Part shown: one piece after another, positions 1 through 64,000 of the stretch
Numbering within the stretch: position 1 is the stretch's first letter
How the letters are laid out: the number at the start of each line of letters is the position of its first letter
The notes under the pieces: model-generated
The model's input: only the letters and a program-made list of their open reading frames with translations
What the model was told of the DNA's origin: nothing
Databases searched by the model: none
Translations under genes and position numbers: made by a program
Source: Obrimoposthia wandeli
Taxonomy: Eukaryota
NCBI GenBank assembly: GCA_977020255.1
Contig: CDROCS010000122.1
Span: 248,001 to 312,000 of the forward strand
DNA length: 64,000 nucleotides
Direction of reading: 5' to 3'

Positions 1-359
1 ATAATTTTCGCCAAGTCTTGACCGCCAGACAGCTTAATTGATTGTGCTGGATCTTTTGCAGCAGTACGTTGCTTATACTGAGCAGGCGTTTGCCCTGCTT
101 CAGATTGCTCAACGAAGCTACCAGTTTTAAGATCAACAAGCTTAGGCTCGATAAACTGAGCGTAAGACTCTTTGATGTTCGTCGAATCATCCAGTAGGCC
201 AGCTACTGAAAGGATATTTCGCTGAACGTCAAGCACTGCATTTTCTTGTTGAAGAGGACGCAGAACAACCGCAGCAGTTGATACTACGATTGAGCAAACA
301 AGGCTCAATGCAACAACAACAATCAGCGTTTTTTTAATGCTATCATTATTACTTGACAT
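1..359 (-). CDS. nqrC: Na+-translocating NADH:quinone reductase subunit C (N-terminal part, runs off window)
   Basis: Manual translation from ATG at 359: [44 protein letters not shown]; overlaps nqrB stop. Confidence 0.93.
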
Positions 360-1593
360 GACGTGCTAGCCTCCGTTTGATATTGCCCTGAACTACTAGG
401 TTGTCAAATAGAGGTGCGAATAGGTTAGCGAATAGAATCGCTAGCATCATACCTTCTGGGTACGCTGGGTTAACCACACGAACCATCACAGCCATAGCAC
501 CGATCAATGCGCCGTACCACCACTTACCTTTATTGGTAAATGCCGCAGACACAGGATCTGTCGCCATGAACATCATACCGAATGCAAAACCACCTAGAAC
601 TAGGTGCCAGTGCCAAGGCATGCTGAACAGTGCATTAGTATCAGAACCAATGATGTTAAACAGAGTTGCTGTCGCAATCATACCAATCATAGTACCTGCG
701 ATGATGCGCCATGAAGCAATGCCCATGTACACAATCATTGCACCACCAAGGATGATAGCTAGCGTAGAAACTTCACCGATTGAACCAGGAATACGACCAA
801 TGAAAGCGTCCATCCACGTAATCGCGTCGCCAGTAACAACGTTGATTAGTTTTGCGTCACCACCTTGAGCCCACTGGCTTAGTGCCGTAGCACCAGTAAA
901 GCCGTCAGCTGCTGTCCATACTGCATCACCAGAAATTTGCGCTGGGTATGCGAAGAATAGGAAAGCACGACCTGCAAGTGCAGGGTTAAGGAAGTTACGA
1001 CCAGTTCCACCAAAGATTTCTTTAGCAACAACAACACCGAAGGTAATACCTAGAGCTGCTTGCCAAAGTGGTAGCGTAGCTGGAACGATAAGGGCGAAAA
1101 GAATAGAAGTAACAAAGAAACCTTCGTTAACTTCATGCTTACGCACCATACAGAAAAGTACTTCCCAGAAACCACCCACAGCAAATACTACTGCATAGAT
1201 AGGTAAGAAATACGTCGCACCCAGTAGCATTTTACTGCCCCAGCCAGCATCTGCTGACATGGCGCCACCAAGCATATCTGTTAACCAGTAATGCCAATCA
1301 CCAGCGATGATCGAAACTAGCTGATCGCCTGCATACATGTGGTTCAGTGCAACGATAGCTTGATCACCAACGTTGTACATACCCCAGAACATAGCTGGGA
1401 AAACCGCAAACCACACCATGATCATGATACGTTTTAGATCAACGCTATCACGCACATGTGAACCAGAGCGAGTCACTGTACCTGGTGTATACATAAGAGT
1501 TGCAAACGCTTCATACAGCGCAAACCATCTCTCGTGTTTACCACCTGGTTCAAAGTGATGTTCAACTTGCTCGAGTAAATTCTTGAGACCCAT
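349..1593 (-). CDS. nqrB: Na+-NQR subunit B
   Basis: 414 aa; [12 protein letters not shown] start, [12 protein letters not shown]-Thr motif, [15 protein letters not shown]. Confidence 0.97.
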
Positions 1594-1596
1594 GAA

Positions 1597-2937
1597 TTAC
1601 CCTTCCTTCTCAATTTTGTCCAGGCACTCACGTAACAGTGGACCAAACTCATACTTACCTGGGCATACAAATGTACATAGAGCTAGATCTTCTTCATCCA
1701 GTTCTAACGCACCCAGTAATTGTGCACTATCGCTATCACCAGCACACAAATCACGAAGAAGTAGTGTTGGTTCAACATCCAGAGGCATGACTTTTTCATA
1801 GCTGCCAATTGGCACCATGGCGCGATCACTACCATTGGTCGACGTTGTCATATTAAACAACTGACCAGGGAAGAATTGGCTTAGGAAAGAACGTGTAACA
1901 GAAAACTTGTTTTTACCTGGAACAATCCAGCCTAAGAATTCTTTTTCATAGCCTTCACGCAGCGCAGATACCTGTAAATGGTAACGACCAAGGTACCCAT
2001 AAGGACCTGTCGCAGGAATACCATTTAATACAGAACCTGAAATCACACGAATTTGGCCAGGCATTAGCTCTGAATCAGTTAGCTGCTCAATAGAAGCACC
2101 AATCTGAGTACGAACCAAACGCGGCTTATTCACAACAGGACCAGCCAATGCAATAACACGATCAGTATAAAGCTCACCCGTAAGGAAAAGCTGACCGAAC
2201 GCAATCACGTCTTGGTAGTTGATGTGCCATGCTACATTTGCAGCATCAGCGCCGAATAGCATGTGAATGTGCGTACCAACAAGACCAGAAGGGTGTGGGC
2301 CGTTAAATACGTGCTCTTCAATATTCGCTTCAGAACATCGAGGAAGGCTAGCACCTGATTTACAAACATGTACTTTATCGCTTGTTAAACGCGACAATAG
2401 CGTTAAACCAGCAACAAAAGCATCTGCTTGCTCATTGATAATAGCTTCAGGATTAGCAGCTAGAGGATTAGTATCAACCGCTGTCACAAAGATAGCCTTT
2501 GTTTCAGAATCGATTGCAGCAACTTTGCTGAATGGACGCGTACGAAGCGCAGTCCACATACCAGACTCAACCAATTGCTCAACAATCGCAGCGCGATCTA
2601 GTTGGGCTAATTGATCAGCCTTATAGCTGTTAAATGTGACTTGCTCGTTGCCTTCTACATCAATCACAACCGATTGTAGAACACGCTTAGCGCCACGATT
2701 AATTTCTGCAACCTTACCACTAGCTGGAGCAGTGAATTTAACGCCAGGATTCTTTTTATCTTCAAAAAGAATCTGACCTTTTTTCACTACATCCCCTACG
2801 CGAGTATGCATTGTAGGACGCATACCAACATATTCTTCGCCAAGTAAGGCAACTCTTGTGATGGCATTACCATCATTTATCACCTGGGTAGGAGTCCCTG
2901 AGATTGGGAGATCTAACCCTTTTTTTATTGTAATCAT
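1597..2937 (-). CDS. nqrA: Na+-NQR subunit A
   Basis: Start moved to [12 protein letters not shown] (ATG at 2937); C-terminal [21 protein letters not shown]. Confidence 0.97.
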
Positions 2938-3348
2938 ACGCACTTGCACTACATTAACGGGAAAAAGAATTTTATATTGCGCAGTTAAGACACGACTTTC
3001 CTTTGTCTGACACGGGCTCTTTTTGTAACCCGTATCGCAACATCCTATTAACCGGCTTGATACATCATTTGATGCCAAGTCGTTTTCAAGCCCGCGATTC
3101 TAGCACTAATTCACTAGATTTTGCCACGGCAAACCACGTTAATAGGTCCAAAAATCAATTAACAACCCAAAGAGAGTACCTTTCGTAGGTAATAAGTTTG
3201 ACTCAACGCACAAATGTGGAAATATCTCGATTCAACAAAATACACCCACTTACACAATTAAATTAACAGGCCGATTACACACTAAAAACAGTCATAATAA
3301 TAGGGCAACAAAGCCCCATTTCCATTGTTAAAAAAACAGTTCTCGATG

Positions 3349-4434
3349 TTAATCGATATTTACATCTGCATTCTCTGTAAAGCGCCCATATTGCCGAACA
3401 TCAATAAGAAAGCGGTAATAAGAGTCATACACTTTCTTTAAGATTGGGTCTGAATCACTTTTTTCTACTAATAATTCGTTAGTCAGTTGCTTAAGCCGAA
3501 GCAAAACGTCGTCGGGAAACACTTTCAACGACACATCATGTTCATTGAGTAAAATATCCAATGCCTGAACATTTTTGAATGTGTATTCATCCAGCATATC
3601 TTGGCTGACTGCACGAGCAGCAACTTTTATGATTTCTCTTAAGTCAACAGGCAATGCTTGCAAAGCATCTTTGTTAATCAGGAATTCCAGATTCGTTCCT
3701 GGCTCATGCCATCCTGGGTAATAATAGTACTTGGCTGCGTTATGTAAACCAAAGGCCAAATCATTATAAGGACCAACCCATTCTGTCGCGTCTATCGCAC
3801 CCGTTTCTAGCGCCGTAAACAATTCACCGCCAGGTAAACTAACAGGGATCCCTCCAGCACGTTTAAGTACATCTGCACCAAAGCCTGGTAAACGCATTTT
3901 CAATCCATAAAGATCATCGATAGTGGTGATTTTTTTATTAAACCATCCCCCCATTTGCGCCCCAGTATTTCCTCCAGCCAGTGGAACAACGCCAAAAGGT
4001 GCATAGAGTTCCTGCCATAATTCAAGACCACCACCATAATGAAGCCATGCATTCATTTCTTGTGCCGTCATTCCAAAAGGAATAGAGGCGAAAAAAGGCG
4101 CCGCTGGAATCTTTTTTTGCCAGTAATAAGCCGCAGAGTGCCCCATTTGTACTGACCCTTTAGAGACAGCATTAAAGACATCAAAACTGGGTACCTGTTC
4201 ACCCGCACCATACACTTTTATTCGTAAACGACCTTGGCTTAGTATGTTTACTTTTTTGGCAAAATTCTCCGGAGCCTCTCCTAACCCAGGAAAACCTTTA
4301 GGCCAAGACGTCACTAACGTCCATTCAATAGTACTTATATCTTCAACTTTGCTTGTTGAATCATTACTATCACAAGCACTAATAAGCAGCGATGCTATAA
4401 GCGCAACAATCGCTTTCACACTTCGTAGCATCAT
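3349..4434 (-). CDS. TRAP transporter solute-binding protein (DctP family), probable lipoprotein
   Basis: WTLVTSWP, GNTGAQMGGWF, LKMRLPG, GAIDATEWVGP motifs; LISAC lipobox-like. Confidence 0.88.
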   Translation of the reverse strand: MMLRSVKAIVALIASLLISACDSNDSTSKVEDISTIEWTLVTSWPKGFPGLGEAPENFAKKVNILSQGRLRIKVYGAGEQVPSFDVFNAVSKGSVQMGHSAAYYWQKKIPAAPFFASIPFGMTAQEMNAWLHYGGGLELWQELYAPFGVVPLAGGNTGAQMGGWFNKKITTIDDLYGLKMRLPGFGADVLKRAGGIPVSLPGGELFTALETGAIDATEWVGPYNDLAFGLHNAAKYYYYPGWHEPGTNLEFLINKDALQALPVDLREIIKVAARAVSQDMLDEYTFKNVQALDILLNEHDVSLKVFPDDVLLRLKQLTNELLVEKSDSDPILKKVYDSYYRFLIDVRQYGRFTENADVNID

Positions 4435-4635
4435 CTATTACTCCTTCCGTTTGGCACACTGCAAACTATACTTATTAGTATCAGCATTTATTAGTGTCAA
4501 CGTTTATCAGTGCCAAACTCTTCACAAGTATAGCCAGAAATTTAGACTCTACTCATTTCCCTATCCTTAGGAATACTGTTCAATAATACGCCAATCATAC
4601 TTATAATGTTGCTTTTCAATTCAAATTTTTAAACG

Positions 4636-4662
4636 AAAAAAACCGCAACAAATGCGGTTTTT
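4636..4662. terminator. Probable intrinsic terminator downstream of bolA
   Basis: AAAAAAACCGCA-ACAAA-TGCGGTTTTT stem with A/T tracts. Confidence 0.7.
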
Positions 4663-4725
4663 ATATTGAATAAATAGTAACAGTCACGATCTACTACCCT
4701 AAAGAGGTATTTGTTCGTGTTTCGA

Positions 4726-5034
4726 TTATTTAGAACCACCTTGGCATGAAGGTGATAATGGCGCACCATTTGAGAGCTCTTGCCATTCACTGAGCGTATA
4801 AGTATGAATAGCTAAGGCATGTATATCATTGGCTAACTCATGCGCGAGGGCTGAATTCACCGCGCGATGGCGGCCAATTAAACGTGTTCCTTCAAATTGC
4901 TCACTCACCACTATCACTTTAAAGTGGCTTTCAGAGCCTTCAGGTACGTTGTGCATGTAACTTTCATTTATGACTTCTAAATGAGCAGGTGAAAGTGCTT
5001 TTTGTAACTTTTCTTGAATGCGTTCCTGAATCAT
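4726..5034 (-). CDS. bolA: BolA family regulator
   Basis: [38 protein letters not shown]. Confidence 0.95.
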
Positions 5035-5213
5035 AACTCTTACTCACGGCCGTTTATATTCGTAAATTAAATGCTTTATTTGGATCTTTAAATTATCTCA
5101 TATTCAAAAAACAACAGATAAAAAAGCAGTTAAATTCGATAATAGGATTGCAGTACACAGTGGTTCTGCGAAAATAGATAACTAATTTCAAACATACCTG
5201 AAAGTTATCTGTA

Positions 5214-6338
5214 ATGAAACCTGCGCTGACTCTGCATGATCGTACGTTAAAACTTAACCGTTTTCCGATACGCAAAATTGAAACCCTGCAAGCATGGGAT
5301 GCTGCAGATGAGTATTTAATTAACCATACTCATGGCATGGAGCTCGATCCACAGCGCCCGATTCTAATTCTGAATGACAGTTTTGGCGCTTTAAGCTGCT
5401 GGTTTGCTGAACGAGCTAATGTTACGAGCGTTACTGATTCTTTTGTGGCAAAACAAGGCTGTATAGCAAACCTAACAGCGAATCAGCTGCCCAATGTTAA
5501 TATTGTTGATTGCTTGGCGGAATTGCCTAAAAACCCACAATTAGTATTAATAAAGCTACCTAAGAATAACCGCTTGCTTACTTGGCAATTACAACAACTA
5601 TGTCATCTTTTACCAGAAGATTGCATGGTTATTGGCGCGGCAAAAGCAAAAGATATTCACACTTCAACACTGAAACTTTGTGATAAATATCTAGGCGAGA
5701 CCAAAACATCTTTAGCTGTAAAAAAAGCACGTTTAGTCTTTATTACACCTAAGGCTTCACTCGCTAAACCCATGCCTGAAGCTAAAGCATGGGATGTACC
5801 AGAACATGACATCAAATTAAGTAATCATGCCAATGTCTTCTCGGGGGAAAGTTTAGACATTGGTGCGCGTTTATTATTGAACCACATTCCTCAAAACCTA
5901 AAATACAACGATATTATCGATTTAGGCTGCGGTAATGGTGTCATCGGTATTAAAGCTGCACGACGTAACCCACAGGCAAAAATCACCTGTGTCGATGAAA
6001 GTTTCATGGCTGCCGCATCTTGCACAGAAAATGCGAAACAGAACCTAGAAACACCCGAGCAGCTCACCGCTATTGTTACCGATTGCCTCGCAGGTATTGA
6101 ACATAGCAGCGCTGATCTCGTTTTATGTAACCCACCGTTCCACCAGCAAACAACTATTACTGATCATATTGCTTGGCAAATGTTCTGTGATGCAAAGCAA
6201 GTTTTAAGACCAAAGGGAGAGTTAATCGTCATTGGTAATCGCCAGTTAGGATACGATGACAAACTTAAACGTCTATTTGGTAATGTCGAAATCATTGCGC
6301 AGAATGACAAATTCATTGTCTATAAATCTGTAAAATAA
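5214..6338 (+). CDS. rlmG: rRNA (guanine-N2)-methyltransferase, RlmG family
   Basis: LQAWDAADEYL, DLGCGNGVIG SAM motif, LCNPPFHQ. Confidence 0.8.
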   Translation: MKPALTLHDRTLKLNRFPIRKIETLQAWDAADEYLINHTHGMELDPQRPILILNDSFGALSCWFAERANVTSVTDSFVAKQGCIANLTANQLPNVNIVDCLAELPKNPQLVLIKLPKNNRLLTWQLQQLCHLLPEDCMVIGAAKAKDIHTSTLKLCDKYLGETKTSLAVKKARLVFITPKASLAKPMPEAKAWDVPEHDIKLSNHANVFSGESLDIGARLLLNHIPQNLKYNDIIDLGCGNGVIGIKAARRNPQAKITCVDESFMAAASCTENAKQNLETPEQLTAIVTDCLAGIEHSSADLVLCNPPFHQQTTITDHIAWQMFCDAKQVLRPKGELIVIGNRQLGYDDKLKRLFGNVEIIAQNDKFIVYKSVK

Positions 6339-6437
6339 CAACATATCGAATATCGAGTTCAACTTTTTTCTATGATTAGCCGCGTTAGTCTTTATCTAAC
6401 ATGGCTGGTTATATTTCAGTTAAGGATAAAAAGAAAA

Positions 6438-7007
6438 ATGAAAAAGTTTTTTTTAGCAGCTTCCGTCTTTGCATTAACAGCTTGCTCTACACCATCAGAA
6501 CCACAATTAACCCTTTCACCTGCACCTGTTATTGCGGCCCAACCTACCACTAACGGACAGGCGCTAAATTTAGAAAGCCGTGACTTACGTACCGCGCAGT
6601 TTATTGCGGTGGTTGATAGCGGGCGTCAAAATGTACAGCCTTTACATGCAACACAAAATTTACGCCTTACTTTAGAAAACGCTCTTTCTCGCCAGTTTCA
6701 ATCCCAAGGTTATAAGCTAACAGAAGATGCACAAGACACCGTACGTCTTGATATCTTAGAAGCAATGGTGAATGTGAAACACAGCATCATGAGCCACGAT
6801 CTGAGTAGTAAACTACAACTACAATTAGTGGTTGAAACGAGTAAAGGGAAATTTGTTAAACGCTATTCTGGAAAGTCTGAACGTAATGGTGCAATGAGCG
6901 CATCCGTTGAAGATATGGAATTAAGCATGAATAATCTGATGACCGCGGTATTGAAAGATATTTATGCTGATGCAGAATTGAACAAGTATCTTCAGGAGAA
7001 CTTATAA
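6438..7007 (+). CDS. yajG: YajG family lipoprotein
   Basis: Start moved to MKKFF; LTAC lipobox; bolA/ampG synteny. Confidence 0.85.
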   Translation: MKKFFLAASVFALTACSTPSEPQLTLSPAPVIAAQPTTNGQALNLESRDLRTAQFIAVVDSGRQNVQPLHATQNLRLTLENALSRQFQSQGYKLTEDAQDTVRLDILEAMVNVKHSIMSHDLSSKLQLQLVVETSKGKFVKRYSGKSERNGAMSASVEDMELSMNNLMTAVLKDIYADAELNKYLQENL

Positions 7008-7558
7008 TGCACCGTTACCTTCTCGCTTTTTGTTTATTACTGGCTTTGCCTGTAACGGCCGCAACTCAAGTATTAGTCACAACCAATCTTGGTGAGTTCA
7101 CCATTCAACTGAATGAAGAAAAAGCACCTATTTCAAGCAAAAACTTTCTACGCTATGTTGAAGATGGCAGCTACGTAAATACGATTTTTCACCGAGTGAT
7201 CCCCGGTTTTATGGCACAAGGCGGTGGCTTTGATCAAGAAATGAAGCGCCGCGATAGCTATACACCAATCAAAAATGAATCAACAAATGGCTTAGAGAAC
7301 AATCGAGCAACTGTTGCTATGGCACGTACACAAAATCCTGACTCAGCAACTCGTCAGTTTTACATCAATTACCAAAACAATAGCTTTCTAAATGCTCAAG
7401 GTAGTCGTGCTGGTTATGCCGTATTTGGTGAAGTTGTGAAGGGCTTCTCAACTATTGAAAAAATGACTGCTATACCTACCACAACTATTGGATCTTTAGG
7501 TATGAAAGATGTTCCTCAGCAACCTATAGTTATTAAGGCTATTAAAATTATTCAATAG
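7007..7558 (+). CDS. Periplasmic cyclophilin-type peptidyl-prolyl isomerase
   Basis: FHRVIPGFMAQGGG, AMART..PDSATRQFYIN, GYAVFGEV; signal peptide. Confidence 0.93.
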   Translation: MHRYLLAFCLLLALPVTAATQVLVTTNLGEFTIQLNEEKAPISSKNFLRYVEDGSYVNTIFHRVIPGFMAQGGGFDQEMKRRDSYTPIKNESTNGLENNRATVAMARTQNPDSATRQFYINYQNNSFLNAQGSRAGYAVFGEVVKGFSTIEKMTAIPTTTIGSLGMKDVPQQPIVIKAIKIIQ

Positions 7559-7595
7559 ATTAGATAACGTCACCTGATCGTTATCTAATGCTCAG

Positions 7596-7967
7596 GTGAC
7601 TGCCATGCTAACTCTTGTATCATCAAAGCCAGATATTTCTTCTGAAGTCATTGACCAACACATTACCGATTATGCTCCCGCACTTGCATTAAGCGCGCTT
7701 GCCACGATGAATGGTGATGTGACTTACACATCGCTAAAAACAACCTGTACTGAACACCTTCATGAATGGTGGAAATTATCGGTTTCTTCCGGTACACCAG
7801 AGGATGGATATGAATCTGTCTATTGGCACCTTTTACACTTATTGGAATCATTAGAAGAACACCAACTACTGGGTAATAGCTTCATTCAATTTAAAGTGTC
7901 CAGTTGTGCTCAATTTTTGCTTGGCATCGGTGCTATACCCATAAAGACGCAAGGTATAAGACCTTAA
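7596..7967 (+). CDS. Hypothetical protein (123 aa)
   Basis: GTG-start ORF filling the gap between the cyclophilin and ampG; no motif recognised. Confidence 0.6.
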   Translation: MTAMLTLVSSKPDISSEVIDQHITDYAPALALSALATMNGDVTYTSLKTTCTEHLHEWWKLSVSSGTPEDGYESVYWHLLHLLESLEEHQLLGNSFIQFKVSSCAQFLLGIGAIPIKTQGIRP

Positions 7968-8137
7968 TTAGTCATGCTCTGCCGCCTAAATAAAGCAATA
8001 TATCGCTTACTATTCGCTTAAATGACATCTAGTTAATAATAAACCGTATTTTGACTGTCTTTTTACAGAAGTTCACAGTAGCTTACCTTTATAATTGATA
8101 GATACAGCGGCAACGCTATCAAGGGTTAGAGGTATTC

Positions 8138-9526
8138 ATGGATCAAGCGGTAGAAGATAATAACAATCAGGGCTGGCGAGTATATTTAGAGAAAAAAGTC
8201 CTCATCATGCTAGCGTTAGGCTTTTCTTCTGGACTGCCTATATTACTTGTTTTTGGTACCCTGTCGTTTTGGCTTCGTGAAGCCGAAATCAGCCGAACTG
8301 ATATTGGCTTCTTTAGTTGGGTAGCACTCGCATACGGCTTTAAATGGATATGGTCACCATTAATCGACCGCTTTCCTATTCCTGTTTTTTCCCGTCTATT
8401 GGGTCGACGACGCGGCTGGATGCTGTTCTCACAGTTAATGATTGTGCTTTCATTGTGCGGTATGGCACTCAGCAACCCTCAAGTTGATCTAATTCAACTC
8501 GCCATTTTTGCAGTTATTGTCGCTTTTGCCTCTGCATCACAAGATATCGTCATTGATGCCTACCGTATTGAACTCGCAACAGAACGCCTTCAAGCCGCAC
8601 TAGCAGCGGCTTATATGACAGGTTATCGCCTTGCTATGATCATGGCTGGCGCTGGCGCCTTAGCATTTGCAGCATGGTTTGGTTCAGATACAGAATACGA
8701 TGTAACGGGCTGGAAAGCCGCTTACTTCATCATGGCTGGTTTTATGTTGGTCGGTATTATTACGGCTCTGTGTATTAACGAACCCACTATCGACAGCGCT
8801 GACATTGAAAATGCTGAACGAGAATATCGCCAACAATTAATCAGTAATGGTATGACACCGAAAAAAGCCAGAATAGCCGCATGGTTCTATACTGCTGCTG
8901 TTATGCCCTTCAAAGATTTTTTCGATCGATACGGGCGTCATGCTTTACTCATCTTAGCCTTAATTGGTTGTTATCGGATCTCCGATGTCGTGATGGGGGT
9001 GATGGCCAATGCCTTCTATGTTGATATGGGCTTTACTAAAACCCAAGTGGCGTCTGTCACCAAAATTTATGGCGTCATTATGACGCTAGTGGGTGCTGGG
9101 CTGGGGGGTATTTTAATCAGTAAGTTCGGTACTATGCGTATATTAGCACTTGGTGCTGTTTTATCTGCCTGCACGAATTTACTGTTTATGCTCTTTACCT
9201 TTATTGGTAACAGTATACCTATGCTTGCTATTGTCATCTCTGCCGATAACTTAAGCGCCGGTATTGCCACCGCAGCTTTCATTACTTATCTATCCAGCTT
9301 AACCAATGTCGCATTTTCAGCGACACAATATGCACTTTTTAGCTCAATAATGCTGCTATTCCCAAAGTTCATTGCTGGTTTTTCAGGCATGTATGTCGAC
9401 AACTTTGGTTATAACGTTTTCTTCTTTACGACCGCACTGATCGGCTTACCGGTTTTACTGCTCGTTTATTTAGTGGCAACGAAATCTAAAAAACACGATA
9501 AAGTCAGCTCTACCCTCACTTCATAA
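8138..9526 (+). CDS. ampG: Muropeptide MFS permease AmpG
   Basis: LGFSSGLP, FKWIWSPLIDR, GRRRGW, SASQDIVIDAYRIE, ATQYALFSS. Confidence 0.95.
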   Translation: MDQAVEDNNNQGWRVYLEKKVLIMLALGFSSGLPILLVFGTLSFWLREAEISRTDIGFFSWVALAYGFKWIWSPLIDRFPIPVFSRLLGRRRGWMLFSQLMIVLSLCGMALSNPQVDLIQLAIFAVIVAFASASQDIVIDAYRIELATERLQAALAAAYMTGYRLAMIMAGAGALAFAAWFGSDTEYDVTGWKAAYFIMAGFMLVGIITALCINEPTIDSADIENAEREYRQQLISNGMTPKKARIAAWFYTAAVMPFKDFFDRYGRHALLILALIGCYRISDVVMGVMANAFYVDMGFTKTQVASVTKIYGVIMTLVGAGLGGILISKFGTMRILALGAVLSACTNLLFMLFTFIGNSIPMLAIVISADNLSAGIATAAFITYLSSLTNVAFSATQYALFSSIMLLFPKFIAGFSGMYVDNFGYNVFFFTTALIGLPVLLLVYLVATKSKKHDKVSSTLTS

Positions 9527-9567
9527 CGTAATTCGAAAACGGTATTTCACCTAGAAATGGTATTTAA

Positions 9568-9607
9568 AGAGATATTCTGTTGATGCAGAATATCTCTGCT
9601 TTTTTTA
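9568..9607 (+). terminator. Intrinsic terminator after ampG
   Basis: AGAGATATTCTG-TTGATG-CAGAATATCTCT followed by a T run. Confidence 0.75.
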
Positions 9608-9885
9608 TAACCCTATTTCCCTTCTAAATCCCCAGTCTACCCACCTTAAAATTATATCAATTTCACATGCCTCTGAAAAAGTTCAATTGAATTTCAAAAA
9701 AAAACCACAAAGATCACTAAAACCTTCTATTTGAAATCGATTACACCCGATCAAGATCACATTTAGCAAAGGATTGCGCAATCGTTACATTCCCAAAGGT
9801 GACATAAAGCAATAGAATCACTGCCATAAATACGGACAGCCCATATAAGTCCGATCATAACAACACAATTAGCGAGTATCTGATT

Positions 9886-10701
9886 ATGCGTAAATCACTA
9901 GTAGCACTGAGCCTATTAGCAGCAACCGCACTACCTACAGTAGTAAGTGCAGCTGACTATTCTGATGGCATCCACAAGAATGATTACAAGTTTTTGCAAT
10001 TTAACCTCATGGGTGCAATTAAAGAAAAAGGTCCATACGAATCAACTCACGATTACCTAGAAATGGAGTTTGGCGGTCGTAATGGCGTTTTTGATTTATA
10101 TGGCTACGTTGACGTATTCAACCTAACTAGTGATTCAAGCAGTGACAAAGCTGGTAAAGATAAGATCTTTATGAAGTTTGCACCGCGTATGTCTCTTGAT
10201 GCTGTAACAGGCAAAGACCTGTCTTTCGGTCCTGTTCAAGAACTTTACCTAGCGACTCTTATGGAGTGGGACGGCGGCAGCAACGGTGTTAACACACAGA
10301 AAATCGGTCTTGGTTCTGATGTAATGGTTCCTTGGTTTGGCAAAATGGGTCTAAACCTTTACGGTACGTACGATTCAGGTAAAAAAGACTGGAACGGCTA
10401 CCAAATCTCAACTAACTGGTTCAAGCCATTTTTCTTCTTCGACAATGGTAGCTTCGTCTCTTACCAAGGTTACATCGATTTCCAATTCGGTATGGAAGAT
10501 GAATACGTACAAGCTAGCAGTGGCGGCGCAATGTTTAACGGTATCTACTGGCACTCAGATCAATTTGCTGTCGGTTACGGTCTGAAACTATACAAAGACG
10601 TATACGGCTTCAAAGATGGCGAAGCTCTACCATGGGATTCTTCAGCAACATCTGATTCATCTGGTGTTGGTCACTACGTATCAGTTACATATAAGTTCTA
10701 A
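9886..10701 (+). CDS. ompK: OmpK/Tsx family outer membrane channel, copy 1
   Basis: MRKSL..ADYSDGIHKNDY, HDYLEMEFGGR, MKFAPRMSLD, C-terminal YKF. Confidence 0.88.
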   Translation: MRKSLVALSLLAATALPTVVSAADYSDGIHKNDYKFLQFNLMGAIKEKGPYESTHDYLEMEFGGRNGVFDLYGYVDVFNLTSDSSSDKAGKDKIFMKFAPRMSLDAVTGKDLSFGPVQELYLATLMEWDGGSNGVNTQKIGLGSDVMVPWFGKMGLNLYGTYDSGKKDWNGYQISTNWFKPFFFFDNGSFVSYQGYIDFQFGMEDEYVQASSGGAMFNGIYWHSDQFAVGYGLKLYKDVYGFKDGEALPWDSSATSDSSGVGHYVSVTYKF

Positions 10702-10728
10702 GAAGTCCCCCCCTTCTTATTGAACATG

Positions 10729-10753
10729 AAAGGCGCCTATTGGCGCCTTTTTT
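10729..10753 (+). terminator. Intrinsic terminator after OmpK copy 1
   Basis: AAAGGCGCC-TATT-GGCGCCTTTTTT. Confidence 0.8.
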
Positions 10754-11075
10754 AATATTTTCAAGACAATATAGCGCCAACTTAGCACTATAATTCGCAA
10801 AAATAAGACACTTATTGTTTTTGATACTCCCCCTCTTTTCAGTGCTTTTTCAGTACCTTCTTATTTCTTCATGCCATCTGCGCAACACTTTCCTTGCTTA
10901 ATTTTAAGACCCTCACACAAAACTGAGAATCTACGCTAACCTTGTTTTAGGTGCGTTGCTCATTATTTGACCGCCTTGGGCAAGGCACTATTTTTTAAAG
11001 TTATGTTCAACGACAAATACAATATGGGCATAACAACACAATGAAACAGCAACGGCATAAAAGCGAGATCCCTCA

Positions 11076-11894
11076 ATGAAAAAAATACTCTCTACACTCA
11101 GTATTGGCTCAGCTTTAGCGTTATCTAGTACCGTTTTCGCCGTCGATTATTCCGACGATATCCACAAAAATGACTACAAATGGCTACAGTTCAATCTTAT
11201 GTATGCCTATGAAGAACTACCTCGCTCTCCCGATGCTCATTCTGGGCATGATTACTTGGAAATGGAGTTTGGCGGGCGTTCTGGGATCTTTGATTTGTAT
11301 GGCTATATTGATATTTTTGATTTAACTGAAAGCAGTGCCAGTGATAAAGACGGCAAACCTAAAATGTTCATGAAATTTGCCCCACGAGTATCACTCGATG
11401 CCGTTACCGGAAAAGATCTTTCCTTTGGCCCCGTACAAGAGCTCTACTTTGCGACATTGTTTAATTGGGGAGGCGGAACAGAAGCTGATTTTGAACCCAA
11501 TAATTCCTTCTGGGGTATTGGTTCCGATATCAATGTGCCATGGTTTGGCAAGGTTGGGCTTAATTTCTACGGCTATTATAATATTACCGCCAAAGACTGG
11601 AATGGTTATCAGATTTCCACCAATTGGTTCAAACCTTTTTATACCTTGGATAATGGTAGCTTTGTCGCTTATCAAGGCTATATTGATTATCAGTTTGGTG
11701 GCGGAAGTACCTTCCAAGGTAATTCACAAGCCAGCCATGGTGGTGTGATGTTTAATGGGCTTTACTGGCATTCCGACCGCTATTCAGTCGGCTATGGCTT
11801 CAAATTATATAATGATGTGTATTTAATAGAAGATACTGATGCATTTGAATCTACAGGCATAAGCCACTACGTTGCAGTTACCTATAAATTCTAA
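11076..11894 (+). CDS. OmpK/Tsx family outer membrane channel, copy 2
   Basis: Same conserved blocks as copy 1 (DIHKNDYKW, HDYLEMEFGGRSG, YQISTNWFKPF, TYKF). Confidence 0.88.
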   Translation: MKKILSTLSIGSALALSSTVFAVDYSDDIHKNDYKWLQFNLMYAYEELPRSPDAHSGHDYLEMEFGGRSGIFDLYGYIDIFDLTESSASDKDGKPKMFMKFAPRVSLDAVTGKDLSFGPVQELYFATLFNWGGGTEADFEPNNSFWGIGSDINVPWFGKVGLNFYGYYNITAKDWNGYQISTNWFKPFYTLDNGSFVAYQGYIDYQFGGGSTFQGNSQASHGGVMFNGLYWHSDRYSVGYGFKLYNDVYLIEDTDAFESTGISHYVAVTYKF

Positions 11895-12061
11895 GTTATC
11901 CCCACTTCCTAGCTGCTCTTTTTACATAGGTTCTTCATGATAATTGTCATGAAGAATCACTTTAAAAAGAAACATTATCAATAAAAACCATCAAGCCATA
12001 CCGTTATAATTTCGGCTCATGATATGATTTTGGTAATAGACAAAATCGGGATGAGTATGAC

Positions 12062-12991
12062 GTGCAGATTACAATTTTAGGCGCTGGAGCCATCGGGTGT
12101 TTATGGGCTTGCCGCTTAGCGCAGCAAGGTCATCACATTCATTTTTGGACAAGAACAGACAAGCCATCATTCCCTATTATATTGAATACCGGTGTTCAAG
12201 AAAAAGAACAGATTCAAACGCCATTAACACCAGAGTATTTTGATTTTACGAGTAACAATGTACAAAGTATTGCCAAGAGCGAGCTTATTATTGTAACAGT
12301 GAAAGCATTCCAAGTTGAGCAAGCCTTAAACGACATATTTGATCATATTGCACCGCACACACCCATTATGATTATGCATAATGGAATGGGAACACAGCAG
12401 CAAGTTAGCACGCTACTCGTTGATCACCCTATTCTTTACGCCACCACGTCTCAAGCCGCTTTCAAACCCGACACAGAACACATAAACCATACTGGATTAG
12501 GACCAACATGGCTCGGTGCTATGAATGAATCAGCAAAGGATTTCGCAAATCTTGCAGAGCTCTTTCACCAAGCGTTAGCGCCTTGTGGCTGGCATCGTGA
12601 TATTAATGAACCTTTATGGCAAAAGTTAGCCATTAACTGTGCGATTAATCCACTCTCAGCGATGCATCAATGTCAAAATGGTGAATTGGCAAACCCTACA
12701 TTTAATGCCGTTCTCACGCAAATTTGCCATGAAGTCGCAGAAGTAATGCAAGCTGAAGGCTATGCTGTCACCGCTAAAAAATTAAGACAAACAGTCGATA
12801 CCGTTATCAAAGCGACTGCGGCTAACTATTCATCGATGTATCAAGATATTTTCCAGCAAAGAAAGACTGAAATCGATTATATTACGGGTTATCTCATTAC
12901 ACGGGCAAAGGTACACGGCATTGCTGTACCAATGAATACCCAGCTATGGCAAGACGTTAAATTATTGGAGCAAAACCACGATGACAAATGA
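12062..12991 (+). CDS. panE: 2-dehydropantoate 2-reductase
   Basis: [46 protein letters not shown]. Confidence 0.95.
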
Positions 12992-13607
12992 TGTTCACAA
13001 CCGCACAATGACTGTTGCTGTTTGTATCGCCCCTGGCACTGAAGAAATGGAAGCGATCAATACGATTGATATTCTATTACGTGCAGGGTTTGATGTAACA
13101 ACAGCCAGTGTTGCCTCAGACGGTGCATTAATCGTTGCGGGCTCTCGTGGCATTAAATTAGTTGCCGATGCGGCTTTAGTCACGGTTGCTGATGAACAAT
13201 TTGATTGTGTGGTGTTACCTGGTGGTGTAGGTGGCGCTGAATGCTTCCGTGACAGCCCGTTACTTGTTGAGTTCGTAGAGCAGCATAAATATGACGGTAA
13301 ACTGATTGCAGCTATCTGTGCGGCTCCTGCCCTTGTTCTAGAGCATCACAACATGTTTCCATCGGCAATAATGACAGCACACCCAGCCTTCCAAGACTAT
13401 ATTCCCGAAGAGCGCCGTCGTGCTAAACGTGTTGTTTACGATGTAAATAGTAATTTGCTAACCAGCCAAGGGCCAGGCACTTCACAAGAATTTGCGTTAG
13501 AAATTATTGTCCGTTTAGCGGGTAAAGAAAAAGCGGCTGAAGTCGCGGGCCCGATGGTTGTATGGCCAAATATGCATTACGATGTTTTACCAAAGCATAA
13601 TGCTTAA
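12981..13607 (+). CDS. yajL: DJ-1/YajL family protein
   Basis: GTEEME, VLPGG..GAE, AAICAAP, TSQGPGT. Confidence 0.92.
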
Positions 13608-13645
13608 CGTACCGTTTGTAATAGAGCACAGCCCAAAAAGTTGAT

Positions 13646-13682
13646 AAAAAAAAGCGAGAACCAAGGTTCTCGCTTTTTTATT
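13646..13682. terminator. Bidirectional terminator between yajL and thiI
   Basis: AAAAAAAAGCGAGAACC-AA-GGTTCTCGCTTTTTT. Confidence 0.8.
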
Positions 13683-13698
13683 TCGATGATGCTTTCAA

Positions 13699-15147
13699 CT
13701 ATGGACGGTAAACTTTAATGTTACTGTAGCCATTTTCGGTCAAATACAGTGCTTGTAAGCGGCTCATTACGCCACGATCACAATACAGCAAGTATTCTTT
13801 GCTTTGATCAAGATCGCCAAACTGAGTCGCTAATTTATAGAACGGAAGGTGTTTTACTTCCACGCCATCAATAACAAGCGGGCTTGCGTCTTCTTCATCT
13901 GGGCTACGAATATCCAGAACGATTGCACCATCACCAATTTGATCAACAAGCTCTATCTCTGGTGCTTGTTCTTGGCTTTGTTTTTCGATATCACGAATAT
14001 CCATCACGCGCGCCTCTTCAATCACACGATCAAGGATAGCAAAGTCAAAATTAGCTTCTTCTTTTTCAAGTTTAGCTTTGACTGCTTTGATCGTTGGATT
14101 TTTCGAGATAACACCACAGAATTCAGGCATTGTTTTTGCGAATTCTTCAGTGCCAATGTTACGAGCAATATCAATAATATCTTCTTTGTCCCAATTAATA
14201 AGTGGGCGAAGGATCAAACTATCCGTCACATTATCAATCATACGTAGATTGGTTAGAGTTTGGCTCGACACCTGACCTAACGCTTCACCCGTAATAAGGG
14301 CTTGAATACCAAAACGCTCTGCAACCTGACCAGCAGCTCGCATAAACATACGTTTTAGCACAACACCCATTTGGCCGTTGTCCACTTTATCAAGAATTTC
14401 AGCAACAACGGGTTCGAAATCAATCGAGATAAACTTAACTTTTGCTGATGATCCGTACTTTTTCCATAAGAAGTGAGAAACTTGCTTCACACCAACCTCA
14501 TGGGCAGGGCCACCTAAATTAAAGAAACAGTAATGTACTTTACTGCCACGCTTAATGTGCAAGTAGCTTGAAACACCGGAATCAAAGCCACCTGAAATTA
14601 GGCTCAATACGTCTTCTTGCGTACCAAGAGGGAAGCCACCTAAACCTTTATGGCGGTGCAGTACTTGGTGTAGGTGATCGTAATCAACTTCAATACGGAC
14701 TGTTATATCTGGATTCTTTAACTTTACACTTGCCGATTCAACCGCTTGGTTTAGACCACCACCAACGTAACGTTCAAGTTCAATCGACGTAAAATCATGC
14801 TGACCACGGCGTTTTGCACGTACACAGAATGTTTTACCTTCTAGCTGTTCACTAACAAGTTCAAGCGTTTGCTCGAAAATATCGTGTAAATCTTTAAATT
14901 CAGTCTGCTTCACTTCCAACGTATGATGAATACCTGGAGTCTGCATCAAAATTGCCAGTATTTGTTCGCGCTCACTGTCATCGTTTGCAGTAACTTCAAT
15001 ATGATAACGACGGTTATATACCGCAACGGATTCAGACACACGCTTAACCATAATACGAATGTTGCTATCAAGAATCTTTATAAAACGTTTACGAACAGAG
15101 TCGCTTTTACAAAAGATCTCTGGATGGGGCTTAACGATAAATTTCAT
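13699..15147 (-). CDS. thiI: tRNA 4-thiouridine synthase with rhodanese domain
   Basis: THUMP region, [10 protein letters not shown]-loop, MPEFCG, C-terminal YCDRGVMS. Confidence 0.97.
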
Positions 15148-15351
15148 AACATGCTTCGCTACACTGGGCCAAATTAATACCGAACGGAATCAACGGCGCG
15201 AATTATACAGCAAGCAAGCAGTTGCTGAAACCTTGCTGTTATTGAAACCTTATAACCATAGCTGTCAAATTAAGTAAACGTCATCTTTCAATCTCAAATA
15301 ATGACAGACAAATAGTTACTCTAAAGCATCATACCTTAAGACTAATAATAG

Positions 15352-16284
15352 CTATTCAGCACTATTCTGTATGTCTGAACTCGTCACTTCATCAGAGTAA
15401 TGCGGCTTACCTTGCATGATTGAAATCTCAACTCGACGATTTATTTTCCGCTCTTCCGCCGTTTTATTGCCATTTAATGGCGCAGTATCGGCTAAGCCAA
15501 CCACCCGTAATCGCTTGTGATCAAACCCTTTTACTTGCTCCATTTCCTGAGCAACAGAAACGGCTCGCTGCGCAGATAAATCCCAATTTGAACGGTATAG
15601 TTCGGAATCTAACTTTTGATTATCAGTATGACCTGAAATTCTAATGATGCCGGGAACATCTTTCACTAAGTCAGCAATCTGCCTAACTAAAGGACGGAAT
15701 TTAGGTTGTAAAAAAGCAGAGCCCGCCGGAAACGCCCCTTTTTCTTTGATTCGAATAACAATTTGTTGGCCGAAATTTTCAACTTCAATCGCACCATCTT
15801 GAATTTCACGATCAAGCGCTTTTTGCATGACTTCCAATAACTTCTCTTGCGACTCAGACATCTCGGATTGATTATTTTGATTCATTTGAGTCGCCACATC
15901 AGCCGATTGCCCACCCGTTAACTTACCTGCATCACGCTTGGTGCCTCCGGCACGGTCTGATTCACCATCGTGGAAATCAAGTGTACGCTGAGTCATATCA
16001 ATGGTTTGTTGCATGATAACTTCAATTGGTGTTGGTTCTGGTCGCCCAGGGCGAAATTCTTGCGCGATAACACTGGTGCCTTTAGGAATATCTTTCACTT
16101 CCAGCATATTTTGAACACCAAAAGCAAATTTCATCGAACCTGCAATTTGTTTAAATTTCAGTACATCCATCTCTGAAAATGACAATAAGAGTACGAAAAA
16201 ACACATTAACAAGGTCGCTAGATCCGCAAAGGTCGCCATCCATAACGGCGCGCCAGGGGGGCACTTGCAATCATCTTCTTCCAT
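15352..16284 (-). CDS. pomB: Na+-driven flagellar stator protein PomB (MotB family)
   Basis: WMATFADL..LLMCFFVLL TM with conserved Asp; OmpA-like ISGHTDN..NWDLS..RA..NRRVEI. Confidence 0.95.
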   Translation of the reverse strand: MEEDDCKCPPGAPLWMATFADLATLLMCFFVLLLSFSEMDVLKFKQIAGSMKFAFGVQNMLEVKDIPKGTSVIAQEFRPGRPEPTPIEVIMQQTIDMTQRTLDFHDGESDRAGGTKRDAGKLTGGQSADVATQMNQNNQSEMSESQEKLLEVMQKALDREIQDGAIEVENFGQQIVIRIKEKGAFPAGSAFLQPKFRPLVRQIADLVKDVPGIIRISGHTDNQKLDSELYRSNWDLSAQRAVSVAQEMEQVKGFDHKRLRVVGLADTAPLNGNKTAEERKINRRVEISIMQGKPHYSDEVTSSDIQNSAE

Positions 16285-16292
16285 TGTGACCT

Positions 16293-17054
16293 CTAACCAT
16301 CTACGTCTACGCCACGTTTTTTCTCGTTAAGGTAATTTTTCAAGTACCCATCGATCACTCGCGGATTCTGACCATCTTGAATAGCAAGAACACCATCAAG
16401 AATTAATCGACGATTCAGTTTCTCTTCGTTCTTACGCAGTGATAATTTATCCGCAATCGGTATTGCCACCATATTCGCGACAATAGAACCATATAACGTG
16501 GTTAACAAGGCAACAGCCATTGCAGGACCAATTGATTTAGGGTCATCCATGTTGGATAACATTGCCACTAAACCAATCAACGTACCAATCATGCCCATTG
16601 CAGGTGCAACATCACCAAAGGAGTTAAAAATACCCACCCCTTTTTCATGTCGTTCATTGGTTAAACCAATATCTTTTTGTAATGTTGCACGAACAACATC
16701 TGCATCATGACCATCAACAAGCAGATCGATGCCTTTGCGTAAGAAAGTGTTATCAACGTCCATTTCTTCTAACGCTAAAAAACCCCCTTTTCGCGCGGCG
16801 TCAGCCATTTCAACAATTTTAGCGATTAAGTCTTCTGGATTGTCCGTTTTGAACATGAATGCTTTCACTGCAATTTTAGCGGCACCGAAAAATTGACTAA
16901 TGCTGTATTTAATCAAAACAACAAATGTCGTCCCTCCCAGTACAATCAATACCGAGGGAACATCAAAAAACATCCCTAAACTGCCACCTAGTAACATTGC
17001 CATTGCTACAAATGCGAATGAACCTACTAGGCCTATAAGCGTTGCCAAATCCAC
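16293..17054 (-). CDS. pomA: Na+-driven flagellar stator protein PomA
   Basis: MDLATLIG, ARKGGFLALE, APAMGMIGTLIGLV, GPAMAVALLTTLYG. Confidence 0.95.
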   Translation of the reverse strand: MDLATLIGLVGSFAFVAMAMLLGGSLGMFFDVPSVLIVLGGTTFVVLIKYSISQFFGAAKIAVKAFMFKTDNPEDLIAKIVEMADAARKGGFLALEEMDVDNTFLRKGIDLLVDGHDADVVRATLQKDIGLTNERHEKGVGIFNSFGDVAPAMGMIGTLIGLVAMLSNMDDPKSIGPAMAVALLTTLYGSIVANMVAIPIADKLSLRKNEEKLNRRLILDGVLAIQDGQNPRVIDGYLKNYLNEKKRGVDVDG

Positions 17055-17126
17055 GAAAAGCTCCCCTTTTTGTGACGCATCGTATTTATTATTAAATCAA
17101 CAGCGGTATTCTACAGAAGTGTACCT

Positions 17127-17153
17127 ATATCGGCACCTTTCGTTTTTCATTTA
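17127..17153 (-). promoter_or_regulatory. Sigma-28 (FliA) promoter of pomAB
   Basis: Minus strand reads TAAA-N15-GCCGATAT, matching the FliA consensus, about 70 nt upstream of the pomA ATG. Confidence 0.85.
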
Positions 17154-17270
17154 GCTTTCTTCGTTCAAAAGACGAAAATTACTGCCTCAAGCACAAAATC
17201 ATGTGACATAATTTGACCCAGATTACTCTCTGCGTTACTTTTCCAGCACTTAGAAAATAGTGAATAATAT

Positions 17271-17513
17271 ATGGCAGCTAAAAAACCAGAAAACATGGCA
17301 TTTGAAGCAGCATTAGATGAACTCGATTCCATTGTAAACGAGCTAGAGTCTGGTGATATTGCACTCGAAGATGCACTAAAGAAGTTTGAACGTGGCATTA
17401 TGCTTGCTCGTACTAGTCAGAAAAAATTAACACAAGCAGAACAGCGTGTAGAAATATTACTTCAAGCTGATGATGAAGCACCTCTGACTGAATTTAATGA
17501 GAACAATGAATAA
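17271..17513 (+). CDS. xseB: Exodeoxyribonuclease VII small subunit
   Basis: FEAALDELDSIVNELESGDIALEDALKKFERG. Confidence 0.96.
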   Translation: MAAKKPENMAFEAALDELDSIVNELESGDIALEDALKKFERGIMLARTSQKKLTQAEQRVEILLQADDEAPLTEFNENNE

Positions 17514-18408
17514 CAATTTAACTTTATCACAGTCACTGAAGCATTATCAGGATCGTAGTAATCAGCATTTAGCTCAATGGCTTGAAGCACAACCTTTTGC
17601 CGATCAAGCGCTAGTAAAAACCATGAAATATGGCACATTACTCGGAGGCAAACGCGCCCGTCCGTTTTTAACCTATATTACGGGGCAAATGCTAGGGGCT
17701 GATTGTGCCGACCTTGATACTCCGGCTGCAGCGGTAGAATGTATTCATGCTTATTCATTAATTCATGATGATCTGCCCGCTATGGATGACGATGAGCTAC
17801 GTCGTGGTCACCCAACGTGCCACATTGCATTTGATGAAGCTTTAGCTATTCTTGCTGGAGATGCTTTACAAACACTTGCTTTCGAAATTTTGGCTGATGG
17901 TCAATTAAGTGACGACGGTAATACGCAACGTATCGCAATGATCAAAGAGCTTGCTCAAGCCTCTGGTGCTGCGGGAATGTGTGTAGGTCAAGCTCTTGAT
18001 TTAGAAGCCGAAGGTAAACACGTTGATTTACAGCAGCTTGAAACTATTCATAAGCACAAAACGGGGGCACTTATTCGATGTGCCGTACGTTTAGGTGCAC
18101 TCGCTGCAGGTCAAAAAGGCGTAGTGGTATTGCCACAGTTAAACCAATTCGCCGACGCGATTGGTCTCGCATTCCAAGTTCAAGACGATATTCTTGATGT
18201 CATAAGTGATACTGAAACATTGGGTAAACCACAAGGTTCAGATCTCGCGCTTGATAAAAGTACCTACCCAGCTTTGCTAGGATTGGAAGGTGCGCAACAA
18301 AAAACACAACAACTTTATCAAGAAGCGCTACAAGCATTGGATGCAATACCCTACAATACAACCCAATTAGAAGTTTTTGCCCGATATATAATCGAACGCA
18401 ATAACTAA
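17506..18408 (+). CDS. ispA: Farnesyl diphosphate synthase
   Basis: [40 protein letters not shown]; start may be 17497 or 17506. Confidence 0.96.
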
Positions 18409-18431
18409 AATCAGTAAAAGCGCCGAATGTT

Positions 18432-20294
18432 ATGACTCTGGATATATCAAAATACCCTCATCTTGCTTTAGCCAATACGCCAGATGAATTACGCTTACTG
18501 CCGGTTGAAAGTTTACCGGAGGTATGTGATGAACTACGTACCTACTTGCTTAACTCAGTCAGCCAGTCAAGCGGGCATTTTGCCTCAGGTCTTGGTGCTG
18601 TTGAACTGACTGTTGCCCTACATCATGTATATAACACGCCTTTTGATCATTTGATCTGGGATGTAGGTCATCAAGCTTACCCACATAAGATTCTGACTGG
18701 TCGTCGTGACCAGATGTCAACGATCCGCAAAAAAAATGGTATCCACCCATTCCCTTGGCGTGGTGAAAGTGAATACGATGTACTCTCTGTCGGTCACTCT
18801 TCAACCTCGATCAGTGCCGGCCTTGGCATGGCGATAGCCGCTAATAAAGAAGGCTTAGGCCGTAAAGTGGTTAGCGTAATAGGTGATGGTGCGATTACCG
18901 CAGGTATGGCATTTGAAGCCATGAACCATGCGGGTGATGTACATTCAGACATGTTAGTGATTCTAAATGACAATGAAATGTCAATTTCAGAAAATGTCGG
19001 CGCACTGAATAATCACTTAGCTCGCTTACTCTCAGGCAGCCTTTACACCACCATTCGTGAAGGCGGCAAGAAAGTATTAGCTGGCGCACCGCCGATCAAA
19101 GAGTTGGTTAAACGCGCAGAAGAACATATCAAAGGCATGGTTGTTCCTGGCACCATGTTTGAAGAGCTGGGCTTTAACTACATTGGCCCCGTTGATGGTC
19201 ATAATGTGGTTGAATTAGTCAATACCTTGAAGAACATGCGTAACCTTAAAGGACCGCAGTTCCTTCATATTATGACGAAAAAAGGTAAAGGTTACGCACC
19301 AGCTGAAGCGGATCCCATTAATTACCATGCAGTCCCTAAATTCGATCTAAGCCAAAACCCGTTACCAAAAGCGACAAATACTAAACCGACTTTCTCGAAG
19401 ATTTTCGGCGATTGGCTATGTGATATGGCCGCTGAAGATGAAAAGCTAATGGCTATCACGCCAGCGATGCGTGAAGGCTCAGGCATGGTACGCTTCTCGA
19501 AAGAATATCCAAGCCAGTATTTTGATGTCGCAATTGCAGAGCAACACGCTGTGACTCTCGCAAGTGGTATGGCGATTGGTGGATATAACCCCGTTGTTGC
19601 TATCTATTCGACATTTTTACAACGTGGCTATGATCAATTCATTCACGATGTTGCCATTATGGAACTTCCGGTGATGTTTGCTATTGATCGTGGTGGTCTA
19701 GTTGGTGCTGATGGTCAAACTCACCAAGGTGCTTTTGATCTTAGCTTTATGCGTTGTATTCCTAATATCGTGATTATGGCACCAAGCGACGAAAATGAAT
19801 GTCGCCAAATGCTGTACACCGGTCATAAGCATCAAGGCCCAAGTGCGGTACGTTACCCTCGCGGTAATGGATTAGGCGCGGATATACAGCAAGAGATGAC
19901 CGCACTTGAAATCGGTAAAGGGGTTATTCGCCGCCAAGGTGAGAAGATTGCTATTCTGAGTTTCGGCACAATGCTGGAATATACGCTAGAAGCAGCTGAA
20001 AAATTGAATGCCACTGTGGCTGACATGCGTTTTGTAAAACCGCTTGATGAAGCTCTCATTTTAGAATTAGCCGCTAATCATGATGTATTGGTAACGGTTG
20101 AAGAAAATGCGATTGCCGGTGGTGCCGGCAGTGGTGTTATCGAGTTCATGATGAAGTCAAAATGCTTAAAGCCAGTGCTTAACATTGGCCTTCCCGACCG
20201 TTTTGTTGAGCAAGGTACACAGCAAGAACTGCATACTGCATTAGAAATTGATGCCGCTGGTATTGAAAAGCAAATTCGTGATTATATTGCTTAA
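18432..20294 (+). CDS. dxs: 1-deoxy-D-xylulose-5-phosphate synthase
   Basis: [46 protein letters not shown]. Confidence 0.98.
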
Positions 20295-20311
20295 CTTAAG
20301 CTTTTATCGCT

Positions 20312-20370
20312 AAAGGTAAGTTACCCTTTTACTTACCTTTCCTAGTTTCTAGCCTTTACTAGAAACTAGG
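20312..20370. terminator. Two back-to-back hairpins between convergent dxs and the 691-aa gene
   Basis: AAAGGTAAGT..ACTTACCTTT, then a perfect 12-bp inverted repeat CCTAGTTTCTAG..CTAGAAACTAGG. Confidence 0.6.
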
Positions 20371-20400
20371 ATGCTTCTCTGCCCACTCGATTCGACCTCC

Positions 20401-22476
20401 CTATTTTACTCTTTTAAGCACAGCCCCTTCATAGCCACTTAATTCAATATAATGCATTGGTGCACTTAACGAGCCGTCGCTATTCACCCGTTGATATGCT
20501 CCAGGCAGCGAAACGCGTAACGGTTTTGAACTAAAATAACGCGCTTGATTACGTTCTTTTGTGGCTCGGTAAACCACTAAACCATCGCTATATTGCCTTG
20601 CCATAACACCTTCATCAGGGAATTCACTGACCCAACCGGAACGGTATAACCAAAACCAGTTCGCCTTACGTAAACCGATCATTTCTTGCCCTACCAAGAT
20701 CTTTTTATCTGTCGTTTTCGCCTTGCCTTGCTTACTTTTCCAATAAACAGGCTTGTAGCCTTTCGGAATTTTACTGGGGAATCCAATCGAAACATCAAGC
20801 ATTTTAGTTGGTTGATAAGCCCAATTTTTCGGTATACCTTGCCGATACCAATTCGACGATCCACGATTAACATTATCAAACTGGGTATTACTGCTCCCAT
20901 AAATAAACGTCTGATTCCAGCTATGGTAATACGTTACTTTAGGTAAATTAAAAAAGTAATACAGGGCTAAACCCGTCTCGATATCTTTCTGCCATGCCAT
21001 ACTTGAGGTGAAATTCTGTTCACTTCTTCCCCCTCGTGTTGTTGCCATGATTAAGCTTTTATCACCTAATTTGGCTAATGCAAAGCTATCCCACGATCGT
21101 TGCATTCGATCTAACCCCATCGCAGGGCTAAGATAATGCTCACGTAGCCATACGTCCATGATATCGCGTAAAGGCGTGGGCCAAGCTGTGTACTCCCAAA
21201 GATTAAGCTCTGATATATTTGCAGCCAGCCAGCGAGTTCCCGTTTTCATTTTTACGATTTCAAGAAAGTCAGCCATCTGCTCGGCGTAAAATTTAGCAGC
21301 CTCATCATTACCAACCTTAAAAGGAAGCTCTGCAATCTGCCCGCCAGTCATTAACGTAAATTGATTGTCGCCAAGTAACTTAGCCATATCATCGTTATAA
21401 GCACCGCTCAAACCTTGCCGTTGCCAATCATAATTATACCAATCACTATACAGATCCTTTATCTCTGGGCGGTTAAAATTGGTTCGATACCAACAGCTAT
21501 TTCTCCAAAGCCCTGAGGCAGGAATTAACCTCGCTTGATGCTTAAAACGCGCACTGGCATTGACGTTACCTCTGGTGCTGTATTCAATCTTATTAATAAA
21601 TCCATCGTGATTACGATCATTTTGATCATCCCAACCAGGAAAAGACAACGCATTATTATCAGCCTCGATCCAAGGTTTTACACTCAATGCAGACAGCGTT
21701 GTACCGGCAGGCCAATGTAATTTTAATGCCCAAACTTTCAGGCCACTACTTAAGACCTTCAACCCCGTATTCATTTCGCGATTTTGATAAAAAGGGAATG
21801 CCGCCAACCAAGCGGATGCCAACGTAAATTCACCTTGCCAAGTATTTTGTCGCTTTAACCACTGGGTGTCTGACGGGAGCCATTTCGCGATATTGCCATC
21901 ATCACCAACAACACTCCTCATGACATTCGGCACAGTACCGGCAATAACATCAAACTGATCAAACGGATAAGAAGAGATCAATATAATTTCGTCTGAGGGC
22001 TTAAGAGTTAAGGGGGGGCGCGCGGTAGAAAGGTTGCCGTCACGAATGAGCAATAAATGAAGGGGCTGCCCTTTTAGTAAATAATCCATCCCCCCATCAA
22101 CCGAAGGAACAGATAAGACGGTATCTTCCAAGTAATGAAGATACGCATTTTCAACGTCGATACCTCGTTCTGCTGTCTTTTTATTTAACCATGCGGTTTT
22201 TTCTTCAGGTCGACAATCAAACTTCTGGGTATACATATAACCCATTGCGATTGTTTGCTGGTTTAATGCAACATCATCTAAACTGCCAAATACCACATCA
22301 GCATGCTGGACCTCCCACTCTTTTACCTCTTTGGCGGAATCAAACACTGATGTGGCTAACGGCTCTTCCCACACGCCGGGTAATACCCAGCCAGTTGCCG
22401 TTGATGGATATATTTGGCTTAACGCCGAGGAAGAAATAAAAAGAAATGCAATCCAAACAAGGTGTAACCAGCCCAT
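20401..22476 (-). CDS. Secreted hypothetical protein, possibly glycoside-hydrolase-like, with an EF-hand loop
   Basis: 691 aa; signal peptide (SSSALS/Q); DRNHDGFINKIE loop; GLSGAYNDD and MARQYSDGLVVY resemble GHL15-like proteins. Confidence 0.7.
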   Translation of the reverse strand: MGWLHLVWIAFLFISSSALSQIYPSTATGWVLPGVWEEPLATSVFDSAKEVKEWEVQHADVVFGSLDDVALNQQTIAMGYMYTQKFDCRPEEKTAWLNKKTAERGIDVENAYLHYLEDTVLSVPSVDGGMDYLLKGQPLHLLLIRDGNLSTARPPLTLKPSDEIILISSYPFDQFDVIAGTVPNVMRSVVGDDGNIAKWLPSDTQWLKRQNTWQGEFTLASAWLAAFPFYQNREMNTGLKVLSSGLKVWALKLHWPAGTTLSALSVKPWIEADNNALSFPGWDDQNDRNHDGFINKIEYSTRGNVNASARFKHQARLIPASGLWRNSCWYRTNFNRPEIKDLYSDWYNYDWQRQGLSGAYNDDMAKLLGDNQFTLMTGGQIAELPFKVGNDEAAKFYAEQMADFLEIVKMKTGTRWLAANISELNLWEYTAWPTPLRDIMDVWLREHYLSPAMGLDRMQRSWDSFALAKLGDKSLIMATTRGGRSEQNFTSSMAWQKDIETGLALYYFFNLPKVTYYHSWNQTFIYGSSNTQFDNVNRGSSNWYRQGIPKNWAYQPTKMLDVSIGFPSKIPKGYKPVYWKSKQGKAKTTDKKILVGQEMIGLRKANWFWLYRSGWVSEFPDEGVMARQYSDGLVVYRATKERNQARYFSSKPLRVSLPGAYQRVNSDGSLSAPMHYIELSGYEGAVLKRVK

Positions 22477-22561
22477 ATCTCACCATGACAGTTAGTGATT
22501 TAGTTTACATAAAGGTTAGACGAACAAATCATAGCCTGTTGATTGATTTAACTTAAGGTAT

Positions 22562-22586
22562 AAAAAAACCGCGCCATGCGCGGTTT
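22562..22586 (-). terminator. Terminator after pgpA
   Basis: AAAAAAACCGCGC-CAT-GCGCGGTTT. Confidence 0.75.
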
Positions 22587-22633
22587 AATAATGGTATTCA
22601 AGTGAAACCGTAAATACTGAGTTAATATAACGA

Positions 22634-23119
22634 TTACCAGCCAAACCAGTAACCGACACCCCATAGGCAAATCATCGCCATAAAACCAGCTAGAATGTCG
22701 TCAACCATAATGCCAAAACCACCATGCACGTGCTTATCTAACCAACTGATAGGCCATGGCTTGATCATGTCGAAGAACCGGAACAACACAAATCCTGCCA
22801 GTATCCATTGCCAACTCACCACAGGCGCAATGGCCATCGTGATCCAGAAGCCAACAAATTCATCCCACACAATACTGCCGTGATCATGGACTCCCATATC
22901 ATCAGACGTTTTCTGACAAATAGTAATACCAATCACCGCAGCAACAATCGTTATTAAAATGTATGCCGCAAAGGGAAGTTGAACGATCAATAAATACAAG
23001 GGTATAGAGGCAACGGTGCCCATTGTTCCGGGAATGATCGGTGATAAGCCACTCCCGAAGCCTGTGGCTAAAAAGTGCCACGGGTTTTTTAAATTTATTT
23101 TATCTTTAGGATTACTCAC
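22634..23119 (-). CDS. pgpA: Phosphatidylglycerophosphatase A
   Basis: GFGSGLSP..PGTMGT, HDHGSIVWDEFVG, FRFFDMIKPWPI, GIMVDD. Confidence 0.97.
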   Translation of the reverse strand: MSNPKDKINLKNPWHFLATGFGSGLSPIIPGTMGTVASIPLYLLIVQLPFAAYILITIVAAVIGITICQKTSDDMGVHDHGSIVWDEFVGFWITMAIAPVVSWQWILAGFVLFRFFDMIKPWPISWLDKHVHGGFGIMVDDILAGFMAMICLWGVGYWFGW

Positions 23120-23122
23120 ACT

Positions 23123-24097
23123 TTACTCCGTGAAATGATCAAAACCGTGCAACTGCCAATCTAGCAGTTTATCGTTTTGGGTCAACTGAATACCTTGCCC
23201 TGGTCGCAACTGACCCACACACGTTGCTTTAACGCCAGTATGTGCGAGTGACGTATCGACAGCTCCTCGATTATGCTCTGGCACAGTAAAGCACAATTCA
23301 TACTCTTCACCACTGGTAAGCGCAAGTTGTTGTGCTTTTTGTCGATCACTCTCAAACGCCAGCAATTCATCAGAAAGAGGTAATTTATCAACATCAATAA
23401 CGGCTGAAACCTGCGACCGTTTTAAAATATGACCTAAATCTGAAATAAGACCATCAGAAATATCTAATGCCGCAGAAGCAATACCAATCAATGCTTGTCC
23501 GGTAAGTATTCTAGGGTGCGCTTTATAGTGTCGCTCTAATAAAGTCTTTCTTAACGCATCATCTGCAACCGTGACTTCATTGAGTAATATCGCCAACCCT
23601 GCCGCACTATCGCCAAGGTTTCCGGTAACATAAATCCAGTCACCAGAGTTTGCCCCTGCGCGCGTAAGCGCTTTCCCTTCAGGAACAAAACCATGAACGG
23701 TGAGGGTAATACTTAGCGGACCTTTGGTCGTATCACCACCAATAAGCTGCACATTAAAATATTCTGCTAGGGCAAAGAACCCTTCACAGAATTGGCTTAA
23801 CCATGCTTCATTAGGCTCGGGCATGGTCAGCGCTAGCGATACCCATGCTGGCGTTGCCCCCATTGCAGCTAGATCACTAAGGTTAGACGCTAGGGCTTTA
23901 TGGGCAATGAGTGCGGGGTCTGCATCAGCAAGAAAATGGGTTCCTGCAACAAGGGAGTCTGTACTTACGGCGAGGTGGCTGCCTGTAGGCACAGAAAGTA
24001 AGGCACAATCGTCGCCAATTGCGAGGGCAACATCACGACGATTGACAGATTGGTGCTCAAAATAGCGAGCGATAAGATCAAATTCGTTACTAGCCAT
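23123..24097 (-). CDS. thiL: Thiamine-monophosphate kinase
   Basis: EFDLI..YF, IGDDCA, NLSDLAAMGA, LIGGDTT, DISDGL, GEEYELCFT. Confidence 0.97.
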   Translation of the reverse strand: MASNEFDLIARYFEHQSVNRRDVALAIGDDCALLSVPTGSHLAVSTDSLVAGTHFLADADPALIAHKALASNLSDLAAMGATPAWVSLALTMPEPNEAWLSQFCEGFFALAEYFNVQLIGGDTTKGPLSITLTVHGFVPEGKALTRAGANSGDWIYVTGNLGDSAAGLAILLNEVTVADDALRKTLLERHYKAHPRILTGQALIGIASAALDISDGLISDLGHILKRSQVSAVIDVDKLPLSDELLAFESDRQKAQQLALTSGEEYELCFTVPEHNRGAVDTSLAHTGVKATCVGQLRPGQGIQLTQNDKLLDWQLHGFDHFTE

Positions 24098-24149
24098 AGT
24101 ATTTTATTATTAGTTGATGGATATGATAGTAAACAGAAAAATCAGATAG

Positions 24150-24174
24150 AAAAAAGGCCAGCAATTGCTGGCCT
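24150..24174 (-). terminator. Terminator-like hairpin after nusB
   Basis: AAAAAAGGCCAGC-AATT-GCTGGCCT. Confidence 0.65.
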
Positions 24175-24191
24175 CAAAACGTCTTTTTCGA

Positions 24192-24659
24192 TTACTTTTT
24201 ACGAAGTGTTGGTGCTGCTTTATCAAGCACACCGTTCACAAATTTGTGGCTATCTTCAGCACCGAATATCTTAGCTAATTCGATTGCTTCATTGATAACA
24301 ACTTTATAAGGAACATCTTCACGTTTAGTCATCTCATACATCGCTAAGCGAAGTAGAGCAAGTTCCATCTGGTCCAAATCTTGAAGTGGACGAGAAAGGT
24401 AAGGACGCATCTTGCTGTCCAATTCCTGATGGTTCTGTACAACACCAGTCAAAAGATCATGAAAGTAGCTCAGATCTGTATGTGGTGCAGCAAGAATAGG
24501 TGCATCAGCCTGGTGCTCTTCTTCTTCAAATTTGTCATCAGCAAGGAACTGTTGCTCGATTTCCGCAACATTACCCTTAGTGATCTGCCATGAATAAATT
24601 GCTTGGATAGCAAAATGACGAGCATTACGACGTGCAGCTGGTTTCACATTAACCCCCAT
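24192..24659 (-). CDS. nusB: Transcription antitermination factor NusB
   Basis: [39 protein letters not shown]. Confidence 0.97.
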
Positions 24660-25129
24660 TAGGATTCGATTTGGGACAGTACATTTACCATTTCAAGCGC
24701 GCTTAGTGCAGCCTCTGCCCCTTTATTACCAGCCTTGGTACCGGCACGCTCAATGGCTTGTTCGATTGAATCTACAGTCAGAACACCAAATGCAACTGGA
24801 GTATTGTACTCTAGTGCAACTTGCGCCAGACCTTTATTACACTCGCCGGCAACATAATCAAAGTGTGGTGTTCCACCACGGATCACAGAGCCTAAAGCAA
24901 CGATAGCGTCATAACGATCGCTTCTAGCAACCTGCTGAGCTACAAGTGGTAACTCGTAAGCACCGGGGCAACGAACAACTGTAATATTGTCATCACTTAC
25001 CTGACCTTGACGTTTAAGCGCATCTAATGCACCAGCAAGTAAGCTTTCATTAATAAAGCTGTTGAAACGTGCAATTACGATAGCAATTTTTGCGTTTGGT
25101 GCCGCGATAGCGCCTTCAATTACATTCAT
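24659..25129 (-). CDS. ribH: 6,7-dimethyl-8-ribityllumazine synthase
   Basis: Start moved to MNVIEG (AGGAAGG RBS); [26 protein letters not shown]. Confidence 0.97.
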
Positions 25130-25281
25130 GGGCCTTCCTGTGACTATGTCTTTCCGATACGAGAAACCGCGGGAGTCTATCACACTTTATATAAAAGTCG
25201 CTACGGACAACCACCGGTTTATTCGTTTGATTAAATTAAAGTCCTCTAAAGTGCTAATTGCACCTTGGGACAAAATAGATA

Positions 25282-26385
25282 TTATTCACAAATATATTCT
25301 ACAACTTCCAGGCCAAAACCTGAAAGTGAATGATAACGTTGCGTACTTGATGAAAGCAGACGCATTTTTGAAACGCCTAAATCCGATAAGATCTGAGAGC
25401 CTACGCCAACCTGACGAGATTGATCTTTCGGGTTCAATTTTACTTTAGGCTGTCCGTTATCGTTCGCTGCAAGGTTTTTCACTTTCGTGATGATCGTGTC
25501 GTGGCTTTCTTGCTTGCTCAGCACAACCAATACACCGCCTTCAGAAGCAATACGTTGCATTGCTGCAGGTAATGTCCATTGCGATGCGCCTGAATGTAGA
25601 ACATCTCTAAATGTGTCTTGCAAGTGAACACGTACTAACGTTTCTGCATTTTCTTTCACATCACCACTACGCAATGCATAGTGAATTTCATTATCTATGG
25701 TATCACGGTACGTAATCATATCGAACTCACCAAACTCTGTTGGTAAACGGCATTCTGCAATGCGTTCGATAGTGGTTTCGTTGTTATTACGATATTCGAT
25801 AAGATCAGCTATCGTACCTAACTTCAATCCATGCTTTTCAGCAAAAACTTCTAACTGAGGACGACGTGCCATTGTGCCATCATCGTTTAAGATTTCGACA
25901 ATAACACTTGATGGCTCAAGACCCGCTAAACGCGCAATATCACAACCCGCTTCGGTATGACCAGCACGGCTAAGTACGCCACCTTCTTGCGCCATTAATG
26001 GGAAGATATGCCCCGGCATTACGATATCAGAAAAATTTGCATCCGGTGCAACAGCGGCTTGTACTGTTGTTGCACGATCGGCGGCAGAGATACCTGTTGT
26101 TACGCCAACAGCTGCTTCAATAGAAACCGTGAAGTTAGTGCTAAACTGTTCAGTATTATCTTGTACCATTAACGGCAAATTGAGTTGCTTACAACGTGCA
26201 TGCGTTAAGGTTAAGCAAATTAAGCCACGGCCAAACATTGCCATGAAGTTAACTGCTTCAGGAGTAATTTTCTCTGCAGCAATGATAAGATCGCCTTCAT
26301 TTTCACGATCTTCATCGTCCATCAAGATAACCATCTTACCTTGACGAATATCATCAATAATTTCTTTCGCAGTGCTTAAAGCCAT
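25282..26385 (-). CDS. ribB: DHBP synthase fused to a degenerate GTP cyclohydrolase II domain (RibBX type)
   Basis: [22 protein letters not shown]; C-terminal LVRVH..GVGSQIL lacks the Zn-binding cysteines. Confidence 0.92.
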
Positions 26386-26406
26386 AACAATACCCTTCTT
26401 TAATCT

Positions 26407-27063
26407 TTATCCTAAAAAACCAGTTCTTGCTAATAAGTCCATCGTGACTTCTGACTTTTTATCAGCGGCTTTATCGCCTAGCATTAACCGTTCTAAATAA
26501 CGGGCAATAACATCAACCTCCAAGTTAACGACACGACCAACTTGGAATGATTCCATTGTCGTTTCTGAAGCAGTATGAGGAACAATCGTCAGCTTAAATT
26601 CATCGCCACGAATTGCATTTACCGTAAGGCTGATACCATCAATCGATACTGAGCCTTTTTCAGAAATATATTTTGCTAAATGAGCTGGAGCCTTCACCCA
26701 AAATTCAATTGCGCGGCCAGTGTGAGTGCGTTCAATAATCTCACCCACCTCATCAACATGACCAGAGACCATATGACCGCCAAAACGTGTTGTGGGTAAC
26801 ATAGCCTTTTCTAAATTCACTTTCTGACCCGATTTATAGTCAGTAAATGCCGTACGCTTTAATGTCTCTAATGATAAGTCAGCAACGTAACCTTTACCGG
26901 TTAATGCTACAACAGTCAGACAAACCCCATTCGTTGCAATACTGTCACCCAGTTTTACATCAGATAAATCAAGGTTACCTGAATCAACCGTTACTGAAAT
27001 ATCTGCCCCTTTAGGCGTCAACGCAGAAATAGTACCGATAGCTTCAATAATACCAGTAAACAT
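26407..27063 (-). CDS. ribE: Riboflavin synthase alpha chain
   Basis: MFTGIIE N-terminus, GDSIATNGVCLTV, GGHMVSGHVD. Confidence 0.97.
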   Translation of the reverse strand: MFTGIIEAIGTISALTPKGADISVTVDSGNLDLSDVKLGDSIATNGVCLTVVALTGKGYVADLSLETLKRTAFTDYKSGQKVNLEKAMLPTTRFGGHMVSGHVDEVGEIIERTHTGRAIEFWVKAPAHLAKYISEKGSVSIDGISLTVNAIRGDEFKLTIVPHTASETTMESFQVGRVVNLEVDVIARYLERLMLGDKAADKKSEVTMDLLARTGFLG

Positions 27064-27091
27064 GTCTAAAATTCCTTGGTTCGCTCAAGCG

Positions 27092-28207
27092 TTAAACGCG
27101 AGCAATGATACGTAAATCAGGGCCAACCATACGAACATCGGTAATCTCAAGATTAGGGACTTGAGCCATTGATGTTAGCCCTTTAAAATTAATTAAGCCG
27201 CGACTATCACACCCCATCAGTTTAGGGGCTTGATAAAGAATCAGCTCGTCAACTAAACCAGCCGCCAGTAATCCACCCGCTAACTCAGCCCCCGCTTCCA
27301 CCCATATATGGTTAATATCTTGTTTCGCGAGTTCAAGCATGAGCATCGTTAAATTTAATTGCTCTGAATCATCTTTCCTCGGAATGAGGACTTGCGTAAC
27401 AGAATCAGGCCACGTTTCTTGCCCCATATAAGCACGTGCCAACAGGGTTTCCCCTACAAGACTAAACAGCTTAAAATCAGGTGTGACACGATTCTTACTG
27501 TCAATAATAACACGCGTTGGTTGGCGTAAGGCGGTTTCTGGGTATTCTGCTTTTACTGGCTCGCCCAGTTCACTCCAGCGTACATTCAATGATGGGTCAT
27601 CAGCGATAACGGTAGAGCTTGTTGATAGAATAGCCCCCGCTTGAGCGCGAAAGCGTTGCACATCGGCACGCGCTTCAGAACCGGTGATCCACTTACTTTC
27701 ACCATTTGATAATGCCGTACGCCCATCAAGGCTTGCTGCTAATTTTAGCTGCACATACGGTAATCCGGTTTTCATTCGCTTAATAAAGCCATGATTTAAC
27801 GCTTGTGCATCGGCTGCTAATAAGCCCGTTTGTACTTCAATACCCGCAATTTTCAGCATTTCAATACCACGCCCACCCACCTTAGGATTGGGATCGACCA
27901 TCGCGCAAACAACACGAGAAACATTGGCATTAATTAAGGCTTGAGCACAAGGTGGGGTACGACCAAAATGGGAACAGGGTTCAAGTGTTACATAAGCTGT
28001 CGCGCCTTTCGCTTGATCGCCAGCGGCACGTAAAGCAAACACCTCAGCATGAGGCTGACCAGCTTGATAGTGAAAACCTTCACCAACAATGGTAGCGCCT
28101 TGAGCAATAACGCAACCTACATTGGGATTAGGTGCTGTAGTGAAGCGACCACGTTTTGCCAATTCAATGGCACGTAGCATCATGGAGTGATCAATAGATG
28201 AGAACAT
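27092..28207 (-). CDS. ribD: Riboflavin deaminase/reductase
   Basis: PNPNVGCV, HAEV, TLEPCSH.GRTPPC, KLAASLDG. Confidence 0.97.
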   Translation of the reverse strand: MFSSIDHSMMLRAIELAKRGRFTTAPNPNVGCVIAQGATIVGEGFHYQAGQPHAEVFALRAAGDQAKGATAYVTLEPCSHFGRTPPCAQALINANVSRVVCAMVDPNPKVGGRGIEMLKIAGIEVQTGLLAADAQALNHGFIKRMKTGLPYVQLKLAASLDGRTALSNGESKWITGSEARADVQRFRAQAGAILSTSSTVIADDPSLNVRWSELGEPVKAEYPETALRQPTRVIIDSKNRVTPDFKLFSLVGETLLARAYMGQETWPDSVTQVLIPRKDDSEQLNLTMLMLELAKQDINHIWVEAGAELAGGLLAAGLVDELILYQAPKLMGCDSRGLINFKGLTSMAQVPNLEITDVRMVGPDLRIIARV

Positions 28208-28285
28208 CGAATGCATTCTTTTAGCTTAGAGAGTAATAGCCTAGCTCGCTGATTCTTTTAGAAAGCAGCAAGCTAATACTATTCT

Positions 28286-28735
28286 TTATTTTTCTAACTT
28301 GGCAATTTCTTCGCCAAATTCACGGATATCTTCAAAACTACGATAAACAGAAGCAAAGCGGATATAAGCAACTTTATCCAATTCTTTTAGTGCTTCCATT
28401 ACTAAGTTACCAATCATATCTGATGGTACTTCGCGTTCACCCGTTGCGCGTAAACGGGACTTGATCGTGTTAATTGCACGTTCTATATCATCTGCGCTCA
28501 CCGGACGTTTTTCTAACGCACGCTGAATACCACCGCGAAGTTTATCTTCATTGAACGAGTCGCGGTTACCATTCGTTTTTATCACTCTTGGCATCACCAA
28601 TTCGGCAGTCTCAAACGTTGTATAGCGTTCATTACACGCTAAACATTGGCGACGGCGACGAACTTGATGACCGTCTGCAACTAAACGGGAATCGATTACT
28701 TTGGTGTCATTGGCACCACAAAAAGGACAATGCAT
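28286..28735 (-). CDS. nrdR: Transcriptional repressor NrdR
   Basis: Start moved to MHCPFC; RRRRQC..C..RYTTFE, ATP cone, AYIRFASVY. Confidence 0.97.
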
Positions 28736-28861
28736 CACGCCTCCTAATTTTCGTCGACTCAGTGTACCCCATTTCAACGCCAGAAAGAGAGTATAACCAT
28801 GGTTTTATTTATAATCTCATAACAAAAATACGACTCATTATGGCTATTTGTTCTGAAAAAC

Positions 28862-28887
28862 AAAACGGCACCGAAAAGGGTGCCGTT
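28862..28887 (-). terminator. Terminator after glyA
   Basis: Minus strand: AACGGCACC-CTTTTC-GGTGCCGTTTTG. Confidence 0.75.
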
Positions 28888-28944
28888 AATTTAGCGTTTA
28901 AGCACGAAGTGACAACTCATTAGTCACCGCGGCTCAAGTATTGA

Positions 28945-30195
28945 TTAAGCGTATACAGGTAAACGCTTACAGATTTCTAATACTTTCGCTTTCGTTGCTT
29001 CGATAACTTCAGGTTTACCTATGTTATCAAGCACATCACAAATCCAACCAGCAAGCTGCTTAGTATCTTCAACCGTAAAGCCACGACGAGTAATTGATGG
29101 TGTACCGATACGAATACCAGACGTTACAAACGGGCTACGAGGATCGTTTGGTACGCTGTTTTTGTTAACAGTAATGTTAGCTGCACCCAGTGCCGCATCC
29201 GCTTCTTTACCCGTGATACCTTTGTCGATTAAATCAACAAGGAATAAATGGTTCTCTGTGCTACCAGATACAATCTTGTATCCGCGCTCTAAGAATTCGC
29301 CAACCATTGCTTTTGCATTTTCAACAACACATGCTTGGTAAACTTTGAATTCTGGTTCCATTGCTTCTTTAAAGGCTACCGCTTTTGCGGCGATAACGTG
29401 CATTAATGGGCCACCCTGACCACCAGGGAATACCGCTGAATTCAATTTCTTATAAAGAGCTTCACCTTCATTAGAAAGAATTAGACCGCCACGAGGACCC
29501 GCTAATGTTTTATGCGTTGTTGTTGTTACAACATGCGCGTGTGGAACTGGGTTAGGATAAACACCTGCAGCAATAAGACCCGCAACGTGAGCCATATCAA
29601 CGAAGAAGTAGGCGCCCACTTTATCAGCAATTTCACGCATGCGCTTCCAGTCAACAACTTGAGAATACGCAGAGAACCCACCGATAATCATCTTAGGCTT
29701 GTGCTCTAACGCCAAGGCTTCCATTTCTGCATAATCGATCTGGCCGCTTTCATCGATACCGTAAGGAATGATGTTGTATAACTTACCCGAAAAGTTTACT
29801 GGTGAACCGTGAGTCAAGTGACCACCGTGAGCAAGGCTCATACCTAATACCGTGTCGCCTGGATTTAGTAGTGCCATGTAAACAGCGTTGTTAGCTTGAG
29901 AACCAGAATGAGGCTGTACGTTTGCGTATTCAGCACCAAAAAGCTGACATGCACGATCAATCGCTAGTTGTTCTGCTTTATCAACAAACTCACAACCACC
30001 GTAGTAACGCTTACCTGGGTAACCTTCAGCATATTTGTTAGTCAGCTGAGATCCTTGAGCTTCCATTACACGTGGGCTTGTGTAGTTTTCAGAAGCGATC
30101 AACTCGATGTGCTCTTCTTGACGTGCTGTTTCTTCCTGAATGGCTGCAAAAAGTTCCGCATCATAGTCGGCAATATTCATATCGCGCTTTAGCAT
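28945..30195 (-). CDS. glyA: Serine hydroxymethyltransferase
   Basis: Start moved to [12 protein letters not shown]; [23 protein letters not shown]. Confidence 0.98.
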
Positions 30196-30272
30196 CTGTC
30201 TCTCCTGACTAAGGTAGTTATAACCACAATATTTTGGTAAAACGAAAAACCGCAAAGCTAGGCGACACGTGG

Positions 30273-30288
30273 ACGCAAACGTTTCCGT
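30273..30288. promoter_or_regulatory. PurR operator upstream of glyA
   Basis: ACGCAAACGTTTCCGT, near consensus; glyA is a known PurR target. Confidence 0.8.
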
Positions 30289-30591
30289 CTTACCAGTAAT
30301 TAACGCTGTATTTTACAGAAATTGATCTAAATCAGATACCCCTAAAATCATTTATTCTTACAATTTCTTCATGTTTATTATCGATGCTTACATGAATTAT
30401 TTTCATATTCCTGCAAACAGACTAAAGATAGGGACACTCACTAAATATAAATTCAAGAAAAATCAAAAAAAAACCATTTACAACAGTGTAAATAAATAGT
30501 TACAGTCTCTATTTTTCACTTTTACCGTACCACTTCTTTCTATGGGGTTACGCGATTAGAATTGCGCCCATAAATAATAAGGAGTTTTGTT

Positions 30592-31209
30592 TTGAACGGT
30601 TCCAAGCATTCATTAAATGAGAATATTATTGCCATTCTCACGGGTACATTTATCGTTGCTCAGGGAATATTCTTTCTTCAGCAAGCAGAACTTTTAACGG
30701 GTGGCACAACAGGGCTGGCACTGCTACTTACCCAGTTCGTTGATATTTCTTTTGGTACGTTATATTTCTTAATGAACACACCATTTTATCTAATGGCGTG
30801 GTTTCGCATGGGTAAGTCATTTGCTATTACCAGCATCATTTCTGGTGGTCTCGTTTCGATTATTACTGACAATTTACACCTTGTATTAGAAATCAGTCGA
30901 TTAGACCCTATCTATTGCGCCATTCTGGGTGGCCTATTAATGGGGTTAGGTATGCTAATTCTATTTCGTCATCGTACGAGTTTGGGTGGGTTCAATGTAC
31001 TCGTTCTGTACTGCCAAGAAAAATTTGGTATTCCAGCGGGTAAAATGCAGATGGGCATTGATATCAGTATTTTAGTGTGTTCATTCTTCTTCGTAACACC
31101 CTTTGTGCTTATGCTCTCGGTATTAGGTGCTGTTATGCTTAATCTTGTATTAGCTATGAACCATAAACCAAGCCGTTACAATTCAAGTACAGCGAAAGCA
31201 AGTCGTTAG
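30592..31209 (+). CDS. YitT family membrane protein
   Basis: TTG start; GGTTGLALL, LFRHRTSLGG..V, GKMQMGID. Confidence 0.88.
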   Translation: MNGSKHSLNENIIAILTGTFIVAQGIFFLQQAELLTGGTTGLALLLTQFVDISFGTLYFLMNTPFYLMAWFRMGKSFAITSIISGGLVSIITDNLHLVLEISRLDPIYCAILGGLLMGLGMLILFRHRTSLGGFNVLVLYCQEKFGIPAGKMQMGIDISILVCSFFFVTPFVLMLSVLGAVMLNLVLAMNHKPSRYNSSTAKASR

Positions 31210-31264
31210 TCGTTATAACAAATCAGATATGTTCAAATAGCAAAAAGGCTTACCAGTTATGGTA

Positions 31265-32000
31265 TAATACTGATCGTTTGATCCTGCCGGTCTCAACTTG
31301 TTTGAGGCCGATTTTTAAGTTTTCACTAGATAACTACCCTGATATCTTTTCGTAAAATATACCAAAATTAAATCGGTACAGCAGACTCTGCCATCGAAAC
31401 GTCTTCTGCAGAGCAGCAGTATGGCTCGCTGGAATTGGGCCGTTCAGTGGTGACGTGATTCGAACAACTCCACGCTTGCACAAGTAGCATCGAACCGGAT
31501 ATAGGAGTGGAACCGTTACGATCTATTACGATGGGAAAAAGATACCTCACCGACCCGCGTTTGCGGTTTCCTTATGCGCAACAACTGGTTCAATAATACA
31601 CTAACGTTATTTGACCGTGGTTTATGTCAGCAGAACTATTGCTATCATCGTCAGGTAGCACGCCGCATGACAAACTAATTAAAAATGCCAGCGCTGGATG
31701 ATTTCTGGTGCCAGGTTCTTAATTGATAATTCGTAAAGATCTTCTCAGAAGTATCCCTTTCAATAAATGGCACAATATCATAAAGTTGAGCCTGAATCAA
31801 CTTTATCAATGCGTTAAGGTTAATACAGGACGATTTATGGTGCTCAGGAAGAACGCGCCAGGGACGGTACCGAAAAAAGCTTCAAATTTAAGAAAAATGG
31901 AAAGCGATTATGCTGCCAAAGCAACGAACATCTCACCAAGGTGTGTGGTTATAAACCATCGTTATCCGTATAAATATAGAGCTGCTCGCTGTTAAGCGGC
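31265..32000 (+). mobile_element. Degraded IS4-family transposase relic
   Basis: Frameshifted fragments AEQ(A)VWL, GVEPLRS, YAQQLV..TLTLFDRG, NFINALRLIQD.LWCSGRT, PGTVPKK..PR.V..RYPYK follow IS4 transposase order; TAATACTGATC at 31265 resembles an IS4 end. Confidence 0.75.
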
Positions 32001-32053
32001 AATGCTTCCATGCTCGAATTATGGTAAGCCTTTTTAAGCGATATCTAATCTAA

Positions 32054-32376
<323 letters not shown>

Positions 32377-32476
32377 TCATCGTCCTTTGCTGAGTACGGG
32401 TCTACTTATGAATACAGGTATGTCACGTATAAACCTATTAACGTTAGCGCTATTATCACAGATTCAGCACTGTAAT

Positions 32477-32890
32477 TTAAGAGCTTTCCGTTTGTAGGCT
32501 AGTATTAGAATCCATCATTCGTAATAATAAAAACACGGCAAAGAGCAACACTATGCTGTTCAGGGTTAAGACCGCGATACTCCGAAACTCGTGAGAAATA
32601 AGGCTTGGTAAAAATGGAATAATACTAATACCAAAGAACATTGTGGCTGCCGGAATGAAAAAATACAGGGGAATAAAGCCCCACATCATACCTCGAAATA
32701 ACCCCACAATGGCACATATACCTGACATTAACACCAATATAGCGACAATACTCGGCACGATACCGACTTGATTATAGCTAAAGATAACCGTGAATGAGTC
32801 TACATACCTGAGTATACAAGTGGCAACTAATACCGCCAAGACCTTGGCTGCATTGGTTATATTTTTGTGTTTAAGATCGTCTAGTCTCAT
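32477..32890 (-). CDS. Hypothetical membrane protein (137 aa, about 4 TM)
   Basis: Hydrophobic ORF with AGGA RBS upstream of the ATG. Confidence 0.7.
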   Translation of the reverse strand: MRLDDLKHKNITNAAKVLAVLVATCILRYVDSFTVIFSYNQVGIVPSIVAILVLMSGICAIVGLFRGMMWGFIPLYFFIPAATMFFGISIIPFLPSLISHEFRSIAVLTLNSIVLLFAVFLLLRMMDSNTSLQTESS

Positions 32891-33076
32891 GTTTCATCCT
32901 TGATAAGACCTTGAAAATGCATAAAACCATGCATGTAATACGATTATACTTATTAGTAACAACTAATAAGTGTGACAGCTCTCAAAGTAAAAGTTCCATT
33001 TACCTGTGCAAGCCATTAATTCAATCATAACTGCATTAGATCAAAAAACGCACTACATTATGATCATTCAGACAAT

Positions 33077-33110
33077 AAAAAACCGCCACCCAAATAAGGA
33101 GGACGGTTTT
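33077..33110 (-). terminator. Probable terminator after purL
   Basis: AAAAAACCGCC..GGACGGTTTT imperfect stem with T tract on the minus strand. Confidence 0.55.
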
Positions 33111-33176
33111 AATACATTGAAATCAATACTATTGATTTAACCTATATCCATTAATTATGGATGGCCAATTTATAGA

Positions 33177-36100
33177 TTAACCAAGATTAACACGGGCATT
33201 TCGGAACATGCGCATCCAAGGGCTGTTTTCATTCCAGTCATCTGGGTGCCATGAGTTAGCCACTGTGCGGAATACACGTTCAGGGTGAGGCATCATGATC
33301 GTTACACGACCATCAGTGGTTGTTAACCCTGTAATGCCATTAGGTGAACCGTTCGGGTTCGCAGGGTAGTTCTGAGTAACATTACCGACGTTATCAAGGT
33401 AACGTAACGCGACTGTACCTGATTGCTCTATGGCATGAAGGTGTTCACCGTTACGCACTTCTACACGACCTTCGCCATGAGAAACTGCGATTGGCATACG
33501 AGACCCAGCCATTTCGTTGAAGAACAACGAGTCACTCTTCTGTACTTCGACTAGACTGAAACGTGCTTCAAAACGTTCAGATTCGTTACGCACAAAGCGT
33601 GGCCACAGATCTGCACCTGGAATAAGCTCACTTAAGTTCGACATCATCTGACAACCGTTACATACACCCAATGAGAATGTATCGTTACGTTTGAAGAATG
33701 CTTCGAATTGGTCACGAGCAATGTTGTTAAACAACACTGATTTAGCCCAACCTTCACCAGCACCTAATACGTCACCGTATGAGAAACCACCACAAGCAAC
33801 AAGTCCATTGAACCCTTCTAGCTGAACGTTACCAGATAAAATATCACTCATGTGAACATCTGTGGCTTCAAAACCAGCACGGTCAAAAGCCGCTGCCATT
33901 TCAACATGAGAGTTAACACCCTGCTCACGTAGAATGGCCATTTGTGGCTTTGCACCTACGTTAATGGCAGGCGCATTAACCACTGATGCACCACTCTTTG
34001 GTGCTGCTGTCATAAATGGAGCAGCAATAAATGGTGCGGCGACATCTTCGTTAATATCGAAGGTTAGCTTAGCGCTTAGACCTGGGTCACTGTTATCTTT
34101 CTTCGCTTCAAACTCTTGCAATGCACCCGCTGGGTTATCACGCATTGCTTGCATCTGGTACGTCGTTTCAGCCCAAACAGTACGAAGTTCAGTACGGCTT
34201 TGCTCGAGAACGCGTTCGTTACCATTCCAAATACGAACCACGTCTTCATCAACCACGGTACCGATAATATGACTACATGCTGTTAAGCCGTTATCAGCAA
34301 GTACTGATTGCACGGCCTCTAAATCTTCAGTGCGCACTTGCAGTACAGCACCTAGCTCTTCATTGAATAGCATTGCCAGTACATCGTCACATCCGTCGCT
34401 TTCAGACGTATTAATGTCAACTTCAACACCGGTGTGGCCCGCAAATGCCATTTCAGCGAGGGTCACATATAAACCACCATCACCACGGTCATGGTAAGCC
34501 AGTACTTTTTCATCACGTACTAGTGCTTGAACAGCGTAGAAGAAGCCTTTGAGTAATTCAGGGCTATCAACATCAGCAGGCTTATCACCCAGTTGCTTGT
34601 AAACCTGTGCCAGTGCCGTAGCACCAAGACGATTTTGACCACAACCTAGATCAATCAAGATTAAGCTTGATTCTCCTTTATCAGTGCGTAGCTGAGGCGT
34701 GACTGTTTTACGGACATCTTCAACACGACCAAACGCGGTAATCACCAATGAGAGCGGAGACGTCACTTCTTTCTGCTCGCCATCTTGCTCCCACTTGGTT
34801 TTCATCGACATCGAATCTTTACCAACCGGGATGGTTAAGCCAAGAGCAGGACACAGCTCTTCACCTACCGCTTTAACGGCTTCGTATAAACCCGCATCTT
34901 CACCAGGGTGACCCGCAGGAGACATCCAGTTAGCCGATAGGTTAATACGCTTCATATCACCAATATCAGCACTTGCGATATTAGTAATCGCTTCGCCAAC
35001 GGCTAAACGAGCAGATGCGCCGAAATCAAGTAGTGCAACAGGTGTACGTTCACCCATCGACATTGCTTCGCCGTGGTAAGTATCATAACTCGCCGCGGTT
35101 ACTGCACAGTTAGCAACAGGAACCTGCCATGGACCAACCATCTGATCACGCGCCACTAAACCAGTTACGCTGCGATCACCAATCGTAATAAGGAACGTTT
35201 TCTCAGCAACAGCTGGTAAGCGTAATACACGTTGTGTTGCCGCTTCTAATTCGATGCCACTACGGTCAATTGGCTGACCTTCGACTTTCAGTGTTTTCGC
35301 GTCACGATGCATTTTTGGTGCTTTACCTAATAGAATATCCATAGGCATATCGATTGGCGTATTGTTAAAATGTTCATCTTCAAGTGTTAAATGACGCTCT
35401 TCTGTGGCTTCACCAACAACGGCAAACGGTGCGCGTTCACGTTTACAAATGGCTTCAAATACGGCCATATTTTCTGGCGCTACGGCCATTACATAACGTT
35501 CTTGCGATTCGTTACACCAAATCTCTAGCGGGCTCATACCCGGTTCATCATTTGGCACGTTACGCAGCTGGAATTTACCGCCACGTTCACCATCATCGAC
35601 AAGCTCTGGTAAGGCGTTTGAAATACCACCAGCACCTACATCGTGAATAAATGCGATTGGGTTAGCATCACCCATCTGCCAACAACCGTCGATCACTTCT
35701 TGACAACGACGTTCCATTTCTGGGTTTTCACGTTGTACTGATGCAAAATCTAAATCTTCTGCTGATTGGCCTGATGCCATTGATGAAGCAGCACCGCCAC
35801 CCAAACCAATGTTCATTGCAGGGCCACCAAGTACAATTAGTTTGGCACCGACTGGGATTTCTTTTTTCTGAACGTGGTCAGCACGAATATTACCCATACC
35901 ACCAGCAATCATGATTGGCTTGTGGTAACCGCGAATTTCTTCGCCATTGTGCGACGTCACTTTTTCTTCGTACGTACGGAAGTAACCTAATAGGTTAGGA
36001 CGACCAAATTCATTGTTGAATGCTGCACCACCGAGTGGACCTTCCAGCATAATATCTAATGCCGTTACGATACGCCCCGGCTTACCGAAATCGGTTTCCC

Positions 36101-37145
36101 AAGGCTGTTCAAAACCAGGGACACGTAAGTTAGAAACTGTAAAGCCAACCAAACCCGCTTTTGGTTTACCACCAAGACCCGTCGCGCCTTCATCTCGAAT
36201 TTCACCACCAGAACCGGTAGATGCACCAGGCCATGGTGAAATAGCCGTTGGGTGGTTATGGGTTTCTACTTTCATCAGGATATGAGCCGCTTCCTGATGG
36301 TAGTTATATTGGCGAGATTCAGGGTTCGGGAAAAAGCGCCCTACTTCTGAGCCTTCCATCACAGCCGCATTATCTTTATATGCAGACAGAACGTGCTCGT
36401 GATTTTTTTCGTAGGTGTTCTTAATCATCTTGAACAATGACTTTTCTTGCTCGACACCGTCGATAGTCCAGTCAGCATTAAAGATTTTATGGCGACAGTG
36501 CTCAGAGTTCGCTTGAGCAAACATCATTAATTCAATGTCGTTAGGGTTACGACCTAACATCGTAAAATTTTCGACTAAGTAGTCAATTTCATCTTCCGCT
36601 AATGCTAAACCCAATTTTAGGTTGGCATCTTCTAGCGCCTTACGACCACCCACTAATATATCAACACTTTGAACGGGTGCTGGTTCAGCTTGAGCAAATA
36701 ATGCGGTTGCAGAATCGACATCGGTAAAGACAACTTCCATCATACGATCATGGATCAGAGCTTTTAATTCTGTAAGTTGTGCATTCGTAAGATCTGCTGT
36801 GACTTCTACGTAGTAAGCCGTGCCACGCTCTAAGCGCTTAACGTTACCCAACGCACAATTTTGCGCAATATCGGTAGACTTAGAAGACCATGGAGAGATA
36901 GTACCAGGACGAGGAGTAACAAGAAGCATAGTGCCAGTAGGCTCATGCTCTGCGATCGTCGGACCGTATGTTAGCAAGCTCGCTAGCTTGCTTTGCTCAT
37001 CTGTATTCAGGGGAGCAGAGACATCAGCAAAGTGCATGAACTCGGCATAAATGCCGGACACAGGTAGATCTAACTCGCGACAACGCTCTAATAGCTTATT
37101 AACGCGAAACTCAGATAGTGCGGGTGAACCACGCAAAATTTCCAT
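33177..37145 (-). CDS. purL: Phosphoribosylformylglycinamidine synthase
   Basis: 1322 aa; [35 protein letters not shown]. Confidence 0.98.
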
Positions 37146-37327
37146 GTGCGTACTACTCTCGATTAGCTAGTTGAATGAAGGTGATATTGGCCTAACACCC
37201 AACAAATTTGGGTTTATTACGTCAATGTCACCTTAACCACTTCCGCGACTTTTTAGCGCTTTATAGTGAGTACATGGATTACGATGGGGCACAGTATAAA
37301 GGAATTTTTTTTGTGACGTAACTCTTG

Positions 37328-37343
37328 ACGCAACCGTTTGCGC
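37328..37343. promoter_or_regulatory. PurR operator upstream of purL
   Basis: ACGCAACCGTTTGCGC. Confidence 0.8.
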
Positions 37344-37491
37344 GTTTTTTTTACAACAACGGTAAAAAAAAAGATTTAAACCCGTTTTGAGACACACATT
37401 AACGAATTCGTTCAGAGTTCAAAGCAGAGTCTCTTTGCTGTGATGCCGACCTTTGGTATAAAGAACACCAAATAATAATGATGAGCATGTT

Positions 37492-39036
37492 TTGTTGAGT
37501 AATAATCCGTTAATTACAAGATTCAGAGAACTCTTAACCGCCGCATTGGTATTGGCATTGCTTTCTGGGTGCCAATGGAAAGATGATAATTTAACCGATC
37601 TTGAAAAGATTCGTGAAAGCGGCGTTATCCGAGTGGGTACATTAAATAACCAGCTGTCTTATTACATTGGTAATGATGGACCAACAGGGCTTGATTATGA
37701 ATTGGCGCAACGTTTTGCCGAAAAACTGGGGGTAAAACTCGAAATGCAACCCATGTTTACCCTTTCAGGTTTATTCCCCACTCTCGATCGTGGTGATATT
37801 GATGTCGTAGCGGCAGGTCTCACTATCTCTAAAGACCGTATCGCAGATTATCACGCAGCCCCTGCTTATTACTATGCCAGCCAGATTGTCGTATATAAAA
37901 ATGGACAGTGGCGCCCAAGAAAACCATCAGATCTTGCTCTAAATAAAGGTAAATTAAGTGTTGTAAAAGGTTCTAGCCATGAAAAACGCTTAATTGAACT
38001 GAAAGATATTTACCCAGATCTGACTTGGGAATCGATTGCAGAAACCGACTCTGATGAGCTACTACGCTTAGTGGCGAAAGGAGAACTTGATTTTACGATT
38101 GCCGATTCAGTAGATGTTGCGCTGGCTCAGCGTATTCACCCCGATGTCGCCATCGCGATGGAACTGACCGAAGATGAGCCGATTGCATGGTTTGTTAACA
38201 AATCAACGGATGATAGCCTGTACGCGTTGCTCATTGAGTTTTTTGGTGAGGTTAAGCAAAGTGGTGAATTGGCTCAATTAGAAGAAAAGTATTTCGGTCA
38301 TGTTGGCAGTTTTGATTATGTCGATACGCGTGCATTTTTACGAGCGATTGAAAGTAAATTGCCTCGCTGGGAATCGTTATTTAAGAAGTATTCAAATGAG
38401 TTCGATTGGCGCTTAATTGCCGCGTTGTCATACCAAGAATCCCATTGGAATCCACAAGCGGTTTCTCCTACGGGTGTACGCGGTATGATGATGCTAACCT
38501 TACCAACCGCCAAATCCGTTGGGGTAAAAAATCGCCTAGATCCAGAGCAAAGTATTCGTGGTGGTGCAGAATACTTACGCAAAATGATTAGCCGAGTACC
38601 CGACAGTATCGAAAGCCATGAAAAAGTGTGGTTTGCGCTTGCGTCTTATAATGTTGGCTTTGGTCATATGATGGATGCGCGTCGCCTTACCCACCAGCAA
38701 GGCGGCAACCAAGATACCTGGACCGACGTAAAACAGCGCTTACCCTTATTACGCCAGCGTAAATACTATCAGCAAAGTCGCTATGGTTATGCCCGTGGTG
38801 ATGAAGCATTAAATTATGTCGAAAATATTCGCCGTTACTATCAAAGCATTATTGGCTATGAACAAGCGCACAGCCAAGATTATGATAGTAATGATGTACA
38901 AGTTGTTGATGGTTTGCAGACCATCACCTTACCGCCTTTACCACCAAGACAAGCAAATGTGGATGGTTCATTAAACAATGAAGCCGCAATCAGTAGTGCA
39001 AAAAAGACAATAGAAAATCCCGAGCCATCACAATAA
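37492..39036 (+). CDS. mltF: Membrane-bound lytic murein transglycosylase F
   Basis: N-terminal SBP3 domain (GLDYELAQRFA) plus SLT domain (YQESHW, GMMMLT, ASYNVG). Confidence 0.95.
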   Translation: MLSNNPLITRFRELLTAALVLALLSGCQWKDDNLTDLEKIRESGVIRVGTLNNQLSYYIGNDGPTGLDYELAQRFAEKLGVKLEMQPMFTLSGLFPTLDRGDIDVVAAGLTISKDRIADYHAAPAYYYASQIVVYKNGQWRPRKPSDLALNKGKLSVVKGSSHEKRLIELKDIYPDLTWESIAETDSDELLRLVAKGELDFTIADSVDVALAQRIHPDVAIAMELTEDEPIAWFVNKSTDDSLYALLIEFFGEVKQSGELAQLEEKYFGHVGSFDYVDTRAFLRAIESKLPRWESLFKKYSNEFDWRLIAALSYQESHWNPQAVSPTGVRGMMMLTLPTAKSVGVKNRLDPEQSIRGGAEYLRKMISRVPDSIESHEKVWFALASYNVGFGHMMDARRLTHQQGGNQDTWTDVKQRLPLLRQRKYYQQSRYGYARGDEALNYVENIRRYYQSIIGYEQAHSQDYDSNDVQVVDGLQTITLPPLPPRQANVDGSLNNEAAISSAKKTIENPEPSQ

Positions 39037-39080
39037 ACCAGTAACAAGCAATGTGATCAGTCTTCCCGCTCATACAAAAA

Positions 39081-39122
39081 CAGCCCTGATTACGTATCAT
39101 CGTAATCAGGGCTGTGTATTTT
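39081..39122 (+). terminator. Terminator after mltF
   Basis: CAGCCCTGATTACG-TATCAT-CGTAATCAGGGCTG-TGTATTTT. Confidence 0.8.
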
Positions 39123-39279
39123 ATGACCGAAGGGTCAACTCTGTACAGTTATTGCACTAAGATGGGATCGGGATCGTACGCGATTTTCAATAAGTAGGTA
39201 ACAATCAAGCCATATGCATCAACTGATGCAATGCGTTCTGTGAACAATCATTTTCACAGTTTTTCAAAAGAGAAATACT

Positions 39280-39432
39280 ATGAGAATATCCAAACAAAAA
39301 TCGACCGCGAATAACGTTAAAAAGCACATGACGTCAGCGGCAACACGCAGAAAGCGTTTGAGTGTAAATGTTCGTCGTAAGATTCTTTGGCGTCAACGCA
39401 CTTATGTACTCTCTGCAGTATTGGCAGATTAA
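39280..39432 (+). CDS. Small highly basic protein (50 aa)
   Basis: Manual translation MRISKQKSTANNVKKHMTSAATRRKRLSVNVRRKILWRQRTYVLSAVLAD; AAGAGA RBS; followed by a terminator. Confidence 0.65.
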   Translation: MRISKQKSTANNVKKHMTSAATRRKRLSVNVRRKILWRQRTYVLSAVLAD

Positions 39433-39460
39433 ACTTACGTAACCCATGTTAGACAATAAT

Positions 39461-39491
39461 AAGCCCGGTCAATTGAACCGGGCTTCTTCTT
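39461..39491. terminator. Terminator between the small ORF and tadA
   Basis: AAGCCCGGT-CAATTGA-ACCGGGCTTCTTCTT. Confidence 0.75.
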
Positions 39492-39554
39492 TATAATCCA
39501 AAGAACCAATATAACCAAAAGAACCAAATTAGACGGACAGTACATCGTGTTTGA

Positions 39555-40124
<570 letters not shown>

Positions 40125-40321
40125 TCAAGATACTAGCCACAGTGATAGCAGGTTACCTTTCACCCTTCACTGCGCCGTCTTATTTCAATGACACTTTCAA
40201 CATTTATATTCAAACAAACATCACATTGTTTCACCTGAGTAAAAGTGATTTGTTATTTACCCCAATTATCATTCAACCAGAAATAAATATAATACCAACA
40301 TCGAAACAAATGACGTGAACG

Positions 40322-40356
40322 CACTATTTATTCGTCACTATTTATTCGTCACTATT
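40322..40356. repeat. 14-bp tandem repeat (CACTATTTATTCGT x2.5) upstream of frmA
   Basis: cactatttattcgt-cactatttattcgt-cactatt. Confidence 0.85.
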
Positions 40357-40435
40357 AAGATTTTCACCTACGGTGTATGAGTGGGAAAAATATCAAAATT
40401 AATAGGCATGATTACTCACGTTGTGATTAGCCTGA

Positions 40436-41581
<1,146 letters not shown>

Positions 41582-41686
41582 CCTGTAGATCACACATAAC
41601 GGCGGTTATAACGCACGTTCTGATTAAACGTTTCAAGCGCTGCTCTGGCAGCGCTTTTTAATATCTACTTAATTTAAGGCTATCCA

Positions 41687-42529
41687 ATGACTTTAGAGAA
41701 TGTTAGCTCAAACAAAAGTTTTGGCGGTTGGAACAAACAATATACTCACCGTTCGACTGCATTAAACTGCAATATGCGCTTTGCCATTTTTTTACCGCCG
41801 CACATTGTCAGTGGTGAAAAAGTGCCCGTTCTATATTGGTTATCAGGCTTAACCTGCACTGATGAAAACTTCATGCATAAAGCGGGCGCACAGCGTCTAG
41901 CAGCAGAGCTAGGCATCGCAATTGTAGCCCCAGATACGAGCCCACGAGGTGACGATGTGGCAGATGATGCTGATGGCAGCTATGACTTTGGATTAGGTGC
42001 TGGCTTTTACGTCAATGCGACACAAGCGCCCTTTAACCGTTATTACCAGATGTATGATTACGTGGTTAACGAGCTGCCAGATCTGATTGAAGCAAACTTC
42101 CCTGTAACCCAACAACGTGCTATCAGCGGTCACTCTATGGGTGGGCATGGCGCATTGATGATTGCCCTGAAAAACCCGACACGCTTTAGTTCAGTATCGG
42201 CTTTTAGCCCAATAGTGAACCCTATGCAATGCCCATGGGGACAAAAAGCATTCACTGGCTACCTAGGTAAAGACATCGAACAATGGAAAGCCTACGACAC
42301 GGTTGAACTCATGAAACACACCGATGTTCGCCTACCAGCATTGGTTGATCAAGGTGATCAAGACAATTTCATGGCGGAACAATTAAAACCAGAAGTATTA
42401 GTCGCCGTGGCTAAAAGTGTCGGCTACCCATTGGAATTACGCATGCAAGAAGGCTACGACCACAGCTACTTCTTCATCGCGAGCTTTATTGAAGATCACT
42501 TACGCTTCCACGCTAAGCACTTTGCTTAA
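41687..42529 (+). CDS. fghA: S-formylglutathione hydrolase
   Basis: LSGLTCT, GHSMGGHG nucleophile motif, GYDHSYFFI. Confidence 0.95.
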   Translation: MTLENVSSNKSFGGWNKQYTHRSTALNCNMRFAIFLPPHIVSGEKVPVLYWLSGLTCTDENFMHKAGAQRLAAELGIAIVAPDTSPRGDDVADDADGSYDFGLGAGFYVNATQAPFNRYYQMYDYVVNELPDLIEANFPVTQQRAISGHSMGGHGALMIALKNPTRFSSVSAFSPIVNPMQCPWGQKAFTGYLGKDIEQWKAYDTVELMKHTDVRLPALVDQGDQDNFMAEQLKPEVLVAVAKSVGYPLELRMQEGYDHSYFFIASFIEDHLRFHAKHFA

Positions 42530-42550
42530 TTGCTTAATTGCTTAATTGCT
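42524..42550. repeat. 8-bp tandem repeat (GCTTAATT x3) at the fghA stop
   Basis: gcttaatt-gcttaatt-gcttaatt-gct. Confidence 0.8.
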
Positions 42551-42603
42551 TATCATTAAACGCTTTAACTTGATAAGTCGTACTTGAAGTAAACAGTACG
42601 AAT

Positions 42604-42632
42604 AAAAAAAGCCTCGCATGCGAGGCTTTTTT
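42604..42632. terminator. Bidirectional terminator between fghA and abgT
   Basis: AAAAAAAGCCTCGC-AT-GCGAGGCTTTTTT. Confidence 0.8.
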
Positions 42633-42681
42633 CATTGTAGAGCTAGCAATAACAGGCCAGTTCTAGCGCATATAACTGATA

Positions 42682-44241
42682 TTACATGCTATATGTATAT
42701 GTAGACTGAACACCTAAAGGAATACCTAGTGCCCAATATGCTAGCAAGAAGATAGTCCAACCAATCAACATTGCGATTGAGTAAGGCATCATCATTGATG
42801 CTAGTGAGCCAATACCAGAGCCCTTCACATAACGCTGCATGTAAACAACAACAAGTGGGAAGAATACCATCATCGGTGAGATGATATTAGAAACAGAGTC
42901 ACCCACACGGTAAGCCGCCTGAGTTAGCTCAGGTGAAATACCAACAGCCATTAGCATTGGCACTAAGATTGGACCAATCAATGCCCACTTAGCTGATGCC
43001 GAACCCACGAGCAAGTTAACAAACGCTGTTAGTAAAATCATACCAACAATTGTCACCTGTCCCGGAAAGTTCATTGCCTGAAGCAATTCAGCACCAGAAA
43101 GAGCCAACAATGTTCCCAAGTTAGATTGCGTAAATGCAACCAAGAATTGAGCAATAAAGAATGCCATTACCATGAAGCTGCCCATGCTGCTCATCGTTGT
43201 AGACATAGACTTAATAACGTCATCACTTGATTTAAAGGTACCCGCAACCCTACCGTACACCACACCTGGAATAACGAATAGAATAAAGATTAGCGGTACA
43301 ATCGACTGCATTAACGGCGCATTGAATGCTGTGATATCACCAGTAGGCGAACGAAGTGGCGACGTTTCAGGAATAACTGACGCAACCAATACCACAATAC
43401 CCGCGATCATTGCCCAACCAGCACGAGAGAAAGCTTTACTTTCGATTGCAGTGAAAGAGCCCATATCAGGCGCTTCTTCTGCATCTTCATCGATTGCCGT
43501 ATTTGCTAGGCGCGGTTCAATCACCTTATCTGTTACATACCAACCGATACTCACAACAAGTATTGAAGATAAACCAGTAAATAATAAGTTAGATAATGGG
43601 TTTACAATATAAGTAGGATCTAAAATTTGTGCCGCAGACTGGGTAAAGCCCGCTAATAAAGGATCAATGCCTGATGGAATAAAGTTAGCAGAAAAACCAC
43701 CCGATACACCCGCAAATGCAGCTGCAATACCCGCAAGAGGGTGACGACCCGCAGCGTGGAAGATGATACCACCAAGTGGAATAACCAACACGTAGCCCGC
43801 ATCGGCAGCCGTGTGAGAAACGATTGCCACCAAGATTAACATTGGTGTTAATAATTTCGCAGGCGTGAAACTAAGCATCTTCTTAAGACCAGTATTAATA
43901 AAGCCTGACGCTTCAGCAACACCCACACCCAACATCGCCACTAATACGATGCCTAACGGTGCAAAGCCAGTAAAGTTCTTAACCATATTTGCTAAGAAGC
44001 TAGCAAATGATTCACCCGTTAATAAATTTTTCACTTCAACAGCTTGACCTGTAACCGGGTGAATAAACCCAAAATCAAACTGAGCAAAAACGGCAGAAAG
44101 GATCCAAACGATGATTAATCCCCAGAAAAACAATAAAGCTGGATCGGGGATTTTGTTACCTGTTGTTTCAATTGCATTCAAAAAGCGGTTCATTGCACTG
44201 CTAGGTGCAGGGGGCATTTTATTTGTTGCTTGCTTACTCAT
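42682..44241 (-). CDS. abgT: AbgT family transporter
   Basis: Start moved to MSKQ; GNKIPDP, FAPLGIVLVAMLG, HPLAGIAAAFAGVSGGFSAN, YRVGDS. Confidence 0.92.
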   Translation of the reverse strand: MSKQATNKMPPAPSSAMNRFLNAIETTGNKIPDPALLFFWGLIIVWILSAVFAQFDFGFIHPVTGQAVEVKNLLTGESFASFLANMVKNFTGFAPLGIVLVAMLGVGVAEASGFINTGLKKMLSFTPAKLLTPMLILVAIVSHTAADAGYVLVIPLGGIIFHAAGRHPLAGIAAAFAGVSGGFSANFIPSGIDPLLAGFTQSAAQILDPTYIVNPLSNLLFTGLSSILVVSIGWYVTDKVIEPRLANTAIDEDAEEAPDMGSFTAIESKAFSRAGWAMIAGIVVLVASVIPETSPLRSPTGDITAFNAPLMQSIVPLIFILFVIPGVVYGRVAGTFKSSDDVIKSMSTTMSSMGSFMVMAFFIAQFLVAFTQSNLGTLLALSGAELLQAMNFPGQVTIVGMILLTAFVNLLVGSASAKWALIGPILVPMLMAVGISPELTQAAYRVGDSVSNIISPMMVFFPLVVVYMQRYVKGSGIGSLASMMMPYSIAMLIGWTIFLLAYWALGIPLGVQSTYTYSM

Positions 44242-44561
44242 GGGAACTCCATGGAAAATGATGTTGTTGTAGATTCGCGACGGTGTCTTTACCACTTTTT
44301 ACAGTGGCATATTTATCTTATTCGTCCGTTAATCTGTTTGCTTCACCGTTACGGTGAAAGATGACGATAGATTGTAATGAAAAATGACAAATAAAAAGCG
44401 GGTTTAACCATGCAATAACAAAAGCTAGTAATACTATATTGTAAATAAGTATTAACACGACACATACAACCAACAAATAAAAAACACTTTGTATTTGTAA
44501 TTTCAACACCGTATATCATGTATTACTACATCGAAATGATATAAATAGTGTAGCTGAAAAC

Positions 44562-44586
44562 AAAAAAGCACCCGAAGGTGCCTTTT
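44562..44586 (-). terminator. Terminator after guaA
   Basis: AAAAAAGCACC-CGAA-GGTGCCTTTT. Confidence 0.75.
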
Positions 44587-44645
44587 CTTATGTTCATTTC
44601 ACAACGCTTAATACATTGCTACATAATATGAACCGATAACGAAAA

Positions 44646-46229
44646 TTATTCCCACTCGATAGTCGCTGGTGGCTTACCAGAAATATCGTAAACAACACGT
44701 GAAATGCCATCAACTTCATTAATGATACGGTTAGAAACCTTACCTAAGAAATCGTATGGAAGGTGTGCCCAATGTGCCGTCATAAAATCAATCGTTTCAA
44801 CAGCACGCAGTGAGACAACCCAATCATATTTACGACCATCACCCATTACGCCAACCGAGCGTACTGGTAGGAATACCGTAAATGCTTGAGACACTTTATT
44901 GTAAAGATCTGCACTGTGTAGCTCTTCAATGAAGATAGCATCTGCACGACGCAGTAAGTCACAGTACTCTTTCTTTACTTCACCGAGTACACGTACACCT
45001 AAACCTGGTCCAGGGAACGGGTGGCGGTAAAGCATGTTATACGGAAGACCTAGCTCTAGACCAATCTTACGTACTTCATCTTTAAACAATTCACGTAAAG
45101 GCTCAACTAATCCCATTTCCATATCATCTGGCAGACCGCCAACGTTATGGTGAGATTTAATCACATGCGCTTTACCATTTTTAGAGGCTGCAGACTCGAT
45201 GACATCAGGGTAGATAGTACCTTGAGCCAACCACTTAGCATTTTTCAGCTTCTTCGATTCTTCATCGAATACATCAATAAAGGCGTGACCGATAATCTTA
45301 CGCTTCGCTTCAGGCTCGTTCTCACCTGCCAATGCGTTTAAGAAACGATCTTCAGCTTTAACATGTACGATGTTCAAACCAAAATGATCACCGAACATAT
45401 CCATTACTTGCTCGCCTTCGTTTAAACGAAGCAAACCGTTATCAACGAATACACAGGTTAGTTTGTCGCCGATAGCACGGTGAAGCAGCATAGCCACAAC
45501 GGATGAATCTACACCGCCAGATAAGCCTAGAATAACTTCATCATCACCCACTTGCTCTTTAATGTTAGCAATGGCGTCTTCGATGATGTTTGCTGATGTC
45601 CAAAGGTTCTCACAACCACACACGTTCAGAACGAAGTTCTCAATAATGCGCATACCTTGACGAGTATGGGTTACTTCAGGGTGGAACTGAACACCATAAA
45701 AACGCTTCTCTTCATTTGCTATCGCAGCAAATGGGCACGTTTCTGTTTCTGCAACTTTTACGAAGTCAGCAGGAATTTCAATAACTTTGTCGCCGTGACT
45801 CATCCATACATCAAGTAAGGGTGCGCCATCTTCAGCAAGTGCATCTTCAATATTTTTAAATAGGCCTGTTGGTTCTACAACTTTAACTTGTGCATAGCCA
45901 AATTCACGTTCAGTAGAACCTGCAACTTTACCGCCAAGCTGCTCAGACATTGTTTGCATACCGTAGCAAACACCAAACACAGGTACACCGGCTTCAAACA
46001 CATATTGTGGAGCACGAGGCGAACCTTCTTCAGTCACACTTTCAGGACCGCCAGAAAGAATAATACCGTTTGGATTGAAGTCACGAATATCGGCTTCATC
46101 AACGTCCCAGCTCCAAAGCTCACAATAAACACCGATTTCACGGATACGACGTGCGATTAGCTGAGTATATTGAGAACCAAAATCCAGAATAAGGATACGC
46201 TGGTCATGAATATTAGTAGATGTAGTCAT
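44646..46229 (-). CDS. guaA: GMP synthase
   Basis: [36 protein letters not shown]. Confidence 0.98.
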
Positions 46230-46304
46230 TATCGAGAAGTCTCAAAAATAATTGAAAATAGTGGGGGCTAAAAACGCCCCCGATGTTATACAAATTTTCC
46301 ACTT

Positions 46305-46320
46305 AGGCAAACGTTTTCGT
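46305..46320. promoter_or_regulatory. PurR-like operator in the guaB-guaA spacer
   Basis: AGGCAAACGTTTTCGT. Confidence 0.6.
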
Positions 46321-46361
46321 CACGATTGAATAATCAATGAACGAATACGCTAAAAACACAT

Positions 46362-47825
46362 TTAAGCCATGCGGTAATTTGGTGCTTCTTTAGTAATTGT
46401 TACATCGTGCACGTGTGATTCTTTGATACCAGCACCAGAGATACGAACAAACTCAGTTTTAGTGCGTAAGTCATCAATCGTCGCTGAACCTGTAAGGCCC
46501 ATGCTTGAACGAAGTCCGCCCATTTGCTGATGTATGATTTCTTTAATGTGACCTTTGTAAGCAACGCGACCTTCGATTCCTTCTGGAACCAATTTGTCTG
46601 CTGCATTATCAGTCTGGAAATAACGGTCTGAAGAACCTTGAGACATCGCGCCAAGCGAACCCATACCACGGTAAGATTTGTAAGCACGACCTTGGTACAG
46701 TTCCACTTCACCCGGTGCTTCTTCAGTACCTGCGAACATTGAACCAACCATGACACATGATGCGCCAGCAGCAATTGCTTTACACATATCGCCAGAATAG
46801 CGAATACCGCCATCGGCAATAACAGGGATACCAAATTCAGAAGCAGCATCAACAGCATCAGAAATAGCGGTTAACTGAGGAACACCTACACCTGTCACAA
46901 TACGCGTTGTACAGATTGAACCAGGGCCGATGCCGACTTTAACAGCATCTACACCTGCATCGATAAGGGCACGAGCACCTGCAGCAGTTGCAACGTTACC
47001 ACCAATGATTTGTAGTTCAGGGAAAGCTTCACGGGTTTCACGAATACGTTGTAAAACGCCTTCAGAGTGACCGTGAGATGAATCGATAAGAAGAACATCA
47101 ACACCCGCTTCCGCTAATGCTTTAACGCGCTCTTCGTTACCAGCACCAGCGCCAACAGCAGCACCAACACGTAGACGACCACGTTCATCTTTACATGCGT
47201 TAGGTTTGCGTTCTGCTTTTTGGAAATCTTTTGCAGTGATCATGCCTTTCAGTTGGAAGTCATCATTAACCAGTAGCACTTTCTCTACACGGTATTCTTG
47301 CATGATAGCTTCAACGTCTTCACGAGAAGCACCTTCTTTTGCTGCCGCCAATTTTGTTTTTGGCGTCATCACATCTTCAACCTTCATAGAAAGGTCAGTG
47401 ACAAAACGTACATCACGGCCAGTGATAATACCAACGAGTTCGTTGTTATCAGACACTACCGGATAACCAGCAAAACCATTTTCAAGGGTAAGTGCTTTTA
47501 CATCTGCAATCGTTGCAGTTGGCTTCACTGTTACTGGTTCAGACACAACACCTGCTTCGAACTTTTTAACCATGCGAACTTGGTTCGCTTGTTGTTCGAT
47601 AGACATATTTTTGTGAATGAAGCCAATGCCACCTTCTTGAGCTAACGCGATCGCAAAACGACCTTCAGTTACTGTGTCCATTGCAGCAGAAACCATAGGA
47701 ATGTTTAGCGAAATCTTTTTCGTTAACTGGGTGCGCAGATCGGCAGTGTTAGGGAGAACCGTAGAGTGTGCTGGAACCAGCAAAACATCATCAAAAGTTA
47801 AAGCTTCTTGTTTGATACGTAACAT
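46362..47825 (-). CDS. guaB: IMP dehydrogenase
   Basis: [28 protein letters not shown] pair. Confidence 0.98.
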
Positions 47826-47891
47826 TGCAATATCTCACACCGTGTTAGGGGTTAAAGGAGGATAAAATATTGCGAACAAATTATACGTATG

Positions 47892-47907
47892 AAGCAATCG
47901 TTTGGCT
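47892..47907. promoter_or_regulatory. Weak PurR-like operator upstream of guaB
   Basis: AAGCAATCGTTTGGCT. Confidence 0.45.
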
Positions 47908-48083
47908 ACTAAAAAATTAAAAAAAATAATTGACACTTTTATCTTGATACGTAATATATTTCGGTTAAGTTTCCGGTGTTGCGGTCAATCGTGTATACCC
48001 AAGATCTGTCTATCGATCTGCCTGTACACTTTCATTCTCTTCCTGCACACCACTTTGCCTTTCGACAGTAGGTATTTCACTTC

Positions 48084-49442
48084 GTGACTCTATTCACTCA
48101 GACGCAATCTAACGATCGTATATTTACCGTTTCAAGCCTTAATGCTGAAGTGCGTTTATTGCTTGAAAATGAAATGGGCATAGTGTGGCTCGTCGGTGAG
48201 CTATCCAATTTATCGATGCCTGTTTCGGGACATTGGTATTTCACCCTTAAAGATTCGCGTGCTCAAGTGAAATGTGCCATGTTTCGTGGCAACAATCGCC
48301 GCGTCACATTTAAGCCTGCCAACGGCACACAAGTTCTGGTAAAAGCACGTTTATCATTGTACGAACCGCGTGGCGATTATCAGCTCATTATCGAGAGCAT
48401 GCAGCCTGAAGGCGATGGTCGATTACAGCAGCAATTTGAACAACTTAAGATGTCGTTAGCGGCAGAAGGCTTATTCGCTCAAGCATTGAAAAAACCGCTA
48501 CCCGAACAGCCTAAAAGAGTCGGTATTATCACCTCTAAAACAGGGGCCGCGTTGCATGATATTTTAACTGTTTTGCACCGTCGTGATCCCAGCTTACCTG
48601 TCGTCATTTATCCCACGATGGTACAAGGTAATGGTTCTGCTATTTCGATTGCTCAAGCCATTGGTCGGGCGAATGCAAGACAAGAATGTGATGTGCTGAT
48701 CGTAGGCCGTGGGGGTGGTTCGCTAGAAGATTTATGGGCATTTAACGAAGAGATTGTCGCGCGTACAATTGCCGCCAGTCAAATCCCGATTGTGAGTGCT
48801 GTCGGTCATGAAGTAGATGTGACCATTGCCGATTTTGTGGCTGATATGCGTGCTCCTACTCCATCAGCTGCTGCTGAATTGGTTAGCCGTGATATCACCC
48901 ATCAAACACAAAAAATACAACAAAAAAGCCAACAACTTAAGAATGCTATTCGCAATTATCTATCTAAGCGTGAAGCGAAAACAGTTCAATTAACCCATCG
49001 CTTAGAGCGCCAACACCCTCAATTACGTCTTAATCAACAGCAACAGCATCTTGATGATATTTCTAGCCGTTTAGAGCTCGCGATGGGGCGATTACTATCG
49101 AGTCATCATCAACATGTAGAGCGTATAAACTACAAACTATCACTGCACTCACCAGTGCAAACGATTAAAGATAATCAAACTACATTAGACCAAAGAAAGC
49201 GACGTTTACTCGATGCGATGGATCACCGCTTATTAAATGCGAATCACAAGTTAGCACTGGCGGCTGAAAAATTAGAAACAGTAAGCCCATTAGCAACACT
49301 CAGTCGTGGCTATTCAATAACCCGAGACGCTAAAGGTAAAGTGGTTCGCCATATTGACCAAGTGAAACCCGGCGATAAATTAGTAACGAAAGTGACTGAT
49401 GGAGAAATACACTCAACAGTGAGTGAGTCACTTCTTTCTTAA
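48084..49442 (+). CDS. xseA: Exodeoxyribonuclease VII large subunit
   Basis: GTG start; [36 protein letters not shown]. Confidence 0.97.
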
Positions 49443-49472
49443 ATCAAGCTAGAGTAAATGTAAATGGGTGCG

Positions 49473-49599
49473 AGTTTTGTTGGGCTTTATGCGGTGTTAC
49501 TTATTTTCAACGTAGAACGACTAGGTCTATAAATAAGTGCCTTGCCTAGTGCCCAACAAATTCTCGCTGAAACGAGCATCTTGAGGTGACTTGGGTATA
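49473..49599. repeat. 127-bp dispersed repeat (ERIC/MITE-like, GGGTATA end), copy 1
   Basis: Nearly identical to 62457-62583; internal inverted repeat TTGTTGGGC..GCCCAACAA; ends GCATCTTGAGGTGACTTGGGTATA. Confidence 0.9.
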
Positions 49600-49633
49600 T
49601 ACACTCGGTTTTTACACGGTGAATAGATAATTA

Positions 49634-49858
49634 TTACACAGATTCAAAGCGTATTGTGATTCGCGATTTTGACTTTAATTCATTGCAAAAATTACAAAAA
49701 TAACTGGCTGAACCGCACGCTTGAAGCTTTTCCATTTCATGTTCACAGTCAGGGCAAAAAACATGCTTTTTGACTGTGTGTTGGCAAAAATCACAATAAT
49801 ACCCATCGTCTTTCCAGCTCAATTCGCTCTGACAATCGGGGCAAACATTATCACTCAT
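49634..49858 (-). CDS. yfgJ: Zinc-ribbon protein, YfgJ family
   Basis: CPDC..CDFC..CPDC..LQACG..YFCNFCNELKSK. Confidence 0.9.
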   Translation of the reverse strand: MSDNVCPDCQSELSWKDDGYYCDFCQHTVKKHVFCPDCEHEMEKLQACGSASYFCNFCNELKSKSRITIRFESV

Positions 49859-50102
49859 AACCTTCCCTTTCTTTCAAACCATCTTCCCACATGATGAGCG
49901 ATCATATAATCAAGCACAAACAAAATTATTGAGCCTAGATCAATCCTTTGATCCAACGCATAAATAGGCTTTATCTCGATCACGTTCGCATAAAAAACAA
50001 ATAAGAAAACCAGTCTATATAACCGGTTTCATTGTTCCGCTATTGTTTTTGTGTCCATTATACCAATAACATTCTGTTTAATGATCTAAAGGTAGGCTTG
50101 CT

Positions 50103-51539
50103 ATGTCGACAAACAAAATCAGCTCAGCGTTTCCTGATAACTTTTTATGGGGGGCTGCATCTGCCGCTTATCAAGTGGAAGGTGCCCATAACGCAGATGG
50201 AAAAGGTCCTTCCATTTGGGATAATTTCTCTCACCAACCAGGCACTACTTACGAAGGGACAAATGGCGACGTAGCAGCAGATCACTACCATAGATTTAAA
50301 GAAGATGTGGCATTAATGGCCGAGATGGGCATGCAAAGTTACCGGTTTTCAATCAGTTGGCCTCGCCTATTTCCCAACGGTCATGGAGCGATCAATAAAG
50401 CGGGGGTTAAATTTTATAGTGATTTAATTGATGAATTAATTATGCATGGCATTAAGCCCATGATCACCCTGTATCACTGGGATTTACCGCAAGCATTACA
50501 AGATATTGGTGGCTGGGAATCACGTGAAACCGTAGAAGCATTCGAACAGTATGCGGCGTTATGTTATCAAGAATTTGGTGATCGCGTTTCACTATGGTCG
50601 ACCTTCAACGAAGCATTAATTTTTATCGGTATGGGTTATTTTACAGGGGCTCACCCTCCAGGCTTAAGCGATCCTAAACGCGGTATTCAAGCTTGCCACC
50701 ATGTTTTTGTCGCGCATGCTAAAGCAGTAAAAACGTTCCGTGAATACCAACAGCAACAACGCGTACCACAAGACGGACAAATCGGCTTTGTTAATGTCAT
50801 GCAACCGCATGATCCCATCACAGACAAACCAGAAGATATTGCCGCATGTAAAATGGCGGATGATCTGCTAACACACTGGCTTTACGATCCTGTATTAAAA
50901 GGTGAGTACCCTGCGCACATTCTTAATATTACCCAGCTAACATGGGGGGTGCCTGTATTTTCACCTGGAGATGATGATTTACTTAAAAACAACATCTGTG
51001 ATTTCATTGGGGTGAATTACTACAAGCGAGAATGGATTGCAGCCAATCCAGATATTAGTAATACCAAAATAAATACAACAGGTAATAAGGGTTCCGGACA
51101 AGAGTTTGGTATTAAAGGTCTATTTAAGTTTGTTCATAATCCTCAATCTACCTATACCGATTGGGATTGGGAGATTTACCCTGAAGGCTTATCTGTTGGC
51201 ATGCTGCGATTAAAAGAGCGATACGGTGATATTCCGTTCTACATAACTGAAAATGGTTTAGGTGCAAAAGACCCGATCATTGATGGAGAAATCGTTGACC
51301 AACCTCGTATTGATTACCTATCAAGCCACATTGATGCTGCTGAATCGGCGATTAAGCAAGGGATTGATCTTCGTGGATACTACCCATGGTCTTTCATTGA
51401 CTTACTGAGTTGGTTAAACGGTTATCAAAAACAGTATGGTTTTGTATACGTCGATCGCGAGAATAATTTGCAGCGAAAACGTAAGAAGTCTTTTTTCTGG
51501 TATCAGGAAGTGATTGAATCAAATGGTGCTAAGCGTTAA
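50103..51539 (+). CDS. GH1 family (6-phospho-)beta-glucosidase, GmuD-like
   Basis: FLWGAASAAYQVEG, TFNE and ITENG catalytic motifs, WSFIDLLSWLNGY. Confidence 0.92.
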   Translation: MSTNKISSAFPDNFLWGAASAAYQVEGAHNADGKGPSIWDNFSHQPGTTYEGTNGDVAADHYHRFKEDVALMAEMGMQSYRFSISWPRLFPNGHGAINKAGVKFYSDLIDELIMHGIKPMITLYHWDLPQALQDIGGWESRETVEAFEQYAALCYQEFGDRVSLWSTFNEALIFIGMGYFTGAHPPGLSDPKRGIQACHHVFVAHAKAVKTFREYQQQQRVPQDGQIGFVNVMQPHDPITDKPEDIAACKMADDLLTHWLYDPVLKGEYPAHILNITQLTWGVPVFSPGDDDLLKNNICDFIGVNYYKREWIAANPDISNTKINTTGNKGSGQEFGIKGLFKFVHNPQSTYTDWDWEIYPEGLSVGMLRLKERYGDIPFYITENGLGAKDPIIDGEIVDQPRIDYLSSHIDAAESAIKQGIDLRGYYPWSFIDLLSWLNGYQKQYGFVYVDRENNLQRKRKKSFFWYQEVIESNGAKR

Positions 51540-51939
51540 CCGCCTTGATCAGGCGTAAGCCAGCAATTGCCCGACTTCGTTCGGGCGTTTCAAAAGCCAC
51601 GGCAAACGCCGTGTACCAAACAATTAATGCCTTAGATTATAAACCAAGCAGGCTTTACAGCTAATAGATAAGCAAGAGATCAGCACTATTGCTCCATTTT
51701 CAGGCAACGTGATCGTTCGTGAATCAGTTGATCATTTATGAAAAGGATTGTGATCAGCGATCTGGTGCTAAAAGAACATTTATGAATACACATCCCGAAA
51801 GCATAAGTTACATGTTCTGTATATGGACTTCACACAGAATAAAGCACTACTCAGTGGTCATTTAAGTGAAAGATCTAGATGTAAGTATATATAAGATCAA
51901 CTCTCATCTCTCGTTAATTGTCACTCTATTCATCCGCGT

Positions 51940-52503
51940 TTTTACGCTCAATAACAAATAAGGATTAAGTGTCGCGCCTTATATCAATGTAACCAGTGTC
52001 ACCATCAAGCTTCATTGATATCAGGCACTCTTTTTACCCATTCTAAACTGCCTTTAACTTTCTGCTTTATAGCCATTTATCTAATAACACAAGAAAAGAA
52101 TGGCAGCTCGGTGTCTCATACAACACGGCTCGGCGAGTGAAAAAAAGCTCATTTATGCCCTAAATCACTGGTTATATCTGATGGCCTTGCTTGTTTTCGT
52201 GGTGTTGAGGATGCAGAAAGTTTTCACCATTTAATAGTAACCGGCGGGGGTGCTGATTGTGTAGAGTTGCCGTATTTTAAATGGGTTAAAACAATGATCG
52301 GTAACGTAAAAAACGCAATACATGGAACATATCATTCAATCAACAAAAAGCACCTGCCGCGCTATCTGGCAGAGTTCTGTTTTAAGTTTAATAGGTGTTT
52401 TAATTTAGAGAAGATGCTTGAACAGTTAATATTTTCAAGTATTCAAACGGCACCGATGCCTCAACGTCTCCTCAAGTTAGCTGAGGCTCGATGGTAATCA
52501 AGT
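51940..52503 (+). mobile_element. IS1595-family transposase relic with internal deletion
   Basis: LYQCNQCHHQASLISGTLFTHSKLPL (Zn ribbon) and SDGLACF..WVKTMIGNVK..GTYH..KHLPRYLAEF..FNR..AEARW; catalytic core missing; GTAATCAAG end. Confidence 0.85.
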
Positions 52504-52851
52504 AAGACTATAGCCTTCACCGATATCATATATTAGCTTCATAATTCAACCTCAGACAATCATGCCTAAAATATATATAATGCACTGTTTAATAAGTGCT
52601 TTGGTGCATTTATCCGATTCAAATCAGAGTTCCAATTGATTACTAAAGACAAAAATCGCTTATTAATAACAAAGCAGTCAGTTAATTGCATTTATTGATA
52701 TACCTCGCAATATAAATAGTTTGCCATGTTTAATTGTAAATATTATTTTATTATTCTAGCCGAAAAATAAATGCTCAAATATTTGTTTCTAAATGACAAT
52801 TCACATTAATCATTAATTTAAAATAAACATAACAACAAAGAGTGAACGAAT

Positions 52852-53109
52852 ATGATCAATAAAATAGCTACCATAATCTCGCAAATTAAAAACAATTCTT
52901 CACTCGCCGAATCTATTACTTTAGATTGCCATCTTATCGAAGATGTCGGTTTAGATTCTCTTGATATCATTGATTTCTTATTAGAACTTGAAGCAACTTT
53001 TGAATTACAGTTTGATTTTGATGAACTTGATTTTTCTATCATGCAAAGCATGCGTTTATTGATTGAATTTATCCAAGAACAACAAGCACGCAGTATAGAA
53101 ACATGTTAA
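52852..53109 (+). CDS. Acyl carrier protein
   Basis: 85 aa, acidic, DVGLDSLDIIDF phosphopantetheine-Ser motif, LEATFEL. Confidence 0.9.
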   Translation: MINKIATIISQIKNNSSLAESITLDCHLIEDVGLDSLDIIDFLLELEATFELQFDFDELDFSIMQSMRLLIEFIQEQQARSIETC

Positions 53110-54374
53110 CTAGCACAGCATGGGCTTGCTTTAATGCCGAGCCTCTCTGGAATGACTCCCGTCTTGCATCTCTTCCCGCATTTGCTAACGAAGTTCAGGA
53201 TAGGCAAGTTCACTTTTTTGATGAAGTACAAGTACCGCATCATTCACAAGAAAGTGTTCTCTGTTTAATCGCTCCTGACCCAGCTTTAACGCGTTACCAT
53301 GAAAGCCTTGATCTCGACATTAAACGCCAGGCATTCTTTGCGGAATTTTCTGCTTGGCAGCAAGCAGGCGAACCTACTTGGCGTGACAGCGACAGCCTTC
53401 AGAATAGACTCTTGAATGCTATTAAAAACGGCCAGCAGGCACCTTTTGCTTGTGTCCCTAGCGCTTATGAAAATTCTTTTGATGCCTCTCACCTACCTAG
53501 CTACAACAACGTAGTCAAGGTCAATGATAAACGCTACGCAGTTGACTCATGTCAGCTGCTCAATATCAAAAATTATGGTACGAACCTCTCTTCCATAAAT
53601 TGCATCAACTCACTGAAAAAATTACAATTACCGATAATTTTAAAAGAGCCTTTTGGTGTTTCAGGTAAAGGTAGCCTCGTCATAAAACACACAACCGTTT
53701 TGAGCCGGATTTGCCAGCACTTTGAAAAACAAAGCTTAAAAGGTAAACAAATTGGCCTAGTGGTTGAACCTTTCCTTGATAAAGAATTGGACTTTTCAAG
53801 TCAGTGGGAAATAAAACAAGACGGGAATGTTTCATTACTGAATATCTCAGAGATCATCAATGATAAACTCAAGTTTTCAGGGGTTAAACCTGCGTCAAAA
53901 CGCCTTCTTGGATTATTAAACAATCATTCCTATATCGAACAAATGACAACCTTACTTGAAACCGTTTACAAAGATGGTTACTGGGGGCCGGTGTGCATTG
54001 ATTCGATGTCACTCAAAGATGGGTCTTTAGTTCCAGTTGTAGAGATCAATGCTAGAGAATCTATGGGGGCTATTGCTCAACGTTGGTTCGCTATATTCGG
54101 CACTCCAGAGTCCATTTTGTTTCATCAGTATTCCGTAAAGTACTCTCAACCTATTGATATTTCTGTTTTACTTGAACAATTAGAACAACGGGGTTGTTTA
54201 TACACTAAAAATCGATCTGCAGGTTATGTATTACTTAATAGCCGCTGCCTACAGATCCCTTCAGAACAACCTCAAATAGGCCGCCTGTACCTATTGCACA
54301 TTGGTAATAATGAAGTAGAAAGTAAAAAACGCCTTGAGCTTGTTTTATCGCAACAAGGATCATGCATTCTATGA
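53103..54374 (+). CDS. ATP-grasp ligase (Pgm1/BtrJ-like)
   Basis: ILKEPFGVSGKG, VVEPFL, DFSSQW, GYWGPVCIDSM, VVEINAR. Confidence 0.8.
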   Translation: MLTSTAWACFNAEPLWNDSRLASLPAFANEVQDRQVHFFDEVQVPHHSQESVLCLIAPDPALTRYHESLDLDIKRQAFFAEFSAWQQAGEPTWRDSDSLQNRLLNAIKNGQQAPFACVPSAYENSFDASHLPSYNNVVKVNDKRYAVDSCQLLNIKNYGTNLSSINCINSLKKLQLPIILKEPFGVSGKGSLVIKHTTVLSRICQHFEKQSLKGKQIGLVVEPFLDKELDFSSQWEIKQDGNVSLLNISEIINDKLKFSGVKPASKRLLGLLNNHSYIEQMTTLLETVYKDGYWGPVCIDSMSLKDGSLVPVVEINARESMGAIAQRWFAIFGTPESILFHQYSVKYSQPIDISVLLEQLEQRGCLYTKNRSAGYVLLNSRCLQIPSEQPQIGRLYLLHIGNNEVESKKRLELVLSQQGSCIL

Positions 54375-55441
54375 GTGCTTCAGTTGCGATCTTAACTTCC
54401 AGCAGTGGACTAGGCAGCTTTGTTCCGGCGGTCACTTTATCCAAATTATTGCAAAAACAAGGTTTCAAGGTGACCTTTCATGCTATTGAGCAATTGTATT
54501 CAGCCCAAGCTCTTGAGCGATTTTTAAGAACTCAAGCTCAATGTCAAAAAAACCTTCGTATCGCTATGCTTACCCAAAAATGGTTAGAACAAACCCCTCA
54601 ATCCATTAATGACGCTATTGATACAATCAAATTGGCAGCATTAGTCAGACAGTGGCAAAACAATAATACAAAAAAATTCATTCTCTTTAGTGGCTTTTGG
54701 ACTTCTTTATTAAATGAGGCCTCCTTACTCCCTGATACTGAGATAGAAGCGATGCACCTTGATGTCGGCCTGTCGTTATCTTGGAAAAATAGCCCCAAAT
54801 TAAAGATTAAACATAATTGGTTATTATCCTCATCCTCTTTGCAGCACTTAGTACCGCCTACACCTAACATCGTTTGGCAGCAGCGTTTACCTAGAGTTGC
54901 TTTGCATGGCGGGGGATGGGATATCGGTAATATTGACCAATATATCCCTCAGTTACGGCAGCATTTCACCTTATTGATTAACGACTCTTCTCTGCCTGAC
55001 CCTGCTCATACTGACCATCGATTAATCTCTGATCCAAGTTGGTTGCCGTGGCAGCAAGGTTGTACAAACAATGGGCAATTTCCACCTCAATATTTACGTG
55101 TTAATAACCACACCATTGAAGGAAAAAATGCAGCCGAATCTTTCTTCCAACAACAACTTTCCAACTGTTTGGCATTAGTAACAAAACCTGGAGGCGCGAG
55201 TTTAATCGACAGCTTCGCAACCTCGACACCACTGGTTCTTCTGCCGCCATTTGGTGACTACGAAAAAGAAAATGGGACAAGTTGGATAGAACAGGGATTT
55301 GCTCTCTCTTTTGAAGATTGGCAAGCACAAGGGTTTTCTCTGGATGCATTAGAGAAGTGTCATCATAAACTCTTACACGCTAGCACACACCGACAAGTTT
55401 ATGGAGAATGTTATGCAAACCAATACCTCACTAAAGCTTGA
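54371..55441 (+). CDS. GT-B fold glycosyltransferase-like protein
   Basis: ATGA overlap with the upstream stop; SSGLGSFVPA N-terminal loop, HGGGW, LVTKPGGASLIDS..PLVL..GDYEKEN donor-binding-like region. Confidence 0.65.
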   Translation: MSASVAILTSSSGLGSFVPAVTLSKLLQKQGFKVTFHAIEQLYSAQALERFLRTQAQCQKNLRIAMLTQKWLEQTPQSINDAIDTIKLAALVRQWQNNNTKKFILFSGFWTSLLNEASLLPDTEIEAMHLDVGLSLSWKNSPKLKIKHNWLLSSSSLQHLVPPTPNIVWQQRLPRVALHGGGWDIGNIDQYIPQLRQHFTLLINDSSLPDPAHTDHRLISDPSWLPWQQGCTNNGQFPPQYLRVNNHTIEGKNAAESFFQQQLSNCLALVTKPGGASLIDSFATSTPLVLLPPFGDYEKENGTSWIEQGFALSFEDWQAQGFSLDALEKCHHKLLHASTHRQVYGECYANQYLTKA

Positions 55442-56636
55442 TGAAAATGGTTTTTCACGCCTAAAAGAACGAGCAAAACAGATAGCGTCAACACGCCGTG
55501 GACTTCAACAACGCCCTGATTGGGCTGCAGATTTACCACAGCAAGTCGGTATAAAAATGAACAATCATTGTAACCTTCGTTGTAAGCATTGTTTTGAGTG
55601 GAATGAAGAGGGCTATCACCACCAGCTTGGTAATAGTGAACGTGGTAATGAAATTCCGCTTGCTATGGTAGAGAAATTACTCAAAGCCACAGAGTCAACC
55701 CAAGCCCCTTTCTATTTATGGGGCGGTGAACCTTTAATGTATAAAAACATGCAAGGTTTAATGGATCTGTTCGAGCAATATCCAAGATGGATAACCATTT
55801 GTACCAACGGCCTACTTATTGAAAAGCATTTAGAGCAGTTAATGAGGGTAGATCAACAGCTTGCCTTATTAGTGAGCCTCGACGGCCTAGAAGAAGATAA
55901 TGATGCTATTCGTGGAAAAGGCGTATTTAAGCGCGTTGAGGCCTCGATTAAGAAGATCCTAGCACTCAGGAAAGCGAACCAATTTTCTGGGAAAATCTCT
56001 CTTTGCTTAACCATCAACGATAGTACTGTTGGTAAGCTTTACGACTTTGTTCAGTATTTTTCGGATCTCGGTATTGATAGTGTTTACATGGTATTCCCTT
56101 GGTATATACCAAAAAATGTCGCTATGCAAATGAATGACTGGGTAAAGAAAGAGCTGCCATGGAAACAAGCTAAGCTTGATGCCTCGAATGTGAACACAAT
56201 AACAACTCACGCAGCTACACCAAGAAAAAAACCTGATAACGAATACAGCTGGCACGGTTATACCTACCACTTATCACCTGAAAACATTCCCGCTTTACTC
56301 GACGACATTGCAAGAATTGGTAAAGAAACTTGGAGATGCCGGGTACGCTTTCATCCAAACCTAGAACCTCATGAAGTGGAAGGTTTCGTTAAAGGCAGCA
56401 CCAAGCCTGCTGAAAATAAAACCTTTTGCACGGCCATCCGTAATCGTTTAGATGTTCTGCCAAATGGAGATGTCTCAAGTTGTAAGTTTTTCCCCGAGCT
56501 TGAAGTCGGCAATCTACAGCTTATTCCCCTTAAAGATATTTGGCATGGACGCGCCTACCAAGCGTTTCGTAAACAGCTCAATTGTGGACTGATGCCAGTA
56601 TGCTCTAAATGCACTCTGCTCTACAGTACAGGTTAA
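55413..56636 (+). CDS. Radical SAM enzyme 1 with twitch/SPASM-type C-terminus
   Basis: CNLRCKHC, WGGEP, TNG, SLDG; C-x17-C..CSKC; GGAG RBS before ATG 55413. Confidence 0.92.
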   Translation: MQTNTSLKLDENGFSRLKERAKQIASTRRGLQQRPDWAADLPQQVGIKMNNHCNLRCKHCFEWNEEGYHHQLGNSERGNEIPLAMVEKLLKATESTQAPFYLWGGEPLMYKNMQGLMDLFEQYPRWITICTNGLLIEKHLEQLMRVDQQLALLVSLDGLEEDNDAIRGKGVFKRVEASIKKILALRKANQFSGKISLCLTINDSTVGKLYDFVQYFSDLGIDSVYMVFPWYIPKNVAMQMNDWVKKELPWKQAKLDASNVNTITTHAATPRKKPDNEYSWHGYTYHLSPENIPALLDDIARIGKETWRCRVRFHPNLEPHEVEGFVKGSTKPAENKTFCTAIRNRLDVLPNGDVSSCKFFPELEVGNLQLIPLKDIWHGRAYQAFRKQLNCGLMPVCSKCTLLYSTG

Positions 56637-56648
56637 ATAGGAAATCTC

Positions 56649-57737
56649 ATGTCAATCACTAATATTCTACAAAACAAACTCCCTATCTGGGTCACCCTGC
56701 AACTCACTGATGCCTGTAATCTTCGCTGTAAAATGTGTTACGAGTGGGGTGAAAATGGCTCTTACCATGGCCGGAAACTGTCTCGCCTTGATAAAGACGT
56801 CGCTTTTCGTGTGATCGATGAGTGTTTACCCGTTAAACCCTATTTTGCCTTATTCGGTGGCGAACCCATGATGTATCCATGGTTTGAAGACATTGTTGGC
56901 CGTATTCGTCATGGTGGCTCACGAGTTGATGTCCCAACCAACGGCACATTTTTAAAGCGCAAAGCCGAATCACTGGTAGAAACCCCACCAAACCGACTTT
57001 GGGTATCATTAGATGGGCCAGAAGAAATCAATGATGCTCAGCGTGGAGAAAACGTCTATAAAAAAGTTCAAGAAGGGGTGGAAACACTATTTGAACTCAG
57101 AGAAACCAAAGGGTTAAAAGAACCAAAAATTGGTTACACTTTCATTGTAACACCGCATACCCACCTCTACATTCAAGGGTTCTTTGAGAAATGTTTAAAC
57201 CTCGACATGGTGGATCACATCAGTATCGAGTTCCAAACTTTTGCAACCGAACAAGAGCATGAGAAACATCTCCGATTATTTAAACGATTATTTGGCGTTC
57301 AAGAGACCCCTTGTGCTGCAGGGATGATCGATGATGTGCGTAAGTTTGAAATGATGGATTATTCTGCAATTGAGTCCCAAATAAGCTGGGTTCAAAAAGA
57401 GTGTATAAAACGAGATATCTACTTCGTTTGCTACCCTAAAACTATTGCTCACGACAACTACAAAGCGTATTTCAACAAACAATACCAAAATCTCATCGAC
57501 AAACGAGATAACTGTTTTTTCCCTTGGATTTATATGGAAGTAGCCTCCAATGGTGACGTCACACCATGCCATACCTTCTACGATGTACCACTAGGTAATG
57601 TGAATAACAGCAGCGTACCAGAGATCTGGAACGGCAGTGTTATGAAAAACTTCCGTCGCCAGCTTCGTAATGAAGGTGGGTTATTCCCTATCTGCGGTTC
57701 ATGCGCCCGTTACTACGCTGATCCAAACAAACGATAA
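56649..57737 (+). CDS. Radical SAM enzyme 2 with twitch/SPASM-type C-terminus
   Basis: CNLRCKMC, FGGEP, TNG, SLDG; C-x17-C..CGSC. Confidence 0.92.
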   Translation: MSITNILQNKLPIWVTLQLTDACNLRCKMCYEWGENGSYHGRKLSRLDKDVAFRVIDECLPVKPYFALFGGEPMMYPWFEDIVGRIRHGGSRVDVPTNGTFLKRKAESLVETPPNRLWVSLDGPEEINDAQRGENVYKKVQEGVETLFELRETKGLKEPKIGYTFIVTPHTHLYIQGFFEKCLNLDMVDHISIEFQTFATEQEHEKHLRLFKRLFGVQETPCAAGMIDDVRKFEMMDYSAIESQISWVQKECIKRDIYFVCYPKTIAHDNYKAYFNKQYQNLIDKRDNCFFPWIYMEVASNGDVTPCHTFYDVPLGNVNNSSVPEIWNGSVMKNFRRQLRNEGGLFPICGSCARYYADPNKR

Positions 57738-57763
57738 TAGAGCTGTGATAAAGGATAGATAAG

Positions 57764-58768
57764 ATGAGCTATATTTCCGTTAAAAACCTTAGCAAGGAAT
57801 TTCCTTACTACCGCAAACAGTCTGGCCTTAAAGCTTCACTGAAAAACTTATGGTCTCGTGAACTGCATTCTAAACAAGTGGTCAACTCTGTATCTTTTGA
57901 TGTTGAACAAGGCGAAATCGTCGCTTTTATTGGCCCCAATGGCGCAGGTAAAACCACCACTATGAAGATGCTTTCGGGCATTCTTCACCCCTCGTCGGGA
58001 GAAGCAACCGTCATGGGGTATACACCTTGGGAGAGGAAAAAAGCATTTAAAATGCGATTTTCGATTGTTATGGGACAGAAGCAGCAGTTGTGGCCTGACC
58101 TACCTGCAATTGATAGCTTTGAACTCAATAAACGTATTTATGAAATTGATGACAATAGCTTTAAACAGGTACTCGGTGAGCTCAGCGAGATCCTTAATGT
58201 ACGTCACTTGCTCGACATTCAAGTTCGCCGCTTATCCCTTGGTGAACGGATGAAAATGGAATTGATCGCGGCTATGCTGCATCAGCCCGATGTGATTTTT
58301 TTAGATGAACCCACTTTAGGGCTCGATTTCCTCTCACAGAGAGCGATTTTGGCCTTCCTGAAAACACTGTCGCAAGAGAAAAAAACCACTATGTTACTCA
58401 CCAGCCATAACATGGTGGATATTTCAACCTTATGTAATCGTGCTTTAGTGATAGAGAGCGGTGGCCTAGTGTACAACGGGGAATTAAGTGATCTAAATAG
58501 CGTTGTGGGCGCCAAGCGTCATCTTCATATTCATACTCATACGCCTGTCATTCCGGCTGATTTTTCTTCTTTTGGTCACATTGTGCAATTCAGTAGCAAT
58601 GAAATTGTTTTAGAGGTGACTAAACAGGAGTCCAATGCCGTCTTATCTCGCATATTGAATCAGGTGGATGTGGCTGATATCAATATAAAAGAAGCACCAT
58701 TAGAAGAAAGTTTAGAACGTCTCTATAGCAATTTGAAGGATCATAACAGCTTGAAGGTGCTTGCATGA
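57764..58768 (+). CDS. ABC exporter ATP-binding subunit
   Basis: GPNGAGKTT, LSLGERM, IFLDEPT, LTSH. Confidence 0.93.
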   Translation: MSYISVKNLSKEFPYYRKQSGLKASLKNLWSRELHSKQVVNSVSFDVEQGEIVAFIGPNGAGKTTTMKMLSGILHPSSGEATVMGYTPWERKKAFKMRFSIVMGQKQQLWPDLPAIDSFELNKRIYEIDDNSFKQVLGELSEILNVRHLLDIQVRRLSLGERMKMELIAAMLHQPDVIFLDEPTLGLDFLSQRAILAFLKTLSQEKKTTMLLTSHNMVDISTLCNRALVIESGGLVYNGELSDLNSVVGAKRHLHIHTHTPVIPADFSSFGHIVQFSSNEIVLEVTKQESNAVLSRILNQVDVADINIKEAPLEESLERLYSNLKDHNSLKVLA

Positions 58769-59565
58769 GCAAGTACTTATTTATCATAAAAATGGGGTTA
58801 CAGATGTCCCTTACTTATCGGCTCAATTATGTCATAAGTTTGCTTTCTTCTGCCTTCCCAATTTTACTCCAAGTGATGCTGTGGCATGCCATATTCACTT
58901 ACACTGGGGCGGAAAAAGTGTATGGCTACTCATATTCAGAAATGATGGCCTACACCTTATTTGCTTCTCTCATTGGGCAGGCATTGCGGACTGGATTTGA
59001 ATATGAAGTCGCTAAAGATATTAAGGAAGGTGGATTAAACCGCTTTCTTATTCAACCTTTATCTTATCTAGGTTATCGCTTTTCCGCTTATGTGGGCACC
59101 AATATGAGTTATTTTATTGCCACATTAATTCTGCTTGGGTTATGCGGCCTTTTATTGGTCCATTTACTCGATATTTTCTTCACCTTAAAATCTTATTTAT
59201 TGCTGATCATCGTGCTTCTTGCCGCATTTATGATCCAGTTCTTTCTTTTTTATATGATCGGGTTAGTGGCTTTTTGGGCACAGGAAGTCTGGGGGGTATT
59301 TGAATCTGTCCGTATTGTTGGCCTTGTTCTCTCTGGTGGTATTTTTCCATTAACCGTATTTGGGGAGCTAGGAATGGAAATATTAAGTTATTTGCCATTC
59401 CAGTACGTAATTTTCTTCCCTATTGAAGTGGTGTTAGGACGTGCAAGCGATTCCGACATTTTTACTGGCTTTTCCATTCAACTGTTTTGGATTGGGTTAC
59501 TTTGGTTCTTGTCACGTTTAGTTTGGCAGCGTGGTTGTAAAAGCTTTATTGCATTAGGAGGCTAA
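58765..59565 (+). CDS. ABC-2 type permease (DUF990-like) 1
   Basis: Six hydrophobic segments; EVAKDIKEGGL..FLIQP, LSGGIFPL, LPFQY..FP. Confidence 0.85.
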   Translation: MSKYLFIIKMGLQMSLTYRLNYVISLLSSAFPILLQVMLWHAIFTYTGAEKVYGYSYSEMMAYTLFASLIGQALRTGFEYEVAKDIKEGGLNRFLIQPLSYLGYRFSAYVGTNMSYFIATLILLGLCGLLLVHLLDIFFTLKSYLLLIIVLLAAFMIQFFLFYMIGLVAFWAQEVWGVFESVRIVGLVLSGGIFPLTVFGELGMEILSYLPFQYVIFFPIEVVLGRASDSDIFTGFSIQLFWIGLLWFLSRLVWQRGCKSFIALGG

Positions 59566-59567
59566 CC

Positions 59568-60383
59568 ATGATCAATGAAATGTGGTGTGAGCTGGTGAAA
59601 CATGCTCGTATTTACGGATTTTTACTTAAAATAAACGCCATGCGTCAATTAGAGTACCGGCTTAATATTGCGCTAAACATCATGGTGGAAATGGGGTATT
59701 TAGGGGTTAAATTGATTTACGCCTACATCATTCATGATACAGGGGTACACATTGCGGGGCTTTCTCCTGACAGCATCTACTTGTTCATTGGTACTTATAT
59801 GTTAATGACGGTTTTTTTCGTTAGCATGCTGCAATTCAATATCGTGGTGTTTGATCAACAGATCCGAGATGGCGATTTTGATTTGATCCTCACAAAACCT
59901 GTCTCTTCTCAATTTATGGCGACGCTGAAGCACGTAGATACATGGATTTCGATCCCAAACATTATCGTGGGGCTTGGCCTTATCGGCTACGGCTGGCACG
60001 CTTCCGAGGTTGCTTTTAGCATCACCAATATTGTGGGATTTACCAGCTTTATTGCTTTGGGTATTGTCACCATGTATGGCCTGTTTGTACTACCTCTTTT
60101 ATTGGCCTTCAAGTTTAAAAACATCTCCGCGCTACAGAGTTTTTATTGGGCTATGTGGGATTTTAATAATCTGCCCCATAAAATCCACATTAGACCCGTT
60201 CAGCTGATGGGAGCCGTAGTATTCCCCTTGTTTTTGATCACTAACTGGTCGCCTCTGTTTGTGCTCGACCAACTATCAACACCAGAACTTATTTGGGGCA
60301 TCGTAGCGCCTGTCATTCTATTTTCGTTAACTCGTATTCTATGGAAAGTAGCCCTAAAACATTATGAAAGTGCCACCAGCTAA
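59568..60383 (+). CDS. ABC-2 type permease (DUF990-like) 2
   Basis: LEYRLN, IRDGDFDLILTKPVSSQF, hydrophobic, ends LKHYESATS. Confidence 0.85.
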   Translation: MINEMWCELVKHARIYGFLLKINAMRQLEYRLNIALNIMVEMGYLGVKLIYAYIIHDTGVHIAGLSPDSIYLFIGTYMLMTVFFVSMLQFNIVVFDQQIRDGDFDLILTKPVSSQFMATLKHVDTWISIPNIIVGLGLIGYGWHASEVAFSITNIVGFTSFIALGIVTMYGLFVLPLLLAFKFKNISALQSFYWAMWDFNNLPHKIHIRPVQLMGAVVFPLFLITNWSPLFVLDQLSTPELIWGIVAPVILFSLTRILWKVALKHYESATS

Positions 60384-60397
60384 AAAGGAGTATCACC

Positions 60398-61159
60398 TTG
60401 TTCGATTTATCAGAAAGAACCATTTTTATTACAGGTAGCTGCCGAGGCATTGGTTTGGCCATGGCAAAAGCCTTGCACAGCCAAGGAGCCAATGTTGCCA
60501 TTACTGCGCGCAATACTGAAAGCTACCCAAATATTTTACAGCACTTTCCAAGCGCACCAGACAACGTATTAGTTTTAGATTGTGACATTACTGATCCAGA
60601 TTCGATCGAAGCAGCAGTGCAGGCTACCGTCAACTGGAAAGGTGTGTTGCATGGTTGTATTGCCAATGCAGGTGAGCGTGGTGCTGGCATGAAAGTAACA
60701 GACATGCCTTATGATAGTTGGCAAGAAAGCTTGAATACCAACCTTAATGGTACGTTCCATACATTAAAAATCGTCGCAAAAAAAATGCAAACACAAGATC
60801 TGGGGGGGCGACTATTAGCGACTGCGAGCTTATCAAGTTTAAAAGGAACCGCAGGGTTTGCGGATTATGGTGCGAGCAAAGCGGCCATTAACTCCTTATG
60901 CCGCTCTTTAGCGGTAGAACTAGCGCCGAATAAGATCACTGTCAACTGTGTATTACCTGGCTGGGTCGAGACGGATATGAACAAAGATGTTGTCAATGAT
61001 AGAAGACAATACGAGTCTATCAAACGCCTTCGTATCCCTGCTGGACGCTGGGCGACTCCAGAAGACATTGCCCCTGTTGCTGTTTACTTAATGTCTGAAG
61101 AAAGCCGCTACCACACTGGCGATTCTCTAACCATTGATGGCGGATACGCAATCTTTTAA
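60398..61159 (+). CDS. Short-chain dehydrogenase/reductase
   Basis: TTG start with AAGGAG RBS; TGSCRGIG, NAG, YGASK, PGWVET. Confidence 0.93.
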   Translation: MFDLSERTIFITGSCRGIGLAMAKALHSQGANVAITARNTESYPNILQHFPSAPDNVLVLDCDITDPDSIEAAVQATVNWKGVLHGCIANAGERGAGMKVTDMPYDSWQESLNTNLNGTFHTLKIVAKKMQTQDLGGRLLATASLSSLKGTAGFADYGASKAAINSLCRSLAVELAPNKITVNCVLPGWVETDMNKDVVNDRRQYESIKRLRIPAGRWATPEDIAPVAVYLMSEESRYHTGDSLTIDGGYAIF

Positions 61160-61167
61160 GGTTATTT

Positions 61168-62292
61168 ATGAACACGATATATCCCGATTCACAGCCTACT
61201 CTTCTACAATCTAACCTTTTACAAACCAACCTCGACTTAATGAACCAATCCACATTTGAGTTTGATACAGCAAGGCTAGAATCGCCACCGAATTGCTTTG
61301 TATTTGGACTTTATACCTTGGGGGCGTTGAATGAAAATATCCCATCACTCGCCAGTGTGTTTTCTGAACATAGCTTCTCCTACTGGGATGATCACCACCA
61401 ACACCCTAACCTTATTGACCCAGATACTCTGTTCACTAAATTTGGCTTCTGTAGGCAGCAAAGCGAACCGTATTTAGATGTATATGCAGACCGAGTGGAA
61501 GGAAAAATGATAAACTTGCTCGCTGCTCGCTGTGGCATCGAAGCTGAAGTTATACCCTTTACAGACTTTAATAAATTGATGGCGTATTTTGGTCAGCAAA
61601 TGGCCCAGCAGCAACCCGTATTGTGCGACTTCGATATGGGTTACATTCCATCGCGACATCAGTATAAGATCATACGCGGTTATGAGCATGTAGTCTTTTT
61701 TACACAGTTTGATCAAAATACTCAGCAGCTTTTATTGTGCGATCAAGATGAACTAAAGGATCCCGTTCCACTCGCTGATGTAGAAGCATGCTTTGACTCT
61801 ATGCTGAAAATGAAAGGAACGTTCAATTGTTACCAAGCGAAAGCGACAATAAAGAAAAGTCAATTCCTCTCCCCAAGTGACATCCGAAACGATGTGAGAG
61901 CCAATGTAGATAATTTAACCACAACGAATCCAAAGCTAGGTATGCAAGCAATTAATCGCTATTTAGAGTCGATGAAACAAGTTAAGCCGCTCAATACCCC
62001 ATTTTATGTCTTTGGTCACTGGGTGTTTGCACTACAACGAAATATGCAAGTACGCTGGTGTGATTTAGCACTGCAATCACTGGATTCTCAGGCTCAAAAA
62101 ACCGCAGCCCAAGAATTAAAGCAGCACCTTTCCCTTGTGGCAAATAAATGGAATGAATTTACCATGCTTGATAAATTGAGCCGGAAGATCGATCGTGTTA
62201 CGCCAGCTCAGGTGGCGCAAAAATGTATTGATGCTGCAACATTGGAACTAGACAGTCCACGTTATTGGCTGGCATTACAAAAGGTGCTTTGA
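61168..62292 (+). CDS. BtrH-like protein (papain-like acyltransferase/hydrolase fold)
   Basis: N-terminal NCF; PVLCDFDMGYIP..Y....EHVVFF..FD....LLLCD resembles BtrH_N; helical C-terminus (GMQAI..QR..KW..E). Confidence 0.6.
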   Translation: MNTIYPDSQPTLLQSNLLQTNLDLMNQSTFEFDTARLESPPNCFVFGLYTLGALNENIPSLASVFSEHSFSYWDDHHQHPNLIDPDTLFTKFGFCRQQSEPYLDVYADRVEGKMINLLAARCGIEAEVIPFTDFNKLMAYFGQQMAQQQPVLCDFDMGYIPSRHQYKIIRGYEHVVFFTQFDQNTQQLLLCDQDELKDPVPLADVEACFDSMLKMKGTFNCYQAKATIKKSQFLSPSDIRNDVRANVDNLTTTNPKLGMQAINRYLESMKQVKPLNTPFYVFGHWVFALQRNMQVRWCDLALQSLDSQAQKTAAQELKQHLSLVANKWNEFTMLDKLSRKIDRVTPAQVAQKCIDAATLELDSPRYWLALQKVL

Positions 62293-62308
62293 TTAGCAAA
62301 ATGGTATC

Positions 62309-62355
62309 AATAGAAAGGGGAAAGAGGCGTACTCCTAACCTTTTCTATTTCTTTT
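62309..62355 (+). terminator. Possible terminator closing the 10-gene operon
   Basis: AATAGAAAGG..CCTTTTCTATT imperfect stem plus T-rich tail. Confidence 0.45.
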
Positions 62356-62456
62356 GAAATTACGGCGATTTCTCTTGAGTAAAGTCATTCATGCCTGGGT
62401 CAAGTTCAAACACTTTTGACACAGAAGTAGATACGCTGAATCACTCCCGAAGGGCC

Positions 62457-62583
62457 AGTTTTGTTGGAATCTATGCGGTGTTACTTATTTTCAACGTAGA
62501 ACAACTAGGTCTATAAATAAGTGTCTTGCCTAGAGCCCAACAAATTCTCGCTGAAACGAGCATCTTGAGGTAACTTGGGTATA
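62457..62583. repeat. 127-bp dispersed repeat (ERIC/MITE-like), copy 2
   Basis: Direct-orientation near-copy of 49473-49599; ends GCATCTTGAGGTAACTTGGGTATA. Confidence 0.9.
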
Positions 62584-62603
62584 AAGTTCTACTAAAAAAA
62601 TAA

Positions 62604-63479
62604 CTAGGGTTTTGTGTGGGTAACCATTACCAATTCTTGATCGCTAACGAGTTCAAACTGAACATATAGCGCACTGTATTCTGCAAGTGATTGTATGTGA
62701 GAGCCACCGCATGGGATTTCAATCATTTCCTTCTCCCCTAAATCACATTGCCAGTAACGTGAATCGGTTAACTGCGTACCTTCACGGCGCATCACTACCT
62801 CAGCACCACTCTGACGCCAAGTTTCTAACTGCTGGTTAATGAGTTCAGTTAACGCCACTAAATTAGCCAGCATATCTGCCGTATTTAGCCCACGTTTGCG
62901 TAATGTTTTACCTAACCGATAAGTATCAGTACTTTTATCTTCACTCACAATGCTCTGCTGCTGAGCGTAACTGTGAAAATCGTAATGCCCTAATTCATCT
63001 TTACGTGAGGCATCTTTACGCCAATAATCGCTATGTAACACTTTATTAAGTGCTAAAGAAGAAAGATGTCCTGCACTATGCCCACGGCTTAATGCCTGCT
63101 GATTAGCCTTATCAACCGACAAGATGACGGTATCTCCCCTGCTCCATTGAACGTCTTCAGCAATATAATGCACAACAACAAATGCCCAACCAGACACATC
63201 ACGCTTAACGGGAATGTCTGTGCCGACATAAAGCGTATTCGTTGCTAAATTAACAGCACCTGTAAAACAACCTGCCACATCAAAACATATTTCTCCCACA
63301 GTCATAGTGCCTTTATCTGCAGGGTGATCAGGCCAAATATGACTAACAGGATGAAAACAGGTGCGATCTGTCACTACATATACACCACGTGAAATGGCTG
63401 GTTCACATAGCTGAATTTCAGCTTCTGTTTGCCATTGTGGCACCGTAAATAGCACGTGGGTTGGTGTAACATCAGACAT
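62604..63479 (-). CDS. AlaX-like tRNA-editing domain protein
   Basis: RTCFHP, HSAGH and PCGGSH Zn-binding motifs. Confidence 0.85.
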   Translation of the reverse strand: MSDVTPTHVLFTVPQWQTEAEIQLCEPAISRGVYVVTDRTCFHPVSHIWPDHPADKGTMTVGEICFDVAGCFTGAVNLATNTLYVGTDIPVKRDVSGWAFVVVHYIAEDVQWSRGDTVILSVDKANQQALSRGHSAGHLSSLALNKVLHSDYWRKDASRKDELGHYDFHSYAQQQSIVSEDKSTDTYRLGKTLRKRGLNTADMLANLVALTELINQQLETWRQSGAEVVMRREGTQLTDSRYWQCDLGEKEMIEIPCGGSHIQSLAEYSALYVQFELVSDQELVMVTHTKP

Positions 63480-63626
63480 ATTTTGAACCTTTATTTATGA
63501 TGGTATCAATATCGACAAGTCTCAGGGCGCGACTTATCAAAAATAGTAAACACGACGGAAGCACAGATAAAAAAATACCCAACACAAGGCTGGGCATTTC
63601 TATTAATACGCTGTTAATAAGACAAG

Positions 63627-64000
63627 TTACTTACGGCGACCGTGAAGCACACCCGTCAAACGCTTACGTTGACGTTCTTGAGAAACAGTTAATTTCTGCT
63701 TCGTTGTTTCAAATGGGTTTTCACTATTCTGGAATTGAATACGAATTGGTGTACCCATCATTTCTAATGAACGACGGTAGTAGTTCATTAAGTAGCGCTT
63801 GTATGATGCTGGCAGATCATTAACCTGATTACCGTGAATAACGATAATTGGTGGGTTGTAGCCACCTGCGTGTGCATACTTTAACTTCACACGACGTCCA
63901 CGAACCATTGGTGGTTGGTGATCATCTTGAGCCATTTGCATAATACGTGTTAGAAGCGATGTACTAATACGCTTAGTTGCTGACTTATATGCTTCAATAA
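63627..64000 (-). CDS. der: Ribosome biogenesis GTPase Der, C-terminal KH domain (partial)
   Basis: [58 protein letters not shown]. Confidence 0.96.

What the first reader, a model, noticed from the sequence alone, without database searches (positions are those of the whole stretch)
52852..62292. Candidate novel biosynthetic system: 10-gene ACP / ATP-grasp / GT / twin radical SAM / ABC / SDR / BtrH-like operon
Seen: ten co-oriented genes with overlapping or 2-26 nt junctions and recognisable RBSs, all apparently intact, preceded by an AT-rich promoter region. There is no NRPS, PKS, KS, adenylation domain, aminotransferase, DOI synthase or visible precursor peptide. Known: ACP + ATP-grasp + BtrH is the logic of butirosin side-chain assembly (BtrI/BtrJ/BtrH), and twitch radical SAMs (BtrN) oxidise aminocyclitols or sugars. 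Inference: an NRPS-independent pathway making an exported, radical-tailored acyl/aminoacyl-glycoside, or decorating a host or environmental glycan. I know of no characterised pathway with this gene set in Vibrionaceae.
Basis: partly seen in the sequence, partly recalled or inferred. Interest (0 to 1): 0.9.

Follow-up and report, generated by a model that had tools for sequence, protein, structure and literature searches.

The report
Carrier-protein glyco-amino-acid biosynthetic island
A horizontally acquired ten-gene operon that probably builds and exports a sugar-bearing, radical-modified amino-acid compound on a small carrier protein without the usual giant peptide synthetases; its four-gene core recurs in hundreds of bacterial genomes, and I found no paper describing a product.

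Summary
Ten intact, co-oriented, tightly packed genes lie at 52852-62292: ACP, ATP-grasp, GT-B glycosyltransferase, two radical SAM enzymes, an ABC-2 exporter (ATPase plus two permeases), an SDR, and a BtrH-like protein.

The ATP-grasp model's best Swiss-Prot match is BtrJ (TM 0.76). The last gene's model matches the carrier-dependent transacylases CtaG, CcbD, BtrH and AsbE, and has a Cys43/His174/Asp192 triad. Both radical SAMs keep only a four-Cys, BtrN-like single auxiliary-cluster pattern.

New findings:
- The operon is an island. A related contig has the same flanking genes with an intact lacI-type regulator and no cluster. In the window an IS1595 remnant abuts the cluster.
- The same ten genes recur alone in Veronia and Photobacterium, so it is not a fragment of an NRPS/PKS cluster.
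- The core (ACP, ATP-grasp, GT, radical SAM, usually with the ABC-2 exporter) recurs among 571 genome hits across many phyla, mostly Paenibacillus. No homolog carries a functional name, and I found no paper on the cassette.

The product, the loaded substrate and expression remain unknown. Verdict: a new variant of the known NRPS-independent thiotemplated kind. Interest is moderately high.

The parts
51592..51953 (+). Two scraps of a LacI-family regulator gene, which is internally deleted; they lie beside the left edge of the island
   Evidence: blastn against the empty-site contig L091: window 51592-51654 and 51642-51953 match parts of the intact 330-aa LacI gene and its flank at 84% and 81%
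52015..52497 (+). Degenerate IS1595 (ISXO2-like) transposase remnant, broken into short ORFs
   Evidence: ORF 52267-52497 matches the last 39 positions of PF12762 DDE_Tnp_IS1595, E 1.7e-10. The upstream frames are fragmented
52500..52851 (+). AT-rich putative promoter/leader region with an RBS (AAAGAG) before the ACP start
   Evidence: GC 0.34-0.36; promoter-like site 52553-52581 at 10/12; sequence read. No conservation with relatives
52852..53109 (+). g1: acyl/peptidyl carrier protein with phosphopantetheine attachment site Ser36 (GLDSL)
   Evidence: PF00550 26.5 bits, above the 20.8 cutoff. Ser36 is invariant in 64/64 homologues
53103..54374 (+). g2: BtrJ-like ATP-grasp ligase, the putative loader of the carrier thiol
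   Evidence: No Pfam hit. AF2 model pLDDT 91. Best match is BtrJ Q4H4E7, TM 0.76, followed by BesA and LdmS; in PDB 8ynd, 7r8q, 8yi6, 3wvq. Profile hit to 8ynd, E 5e-10. Invariant K143, K181, E314-x-N316-x-R318
54362..55441 (+). g3: divergent GT-B (GT28/MGDG-synthase-like) glycosyltransferase
   Evidence: The family profile hits UgtP 9wde, E 1.4e-8, over the KPGGxTL...E..NA nucleotide-sugar motif. The nearest Atlas clusters are structurally MGDG_synth/Glyco_tran_28_C-like, TM 0.74. Co-located with the ATP-grasp in 72/72 loci with enough sequence
55401..56636 (+). g4: radical SAM enzyme of the type near-universal in the cassette, with a single-auxiliary-cluster (twitch-like) C-terminal domain
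   Evidence: PF04055 + PF13186. Invariant C57/C61/C64 plus C134, C343, C361, C401, C404 in 65 homologues. g4-like enzymes occur in 65 of the 67 loci that have a radical SAM
56649..57737 (+). g5: second radical SAM enzyme (25% identical to g4), twitch-like, the most conserved gene of the operon
   Evidence: PF04055 + PF13186. Invariant C23/C27/C30 plus C252, C289, C307, C349, C352. 91% identical to Veronia and 77% to Pseudoalteromonas. 256 homologues at E<=1e-20, all with generic names
57764..58768 (+). g6: ABC transporter ATPase (DrrA/NodI-like)
   Evidence: PF00005, 92 bits; TIGR01188 drrA subfamily, E 6.6e-56; Walker A at residue 57
58765..59565 (+). g7: ABC-2 permease (ABC2_membrane_6)
   Evidence: PF06182, E 3.3e-23
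59568..60383 (+). g8: second ABC-2 permease (ABC2_membrane_6)
   Evidence: PF06182, E 1.2e-28
60398..61159 (+). g9: classical SDR oxidoreductase (FabG/glucose-1-dehydrogenase-like)
   Evidence: PF13561, E 1e-59; TGxxxGIG at residue 12 and YxxxK at residue 157
61168..62292 (+). g10: CtaG/BtrH/CcbD-like papain-fold transacylase with a C-terminal helical domain
   Evidence: BtrH_N 27.7 bits, just below the cutoff. AF2 model pLDDT 92.5. Foldseek hits: AziU3, CtaG, CcbD (PDB); YobF, BtrH, AsbE (Swiss-Prot). C43 lies at a helix N-terminus. In the 33-sequence alignment A4, C43 and H174 are at least 90% conserved and D192 is below 90%. H174 and D192 are invariant in the 11-sequence alignment A2

Best explanation
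The stretch from about 51954 to 62600 is a horizontally acquired island. Its ten-gene operon most likely encodes an NRPS-independent, carrier-protein-templated pathway to an exported glycosylated, radical-tailored amino-acid (or short acyl) conjugate. The proposed steps are all inferred from fold and gene context; none is shown biochemically. (1) Holo-ACP g1 (Ser36-phosphopantetheine) is loaded by the BtrJ-like ATP-grasp g2 through an acyl-phosphate. By analogy with BtrJ, CtaD, BesA and LdmS, the loaded group is probably an acidic amino acid attached by a carboxyl group. (2) The GT28-like glycosyltransferase g3 adds a nucleotide-sugar-derived hexose, and the radical SAM g4 acts on the same intermediate. 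Both stay linked to the carrier and loader across phyla. The twitch-type radical SAMs g4 and g5 would carry out H-abstraction chemistry such as BtrN-like alcohol oxidation, epimerisation, decarboxylation or C-C coupling. The SDR g9 would carry out a keto-reduction or oxidation. (3) The CtaG/BtrH/CcbD-like transacylase g10 takes the acyl group onto Cys43 and passes it to an amine acceptor (an amino sugar, polyamine or second amino acid), or otherwise releases it. (4) The ABC-2 system g6-g8 exports the product or protects the producer.
For: Catalytic and cofactor residues are conserved: ACP Ser36 in 64/64 homologues, the radical SAM CxxxCxxC motif plus four auxiliary Cys, the ATP-grasp ExN/R motif, the transacylase Cys/His/Asp, and the SDR and Walker motifs. 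Gene-set recurrence: all ten genes occur in the same order in Veronia pacifica and Photobacterium sp. at 49-91% identity. Of the 571 relatives of the ATP-grasp, the best 80 loci were fetched and 72 had enough flanking sequence; there the ATP-grasp sits next to the GT in 72/72, a radical SAM in 63/72 and the ABC ATPase in 55/72. BtrH_N-like genes occur in 39/80 loci. A Betaproteobacteria variant replaces the ATP-grasp with an AMP-ligase and adds an NRPS C-A-T-TE module, a PPTase and an MFS pump, while keeping carrier-GT-radical SAM. This marks the cassette as thiotemplated secondary metabolism (the GT homologue is aligned). Accessory genes elsewhere are methyltransferases, an NDP-sugar epimerase/dehydratase, GFO_IDH_MocA, an aldo-keto reductase and a second carrier with an AMP-ligase. 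Island status comes from the empty site in L091 and the IS remnants. Published precedent for the ATP-grasp + carrier + papain-like transacylase logic: PMC7183216 and PMC12865890.
Against: No step has biochemical support. The substrate of the ATP-grasp is guessed from distant structural neighbours at 13-17% identity. There is no PLP decarboxylase (BtrK/CtaF), aminotransferase or deacetylase, so the amine acceptor is unidentified. No PPTase gene lies in the island. About half of the related loci lack a recognisable BtrH-like gene within the -5/+11 kb span examined. The GT's nearest solved relative acts on a lipid (diacylglycerol), which fits the envelope-decoration rival. Expression evidence is one 266-nt contig in one metatranscriptome, which may be DNA carry-over. 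Foldseek TM-scores for g10 are only 0.4-0.5.
Confidence: 0.55

Rival explanations
1. Envelope decoration. The GT28/UgtP-like enzyme makes or extends a membrane glycolipid or surface glycan. The ACP/ATP-grasp pair supplies an aminoacyl group in a Dlt-like way, and the transacylase puts it on the sugar. The ABC-2 system flips or exports the decorated lipid or glycan, as NodIJ or Wzm/Wzt do.
For: The GT family's only significant solved relative is the processive diacylglycerol beta-glucosyltransferase UgtP. A neighbouring Paenibacillus cassette has a bona fide MGDG_synth GT together with a BtrH_N protein, a radical SAM and the same ABC-2 set. In Alteromonadales the cassette is contiguous with GT2 genes, including an approximately 1150-aa GT2, a GH20 chitobiase and a second ABC-2 pair. 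The ATPase resembles NodI and DrrA.
Against: The Vibrionaceae island carries no polysaccharide synthase, flippase, polymerase or lipid-carrier genes. Variants with an NRPS module, PPTase, MFS pump and methyltransferases look like small-molecule clusters. The patchy, IS-associated distribution is typical of accessory metabolite clusters.
Confidence: 0.22
2. RiPP-like or protein-scaffold system. The two radical SAM/SPASM-type enzymes mature a ribosomal peptide or the carrier protein itself, and the BtrH/C39-like protein acts as a leader peptidase next to an ABC exporter.
For: The best sequence hits of g4 and g5 include the peptide maturases SkfB, PapB, CteB-like and PqqE-like. The papain/C39-like fold plus an ABC exporter is a bacteriocin motif.
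Against: No conserved small ORF or conserved DNA lies upstream or inside the operon. No PqqD/RRE domain is present in g4 or g5. Only 4-5 auxiliary Cys are conserved, not the 7-Cys SPASM pattern. The invariant Ppant serine and the BtrJ-like loader point to thioester chemistry. The exporter is ABC-2 type, not a PCAT.
Confidence: 0.06
3. Silent or decaying cargo. The island is intact in sequence but is not expressed, or cannot function in this host for lack of a cognate PPTase or acceptor, and yields no product.
For: It lies next to a degenerate IS and a deleted regulator gene. One Veronia strain has the second radical SAM gene split into two ORFs. No convincing RNA evidence exists.
Against: All ten reading frames are full-length, with every catalytic motif kept. 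Near-identical copies occur in several independent samples and species labels. The second radical SAM (g5) is strongly conserved: 91% identical to its Veronia counterpart.
Confidence: 0.12

Closest known systems
Butirosin side-chain pathway of Niallia circulans (BtrI ACP, BtrJ ATP-grasp, BtrH transacylase, BtrN twitch radical SAM)
   Same: A stand-alone carrier with a structurally BtrJ-like ATP-grasp (TM 0.76) and a BtrH-fold transacylase with a Cys/His/Asp triad. Radical SAMs with the BtrN-like Cx17C...CxxC single auxiliary-cluster pattern. A glycosyltransferase and an exporter sit in the same cluster.
   Different: There is no DOI synthase, aminotransferase, PLP decarboxylase (BtrK), monooxygenase (BtrO/V) or gamma-glutamyl cyclotransferase (BtrG). 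Sequence identity to BtrJ and BtrH is only 13-17%. The GT is GT28-like. The host is a Gram-negative member of the Vibrionaceae. It is not a 2-deoxystreptamine aminoglycoside cluster.
Closthioamide assembly (CtaD ATP-grasp, CtaE/CtaH carriers, CtaG papain-like ligase) and the 'NRPS-independent thiotemplated' clusters mined from it (PMC7183216, PMC12865890)
   Same: It uses the same three-part logic of ATP-grasp loader, carrier and papain-like transacylase. The g10 model hits the CtaG crystal structures and shares the bipartite papain-plus-helical architecture.
   Different: It has no decarboxylase, thioamide synthetase or second carrier. It adds a GT28-like GT, two twitch radical SAMs, an SDR and an ABC-2 exporter. 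The ATP-grasp family is so divergent that no Pfam ATP-grasp model detects it.
Lincosamide condensation enzyme CcbD/LmbD
   Same: It is a carrier-protein-dependent, cysteine-protease-like enzyme that acylates an amino sugar. It gives the best-fitting full-length PDB match together with AziU3 (TM about 0.5).
   Different: In lincosamide pathways the donor is loaded by an adenylation domain and the amino-octose is made by a dedicated pathway; neither is present here.
Nod-factor system (NodF ACP, NodA acyltransferase, NodC GT2, NodIJ ABC-2 exporter)
   Same: ACP-dependent acylation of a sugar scaffold followed by ABC-2 export. The ATPase shows NodI-like similarity. The Alteromonadales versions carry GT2 and GH20 genes.
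   Different: It has no NodA, NodB or NodC homologues and no ketosynthase. The resemblance is in logic only.

Membership tests
NRPS-independent thiotemplated ATP-grasp pathways (butirosin/closthioamide type) | Stand-alone carrier protein with a phosphopantetheinyl serine | tested here: met
   PF00550 above threshold; Ser36 in GLDSL invariant in 64/64 homologues
NRPS-independent thiotemplated ATP-grasp pathways (butirosin/closthioamide type) | ATP-grasp ligase of BtrJ/CtaD type encoded beside the carrier | tested here: met
   The gene overlaps the ACP gene by 7 nt. The AF2 model's best Swiss-Prot match is BtrJ, TM 0.76, E 2e-22. The ExNxR and Lys motifs are invariant. Similarity is structural only, at 17% identity
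NRPS-independent thiotemplated ATP-grasp pathways (butirosin/closthioamide type) | Papain-like transacylase with a Cys-His-Asp triad and a C-terminal helical domain (CtaG/BtrH/AsbE class, PMC12865890) | tested here: met
   Foldseek hits to CtaG, CcbD, AziU3, BtrH and AsbE. C43 and H174 are at least 90% conserved in A4. H174 and D192 are invariant in the 11-sequence alignment A2, while D192 is below 90% in A4. Residues 43-226 are papain-like and residues 236-373 are helical. The triad geometry was not measured
NRPS-independent thiotemplated ATP-grasp pathways (butirosin/closthioamide type) | PLP-dependent decarboxylase acting on the tethered amino acid (BtrK/CtaF; present in about 65% of mined clusters) | tested here: not met
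   None of the ten genes has a PLP-enzyme domain, and none is among the recurrent accessory genes
NRPS-independent thiotemplated ATP-grasp pathways (butirosin/closthioamide type) | ATP-dependent thioester loading of the carrier demonstrated | not testable with these tools
   Needs intact-protein MS of holo-g1 with g2, ATP and candidate acids
2-Deoxystreptamine aminoglycoside (butirosin) cluster | DOI synthase and aminotransferases for the aminocyclitol core | tested here: not met
   Absent from the island, whose limits are fixed by the empty-site comparison
Twitch-domain radical SAM enzymes (BtrN type) | CxxxCxxC radical SAM motif plus one auxiliary [4Fe-4S] cluster ligated by four Cys, not the seven-Cys SPASM motif | tested here: met
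   g4: C343, C361, C401, C404. g5: C289, C307, C349, C352. These are invariant, each with only one further conserved Cys. The cluster content itself cannot be tested here
RiPP radical SAM/SPASM maturase systems | Adjacent precursor peptide gene and an RRE/PqqD recognition domain | tested here: not met
   No conserved small ORF or conserved upstream DNA. No PqqD/RRE domain in g4 or g5
GT28/MGDG-synthase-like GT-B glycosyltransferases | C-terminal nucleotide-sugar-binding motif and GT-B fold | tested here: inconclusive
   The family profile hits UgtP at E 1.4e-8 over the KPGGxTL...E..NA motif. The nearest Atlas clusters have a GT-B, MGDG-synthase-like fold. Pfam gives no hit above threshold, and no model of g3 itself was made
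Anti-phage defence systems (PADLOC) | Match to a defence-system protein model beyond generic domains | tested here: not met
   Only generic radical SAM core (pVip) and ABC ATPase matches

The most novel reading that the evidence does not exclude
The conserved quartet of carrier, BtrJ-like ATP-grasp, GT28-like GT and twitch radical SAM defines a widespread, uncharacterised assembly logic. In it, glycosylation and radical SAM chemistry take place on an amino acid while it is thioester-tethered to a carrier protein, giving a new class of exported glyco-amino-acid metabolites. The Vibrionaceae island would be a compact, transferable ten-gene version of this system.
Probability: 0.3. Interest if true: 0.8.

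Novelty: new variant of a known kind. Interest (0 to 1): 0.62.

Why it matters
Carrier-templated pathways that work without NRPS or PKS enzymes have been described only recently (butirosin, closthioamide, petrobactin and lincosamide condensation). They may be under-detected by NRPS/PKS-centred genome-mining rules, though I could not run antiSMASH or similar tools to check. This operon is a compact, self-contained, apparently mobile example that adds a glycosyltransferase and two single-auxiliary-cluster radical SAM enzymes to that logic.

Its four-gene core is conserved among hundreds of genomes, from Paenibacillus to Nostoc, Clostridia and marine Gammaproteobacteria. No homologue carries a functional name and I found no paper on the cassette. 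Solving one member, and this 9.4-kb operon is a convenient one, would assign function to a large orphan cluster family. It could also reveal new radical SAM chemistry on carrier-bound or sugar substrates.

Tried and rejected
- **Sequence-only searches of g2, g3 and g10 against PDB:** nothing useful. Profiles and AF2 models were needed.
- **Literature:** seven full-text searches found no paper on this cassette. The source of PDB entry 8ynd was not found.
- **Names of homologues:** all generic, such as 'radical SAM protein' or 'hypothetical'.
- **Defence-system reading:** rejected. PADLOC gives only generic domain hits.
- **RiPP reading:** downgraded. There is no precursor ORF, no RRE and no 7-Cys SPASM motif.
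- **'Fragment of a larger NRPS/PKS cluster':** rejected for this locus. The empty-site comparison and the identical ten-gene unit in Veronia and Photobacterium, each with unrelated flanks, argue against it.
- **Expression test:** three RNA-seq runs of a related species label gave no reads, which is no test because the organism or island may be absent. One metatranscriptome gave a single 266-nt contig.
- **Exact-sequence look-up of g2:** found nothing, so the source organism was not identified.
- **Atlas search of g4:** only unnamed radical SAM clusters.

Full report
**Observation**

Their junctions are overlaps of 4-41 nt or gaps of 2-26 nt. All are full-length compared with their orthologues in Veronia pacifica.

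Pfam and NCBIfam give these assignments:
- **g1:** PP-binding, with 'acyl carrier protein' names.
- **g4 and g5:** Radical_SAM plus SPASM-type C-terminal domains.
- **g6:** an ABC ATPase of the DrrA/NodI type.
- **g7 and g8:** ABC2_membrane_6.
- **g9:** a classical SDR.
- **g10:** BtrH_N at 27.7 bits, just under the 29.7 threshold.
- **g2 and g3:** no Pfam match.

The region upstream (52500-52851) is AT-rich and contains the best promoter-like match in the area. That scan is not enriched over shuffles, so it is only suggestive.

**The two 'dark' enzymes and the BtrH-like protein**

*g2.* An alignment of 27 homologues (A1) shows invariant Lys residues and an E314-x-N316-x-R318 motif, as expected for an ATP-grasp Mg/ATP site. 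The profile hits the Streptomyces 'ATP-grasp peptide ligase' 8ynd (E 5e-10). The AF2 model (pLDDT 91) has BtrJ, the [butirosin ACP]-L-glutamate ligase, as its best Swiss-Prot match (TM 0.76 both ways, E 2e-22). BesA (gamma-glutamyl ligase) and LdmS (L-Asp-L-Met ligase) follow. In PDB the best matches are 8ynd, LdmS, BesA and PGM1.

*g3.* The family profile (A5) hits the processive diacylglycerol glucosyltransferase UgtP (E 1.4e-8) over the KPGGxTL...E..NA nucleotide-sugar motif. Its nearest Atlas clusters have an MGDG-synthase/GT28-like GT-B fold.

*g10.* The family is small and fast-evolving: four proteins by word search and 32 representatives by exhaustive HMMER. [quoted passage not shown]
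- In PDB it matches AziU3, the closthioamide ligase CtaG and the lincosamide condensation enzyme CcbD.
- In Swiss-Prot models it matches YobF, BtrH and the petrobactin enzyme AsbE.
- Cys43 sits at the N-terminus of a helix.
- Cys43 and His174 are conserved in at least 90% of the 33 aligned sequences, while Asp192 is below 90% there.
- His174 and Asp192 are invariant in the 11-sequence alignment A2.

This is the bipartite, Cys-His-Asp class of carrier-dependent transacylases described in PMC12865890 and PMC7183216.

**The radical SAM pair**

g4 and g5 are 25% identical. Across 95 homologues, each keeps the CxxxCxxC motif plus four invariant C-terminal Cys arranged Cx17C...CxxC, and one further conserved Cys. 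This is the single-auxiliary-cluster (twitch) pattern that I recall for BtrN, not the seven-Cys SPASM motif.

The g4 type is nearly universal in the cassette: 65 of the 67 loci that have a radical SAM. The g5 type is an add-on in 30 loci, yet it is the most conserved gene: 91% identical to Veronia and 77% to Pseudoalteromonas. Neither has a named relative. Their solved-structure hits mix peptide maturases (SkfB, CteB-like) with sugar-modifying enzymes (BtrN, BlsE, DesII).

**Recurrence as a unit**

A genome scan with the ATP-grasp profile found 571 relatives, and the 80 best loci were fetched.
- All ten genes, in the same order, occur in Veronia pacifica and Photobacterium sp. MCCC 1A19761. 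Enterovibrio nigricans has at least the ACP, the ATP-grasp and the BtrH-like gene.
- Among the 72 loci with enough flanking sequence, the GT follows the ATP-grasp in 72, a radical SAM in 63 and the ABC ATPase in 55.
- An ACP gene precedes the ATP-grasp in 62 of 78 loci by ORF clustering.
- Taxa include dozens of Paenibacillus species, Pseudoalteromonas, Paraglaciecola, Nostoc, Cyclobacteriaceae, Pedobacter, Clostridia, Methylococcaceae, Thiothrix, Acidobacteriota, Anaerolineales and Spirochaetales.
- BtrH_N-like genes of three divergent sub-families occur in 39 of 80 loci.
- Accessory genes include SAM- and FkbM-type methyltransferases, an NDP-sugar epimerase/dehydratase, GFO_IDH_MocA, an aldo-keto reductase, GT2, and an AMP-ligase with a second carrier.
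- In a Betaproteobacteria MAG the ATP-grasp is replaced by an AMP-ligase. The carrier-GT-radical SAM trio is interleaved with an NRPS C-A-T-TE module, a PPTase and an MFS pump.
- In Alteromonadales the cassette continues with GT2, a GH20 chitobiase, a BtrH-like gene and an approximately 1150-aa GT2.

The persistent linkage of carrier, loader, GT and g4-type radical SAM is the strongest clue that these four act on one intermediate.

**Island status**

A Logan contig (L091) encodes the identical 291-aa protein found at window 62604-63479. There it lies directly beside an intact LacI-type regulator and the GH1 gene, with no cluster.

The blastn comparison gives:

| Window | L091 (reverse complement) | Identity |
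|---|---|---|
| 49707-51550 | 1-1835 | 93% |
| 62601-64000 | 3375-4775 | 99.8% |

The regulator survives in the window only as two scraps. The stretch from about 51954 to 62600 is extra. It begins with a degenerate IS1595 transposase. The Veronia copy is flanked by an IS3 transposase and a Tn7 TnsA-like scrap. Near-identical copies occur in several samples and species labels.

The ten genes are therefore the whole transferable unit.

**Mechanism**

This section is inferred. The best-supported reading is a thiotemplated, NRPS-independent pathway:
1. The BtrJ-like ligase loads the carrier. The closest structural relatives all activate Glu or Asp carboxyls, so an acidic amino acid is my guess.
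2. The GT28-like enzyme, the two twitch radical SAMs and the SDR tailor the intermediate.
3. The CtaG/BtrH/CcbD-like enzyme transfers it through Cys43 to an amine or releases it.
4. The ABC-2 system exports it.

What is shown is fold, motifs and gene linkage. Substrate, order of steps, acceptor and product are inferred.

The main rival (about 0.2) is decoration of a membrane glycolipid or surface glycan. It is favoured by the UgtP-like GT, by the ABC-2 exporter, and by the GT2 and GH20 neighbours in Alteromonadales. A RiPP reading is weak: there is no precursor, no RRE and no SPASM Cys set. A defence reading is excluded.

Expression is untested in practice. One 266-nt contig inside g5 in a metatranscriptome is all that was found.

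**Comparison and novelty**

The operon works like the butirosin side-chain module and the closthioamide backbone module. It meets three of that kind's features by structure and motif: carrier, BtrJ-type ATP-grasp and papain-like transacylase. It lacks the PLP decarboxylase and everything specific to aminoglycosides. It adds a GT28-like GT, two twitch radical SAMs, an SDR and an unusual two-permease ABC-2 exporter.

I found no paper or named homologue for the cassette. I could not run antiSMASH or MIBiG comparison, so 'uncharacterised' rests on those searches only.

I rate it a new variant of a known kind. It is interesting mainly as the compact, mobile representative of a large orphan cluster family, and as a likely source of new radical SAM chemistry.

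Noticed in passing
window 51545-51953, compared with L091:5900-6892: A LacI-family regulator next to the GH1 beta-glucosidase gene is intact in a related contig. In the window it is reduced to two scraps, with about 740 bp of internal sequence missing, beside the island. The GH1 gene may therefore have lost its repressor.
   Followed up: partly
window 49707-51550 vs 62601-64000: The two flanks of the island differ sharply in identity to the same related contig: 93% on the left and 99.8% on the right. This suggests a recombination boundary at the island.
   Followed up: no
window 62604-63479 (- strand): A 291-aa protein between the island and der has no Pfam hit. It is native, not island cargo: it is identical in the cluster-free contig L091.
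   Followed up: partly
L085:8701-9827 (Veronia pacifica CAIM 1920) vs L084:13508-14635: The orthologue of the second radical SAM gene is split into 238-aa and 137-aa ORFs in one Veronia assembly and whole (375 aa) in another. This is either decay or a sequencing error.
   Followed up: no
L083:1-9006 and L083:9729-17139 (Paenibacillus pseudetheri): Two related cassettes sit back to back. One is BtrH_N, a 75-aa ORF, a radical SAM, an MGDG_synth GT and ABC-2; the other is ACP, ATP-grasp, GT, radical SAM, GFO_IDH and ABC-2. A two-component system follows. Several Paenibacillus genomes carry two loci.
   Followed up: partly
L086:5234-18628 (Betaproteobacteria MAG): A variant of the cassette in which a single NRPS module (C-A-T-TE) is inserted between the two radical SAM genes, and a PPTase and an AMP-ligase replace the ATP-grasp.
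   Followed up: partly
window 55401 vs 55413: The longest ORF of g4 starts at 55401 and overlaps g3 by 41 nt. Homologues are about 390 aa, so the true start is probably 55413 or later.
   Followed up: no

What the first reader, a model, noticed from the sequence alone, without database searches (positions are those of the whole stretch)
52852..54374. ACP / ATP-grasp pair as an NRPS-free loading module
Seen: a standalone ACP (DSL) overlapping an ATP-grasp gene with a long divergent N-terminus. Known: BtrJ ligates glutamate to the BtrI ACP, and Pgm1-type enzymes form amides with unusual acids. BtrK, BtrO and BtrG equivalents are absent, so the tethered unit is unlikely to be AHBA. No PPTase is encoded, so host AcpS/Sfp is needed. 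Inference: a new ACP-loading or amide-ligase specificity.
Basis: partly seen in the sequence, partly recalled or inferred. Interest (0 to 1): 0.7.

Follow-up and report, generated by a model that had tools for sequence, protein, structure and literature searches.

The report
Carrier protein with ATP-grasp loader
A small carrier protein and the ATP-grasp enzyme encoded right behind it most likely form an NRPS-free loading step, of the kind known from butirosin and closthioamide biosynthesis, at the head of a widespread ten-gene operon whose product nobody has identified.

Summary
52852-53109 encodes an 85-aa phosphopantetheine carrier. Its Ser36 is conserved in all 116 related carriers. Its last 7 bases overlap a 423-aa gene (53103-54374) that Pfam does not recognise but that is an ATP-grasp ligase:
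- a family profile hits ATP-grasp structures (E 4e-12);
- the AlphaFold model (pLDDT 92) matches 8YND, PGM1, BesA and SAOUHSC_02373 over its full length (Z 26-28);
- all catalytic motifs are invariant.

The "long divergent N-terminus" is the ordinary pre-ATP-grasp domain.

The carrier gene abuts the ATP-grasp gene in 75 of 80 related loci from at least six phyla. Where an AMP-ligase is also present, it has its own second carrier. A relative named after BtrJ sits in a carrier/decarboxylase cassette and shares 31 conserved positions with this clade.

The best reading is therefore a BtrJ/CtaD-type thiotemplated loader. Dunbar et al. (2020) already described this class and surveyed about 400 orphan clusters.

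This clade differs in its partners. It lacks the decarboxylase in 75 of 80 loci. It is instead tied to a GT28-like glycosyltransferase (77 of 80) and to radical SAM/SPASM enzymes (71 of 80). The substrate and product are unknown, and no biochemistry exists.

I rate it a new member of a known kind, of moderate interest.

The parts
52852..53109 (+). Standalone 85-aa acyl/peptidyl carrier protein
   Evidence: PF00550 E 7.6e-6, above cut-off. Generic ACP models in NCBIfam. A carrier gene sits in the same position in 75/80 related loci.
52954..52962 (+). D35-S36-L37 phosphopantetheine attachment motif (Ser36 codon 52957-52959)
   Evidence: Read from the sequence. Among 116 related carrier ORFs, Ser is conserved in 100%, Asp35 in 90% and Gly33 in 82%.
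53103..54374 (+). 423-aa ATP-grasp ligase of the PGM1/BesA/BtrJ-like subgroup, the predicted loader of the carrier
   Evidence: Profile against PDB: 8ynd E 3.9e-12, biotin-dependent carboxylases down to 4e-7. AF2 model pLDDT 92.1, pTM 0.91. Foldseek E 8e-18. VIA-align Z 26-28 over residues 1-423.
53103..53492 (+). Pre-ATP-grasp (N-terminal) domain, about residues 1-130, with conserved E13, W16, D40
   Evidence: Alpha/beta secondary structure in the model. Structural alignments start at model residues 1-3. The named residues are >=90% conserved in both clades.
53529..53531 (+). K143, the linker lysine of the ATP site
   Evidence: Invariant in alignment A1. Matches feature 1 of the superfamily definition quoted in PMC4431377.
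53643..53672 (+). K181 and the glycine-rich loop G185-V-S-G-K-G190
   Evidence: Invariant or nearly so. Aligns with the K...GGGGKG segment of methylcrotonyl-CoA carboxylase alpha, PDB 3u9s.
54000..54056 (+). D300 and the E314-I-N316-A-R318 metal/phosphate-binding motif
   Evidence: Invariant in A1 and in both clades. Aligns with the EINAR segment of 8ynd.
54362..55441 (+). 359-aa divergent GT-B (GT28/MGDG-synthase-like) glycosyltransferase, overlapping the ATP-grasp stop by 13 nt
   Evidence: No Pfam hit for the window copy. The family profile A2 matches processive diacylglycerol beta-glucosyltransferase 9wde at E 3.6e-8. Present next to the ATP-grasp gene in 77/80 loci.
55401..57737 (+). Two radical SAM/SPASM enzymes (55401-56636 and 56649-57737)
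   Evidence: PF04055 and PF13186. The family is present in 71/80 loci.
57764..60383 (+). ABC-2 exporter: one ATPase and two PF06182 permeases
   Evidence: Pfam. ATPase in 62/80 loci and permeases in 54/80.
60398..61159 (+). Short-chain dehydrogenase/reductase (SDR)
   Evidence: PF13561 E 1e-59. Best NCBIfam hits are glucose 1-dehydrogenase and FabG-like models.
61168..62292 (+). BtrH_N-like papain-fold protein, the predicted transacylase or off-loading enzyme
   Evidence: PF14399 E 3.5e-6, but 27.7 bits against a cut-off of 29.7. C43, H174 and D192/D194 are conserved in its five close orthologues.
52267..52497 (+). IS1595-family transposase remnant just upstream (context: an acquired island)
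   Evidence: PF12762 E 1.7e-10, last 39 profile positions only. GC falls to 0.37 at 52-54 kb. The Veronia copy lies between an IS3-family transposase and a TnsA-like fragment.

Best explanation
The pair is a thiotemplated, NRPS-independent loading module of the BtrI/BtrJ and CtaE/CtaD type. A PPTase encoded elsewhere in the host genome converts Ser36 of the carrier to the holo form. The ATP-grasp enzyme binds ATP-Mg through K143, K181, the GVSGKG loop, D300 and E314/N316/R318, and phosphorylates the carboxylate of a small acid to an acyl-phosphate. The phosphopantetheine thiol of the co-translated carrier attacks it, giving acyl-S-carrier plus ADP and phosphate. As BtrJ and CtaD do, the enzyme may then add further units to an amine of the tethered group. 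The rest of the operon is expected to work on or from this thioester. That includes the GT28-like glycosyltransferase, the two radical SAM/SPASM enzymes and the SDR, followed by transfer or release by the BtrH-like papain-fold enzyme and export by the ABC-2 pump. Shown here: the fold, the catalytic residues, homology to a BtrJ-named clade, and conserved pairing with a carrier. Inferred: thioester formation, the order of the downstream steps, and the acid loaded. L-Glu or L-Asp through the side-chain carboxylate are the first candidates because both characterised relatives use them, but no decarboxylase follows in this clade.
For: 1. ATP-grasp fold and intact active site.
2. Direct homology to the actinomycete pre-ATP-grasp clade. 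phmmer gives E 6e-14 to 2e-10. BLASTP against P0080 gives E 9e-20. UniRef names P0080 '[Butirosin acyl-carrier protein]--L-glutamate ligase', and its gene lies in a PCP-KASIII-ATP-grasp-Orn/DAP decarboxylase-PCP cassette. 31 positions are >=90% conserved in both clades, among them E13, W16, D40, G393 and R394, which are not among the four canonical catalytic features listed in PMC4431377. The Atlas neighbours include a cluster with the same BtrJ-derived name.
3. A carrier gene ends at the ATP-grasp start, on the same strand, in 75/80 loci from Vibrionaceae, Pseudoalteromonas, Paenibacillus, Clostridia, Bacteroidota, Nostoc and others. Typical overlaps are 4-14 nt.
4. One carrier per loader. 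Loci that also encode an AMP-binding ligase have a second carrier directly upstream of it in 16/20 cases, against two carriers in 14/60 loci without one (Fisher p 1e-5). This mirrors CtaE/CtaD and CtaH/CtaI.
5. The window operon holds one carrier and no other carboxylate-activating enzyme.
6. A BtrH_N-like protein, the off-loading partner in both characterised systems, closes the operon (PMC7183216).
7. Three other genomes that carry the cluster (Veronia, Photobacterium, P. luteoviolacea) each encode two PPTases on other contigs.
Against: There is no biochemical evidence for any member of this clade. The nearest solved structures (8YND, PGM1, BesA) are amide ligases that work without a carrier. 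The authentic BtrJ and CtaD sequences could not be obtained, so the link to them runs through a protein that only carries BtrJ's name by automatic annotation. The PLP decarboxylase that follows loading in both characterised pathways is absent here and in 75/80 related loci. Pfam PF18604 and PF18105 do not match the window protein. Gene adjacency shows a functional link to the carrier, not which reaction is catalysed.
Confidence: 0.6

Rival explanations
1. The ATP-grasp enzyme is an amide ligase, not the loader. It would join a free acid to an amine on a carrier-bound intermediate (like the second BtrJ reaction alone), or join two free substrates as PGM1 and BesA do. The carrier would be primed by a housekeeping enzyme encoded outside the operon, such as FabD, an acyl-ACP synthetase or a CoA-dependent PPTase transfer.
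For: The closest solved structures are carrier-independent amide ligases: 8YND, PGM1 and BesA, Z 27-28. The SDR's best NCBIfam hits include 3-oxoacyl-ACP reductase FabG models, which would suit a fatty-acyl-type thioester supplied by primary metabolism.
Against: The operon has no other activating enzyme, acyltransferase or ketosynthase. The carrier pairs one-to-one with the ATP-grasp gene, and AMP-ligases bring their own second carrier. The clade shares its non-nucleotide conserved residues with a clade found in BtrJ-type cassettes.
Confidence: 0.2
2. The mechanism of the pair is the same, but the role is different. The module would supply an activated aminoacyl group for decorating a cell-envelope glycolipid or glycopolymer, a Dlt-like system with an ATP-grasp enzyme in place of DltA, rather than for a diffusible secondary metabolite.
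For: The conserved glycosyltransferase resembles diacylglycerol glucosyltransferases and MGDG synthase, which act on lipids. ABC-2 exporters accompany the module in 62/80 loci. The carrier has weak DltC hits, E 0.003-0.016. Some Paenibacillus genomes carry two copies.
Against: Distribution within Vibrionaceae is patchy and linked to insertion sequences, which looks like an accessory island rather than envelope housekeeping. There is no MBOAT/DltB-like or DltD-like gene. Accessory genes vary between loci, including methyltransferases, KASIII and AMP-ligases, as expected of specialised metabolism.
Confidence: 0.12
3. The operon is a decaying, non-functional remnant of a transferred island, so the pair does nothing in this host.
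For: It lies beside an IS1595 remnant and a truncated LacI-like fragment. No RNA run holds the stretch.
Against: All ten reading frames are intact and tightly packed or overlapping. All catalytic residues are retained. The same ten genes, in the same order, are kept in Veronia at only about 50% protein identity, which indicates purifying selection.
Confidence: 0.05

Closest known systems
BtrI / BtrJ of butirosin biosynthesis (Niallia circulans)
   Same: A standalone carrier is encoded directly before an ATP-grasp ligase of about 420 aa. The ligase makes an acyl-phosphate and loads it on the phosphopantetheine thiol. A BtrH-type papain-fold transferase lies in the same cluster, and there is no cluster PPTase. 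The mechanism is as summarised in PMC7183216 and PMC11350588.
   Different: No BtrK decarboxylase, BtrO/V monooxygenase, BtrG cyclotransferase or 2-deoxystreptamine genes are present. The loaded acid is unknown.
CtaE / CtaD of closthioamide biosynthesis (Ruminiclostridium cellulolyticum), and the 'noncanonical thiotemplated' clusters surveyed by Dunbar et al. 2020
   Same: An ATP-grasp enzyme loads a PCP, releasing ADP and phosphate. A BtrH-like transacylase (CtaG) is the partner. A second PCP has its own AMP-ligase (CtaH/CtaI), which matches the two-carrier loci found here. The survey found that 95% of 402 CtaD homologues lie next to a PCP and that many lie with glycosyltransferases.
   Different: CtaD works in cycles with the decarboxylase CtaF, which is missing here. 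The survey's glycosyltransferase group was defined by PF13528, which none of 39 members of the glycosyltransferase family found here matches. It is therefore unclear whether this clade was in that survey. Its supplementary table is not held.
PGM1 (pheganomycin), BesA, 8YND Streptomyces peptide ligase and SAOUHSC_02373
   Same: These are the best structural matches over the whole chain, Z 26-28 against 20 or less for PurD, PurK and biotin carboxylase. They share the three-domain layout with a pre-ATP-grasp domain.
   Different: As far as is known, they ligate free substrates without a carrier. Sequence identity is 13-18%. Pfam PF18604 and PF18105, built on PGM1, do not hit the window protein.
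DltA / DltC and LysX / LysW (analogies only)
   Same: Each is a small dedicated carrier charged by a dedicated ATP-dependent ligase outside an NRPS. LysX is also an ATP-grasp enzyme.
   Different: DltA is an adenylating enzyme. LysW is not phosphopantetheinylated and carries its substrate on a C-terminal glutamate. The comparison rests on established knowledge and was not tested here.

Membership tests
ATP-grasp superfamily | Lysine in the linker between the pre-ATP-grasp and RAGNYA domains | tested here: met
   K143 is invariant in the 36-sequence alignment A1 and >=90% conserved in both clades. Feature list taken from PMC4431377.
ATP-grasp superfamily | Lysine at the end of RAGNYA strand 2, followed by a glycine-rich loop | tested here: met
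   K181 and G185-V-S-G-K-G190 are conserved. They align with the K...GGGGKG segment of 3u9s.
ATP-grasp superfamily | Aspartate in strand 4 and an ExN motif in strand 5 of the kinase-like domain | tested here: met
   D300 and E314-I-N316 (plus R318) are invariant. They align with the EINAR segment of 8ynd.
ATP-grasp superfamily | Three-domain ATP-grasp fold | tested here: met
   AF2 pLDDT 92.1. Foldseek probability 1.00. VIA-align Z 28.4, rmsd 3.3 A, 362 residues aligned to 8ynd.
BtrJ/CtaD-type carrier-dependent ATP-grasp ligases | Sequence homology to BtrJ or CtaD themselves | tested here: inconclusive
   The authentic sequences were not obtainable. The link is indirect: E 9e-20 to P0080, which is named after BtrJ by UniRef and sits in a PCP/decarboxylase cassette, plus an Atlas neighbour cluster with the same name.
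BtrJ/CtaD-type carrier-dependent ATP-grasp ligases | A dedicated phosphopantetheine carrier encoded alongside | tested here: met
   7-nt overlap in the window. 75/80 related loci have a carrier in this position, and its Ser is 100% conserved.
BtrJ/CtaD-type carrier-dependent ATP-grasp ligases | Partner PLP-dependent decarboxylase (BtrK/CtaF) | tested here: not met
   None in the operon or the window, and only 5/80 related loci have one. This is not strictly defining, since about 65% of PCP-linked CtaD homologues had one.
BtrJ/CtaD-type carrier-dependent ATP-grasp ligases | BtrH/CtaG-like papain-fold transacylase in the cluster | tested here: inconclusive
   PF14399 matches at E 3.5e-6 but scores 27.7 bits, below the 29.7 cut-off. 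C43, H174 and D192/D194 are conserved in five orthologues with CtaG-like spacing, but no fold or triad test was done.
BtrJ/CtaD-type carrier-dependent ATP-grasp ligases | ATP-dependent acylation of the holo-carrier thiol, with ADP and phosphate as products | not testable with these tools
   Needs enzymology.
PGM1/BesA-type free-substrate amide ligases | Match to Pfam PF18604 (PreAtp-grasp) or PF18105 (PGM1_C) | tested here: not met
   No hit even at E <= 10. More distant relatives do carry PF18604.
PGM1/BesA-type free-substrate amide ligases | Works without a carrier protein (no carrier in the genomic context) | tested here: not met
   A carrier gene is fused in context in 75/80 loci.

The most novel reading that the evidence does not exclude
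The pair heads a widespread, wholly uncharacterised, decarboxylase-independent thiotemplated pathway. The ATP-grasp family, both clades together, was found in at least 568 species genomes; the 80 loci nearest the window span at least six phyla. In this pathway a carrier-tethered acid would be glycosylated by a GT28-like enzyme and remodelled by SPASM radical SAM enzymes while still on, or just after leaving, the carrier. The result would be a new class of exported glyco-acyl or glyco-aminoacyl metabolite. The ATP-grasp enzyme would then have a substrate other than Glu or Asp.
Probability: 0.3. Interest if true: 0.65.

Novelty: new member of a known kind. Interest (0 to 1): 0.4.

Why it matters
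Carrier loading by ATP-grasp enzymes has been shown in only two pathways, butirosin and closthioamide, and standard genome-mining rules miss such clusters. This pair belongs to a large clade that Pfam does not recognise, and its constant partners differ from both known cases. In place of a decarboxylase there is a divergent glycosyltransferase plus radical SAM/SPASM enzymes. Working out what is loaded would give a handle on hundreds of orphan clusters in Paenibacillus, marine Gammaproteobacteria, Clostridia, Bacteroidota and cyanobacteria. It could also add a new building block to NRPS-free thiotemplated chemistry. As it stands, this is an expected extension of a published concept, not a surprise.

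Tried and rejected
- **Family scans.** Direct Pfam and NCBIfam scans of the 423-aa protein gave only faint ATP-grasp hits. A single-sequence PDB search was also weak (E 0.13). The profile and the structure model were needed.
- **Authentic BtrJ and CtaD.** I could not obtain these sequences. The supplementary table of PMC7183216 is not held. A literature search for 'BtrJ' returned mostly noise. No paper mentions entry 8YND. The single genome-contig scan kept only the 80 loci nearest the window.
- **Dunbar's glycosyltransferase group.** I tested whether the neighbouring glycosyltransferase is the PF13528 type of that survey. None of 39 family members matches PF13528.
- **Promoters and terminators.** The scans gave no more sites than shuffled sequence.
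- **PPTase in the window's own assembly.** This search is uninformative about the host, because G000 is a 1.35-Gb, 6,912-contig mixed assembly with 31 hits, none on the window's contig. I used three bacterial genomes that carry the cluster instead.
- **Expression.** No RNA run holds the stretch.
- **Rejected idea: LysW-type amino-group carrier.** The Asp-Ser-Leu motif and the PP-binding match rule it out.
- **Rejected idea: the small ORF is a RiPP precursor.** The Ser is invariant in a carrier-type helix II context.
- **Not run.** The large representative-protein search, because the word search and profiles had already settled the family.
Full report
**Observation**

The ATG of the second lies within the last codons of the first, a 7-nt overlap.

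The small protein matches PP-binding (PF00550, E 7.6e-6, above the curated cut-off) and generic ACP models. It carries D35-S36-L37.

The 423-aa protein has no Pfam hit. It has only faint matches to several unrelated ATP-grasp models (PurK, LdmS, RimK, CPSase, PurT) around residues 130-300, mostly 166-254.

**The fold is ATP-grasp**

- The word search found 63 homologues. I aligned 36 of them as A1.
- The A1 profile hits PDB 8ynd, "ATP-grasp peptide ligase", at E 3.9e-12. It hits the ATP-binding domains of methylcrotonyl-CoA, propionyl-CoA and pyruvate carboxylases and PurK at E 4e-7 to 1e-3.
- AlphaFold2 on A1 gives a confident model: mean pLDDT 92.1, pTM 0.91.
- Foldseek returns only ATP-grasp enzymes.
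- VIA-align separates a top group from the general ATP-grasp enzymes. The top group, aligned over model residues 1-423, is 8YND (Z 28.4), PGM1 3WVQ (27.5), BesA (27.1) and SAOUHSC_02373 (26.1). PurD, PurK, PurT and biotin carboxylase score Z 20 or less.

The four catalytic features of the superfamily are listed in PMC4431377, and all are invariant here:

1. The linker lysine, K143.
2. The strand-2 lysine with its glycine-rich loop, K181 and G185-G190.
3. The strand-4 aspartate, D300.
4. The ExN motif, E314-I-N316, with R318.

The "long divergent N-terminus" is the usual pre-ATP-grasp domain. It is conserved in the family (E13, W16, D40).

**Link to the carrier**

Five homologues looked up individually all have a PP-binding gene ending at the ATP-grasp start. 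They come from Veronia, Pseudoalteromonas, a Hungatella MAG, Paenibacillus and a JGI metagenome.

It returned the 80 closest loci, which come from Vibrionaceae, Pseudoalteromonas, Paenibacillus, Clostridia, Cyclobacteriaceae, Pedobacter, Nostoc, Myxococcaceae, Acidobacteriota and others.

In my scripts on those 80 loci:

- A carrier gene ends at or near the ATP-grasp start, on the same strand, in 75 of 80. Four of the other five have a carrier within 10 kb.
- The attachment serine is conserved in all 116 carrier ORFs.
- Twenty loci also encode an AMP-binding ligase. Sixteen of these have a second carrier, placed directly upstream of that ligase. Two carriers occur in only 14 of the 60 loci without an AMP-ligase (Fisher p 1e-5).

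Each activating enzyme thus brings its own carrier. This matches closthioamide, where CtaD loads CtaE and CtaI loads CtaH (PMC7183216). The window operon has one carrier and no other activating enzyme.

**Link to BtrJ and CtaD**

- The distant tail of the homologue list is an actinomycete clade carrying Pfam PF18604 (PreAtp-grasp). It is reached directly by phmmer at E 6e-14 to 2e-10.
- One member, P0080, is named "[Butirosin acyl-carrier protein]--L-glutamate ligase" in UniRef. Its gene lies in a PCP-KASIII-ATP-grasp-Orn/DAP decarboxylase-PCP cassette.
- BLASTP of the window protein against P0080 gives E 9e-20.
- Comparing 54 window-clade sequences with 88 of that clade, 31 positions are at least 90% conserved with the same residue in both. 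They include residues outside the nucleotide site: E13, W16, D40, G393 and R394.
- The protein atlas places clusters with PF18604, with the same BtrJ-derived name and with PGM1_C among the nearest neighbours.

I could not obtain the authentic BtrJ or CtaD sequences, so this link is indirect.

**How this clade differs**

A BtrK/CtaF-type decarboxylase is absent from the window and present in only 5 of the 80 loci. In the two of those loci that I scanned (L080, L052), a second, PGM1-type ATP-grasp gene is also present.

The constant partners are instead:

- a divergent GT-B glycosyltransferase in 77 of 80 loci. It has no Pfam hit in the window copy. Its family profile matches processive diacylglycerol beta-glucosyltransferase at E 3.6e-8;
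- radical SAM/SPASM enzymes in 71 of 80;
- an ABC-2 exporter, with the ATPase in 62 of 80 and the permeases in 54 of 80.

Variable extras are BtrH_N-like proteins, methyltransferases, NAD-epimerases, GFO/IDH/MocA oxidoreductases, GT2 enzymes, aldo-keto reductases and KASIII.

The window operon runs 52852-62292: carrier, ATP-grasp, GT-B, two rSAM/SPASM, ABC-2 exporter, SDR, BtrH-like. The genes overlap or sit at most 26 nt apart. Veronia pacifica keeps the same ten genes in the same order, at 49% identity for the ATP-grasp protein.

The operon sits in a low-GC stretch behind an IS1595 remnant. In Veronia it lies between an IS3-family transposase and a TnsA-like fragment. It is therefore a mobile accessory island.

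**PPTase**

No PF01648 match lies on the window's contig. The assembly as a whole is 1.35 Gb in 6,912 contigs and holds 31 PPTase matches, so it is a mixed or host-plus-microbe assembly and cannot answer the question. Three other genomes that carry the cluster each encode two PPTases, one with an AcpS-sized frame and one with an Sfp-sized frame, on other contigs.

**Interpretation**

The most likely mechanism (confidence about 0.6) is as follows. The ATP-grasp enzyme forms an acyl-phosphate from a small acid. The phosphopantetheine thiol of its co-translated carrier captures it, as shown for BtrJ and CtaD. The thioester is then tailored and is passed on by the BtrH-like enzyme.

The acid is unknown. 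Glu and Asp are the first candidates by analogy, but the lack of a decarboxylase means the downstream chemistry differs.

The rivals are:

- an amide-ligase-only role, with the carrier primed by another enzyme (0.2);
- the same mechanism serving envelope glycolipid decoration rather than a diffusible metabolite (0.12);
- a dead remnant (0.05).

**Novelty**

The concept is published. Dunbar et al. 2020 reconstituted CtaD/CtaE. They mined 660 CtaD homologues (402 network nodes), 95% of them next to a PCP. They noted large glycosyltransferase-linked and KASIII-linked groups of orphan clusters. Whether this exact clade was in that survey is unclear, because its glycosyltransferase does not match their PF13528 marker. 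I file the pair as a new member of a known kind, in an uncharacterised and widespread sub-clade.

**Limits**

- No expression data could be found.
- No multimer model could be made.

Noticed in passing
whole assembly G000; window = C122:248001-312000: The window's 'genome' is a 1.35-Gb assembly of 6,912 contigs with 31 separate PPTase matches. The window itself is plainly bacterial: guaBA, xseA, and a cluster whose nearest relatives are in Vibrionaceae. It is therefore a bacterial contig inside a very large host or mixed assembly. Near-identical DNA also occurs in food, invertebrate-gut and hydrothermal-vent metagenome runs.
   Followed up: partly
window 51545-52497: A truncated LacI-type HTH fragment (51545-51664) and an IS1595-family transposase C-terminal remnant (52267-52497) precede the operon. 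GC drops to 0.37 at 52-54 kb. The Veronia copy is flanked by an IS3-family transposase and a TnsA-like fragment, so the operon looks like a horizontally moved island.
   Followed up: partly
window 54362-55441: The 359-aa protein after the ATP-grasp gene has no Pfam hit, yet it is the most constant partner (77/80 loci). Its family has an invariant H182-G-G-G-W186 motif and a GT28-like C-terminal nucleotide-sugar motif. Its profile matches a processive diacylglycerol beta-glucosyltransferase (9wde, E 3.6e-8). The acceptor is unknown.
   Followed up: partly
window 62604-63479 (-): A 291-aa protein without a Pfam hit has weak NCBIfam matches to the editing region of alanyl-tRNA synthetase and to AlaXM (E 2e-6 to 7e-5). 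It lies just past the operon on the other strand. It is not conserved next to the Veronia copy.
   Followed up: no
L080:2899-15321 and L052:9636-18416 (Paenibacillus loci): The few related loci that do have a BtrK-like decarboxylase also carry a second ATP-grasp gene of the PGM1 type (PF18604 + PF18105). In L080 there are also extra carrier genes and an extra rSAM/SPASM gene. These are two thiotemplated ATP-grasp modules in one cluster.
   Followed up: partly
L036, L039, L042-L049, L053, L057, L059, L062, L071, L073, L076 (about 3.5-4.5 kb upstream of the ATP-grasp gene): A second carrier gene overlaps the start of an AMP-binding ligase gene in 16 of the 20 loci that have such a ligase. This is a two-carrier, two-loader layout like closthioamide's CtaE/CtaD plus CtaH/CtaI.
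   Followed up: yes
window 61168-62292: The BtrH_N match is below Pfam's cut-off and covers only profile positions 32-133. The candidate catalytic Cys43 lies upstream of the matched part. The protein is too diverged from the BtrH_N-like genes of the Paenibacillus loci to be linked to them by phmmer.
   Followed up: partly

Follow-up and report, generated by a model that had tools for sequence, protein, structure and literature searches.

Twitch-domain radical SAM enzymes (BtrN, MoaA, SkfB and DesII-like proteins) form a small and mechanistically rich group, in which each characterised member has brought new chemistry. BtrN, the founding enzyme, is the 2-deoxy-scyllo-inosamine dehydrogenase of butirosin biosynthesis, and DesII and BlsE, radical SAM enzymes of sugar nucleotides and nucleoside sugars, act on sugars at carbinol or adjacent C-H bonds. 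In the radical SAM epimerases of the NeoN, HygY and EpeE type, the substrate radical receives a hydrogen atom from a catalytic Cys. The twitch domain is a shortened SPASM domain with the ligands for one cluster, in place of the seven-Cys motif for two, and the auxiliary cluster of BtrN has four Cys ligands in an enzyme carrying out a two-electron oxidation (PMC9012708). In aminoglycosides, the radical SAM dehydratase AprD4 acts together with the NADPH reductase AprD3 for C3-deoxygenation of the sugar (PMC5461906).

The window analysed here, a stretch of 64,000 nucleotides, carries on its forward strand the two same-strand paralogous radical SAM genes that the earlier note had described in tandem, RS1 (55413-56636, 407 aa) and RS2 (56649-57737, 362 aa), separated by 12 nt. 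The encoded proteins share 25% identity over ~380 residues (E 3e-33) and fell into two separate clades (support 100) in a joint tree; by sequence, they are anciently diverged paralogues within the SPASM/twitch branch of the radical SAM superfamily. The RS1 reading frame spans 55401-56636, and its true start is likely 55413, as previously annotated, because GGAG is found 6 nt upstream and the homologues (~390 aa) begin at the equivalent Met. The ATG of RS2 is preceded by AGGAA 7 nt upstream.

Both proteins exceeded the Pfam cut-offs for Radical_SAM (PF04055; 59.9 bits for RS1 and 60.9 for RS2, cut-off 29.5) and SPASM (PF13186; 48.0 and 56.4 bits, cut-off 21.5), and their predicted partial TIM-barrel models (AF2, pLDDT 91.5 and 92.0) matched radical SAM structures with Z values >20. 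The region of the SAM-cluster motif reads CNLRCKHCFEWNEEG in RS1 and CNLRCKMCYEWGENG in RS2. The CNLRCKxCxEW and GGEP motifs reported earlier are indeed found in both, CNLRCKxC and GGEP being invariant among the homologues. Invariant Cys residues were C53/C57/C60, C130 and C339/C357/C397/C400 among 50 homologues of RS1 (407-aa numbering), and C23/C27/C30, C252 and C289/C307/C349/C352 among 51 homologues of RS2. The C-terminal residues form the auxiliary sets C339-x17-C357...C397-x2-C400 and C289-x17-C307...C349-x2-C352, respectively. A fifth C-terminal Cys of RS1, C391, is not conserved, being Gly or Ser in other lineages. As each family has four invariant C-terminal Cys only, and the chains end 7-10 residues past the CxxC, too soon to fit the remaining half of a SPASM motif, both are by sequence of the twitch type with a single auxiliary site, and not full SPASM proteins with the 7-8 Cys pattern, in agreement with the earlier note. 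Each enzyme is predicted to hold two clusters, the [4Fe-4S] cluster for SAM cleavage at CxxxCxxC and, in a BtrN-like twitch domain, a single auxiliary one with all its ligands from Cys.

Outside these shared elements, RS1 presents a private 17-aa insertion and a conserved N-terminal extension of 45 residues, in which F14 and P42 are invariant. In the AlphaFold model, this extension is a single helix (residues 11-33), too small for an RRE; it is absent from the RS2 model. Pfam matches in the two proteins were limited to Radical_SAM, SPASM and Fer4_12, with no PqqD/RRE or B12-binding domain, which bears out their reported absence. Outside the twitch domain, each family keeps one additional invariant Cys, C130 of RS1 within a "CTNG" strand and C252 of RS2, which might or might not correspond to the catalytic Cys of the radical SAM epimerases; EpeE reached a structural Z of only 14.7-16.6.

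Neither protein reached the cut-off of any curated family, and no characterised homologue of either was found. Among the NCBIfam maturase models, the highest score was 96 for NF033640 (N_Twi_rSAM, cut-off 170), followed by 87-91 for the tungsten-cofactor model TIGR04317 (cut-off 380), 55-58 for NirJ (cut-off 515) and 42-56 for the anSME model TIGR03942 (cut-off 349). The earlier note had set its reading against membership of the heme, cofactor or sulfatase maturases; scores with the anaerobic sulfatase, heme (NirJ, AhbC/D), tungsten-cofactor, MoaA, PqqE-type and mycofactocin (MftC) models lie 5-10 times below the cut-offs. Membership of the RRE-dependent RiPP maturases was likewise rejected, given the lack of a PqqD match, the one-helix N-terminus of RS1 and the lack of any such extension in RS2. 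B12-dependent radical SAM enzymes were discarded on the missing B12-binding Pfam match and a structural Z of only 13-14 with Mmp10, and prokaryotic viperins because the PADLOC pVip matches (52-54 bits) were confined to the radical SAM core and the NCBIfam viperin_w_prok scores were 43-50 against a cut-off of 180.

Upstream of RS1, the window encodes an 85-aa acyl or peptidyl carrier protein with a GLDSL phosphopantetheine site (52852-53109; PF00550 26.5 bits, cut-off 20.8; weak ACP matches in NCBIfam), whose gene also precedes the one for the ATP-grasp ligase at related loci. It is followed by an ATP-grasp ligase of the PGM1/peptide-ligase type (53103-54374), which overlaps the ACP stop codon by 7 nt and is the probable loader of the carrier protein. 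Its family profile matched the peptide ligase 8ynd (7e-14) and PGM1 (3wvq, 3.5e-8), and its homologue at the related locus L016 matched Pfam ATP-grasp_3 and PreAtp-grasp. The next gene (54362-55441) encodes a GT-B-like (GT28/UgtP-like) putative glycosyltransferase, an assignment based only on the C-terminal half of the family profile, which matched 9wde, a processive diacylglycerol glucosyltransferase (2.9e-7), and further GT-B enzymes; the protein had weak UgtP matches in NCBIfam and no Pfam match. In almost all related loci, this gene lies immediately 5' of RS1 or of RS2-RS1.

Downstream of RS2, and also on the forward strand, are genes for a DrrA-like ABC transporter ATPase (57764-58768; PF00005 92 bits, TIGR01188 drrA subfamily 189.8, below the cut-off) and two ABC-2 (ABC2_membrane_6) permeases (58765-59565 and 59568-60383; PF06182 83.1 and 100.9 bits), kept together with the ATPase gene in most related loci. 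These are followed by an SDR-family NAD(P) oxidoreductase (60398-61159; adh_short_C2 202 bits), the proposed redox partner of RS2, and a BtrH_N-like papain-fold protein (61168-62292; PF14399 27.7 bits, just below the cut-off of 29.7), a putative carrier-protein-dependent transferase or release enzyme. Weak, sub-cut-off BtrH_N matches recur in the Pseudoalteromonas and Paenibacillus versions of the cluster.

The core of this arrangement (ACP, ATP-grasp ligase, GT-B-like protein and RS1, mostly with the ABC-2 exporter) was found at 80 genome loci and also at metagenome loci. Relatives of RS1 are encoded in the genomes of >560 species, and the protein clusters of RS1 and RS2 from genomes and metagenomes number in the hundreds. 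The cluster was present in about 30% of the sampled Paenibacillaceae and in 4 of 251 Vibrionaceae, in none of 400 other Gammaproteobacteria sampled, and scattered among marine Gammaproteobacteria, Actinomycetota, cyanobacteria and spirochaetes, and a genome may hold as many as three or four copies. In some variants, an AMP-binding loader takes the place of the ATP-grasp ligase, accompanied by an NDP-sugar epimerase/dehydratase, a BtrH_N protein and methyltransferases, FkbM among them; GT2 enzymes and KAS III-like genes likewise appear in variant loci, as do FkbM methyltransferases.

RS2 is an accessory gene linked to RS1. Among 201 Paenibacillaceae genomes, RS1 was detected in 60 and RS2 in 24, all of which also hold RS1, and the 25 RS2 copies without exception adjoin an RS1 or sit within ~1.4 kb of one. 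RS1 was found without RS2 in 36 of the 60 genomes and, over all the loci compared, at 61 of 97. Metagenome loci with at least 2.5 kb of sequence on either side of RS2 (n = 33) carried an RS1 within 6 kb in 30 cases. Three gene orders were observed (RS1>RS2, RS2>RS1 and RS2-GFO-ACP-RS1), and the subclades of both RS1 and RS2 match them.

Of 35 scorable RS2 loci, 34 also encoded an NAD(P) oxidoreductase (SDR, GFO/IDH/MocA or NDP-sugar epimerase/dehydratase), versus 20 of 54 loci without RS2, an association that comprises only about four phylogenetically independent contrasts (sign-test p 0.25). In sister Paenibacillus loci, RS2 and a GFO/IDH/MocA oxidoreductase are either both there or both missing, as a unit that is gained or lost (L016 and L109 versus L029, L047 and L049). 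RS2-like genes that stand alone, some of them in carbohydrate-active surroundings, have as neighbours a GH31 enzyme, a protein with a galactose-binding domain, and a GMC oxidoreductase with a gluconate-2-dehydrogenase subunit. Many RS1-only loci carry an oxidoreductase too.

Taken with these neighbours, RS1 and RS2 are most likely small-molecule tailoring enzymes and not RiPP or cofactor maturases, and we lean, if only slightly, towards placing them in an NRPS-independent, carrier-protein-dependent pathway with an optional sugar step by RS2. In such a pathway, the ATP-grasp ligase, or the adenylating enzyme of some relatives, would load an acid onto the carrier protein, and the GT-B enzyme would supply or attach a sugar. 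The signature radical step would belong to RS1, invariant and encoded beside the glycosyltransferase. The BtrH-like papain-fold enzyme may transfer or release the product, and the ABC-2 pump would export it. RS2 would provide an optional second radical step, dependent on the RS1 pathway, most likely by taking a carbinol hydrogen from the sugar moiety. The resulting sugar radical could be oxidised via the auxiliary cluster, or dehydrated, to a keto-sugar that the SDR (60398-61159) would then reduce, for a net epimerisation or deoxygenation; RS2 and the SDR thus probably remodel a sugar hydroxyl. The sugar or carrier-protein-linked small molecule proposed as substrate in the earlier note fits the conserved carrier protein, ATP-grasp ligase and glycosyltransferase and the genes of the variant loci. 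The sequential action suggested there is plausible, whether as oxidation, epimerisation or C-C bond formation. More speculatively, and with considerable doubt on our part, the core could define a widespread, undescribed class of NRPS-independent thiotemplated glycoconjugates, in which a BtrN-type RS1 performs an unprecedented reaction, for example forming a C-C or C-heteroatom bond from the sugar to a carrier-protein-tethered amino acid, with RS2 as a second radical remodelling step.

That a carrier protein is universal would be just as compatible with a tethered acyl or aminoacyl group, instead of a sugar, as the substrate of RS1 or of both enzymes, which we consider possible, if not what we expect. 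The reaction could then be a decarboxylation, a modification at the beta-carbon or the joining of the tethered unit to a sugar by a C-C or C-heteroatom bond, with the extra N-terminal helix of RS1 as a docking element for the carrier protein. Indeed, carrier protein and loader are as universal as RS1, the extension with its invariant F14 and P42 is missing from RS2, the decarboxylase BlsE is among the top structural matches, and no PLP enzyme or oxygenase that could modify a tethered unit was detected by Pfam in the window operon. However, in most layouts RS1 is encoded directly after the glycosyltransferase or the GT-RS2 pair and not after the carrier protein, and we know of no radical SAM enzyme of this architecture that uses a carrier-protein-bound substrate. 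An envelope function, in which the cluster makes or modifies a cell-envelope glycolipid or glycopolymer and the enzymes act on a lipid-linked sugar or acyl chain, would agree with the nearest solved relatives of the glycosyltransferase, which are diacylglycerol glycosyltransferases (UgtP, MGDG synthase), with the export of surface glycans by other ABC-2 transporters and with the FkbM, GT2 and KAS III-like genes of variant loci. We regard it as unlikely, since the patchy occurrence (30% of Paenibacillaceae, 4/251 Vibrionaceae, 0/400 other Gammaproteobacteria sampled), the several copies per genome and the highly variable accessory genes are typical of specialised metabolism, and the ATP-grasp enzyme is of the peptide-ligase type.

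The earlier note had also raised a possible heterodimer, and the adjacency of both genes with a 12-nt gap, the almost constant presence of an RS1 beside RS2 and the co-clustering of their subclades by gene layout would be expected if RS1 and RS2 formed an obligate heterodimer for one reaction. Nevertheless, this is quite unlikely: RS1 mostly occurs without RS2 (36/60 Paenibacillaceae genomes, 61/97 loci), so RS2 is not needed, RS2-like genes stand alone at L111, L171 and L185, and each protein keeps a complete SAM-cluster motif, GGEP and auxiliary Cys set. Finally, Pfam SPASM matches and a generic similarity to SkfB, SuiB, CteB, anSME and the tungsten-cofactor maturase model are what could be adduced for RS1 and RS2 as maturases of RiPPs, cofactors or metalloenzymes (sulfatase, heme, tungsten cofactor, PQQ or mycofactocin type). 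We judge this highly improbable, as Pfam detected no RRE/PqqD, no small gene apart from that of the carrier protein is conserved in the loci, the neighbouring genes include none for a target enzyme and all the curated maturase models scored far under their cut-offs.

RS1 and RS2 define two large, uncharacterised subfamilies outside every curated family and, as probable small-molecule tailoring enzymes, mark a widespread uncharacterised gene cluster for a carrier protein, a glycosyltransferase and an exporter. The loci offer a natural series for assigning the radical steps, from RS1 only to RS1 with RS2 and an oxidoreductase, and to ATP-grasp or adenylating loaders.

Compared with BtrN, both proteins show the same succession of a radical SAM core and a twitch domain with C-x17-C...C-x2-C. 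When the C-terminal domains were searched alone against the sequences of solved structures, BtrN was the sole match, besides a non-significant one to SuiB (E 0.31) for RS2, which upholds the auxiliary-site comparison of the earlier note: all four Cys of RS2 align with those of BtrN, and a weaker alignment covers the last three of RS1. The RS2 family profile matched BtrN at 2.4e-9. The context also resembles butirosin biosynthesis, with a small molecule, sugar-related genes, a carrier protein, an ATP-grasp ligase and a BtrH-like protein. However, full-length similarity to BtrN is only of superfamily level (E 2e-6 and 0.008, 16-20% identity), RS1 and RS2 are longer by 110-160 residues, and the structural Z of 17-18 is under those of BlsE, DesII and SkfB. 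A BtrN orthologue (DOIA dehydrogenase) was rejected, as the significant alignment covers the twitch segment only and genes for 2-deoxy-scyllo-inosose synthase and the aminotransferase are absent from the neighbourhood.

DesII and BlsE were the top structural matches of both models (DesII Z 23.7 for both; BlsE 23.5 for RS1 and 25.0 for RS2, rmsd 3.0-3.3 over 295-299 of 327 residues), although sequence identity is 15-17% and the window has neither the NDP-sugar 4,6-dehydratase/aminotransferase set that accompanies DesII nor the cytosylglucuronate genes of BlsE. Their margin over the RiPP maturases SkfB, SuiB and anSME is only 1-2 Z units, so the structural match cannot discriminate between sugar enzymes and RiPP maturases. 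The sactisynthase SkfB, also a twitch-domain enzyme, was the best full-length sequence match among solved structures (2.4e-8 and 6e-9; Z 22.5 for RS1 and 23.5 for RS2), but it has an N-terminal RRE, not found in RS1 or RS2, and a peptide substrate. With AprD4/AprD3 of aminoglycoside C3'-deoxygenation, the likeness is one of gene-pairing logic, in which a radical SAM enzyme shares its cluster with an NAD(P)-dependent reductase; RS2 is accompanied by an SDR, GFO or epimerase-type oxidoreductase, a link that is statistically weak once phylogeny is counted. Finally, although neither butirosin nor closthioamide biosynthesis uses a GT-B protein with a twitch radical SAM enzyme as here, and the BtrH_N matches here are sub-threshold, the stand-alone carrier protein, ATP-grasp loading and a papain-fold BtrH-like transferase recall butirosin BtrI/BtrJ/BtrH and closthioamide (PMC7183216, PMC12865890).

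Two ORFs on the same strand were found in the interval that the earlier note had assigned to tandem paralogous radical SAM enzymes with single-cluster twitch domains. The RS1 frame spans positions 55401-56636 (+ strand), and its true start is most likely 55413, as judged from a GGAG located six bases upstream and from homologues of about 390 aa that begin at a Met equivalent to this position. RS2 (56649-57737, + strand), preceded by its own AGGAA, follows after a gap of 12 bases. Both are encoded inside an operon of ten tightly packed and partly overlapping genes, which also comprises a carrier protein (52852-53109), an ATP-grasp ligase (53103-54374), a GT-B-like putative glycosyltransferase (GT; 54362-55441), an ABC ATPase with two ABC-2 permeases (57764-60383), the NAD(P) oxidoreductase SDR (60398-61159), and a BtrH_N-like protein (61168-62292). 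No riboswitch or other RNA was detected in an Rfam search of positions 49000-64000. An ORF of 291 aa on the - strand, 3' of the operon (62604-63479), had no match in Pfam or NCBIfam.

Analysis of both protein sequences revealed all the elements that had been listed for them, with the cluster motifs CNLRCKHCFEWNEEG in RS1 and CNLRCKMCYEWGENG in RS2, and GGEP in both. The paralogy is genuine (25% identity, E 3e-33), and a joint tree separated the two proteins into two clades with a very long branch between them. In alignments of 50 RS1 and 51 RS2 homologues, with identities down to about 40%, each family showed three invariant SAM-cluster cysteines, four at the C-terminus and one further, corresponding to C339-x17-C357...C397-x2-C400 plus C130 in RS1 and to C289-x17-C307...C349-x2-C352 plus C252 in RS2. 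A fifth C-terminal Cys of the window RS1 is not conserved among its homologues. As both chains end 7-10 residues past the CxxC, no second half of the SPASM motif is possible, and only Radical_SAM and SPASM were matched above the Pfam cut-off in either protein. The AlphaFold models (pLDDT 91.5 for RS1 and 92.0 for RS2) showed an N-terminal extension of one helix in RS1 and none in RS2, which excludes the RRE, the RiPP recognition domain expected in peptide maturases. In addition, the window RS1 carries a private insertion of 17 residues (around 56190-56240, residues about 260-276 of 407), missing from every aligned homologue and modelled with pLDDT below 50.

Neither protein reached the cut-off of any curated NCBIfam model, the scores being 96 for the N-terminal-twitch family (cut-off 170), 87-91 for the tungsten-cofactor maturase (cut-off 380), 42-56 for the anaerobic sulfatase maturase (cut-off 349), and 55-58 for NirJ (cut-off 515), so that RS1 and RS2 do not fall into an unrelated characterised family. 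A defence role of the viperin type was discarded, as the PADLOC pVip matches were partial and covered the radical SAM core only. The searches recovered around 535 RS1-like and 258 RS2-like protein clusters, every one of them named just "radical SAM protein", and the ESM Atlas added nothing beyond clusters of that same name. No characterised member was found in the full-text literature on this gene combination, a coverage that leaves out most subscription papers and does not prove absence. RS1 and RS2 each represent a new and widespread subfamily of twitch radical SAM enzymes of the BtrN type, encoded in an uncharacterised carrier-protein-dependent cluster.

Relatives of RS1 were detected in more than 560 stretches in the species-genome scan. 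Synteny analysis of 97 loci revealed an invariant block formed by the carrier protein, the ATP-grasp ligase, the GT, and RS1, usually with an ABC-2 transporter. The accessory genes were variable, including SDR, GFO/IDH/MocA (GFO) or Zn-ADH oxidoreductases, NDP-sugar epimerase/dehydratase, FkbM and other methyltransferases, KAS III-like proteins, GT2 enzymes, and very divergent BtrH_N-like proteins. PGM1-type peptide ligases were matched by the ATP-grasp profile, and the nucleotide-sugar half of UgtP-type GT-B enzymes by the GT profile. This gene set is predicted to encode an NRPS-independent, carrier-protein-dependent pathway whose small-molecule product would be glycosylated or acylated and exported by a dedicated transporter. 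In many metagenome loci, as well as in one of the Paenibacillus layouts, the presumed loader, the enzyme that would charge the carrier protein, was an AMP-binding enzyme. This Paenibacillus and metagenome variant (L094:4579-17775, and also L097-L104, L117, and L118) is ordered as ACP, AMP-binding loader, weak BtrH_N, NDP-sugar epimerase/dehydratase, GT, RS2, RS1, ABC-2 pump, FkbM, methyltransferase, and BtrH_N, and its AMP-binding loader indicates that the loader type is interchangeable. The longer Paenibacillus ATP-grasp proteins were considered as carrier-protein fusions and rejected as such, because no PP-binding domain is present in them and the ACP, with a GLDSL motif, is encoded by a small gene of its own upstream. 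Pairwise BLAST of the window BtrH-like protein against U360 and BtrH_N proteins from Paenibacillus gave nothing significant, and only weak Pfam matches suggest that they are related. Three cluster copies of different composition were present in the single genome of Paenibacillus sp. G001 (L007, L094, and L096): one with RS1 only, accompanied by GFO, FkbM, and BtrH_N; one in the order RS2>RS1 with the AMP-binding loader; and a divergent one with RS1 only.

Of the two enzymes, RS1 belongs to the core of these clusters and RS2 is accessory. RS2 was found in 24 of the 201 sampled Paenibacillaceae genomes, all 24 of which also encoded RS1, and the 25 RS2 copies of this sample were all located beside RS1 or at most about 1.4 kb from it; another 36 genomes carried RS1 without RS2. 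Likewise, 33 metagenome loci centred on RS2 had flanks of 2.5 kb or more on both sides, and in 30 of them RS1 lay within 6 kb. This near-constant neighbourhood argues that RS2 depends functionally on the RS1 pathway. The gene order was RS1>RS2 in Gammaproteobacteria and RS2>RS1 or RS2-GFO-ACP-RS1 in Paenibacillus, and the RS1 and RS2 subclades track these layouts. The earlier suggestion that the two proteins might work as a heterodimer is disfavoured in its obligate form, because RS1 normally occurs and works without RS2 and each protein has its complete set of motifs.

The distribution of the cluster is patchy. RS1 was present in 60 of the 201 Paenibacillaceae genomes, with a maximum of four copies in one genome. 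RS2 appeared in 4 of 251 Vibrionaceae, and RS1 in none of the 400 other Gammaproteobacteria sampled. One sampled Vibrionaceae genome (L193, G612:C19:8746-9363) contains only the first ~210 residues of an RS2 homologue within an open frame of 238 aa, and this copy may be truncated or decaying. Just 5' of the window operon, a LacI-type HTH fragment (51545-51664) and a C-terminal fragment of an IS1595-type transposase (52267-52497) were found, and GC content dips to 0.37 at 52-54 kb, features that fit an operon acquired horizontally as an island. The assembly is of eukaryotic size (1.35 Gb, 6912 contigs) and the contig is bacterial and Vibrionaceae-like, with guaA, guaB, and xseA, its nearest RS1 and RS2 being those of Veronia and Photobacterium; it probably belongs to an associated or contaminating bacterium within the host assembly. 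The RS1-RS2 stretch was also present in metagenome runs from food, invertebrate gut, hydrothermal vent, and sediment. Three host RNA-seq runs gave 0 reads on positions 52800-58700, and one metatranscriptome run gave a 266-nt contig on RS2 (57193-57458, a single mismatch), which is too little to claim transcription.

Regarding the reactions, RS2 and the GFO/IDH/MocA oxidoreductase were jointly present or absent between sister Paenibacillus loci, and an NAD(P) oxidoreductase accompanied RS2 in 34 of its 35 scorable loci, versus 20 of 54 loci without RS2. After phylogenetic correction, the association was not significant (four independent pairs, p 0.25), and with just four independent contrasts this link is only suggestive. 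Stand-alone RS2-like genes with no RS1 nearby were also observed (L111:5821-6873 and L185:10001-11047), one of them 60% identical to the window RS2. These few genes sit among carbohydrate-active genes, and their neighbours encode a GMC oxidoreductase with gluconate-2-dehydrogenase subunit 3, a galactose-binding-domain protein, a TonB-type outer-membrane barrel, a GH31 enzyme, or a MacB-type permease. Outside the cluster, members of the RS2 family may thus also take part in sugar catabolism or modification.

From the oxidoreductase linkage, the carbohydrate-active neighbours, the association of fully ligated auxiliary clusters with oxidative turnover (PMC9012708), and the precedent of AprD4/AprD3, in which a radical SAM enzyme is coupled to a reductase (PMC5461906), we favour a reading in which RS2 would convert a sugar carbinol into a keto intermediate, via dehydrogenation or diol dehydration, and the SDR would then reduce it, with epimerisation or deoxygenation as the net outcome. 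The reaction of RS1 is less constrained than that of RS2. The main alternative, less likely but plausible, is that RS1, or RS1 together with RS2, acts instead on a unit tethered to the carrier protein, which would fit the extra N-terminal helix of RS1 and the lack of any other enzyme modifying such a unit. Sugar carbinol oxidation or dehydration by RS2 remains our preferred reading; overall, the initial observation is confirmed, and the interpretation offered with it is supported in part.

Among solved structures, the two top structural matches of both models were the sugar-acting BlsE and DesII, whose lead of 1-2 Z units over peptide maturases in these predicted folds does not decide function. 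BlsE, DesII, SkfB, SuiB, and anSME (Z 21-25) all outrank BtrN, which over its full length gave E values of 2e-6 and 0.008 and Z 17-18. When the C-terminal domains alone were searched against all solved-structure sequences, the 83 residues of RS2 matched BtrN (E 0.005) and, non-significantly, SuiB (E 0.31), and BtrN was the sole match of the 77 residues of RS1 (E 0.06). In addition, the RS2 family profile matched the twitch segment of BtrN with E 2.4e-9. The likeness to BtrN invoked in the earlier note thus holds for the twitch domain; full-length orthology was not supported. BtrN has an auxiliary cluster with four Cys ligands and carries out a two-electron oxidation (PMC9012708); all four RS2 cysteines align on its C-x17-C...C-x2-C, whereas the weaker alignment of RS1 takes in the last three of its four.
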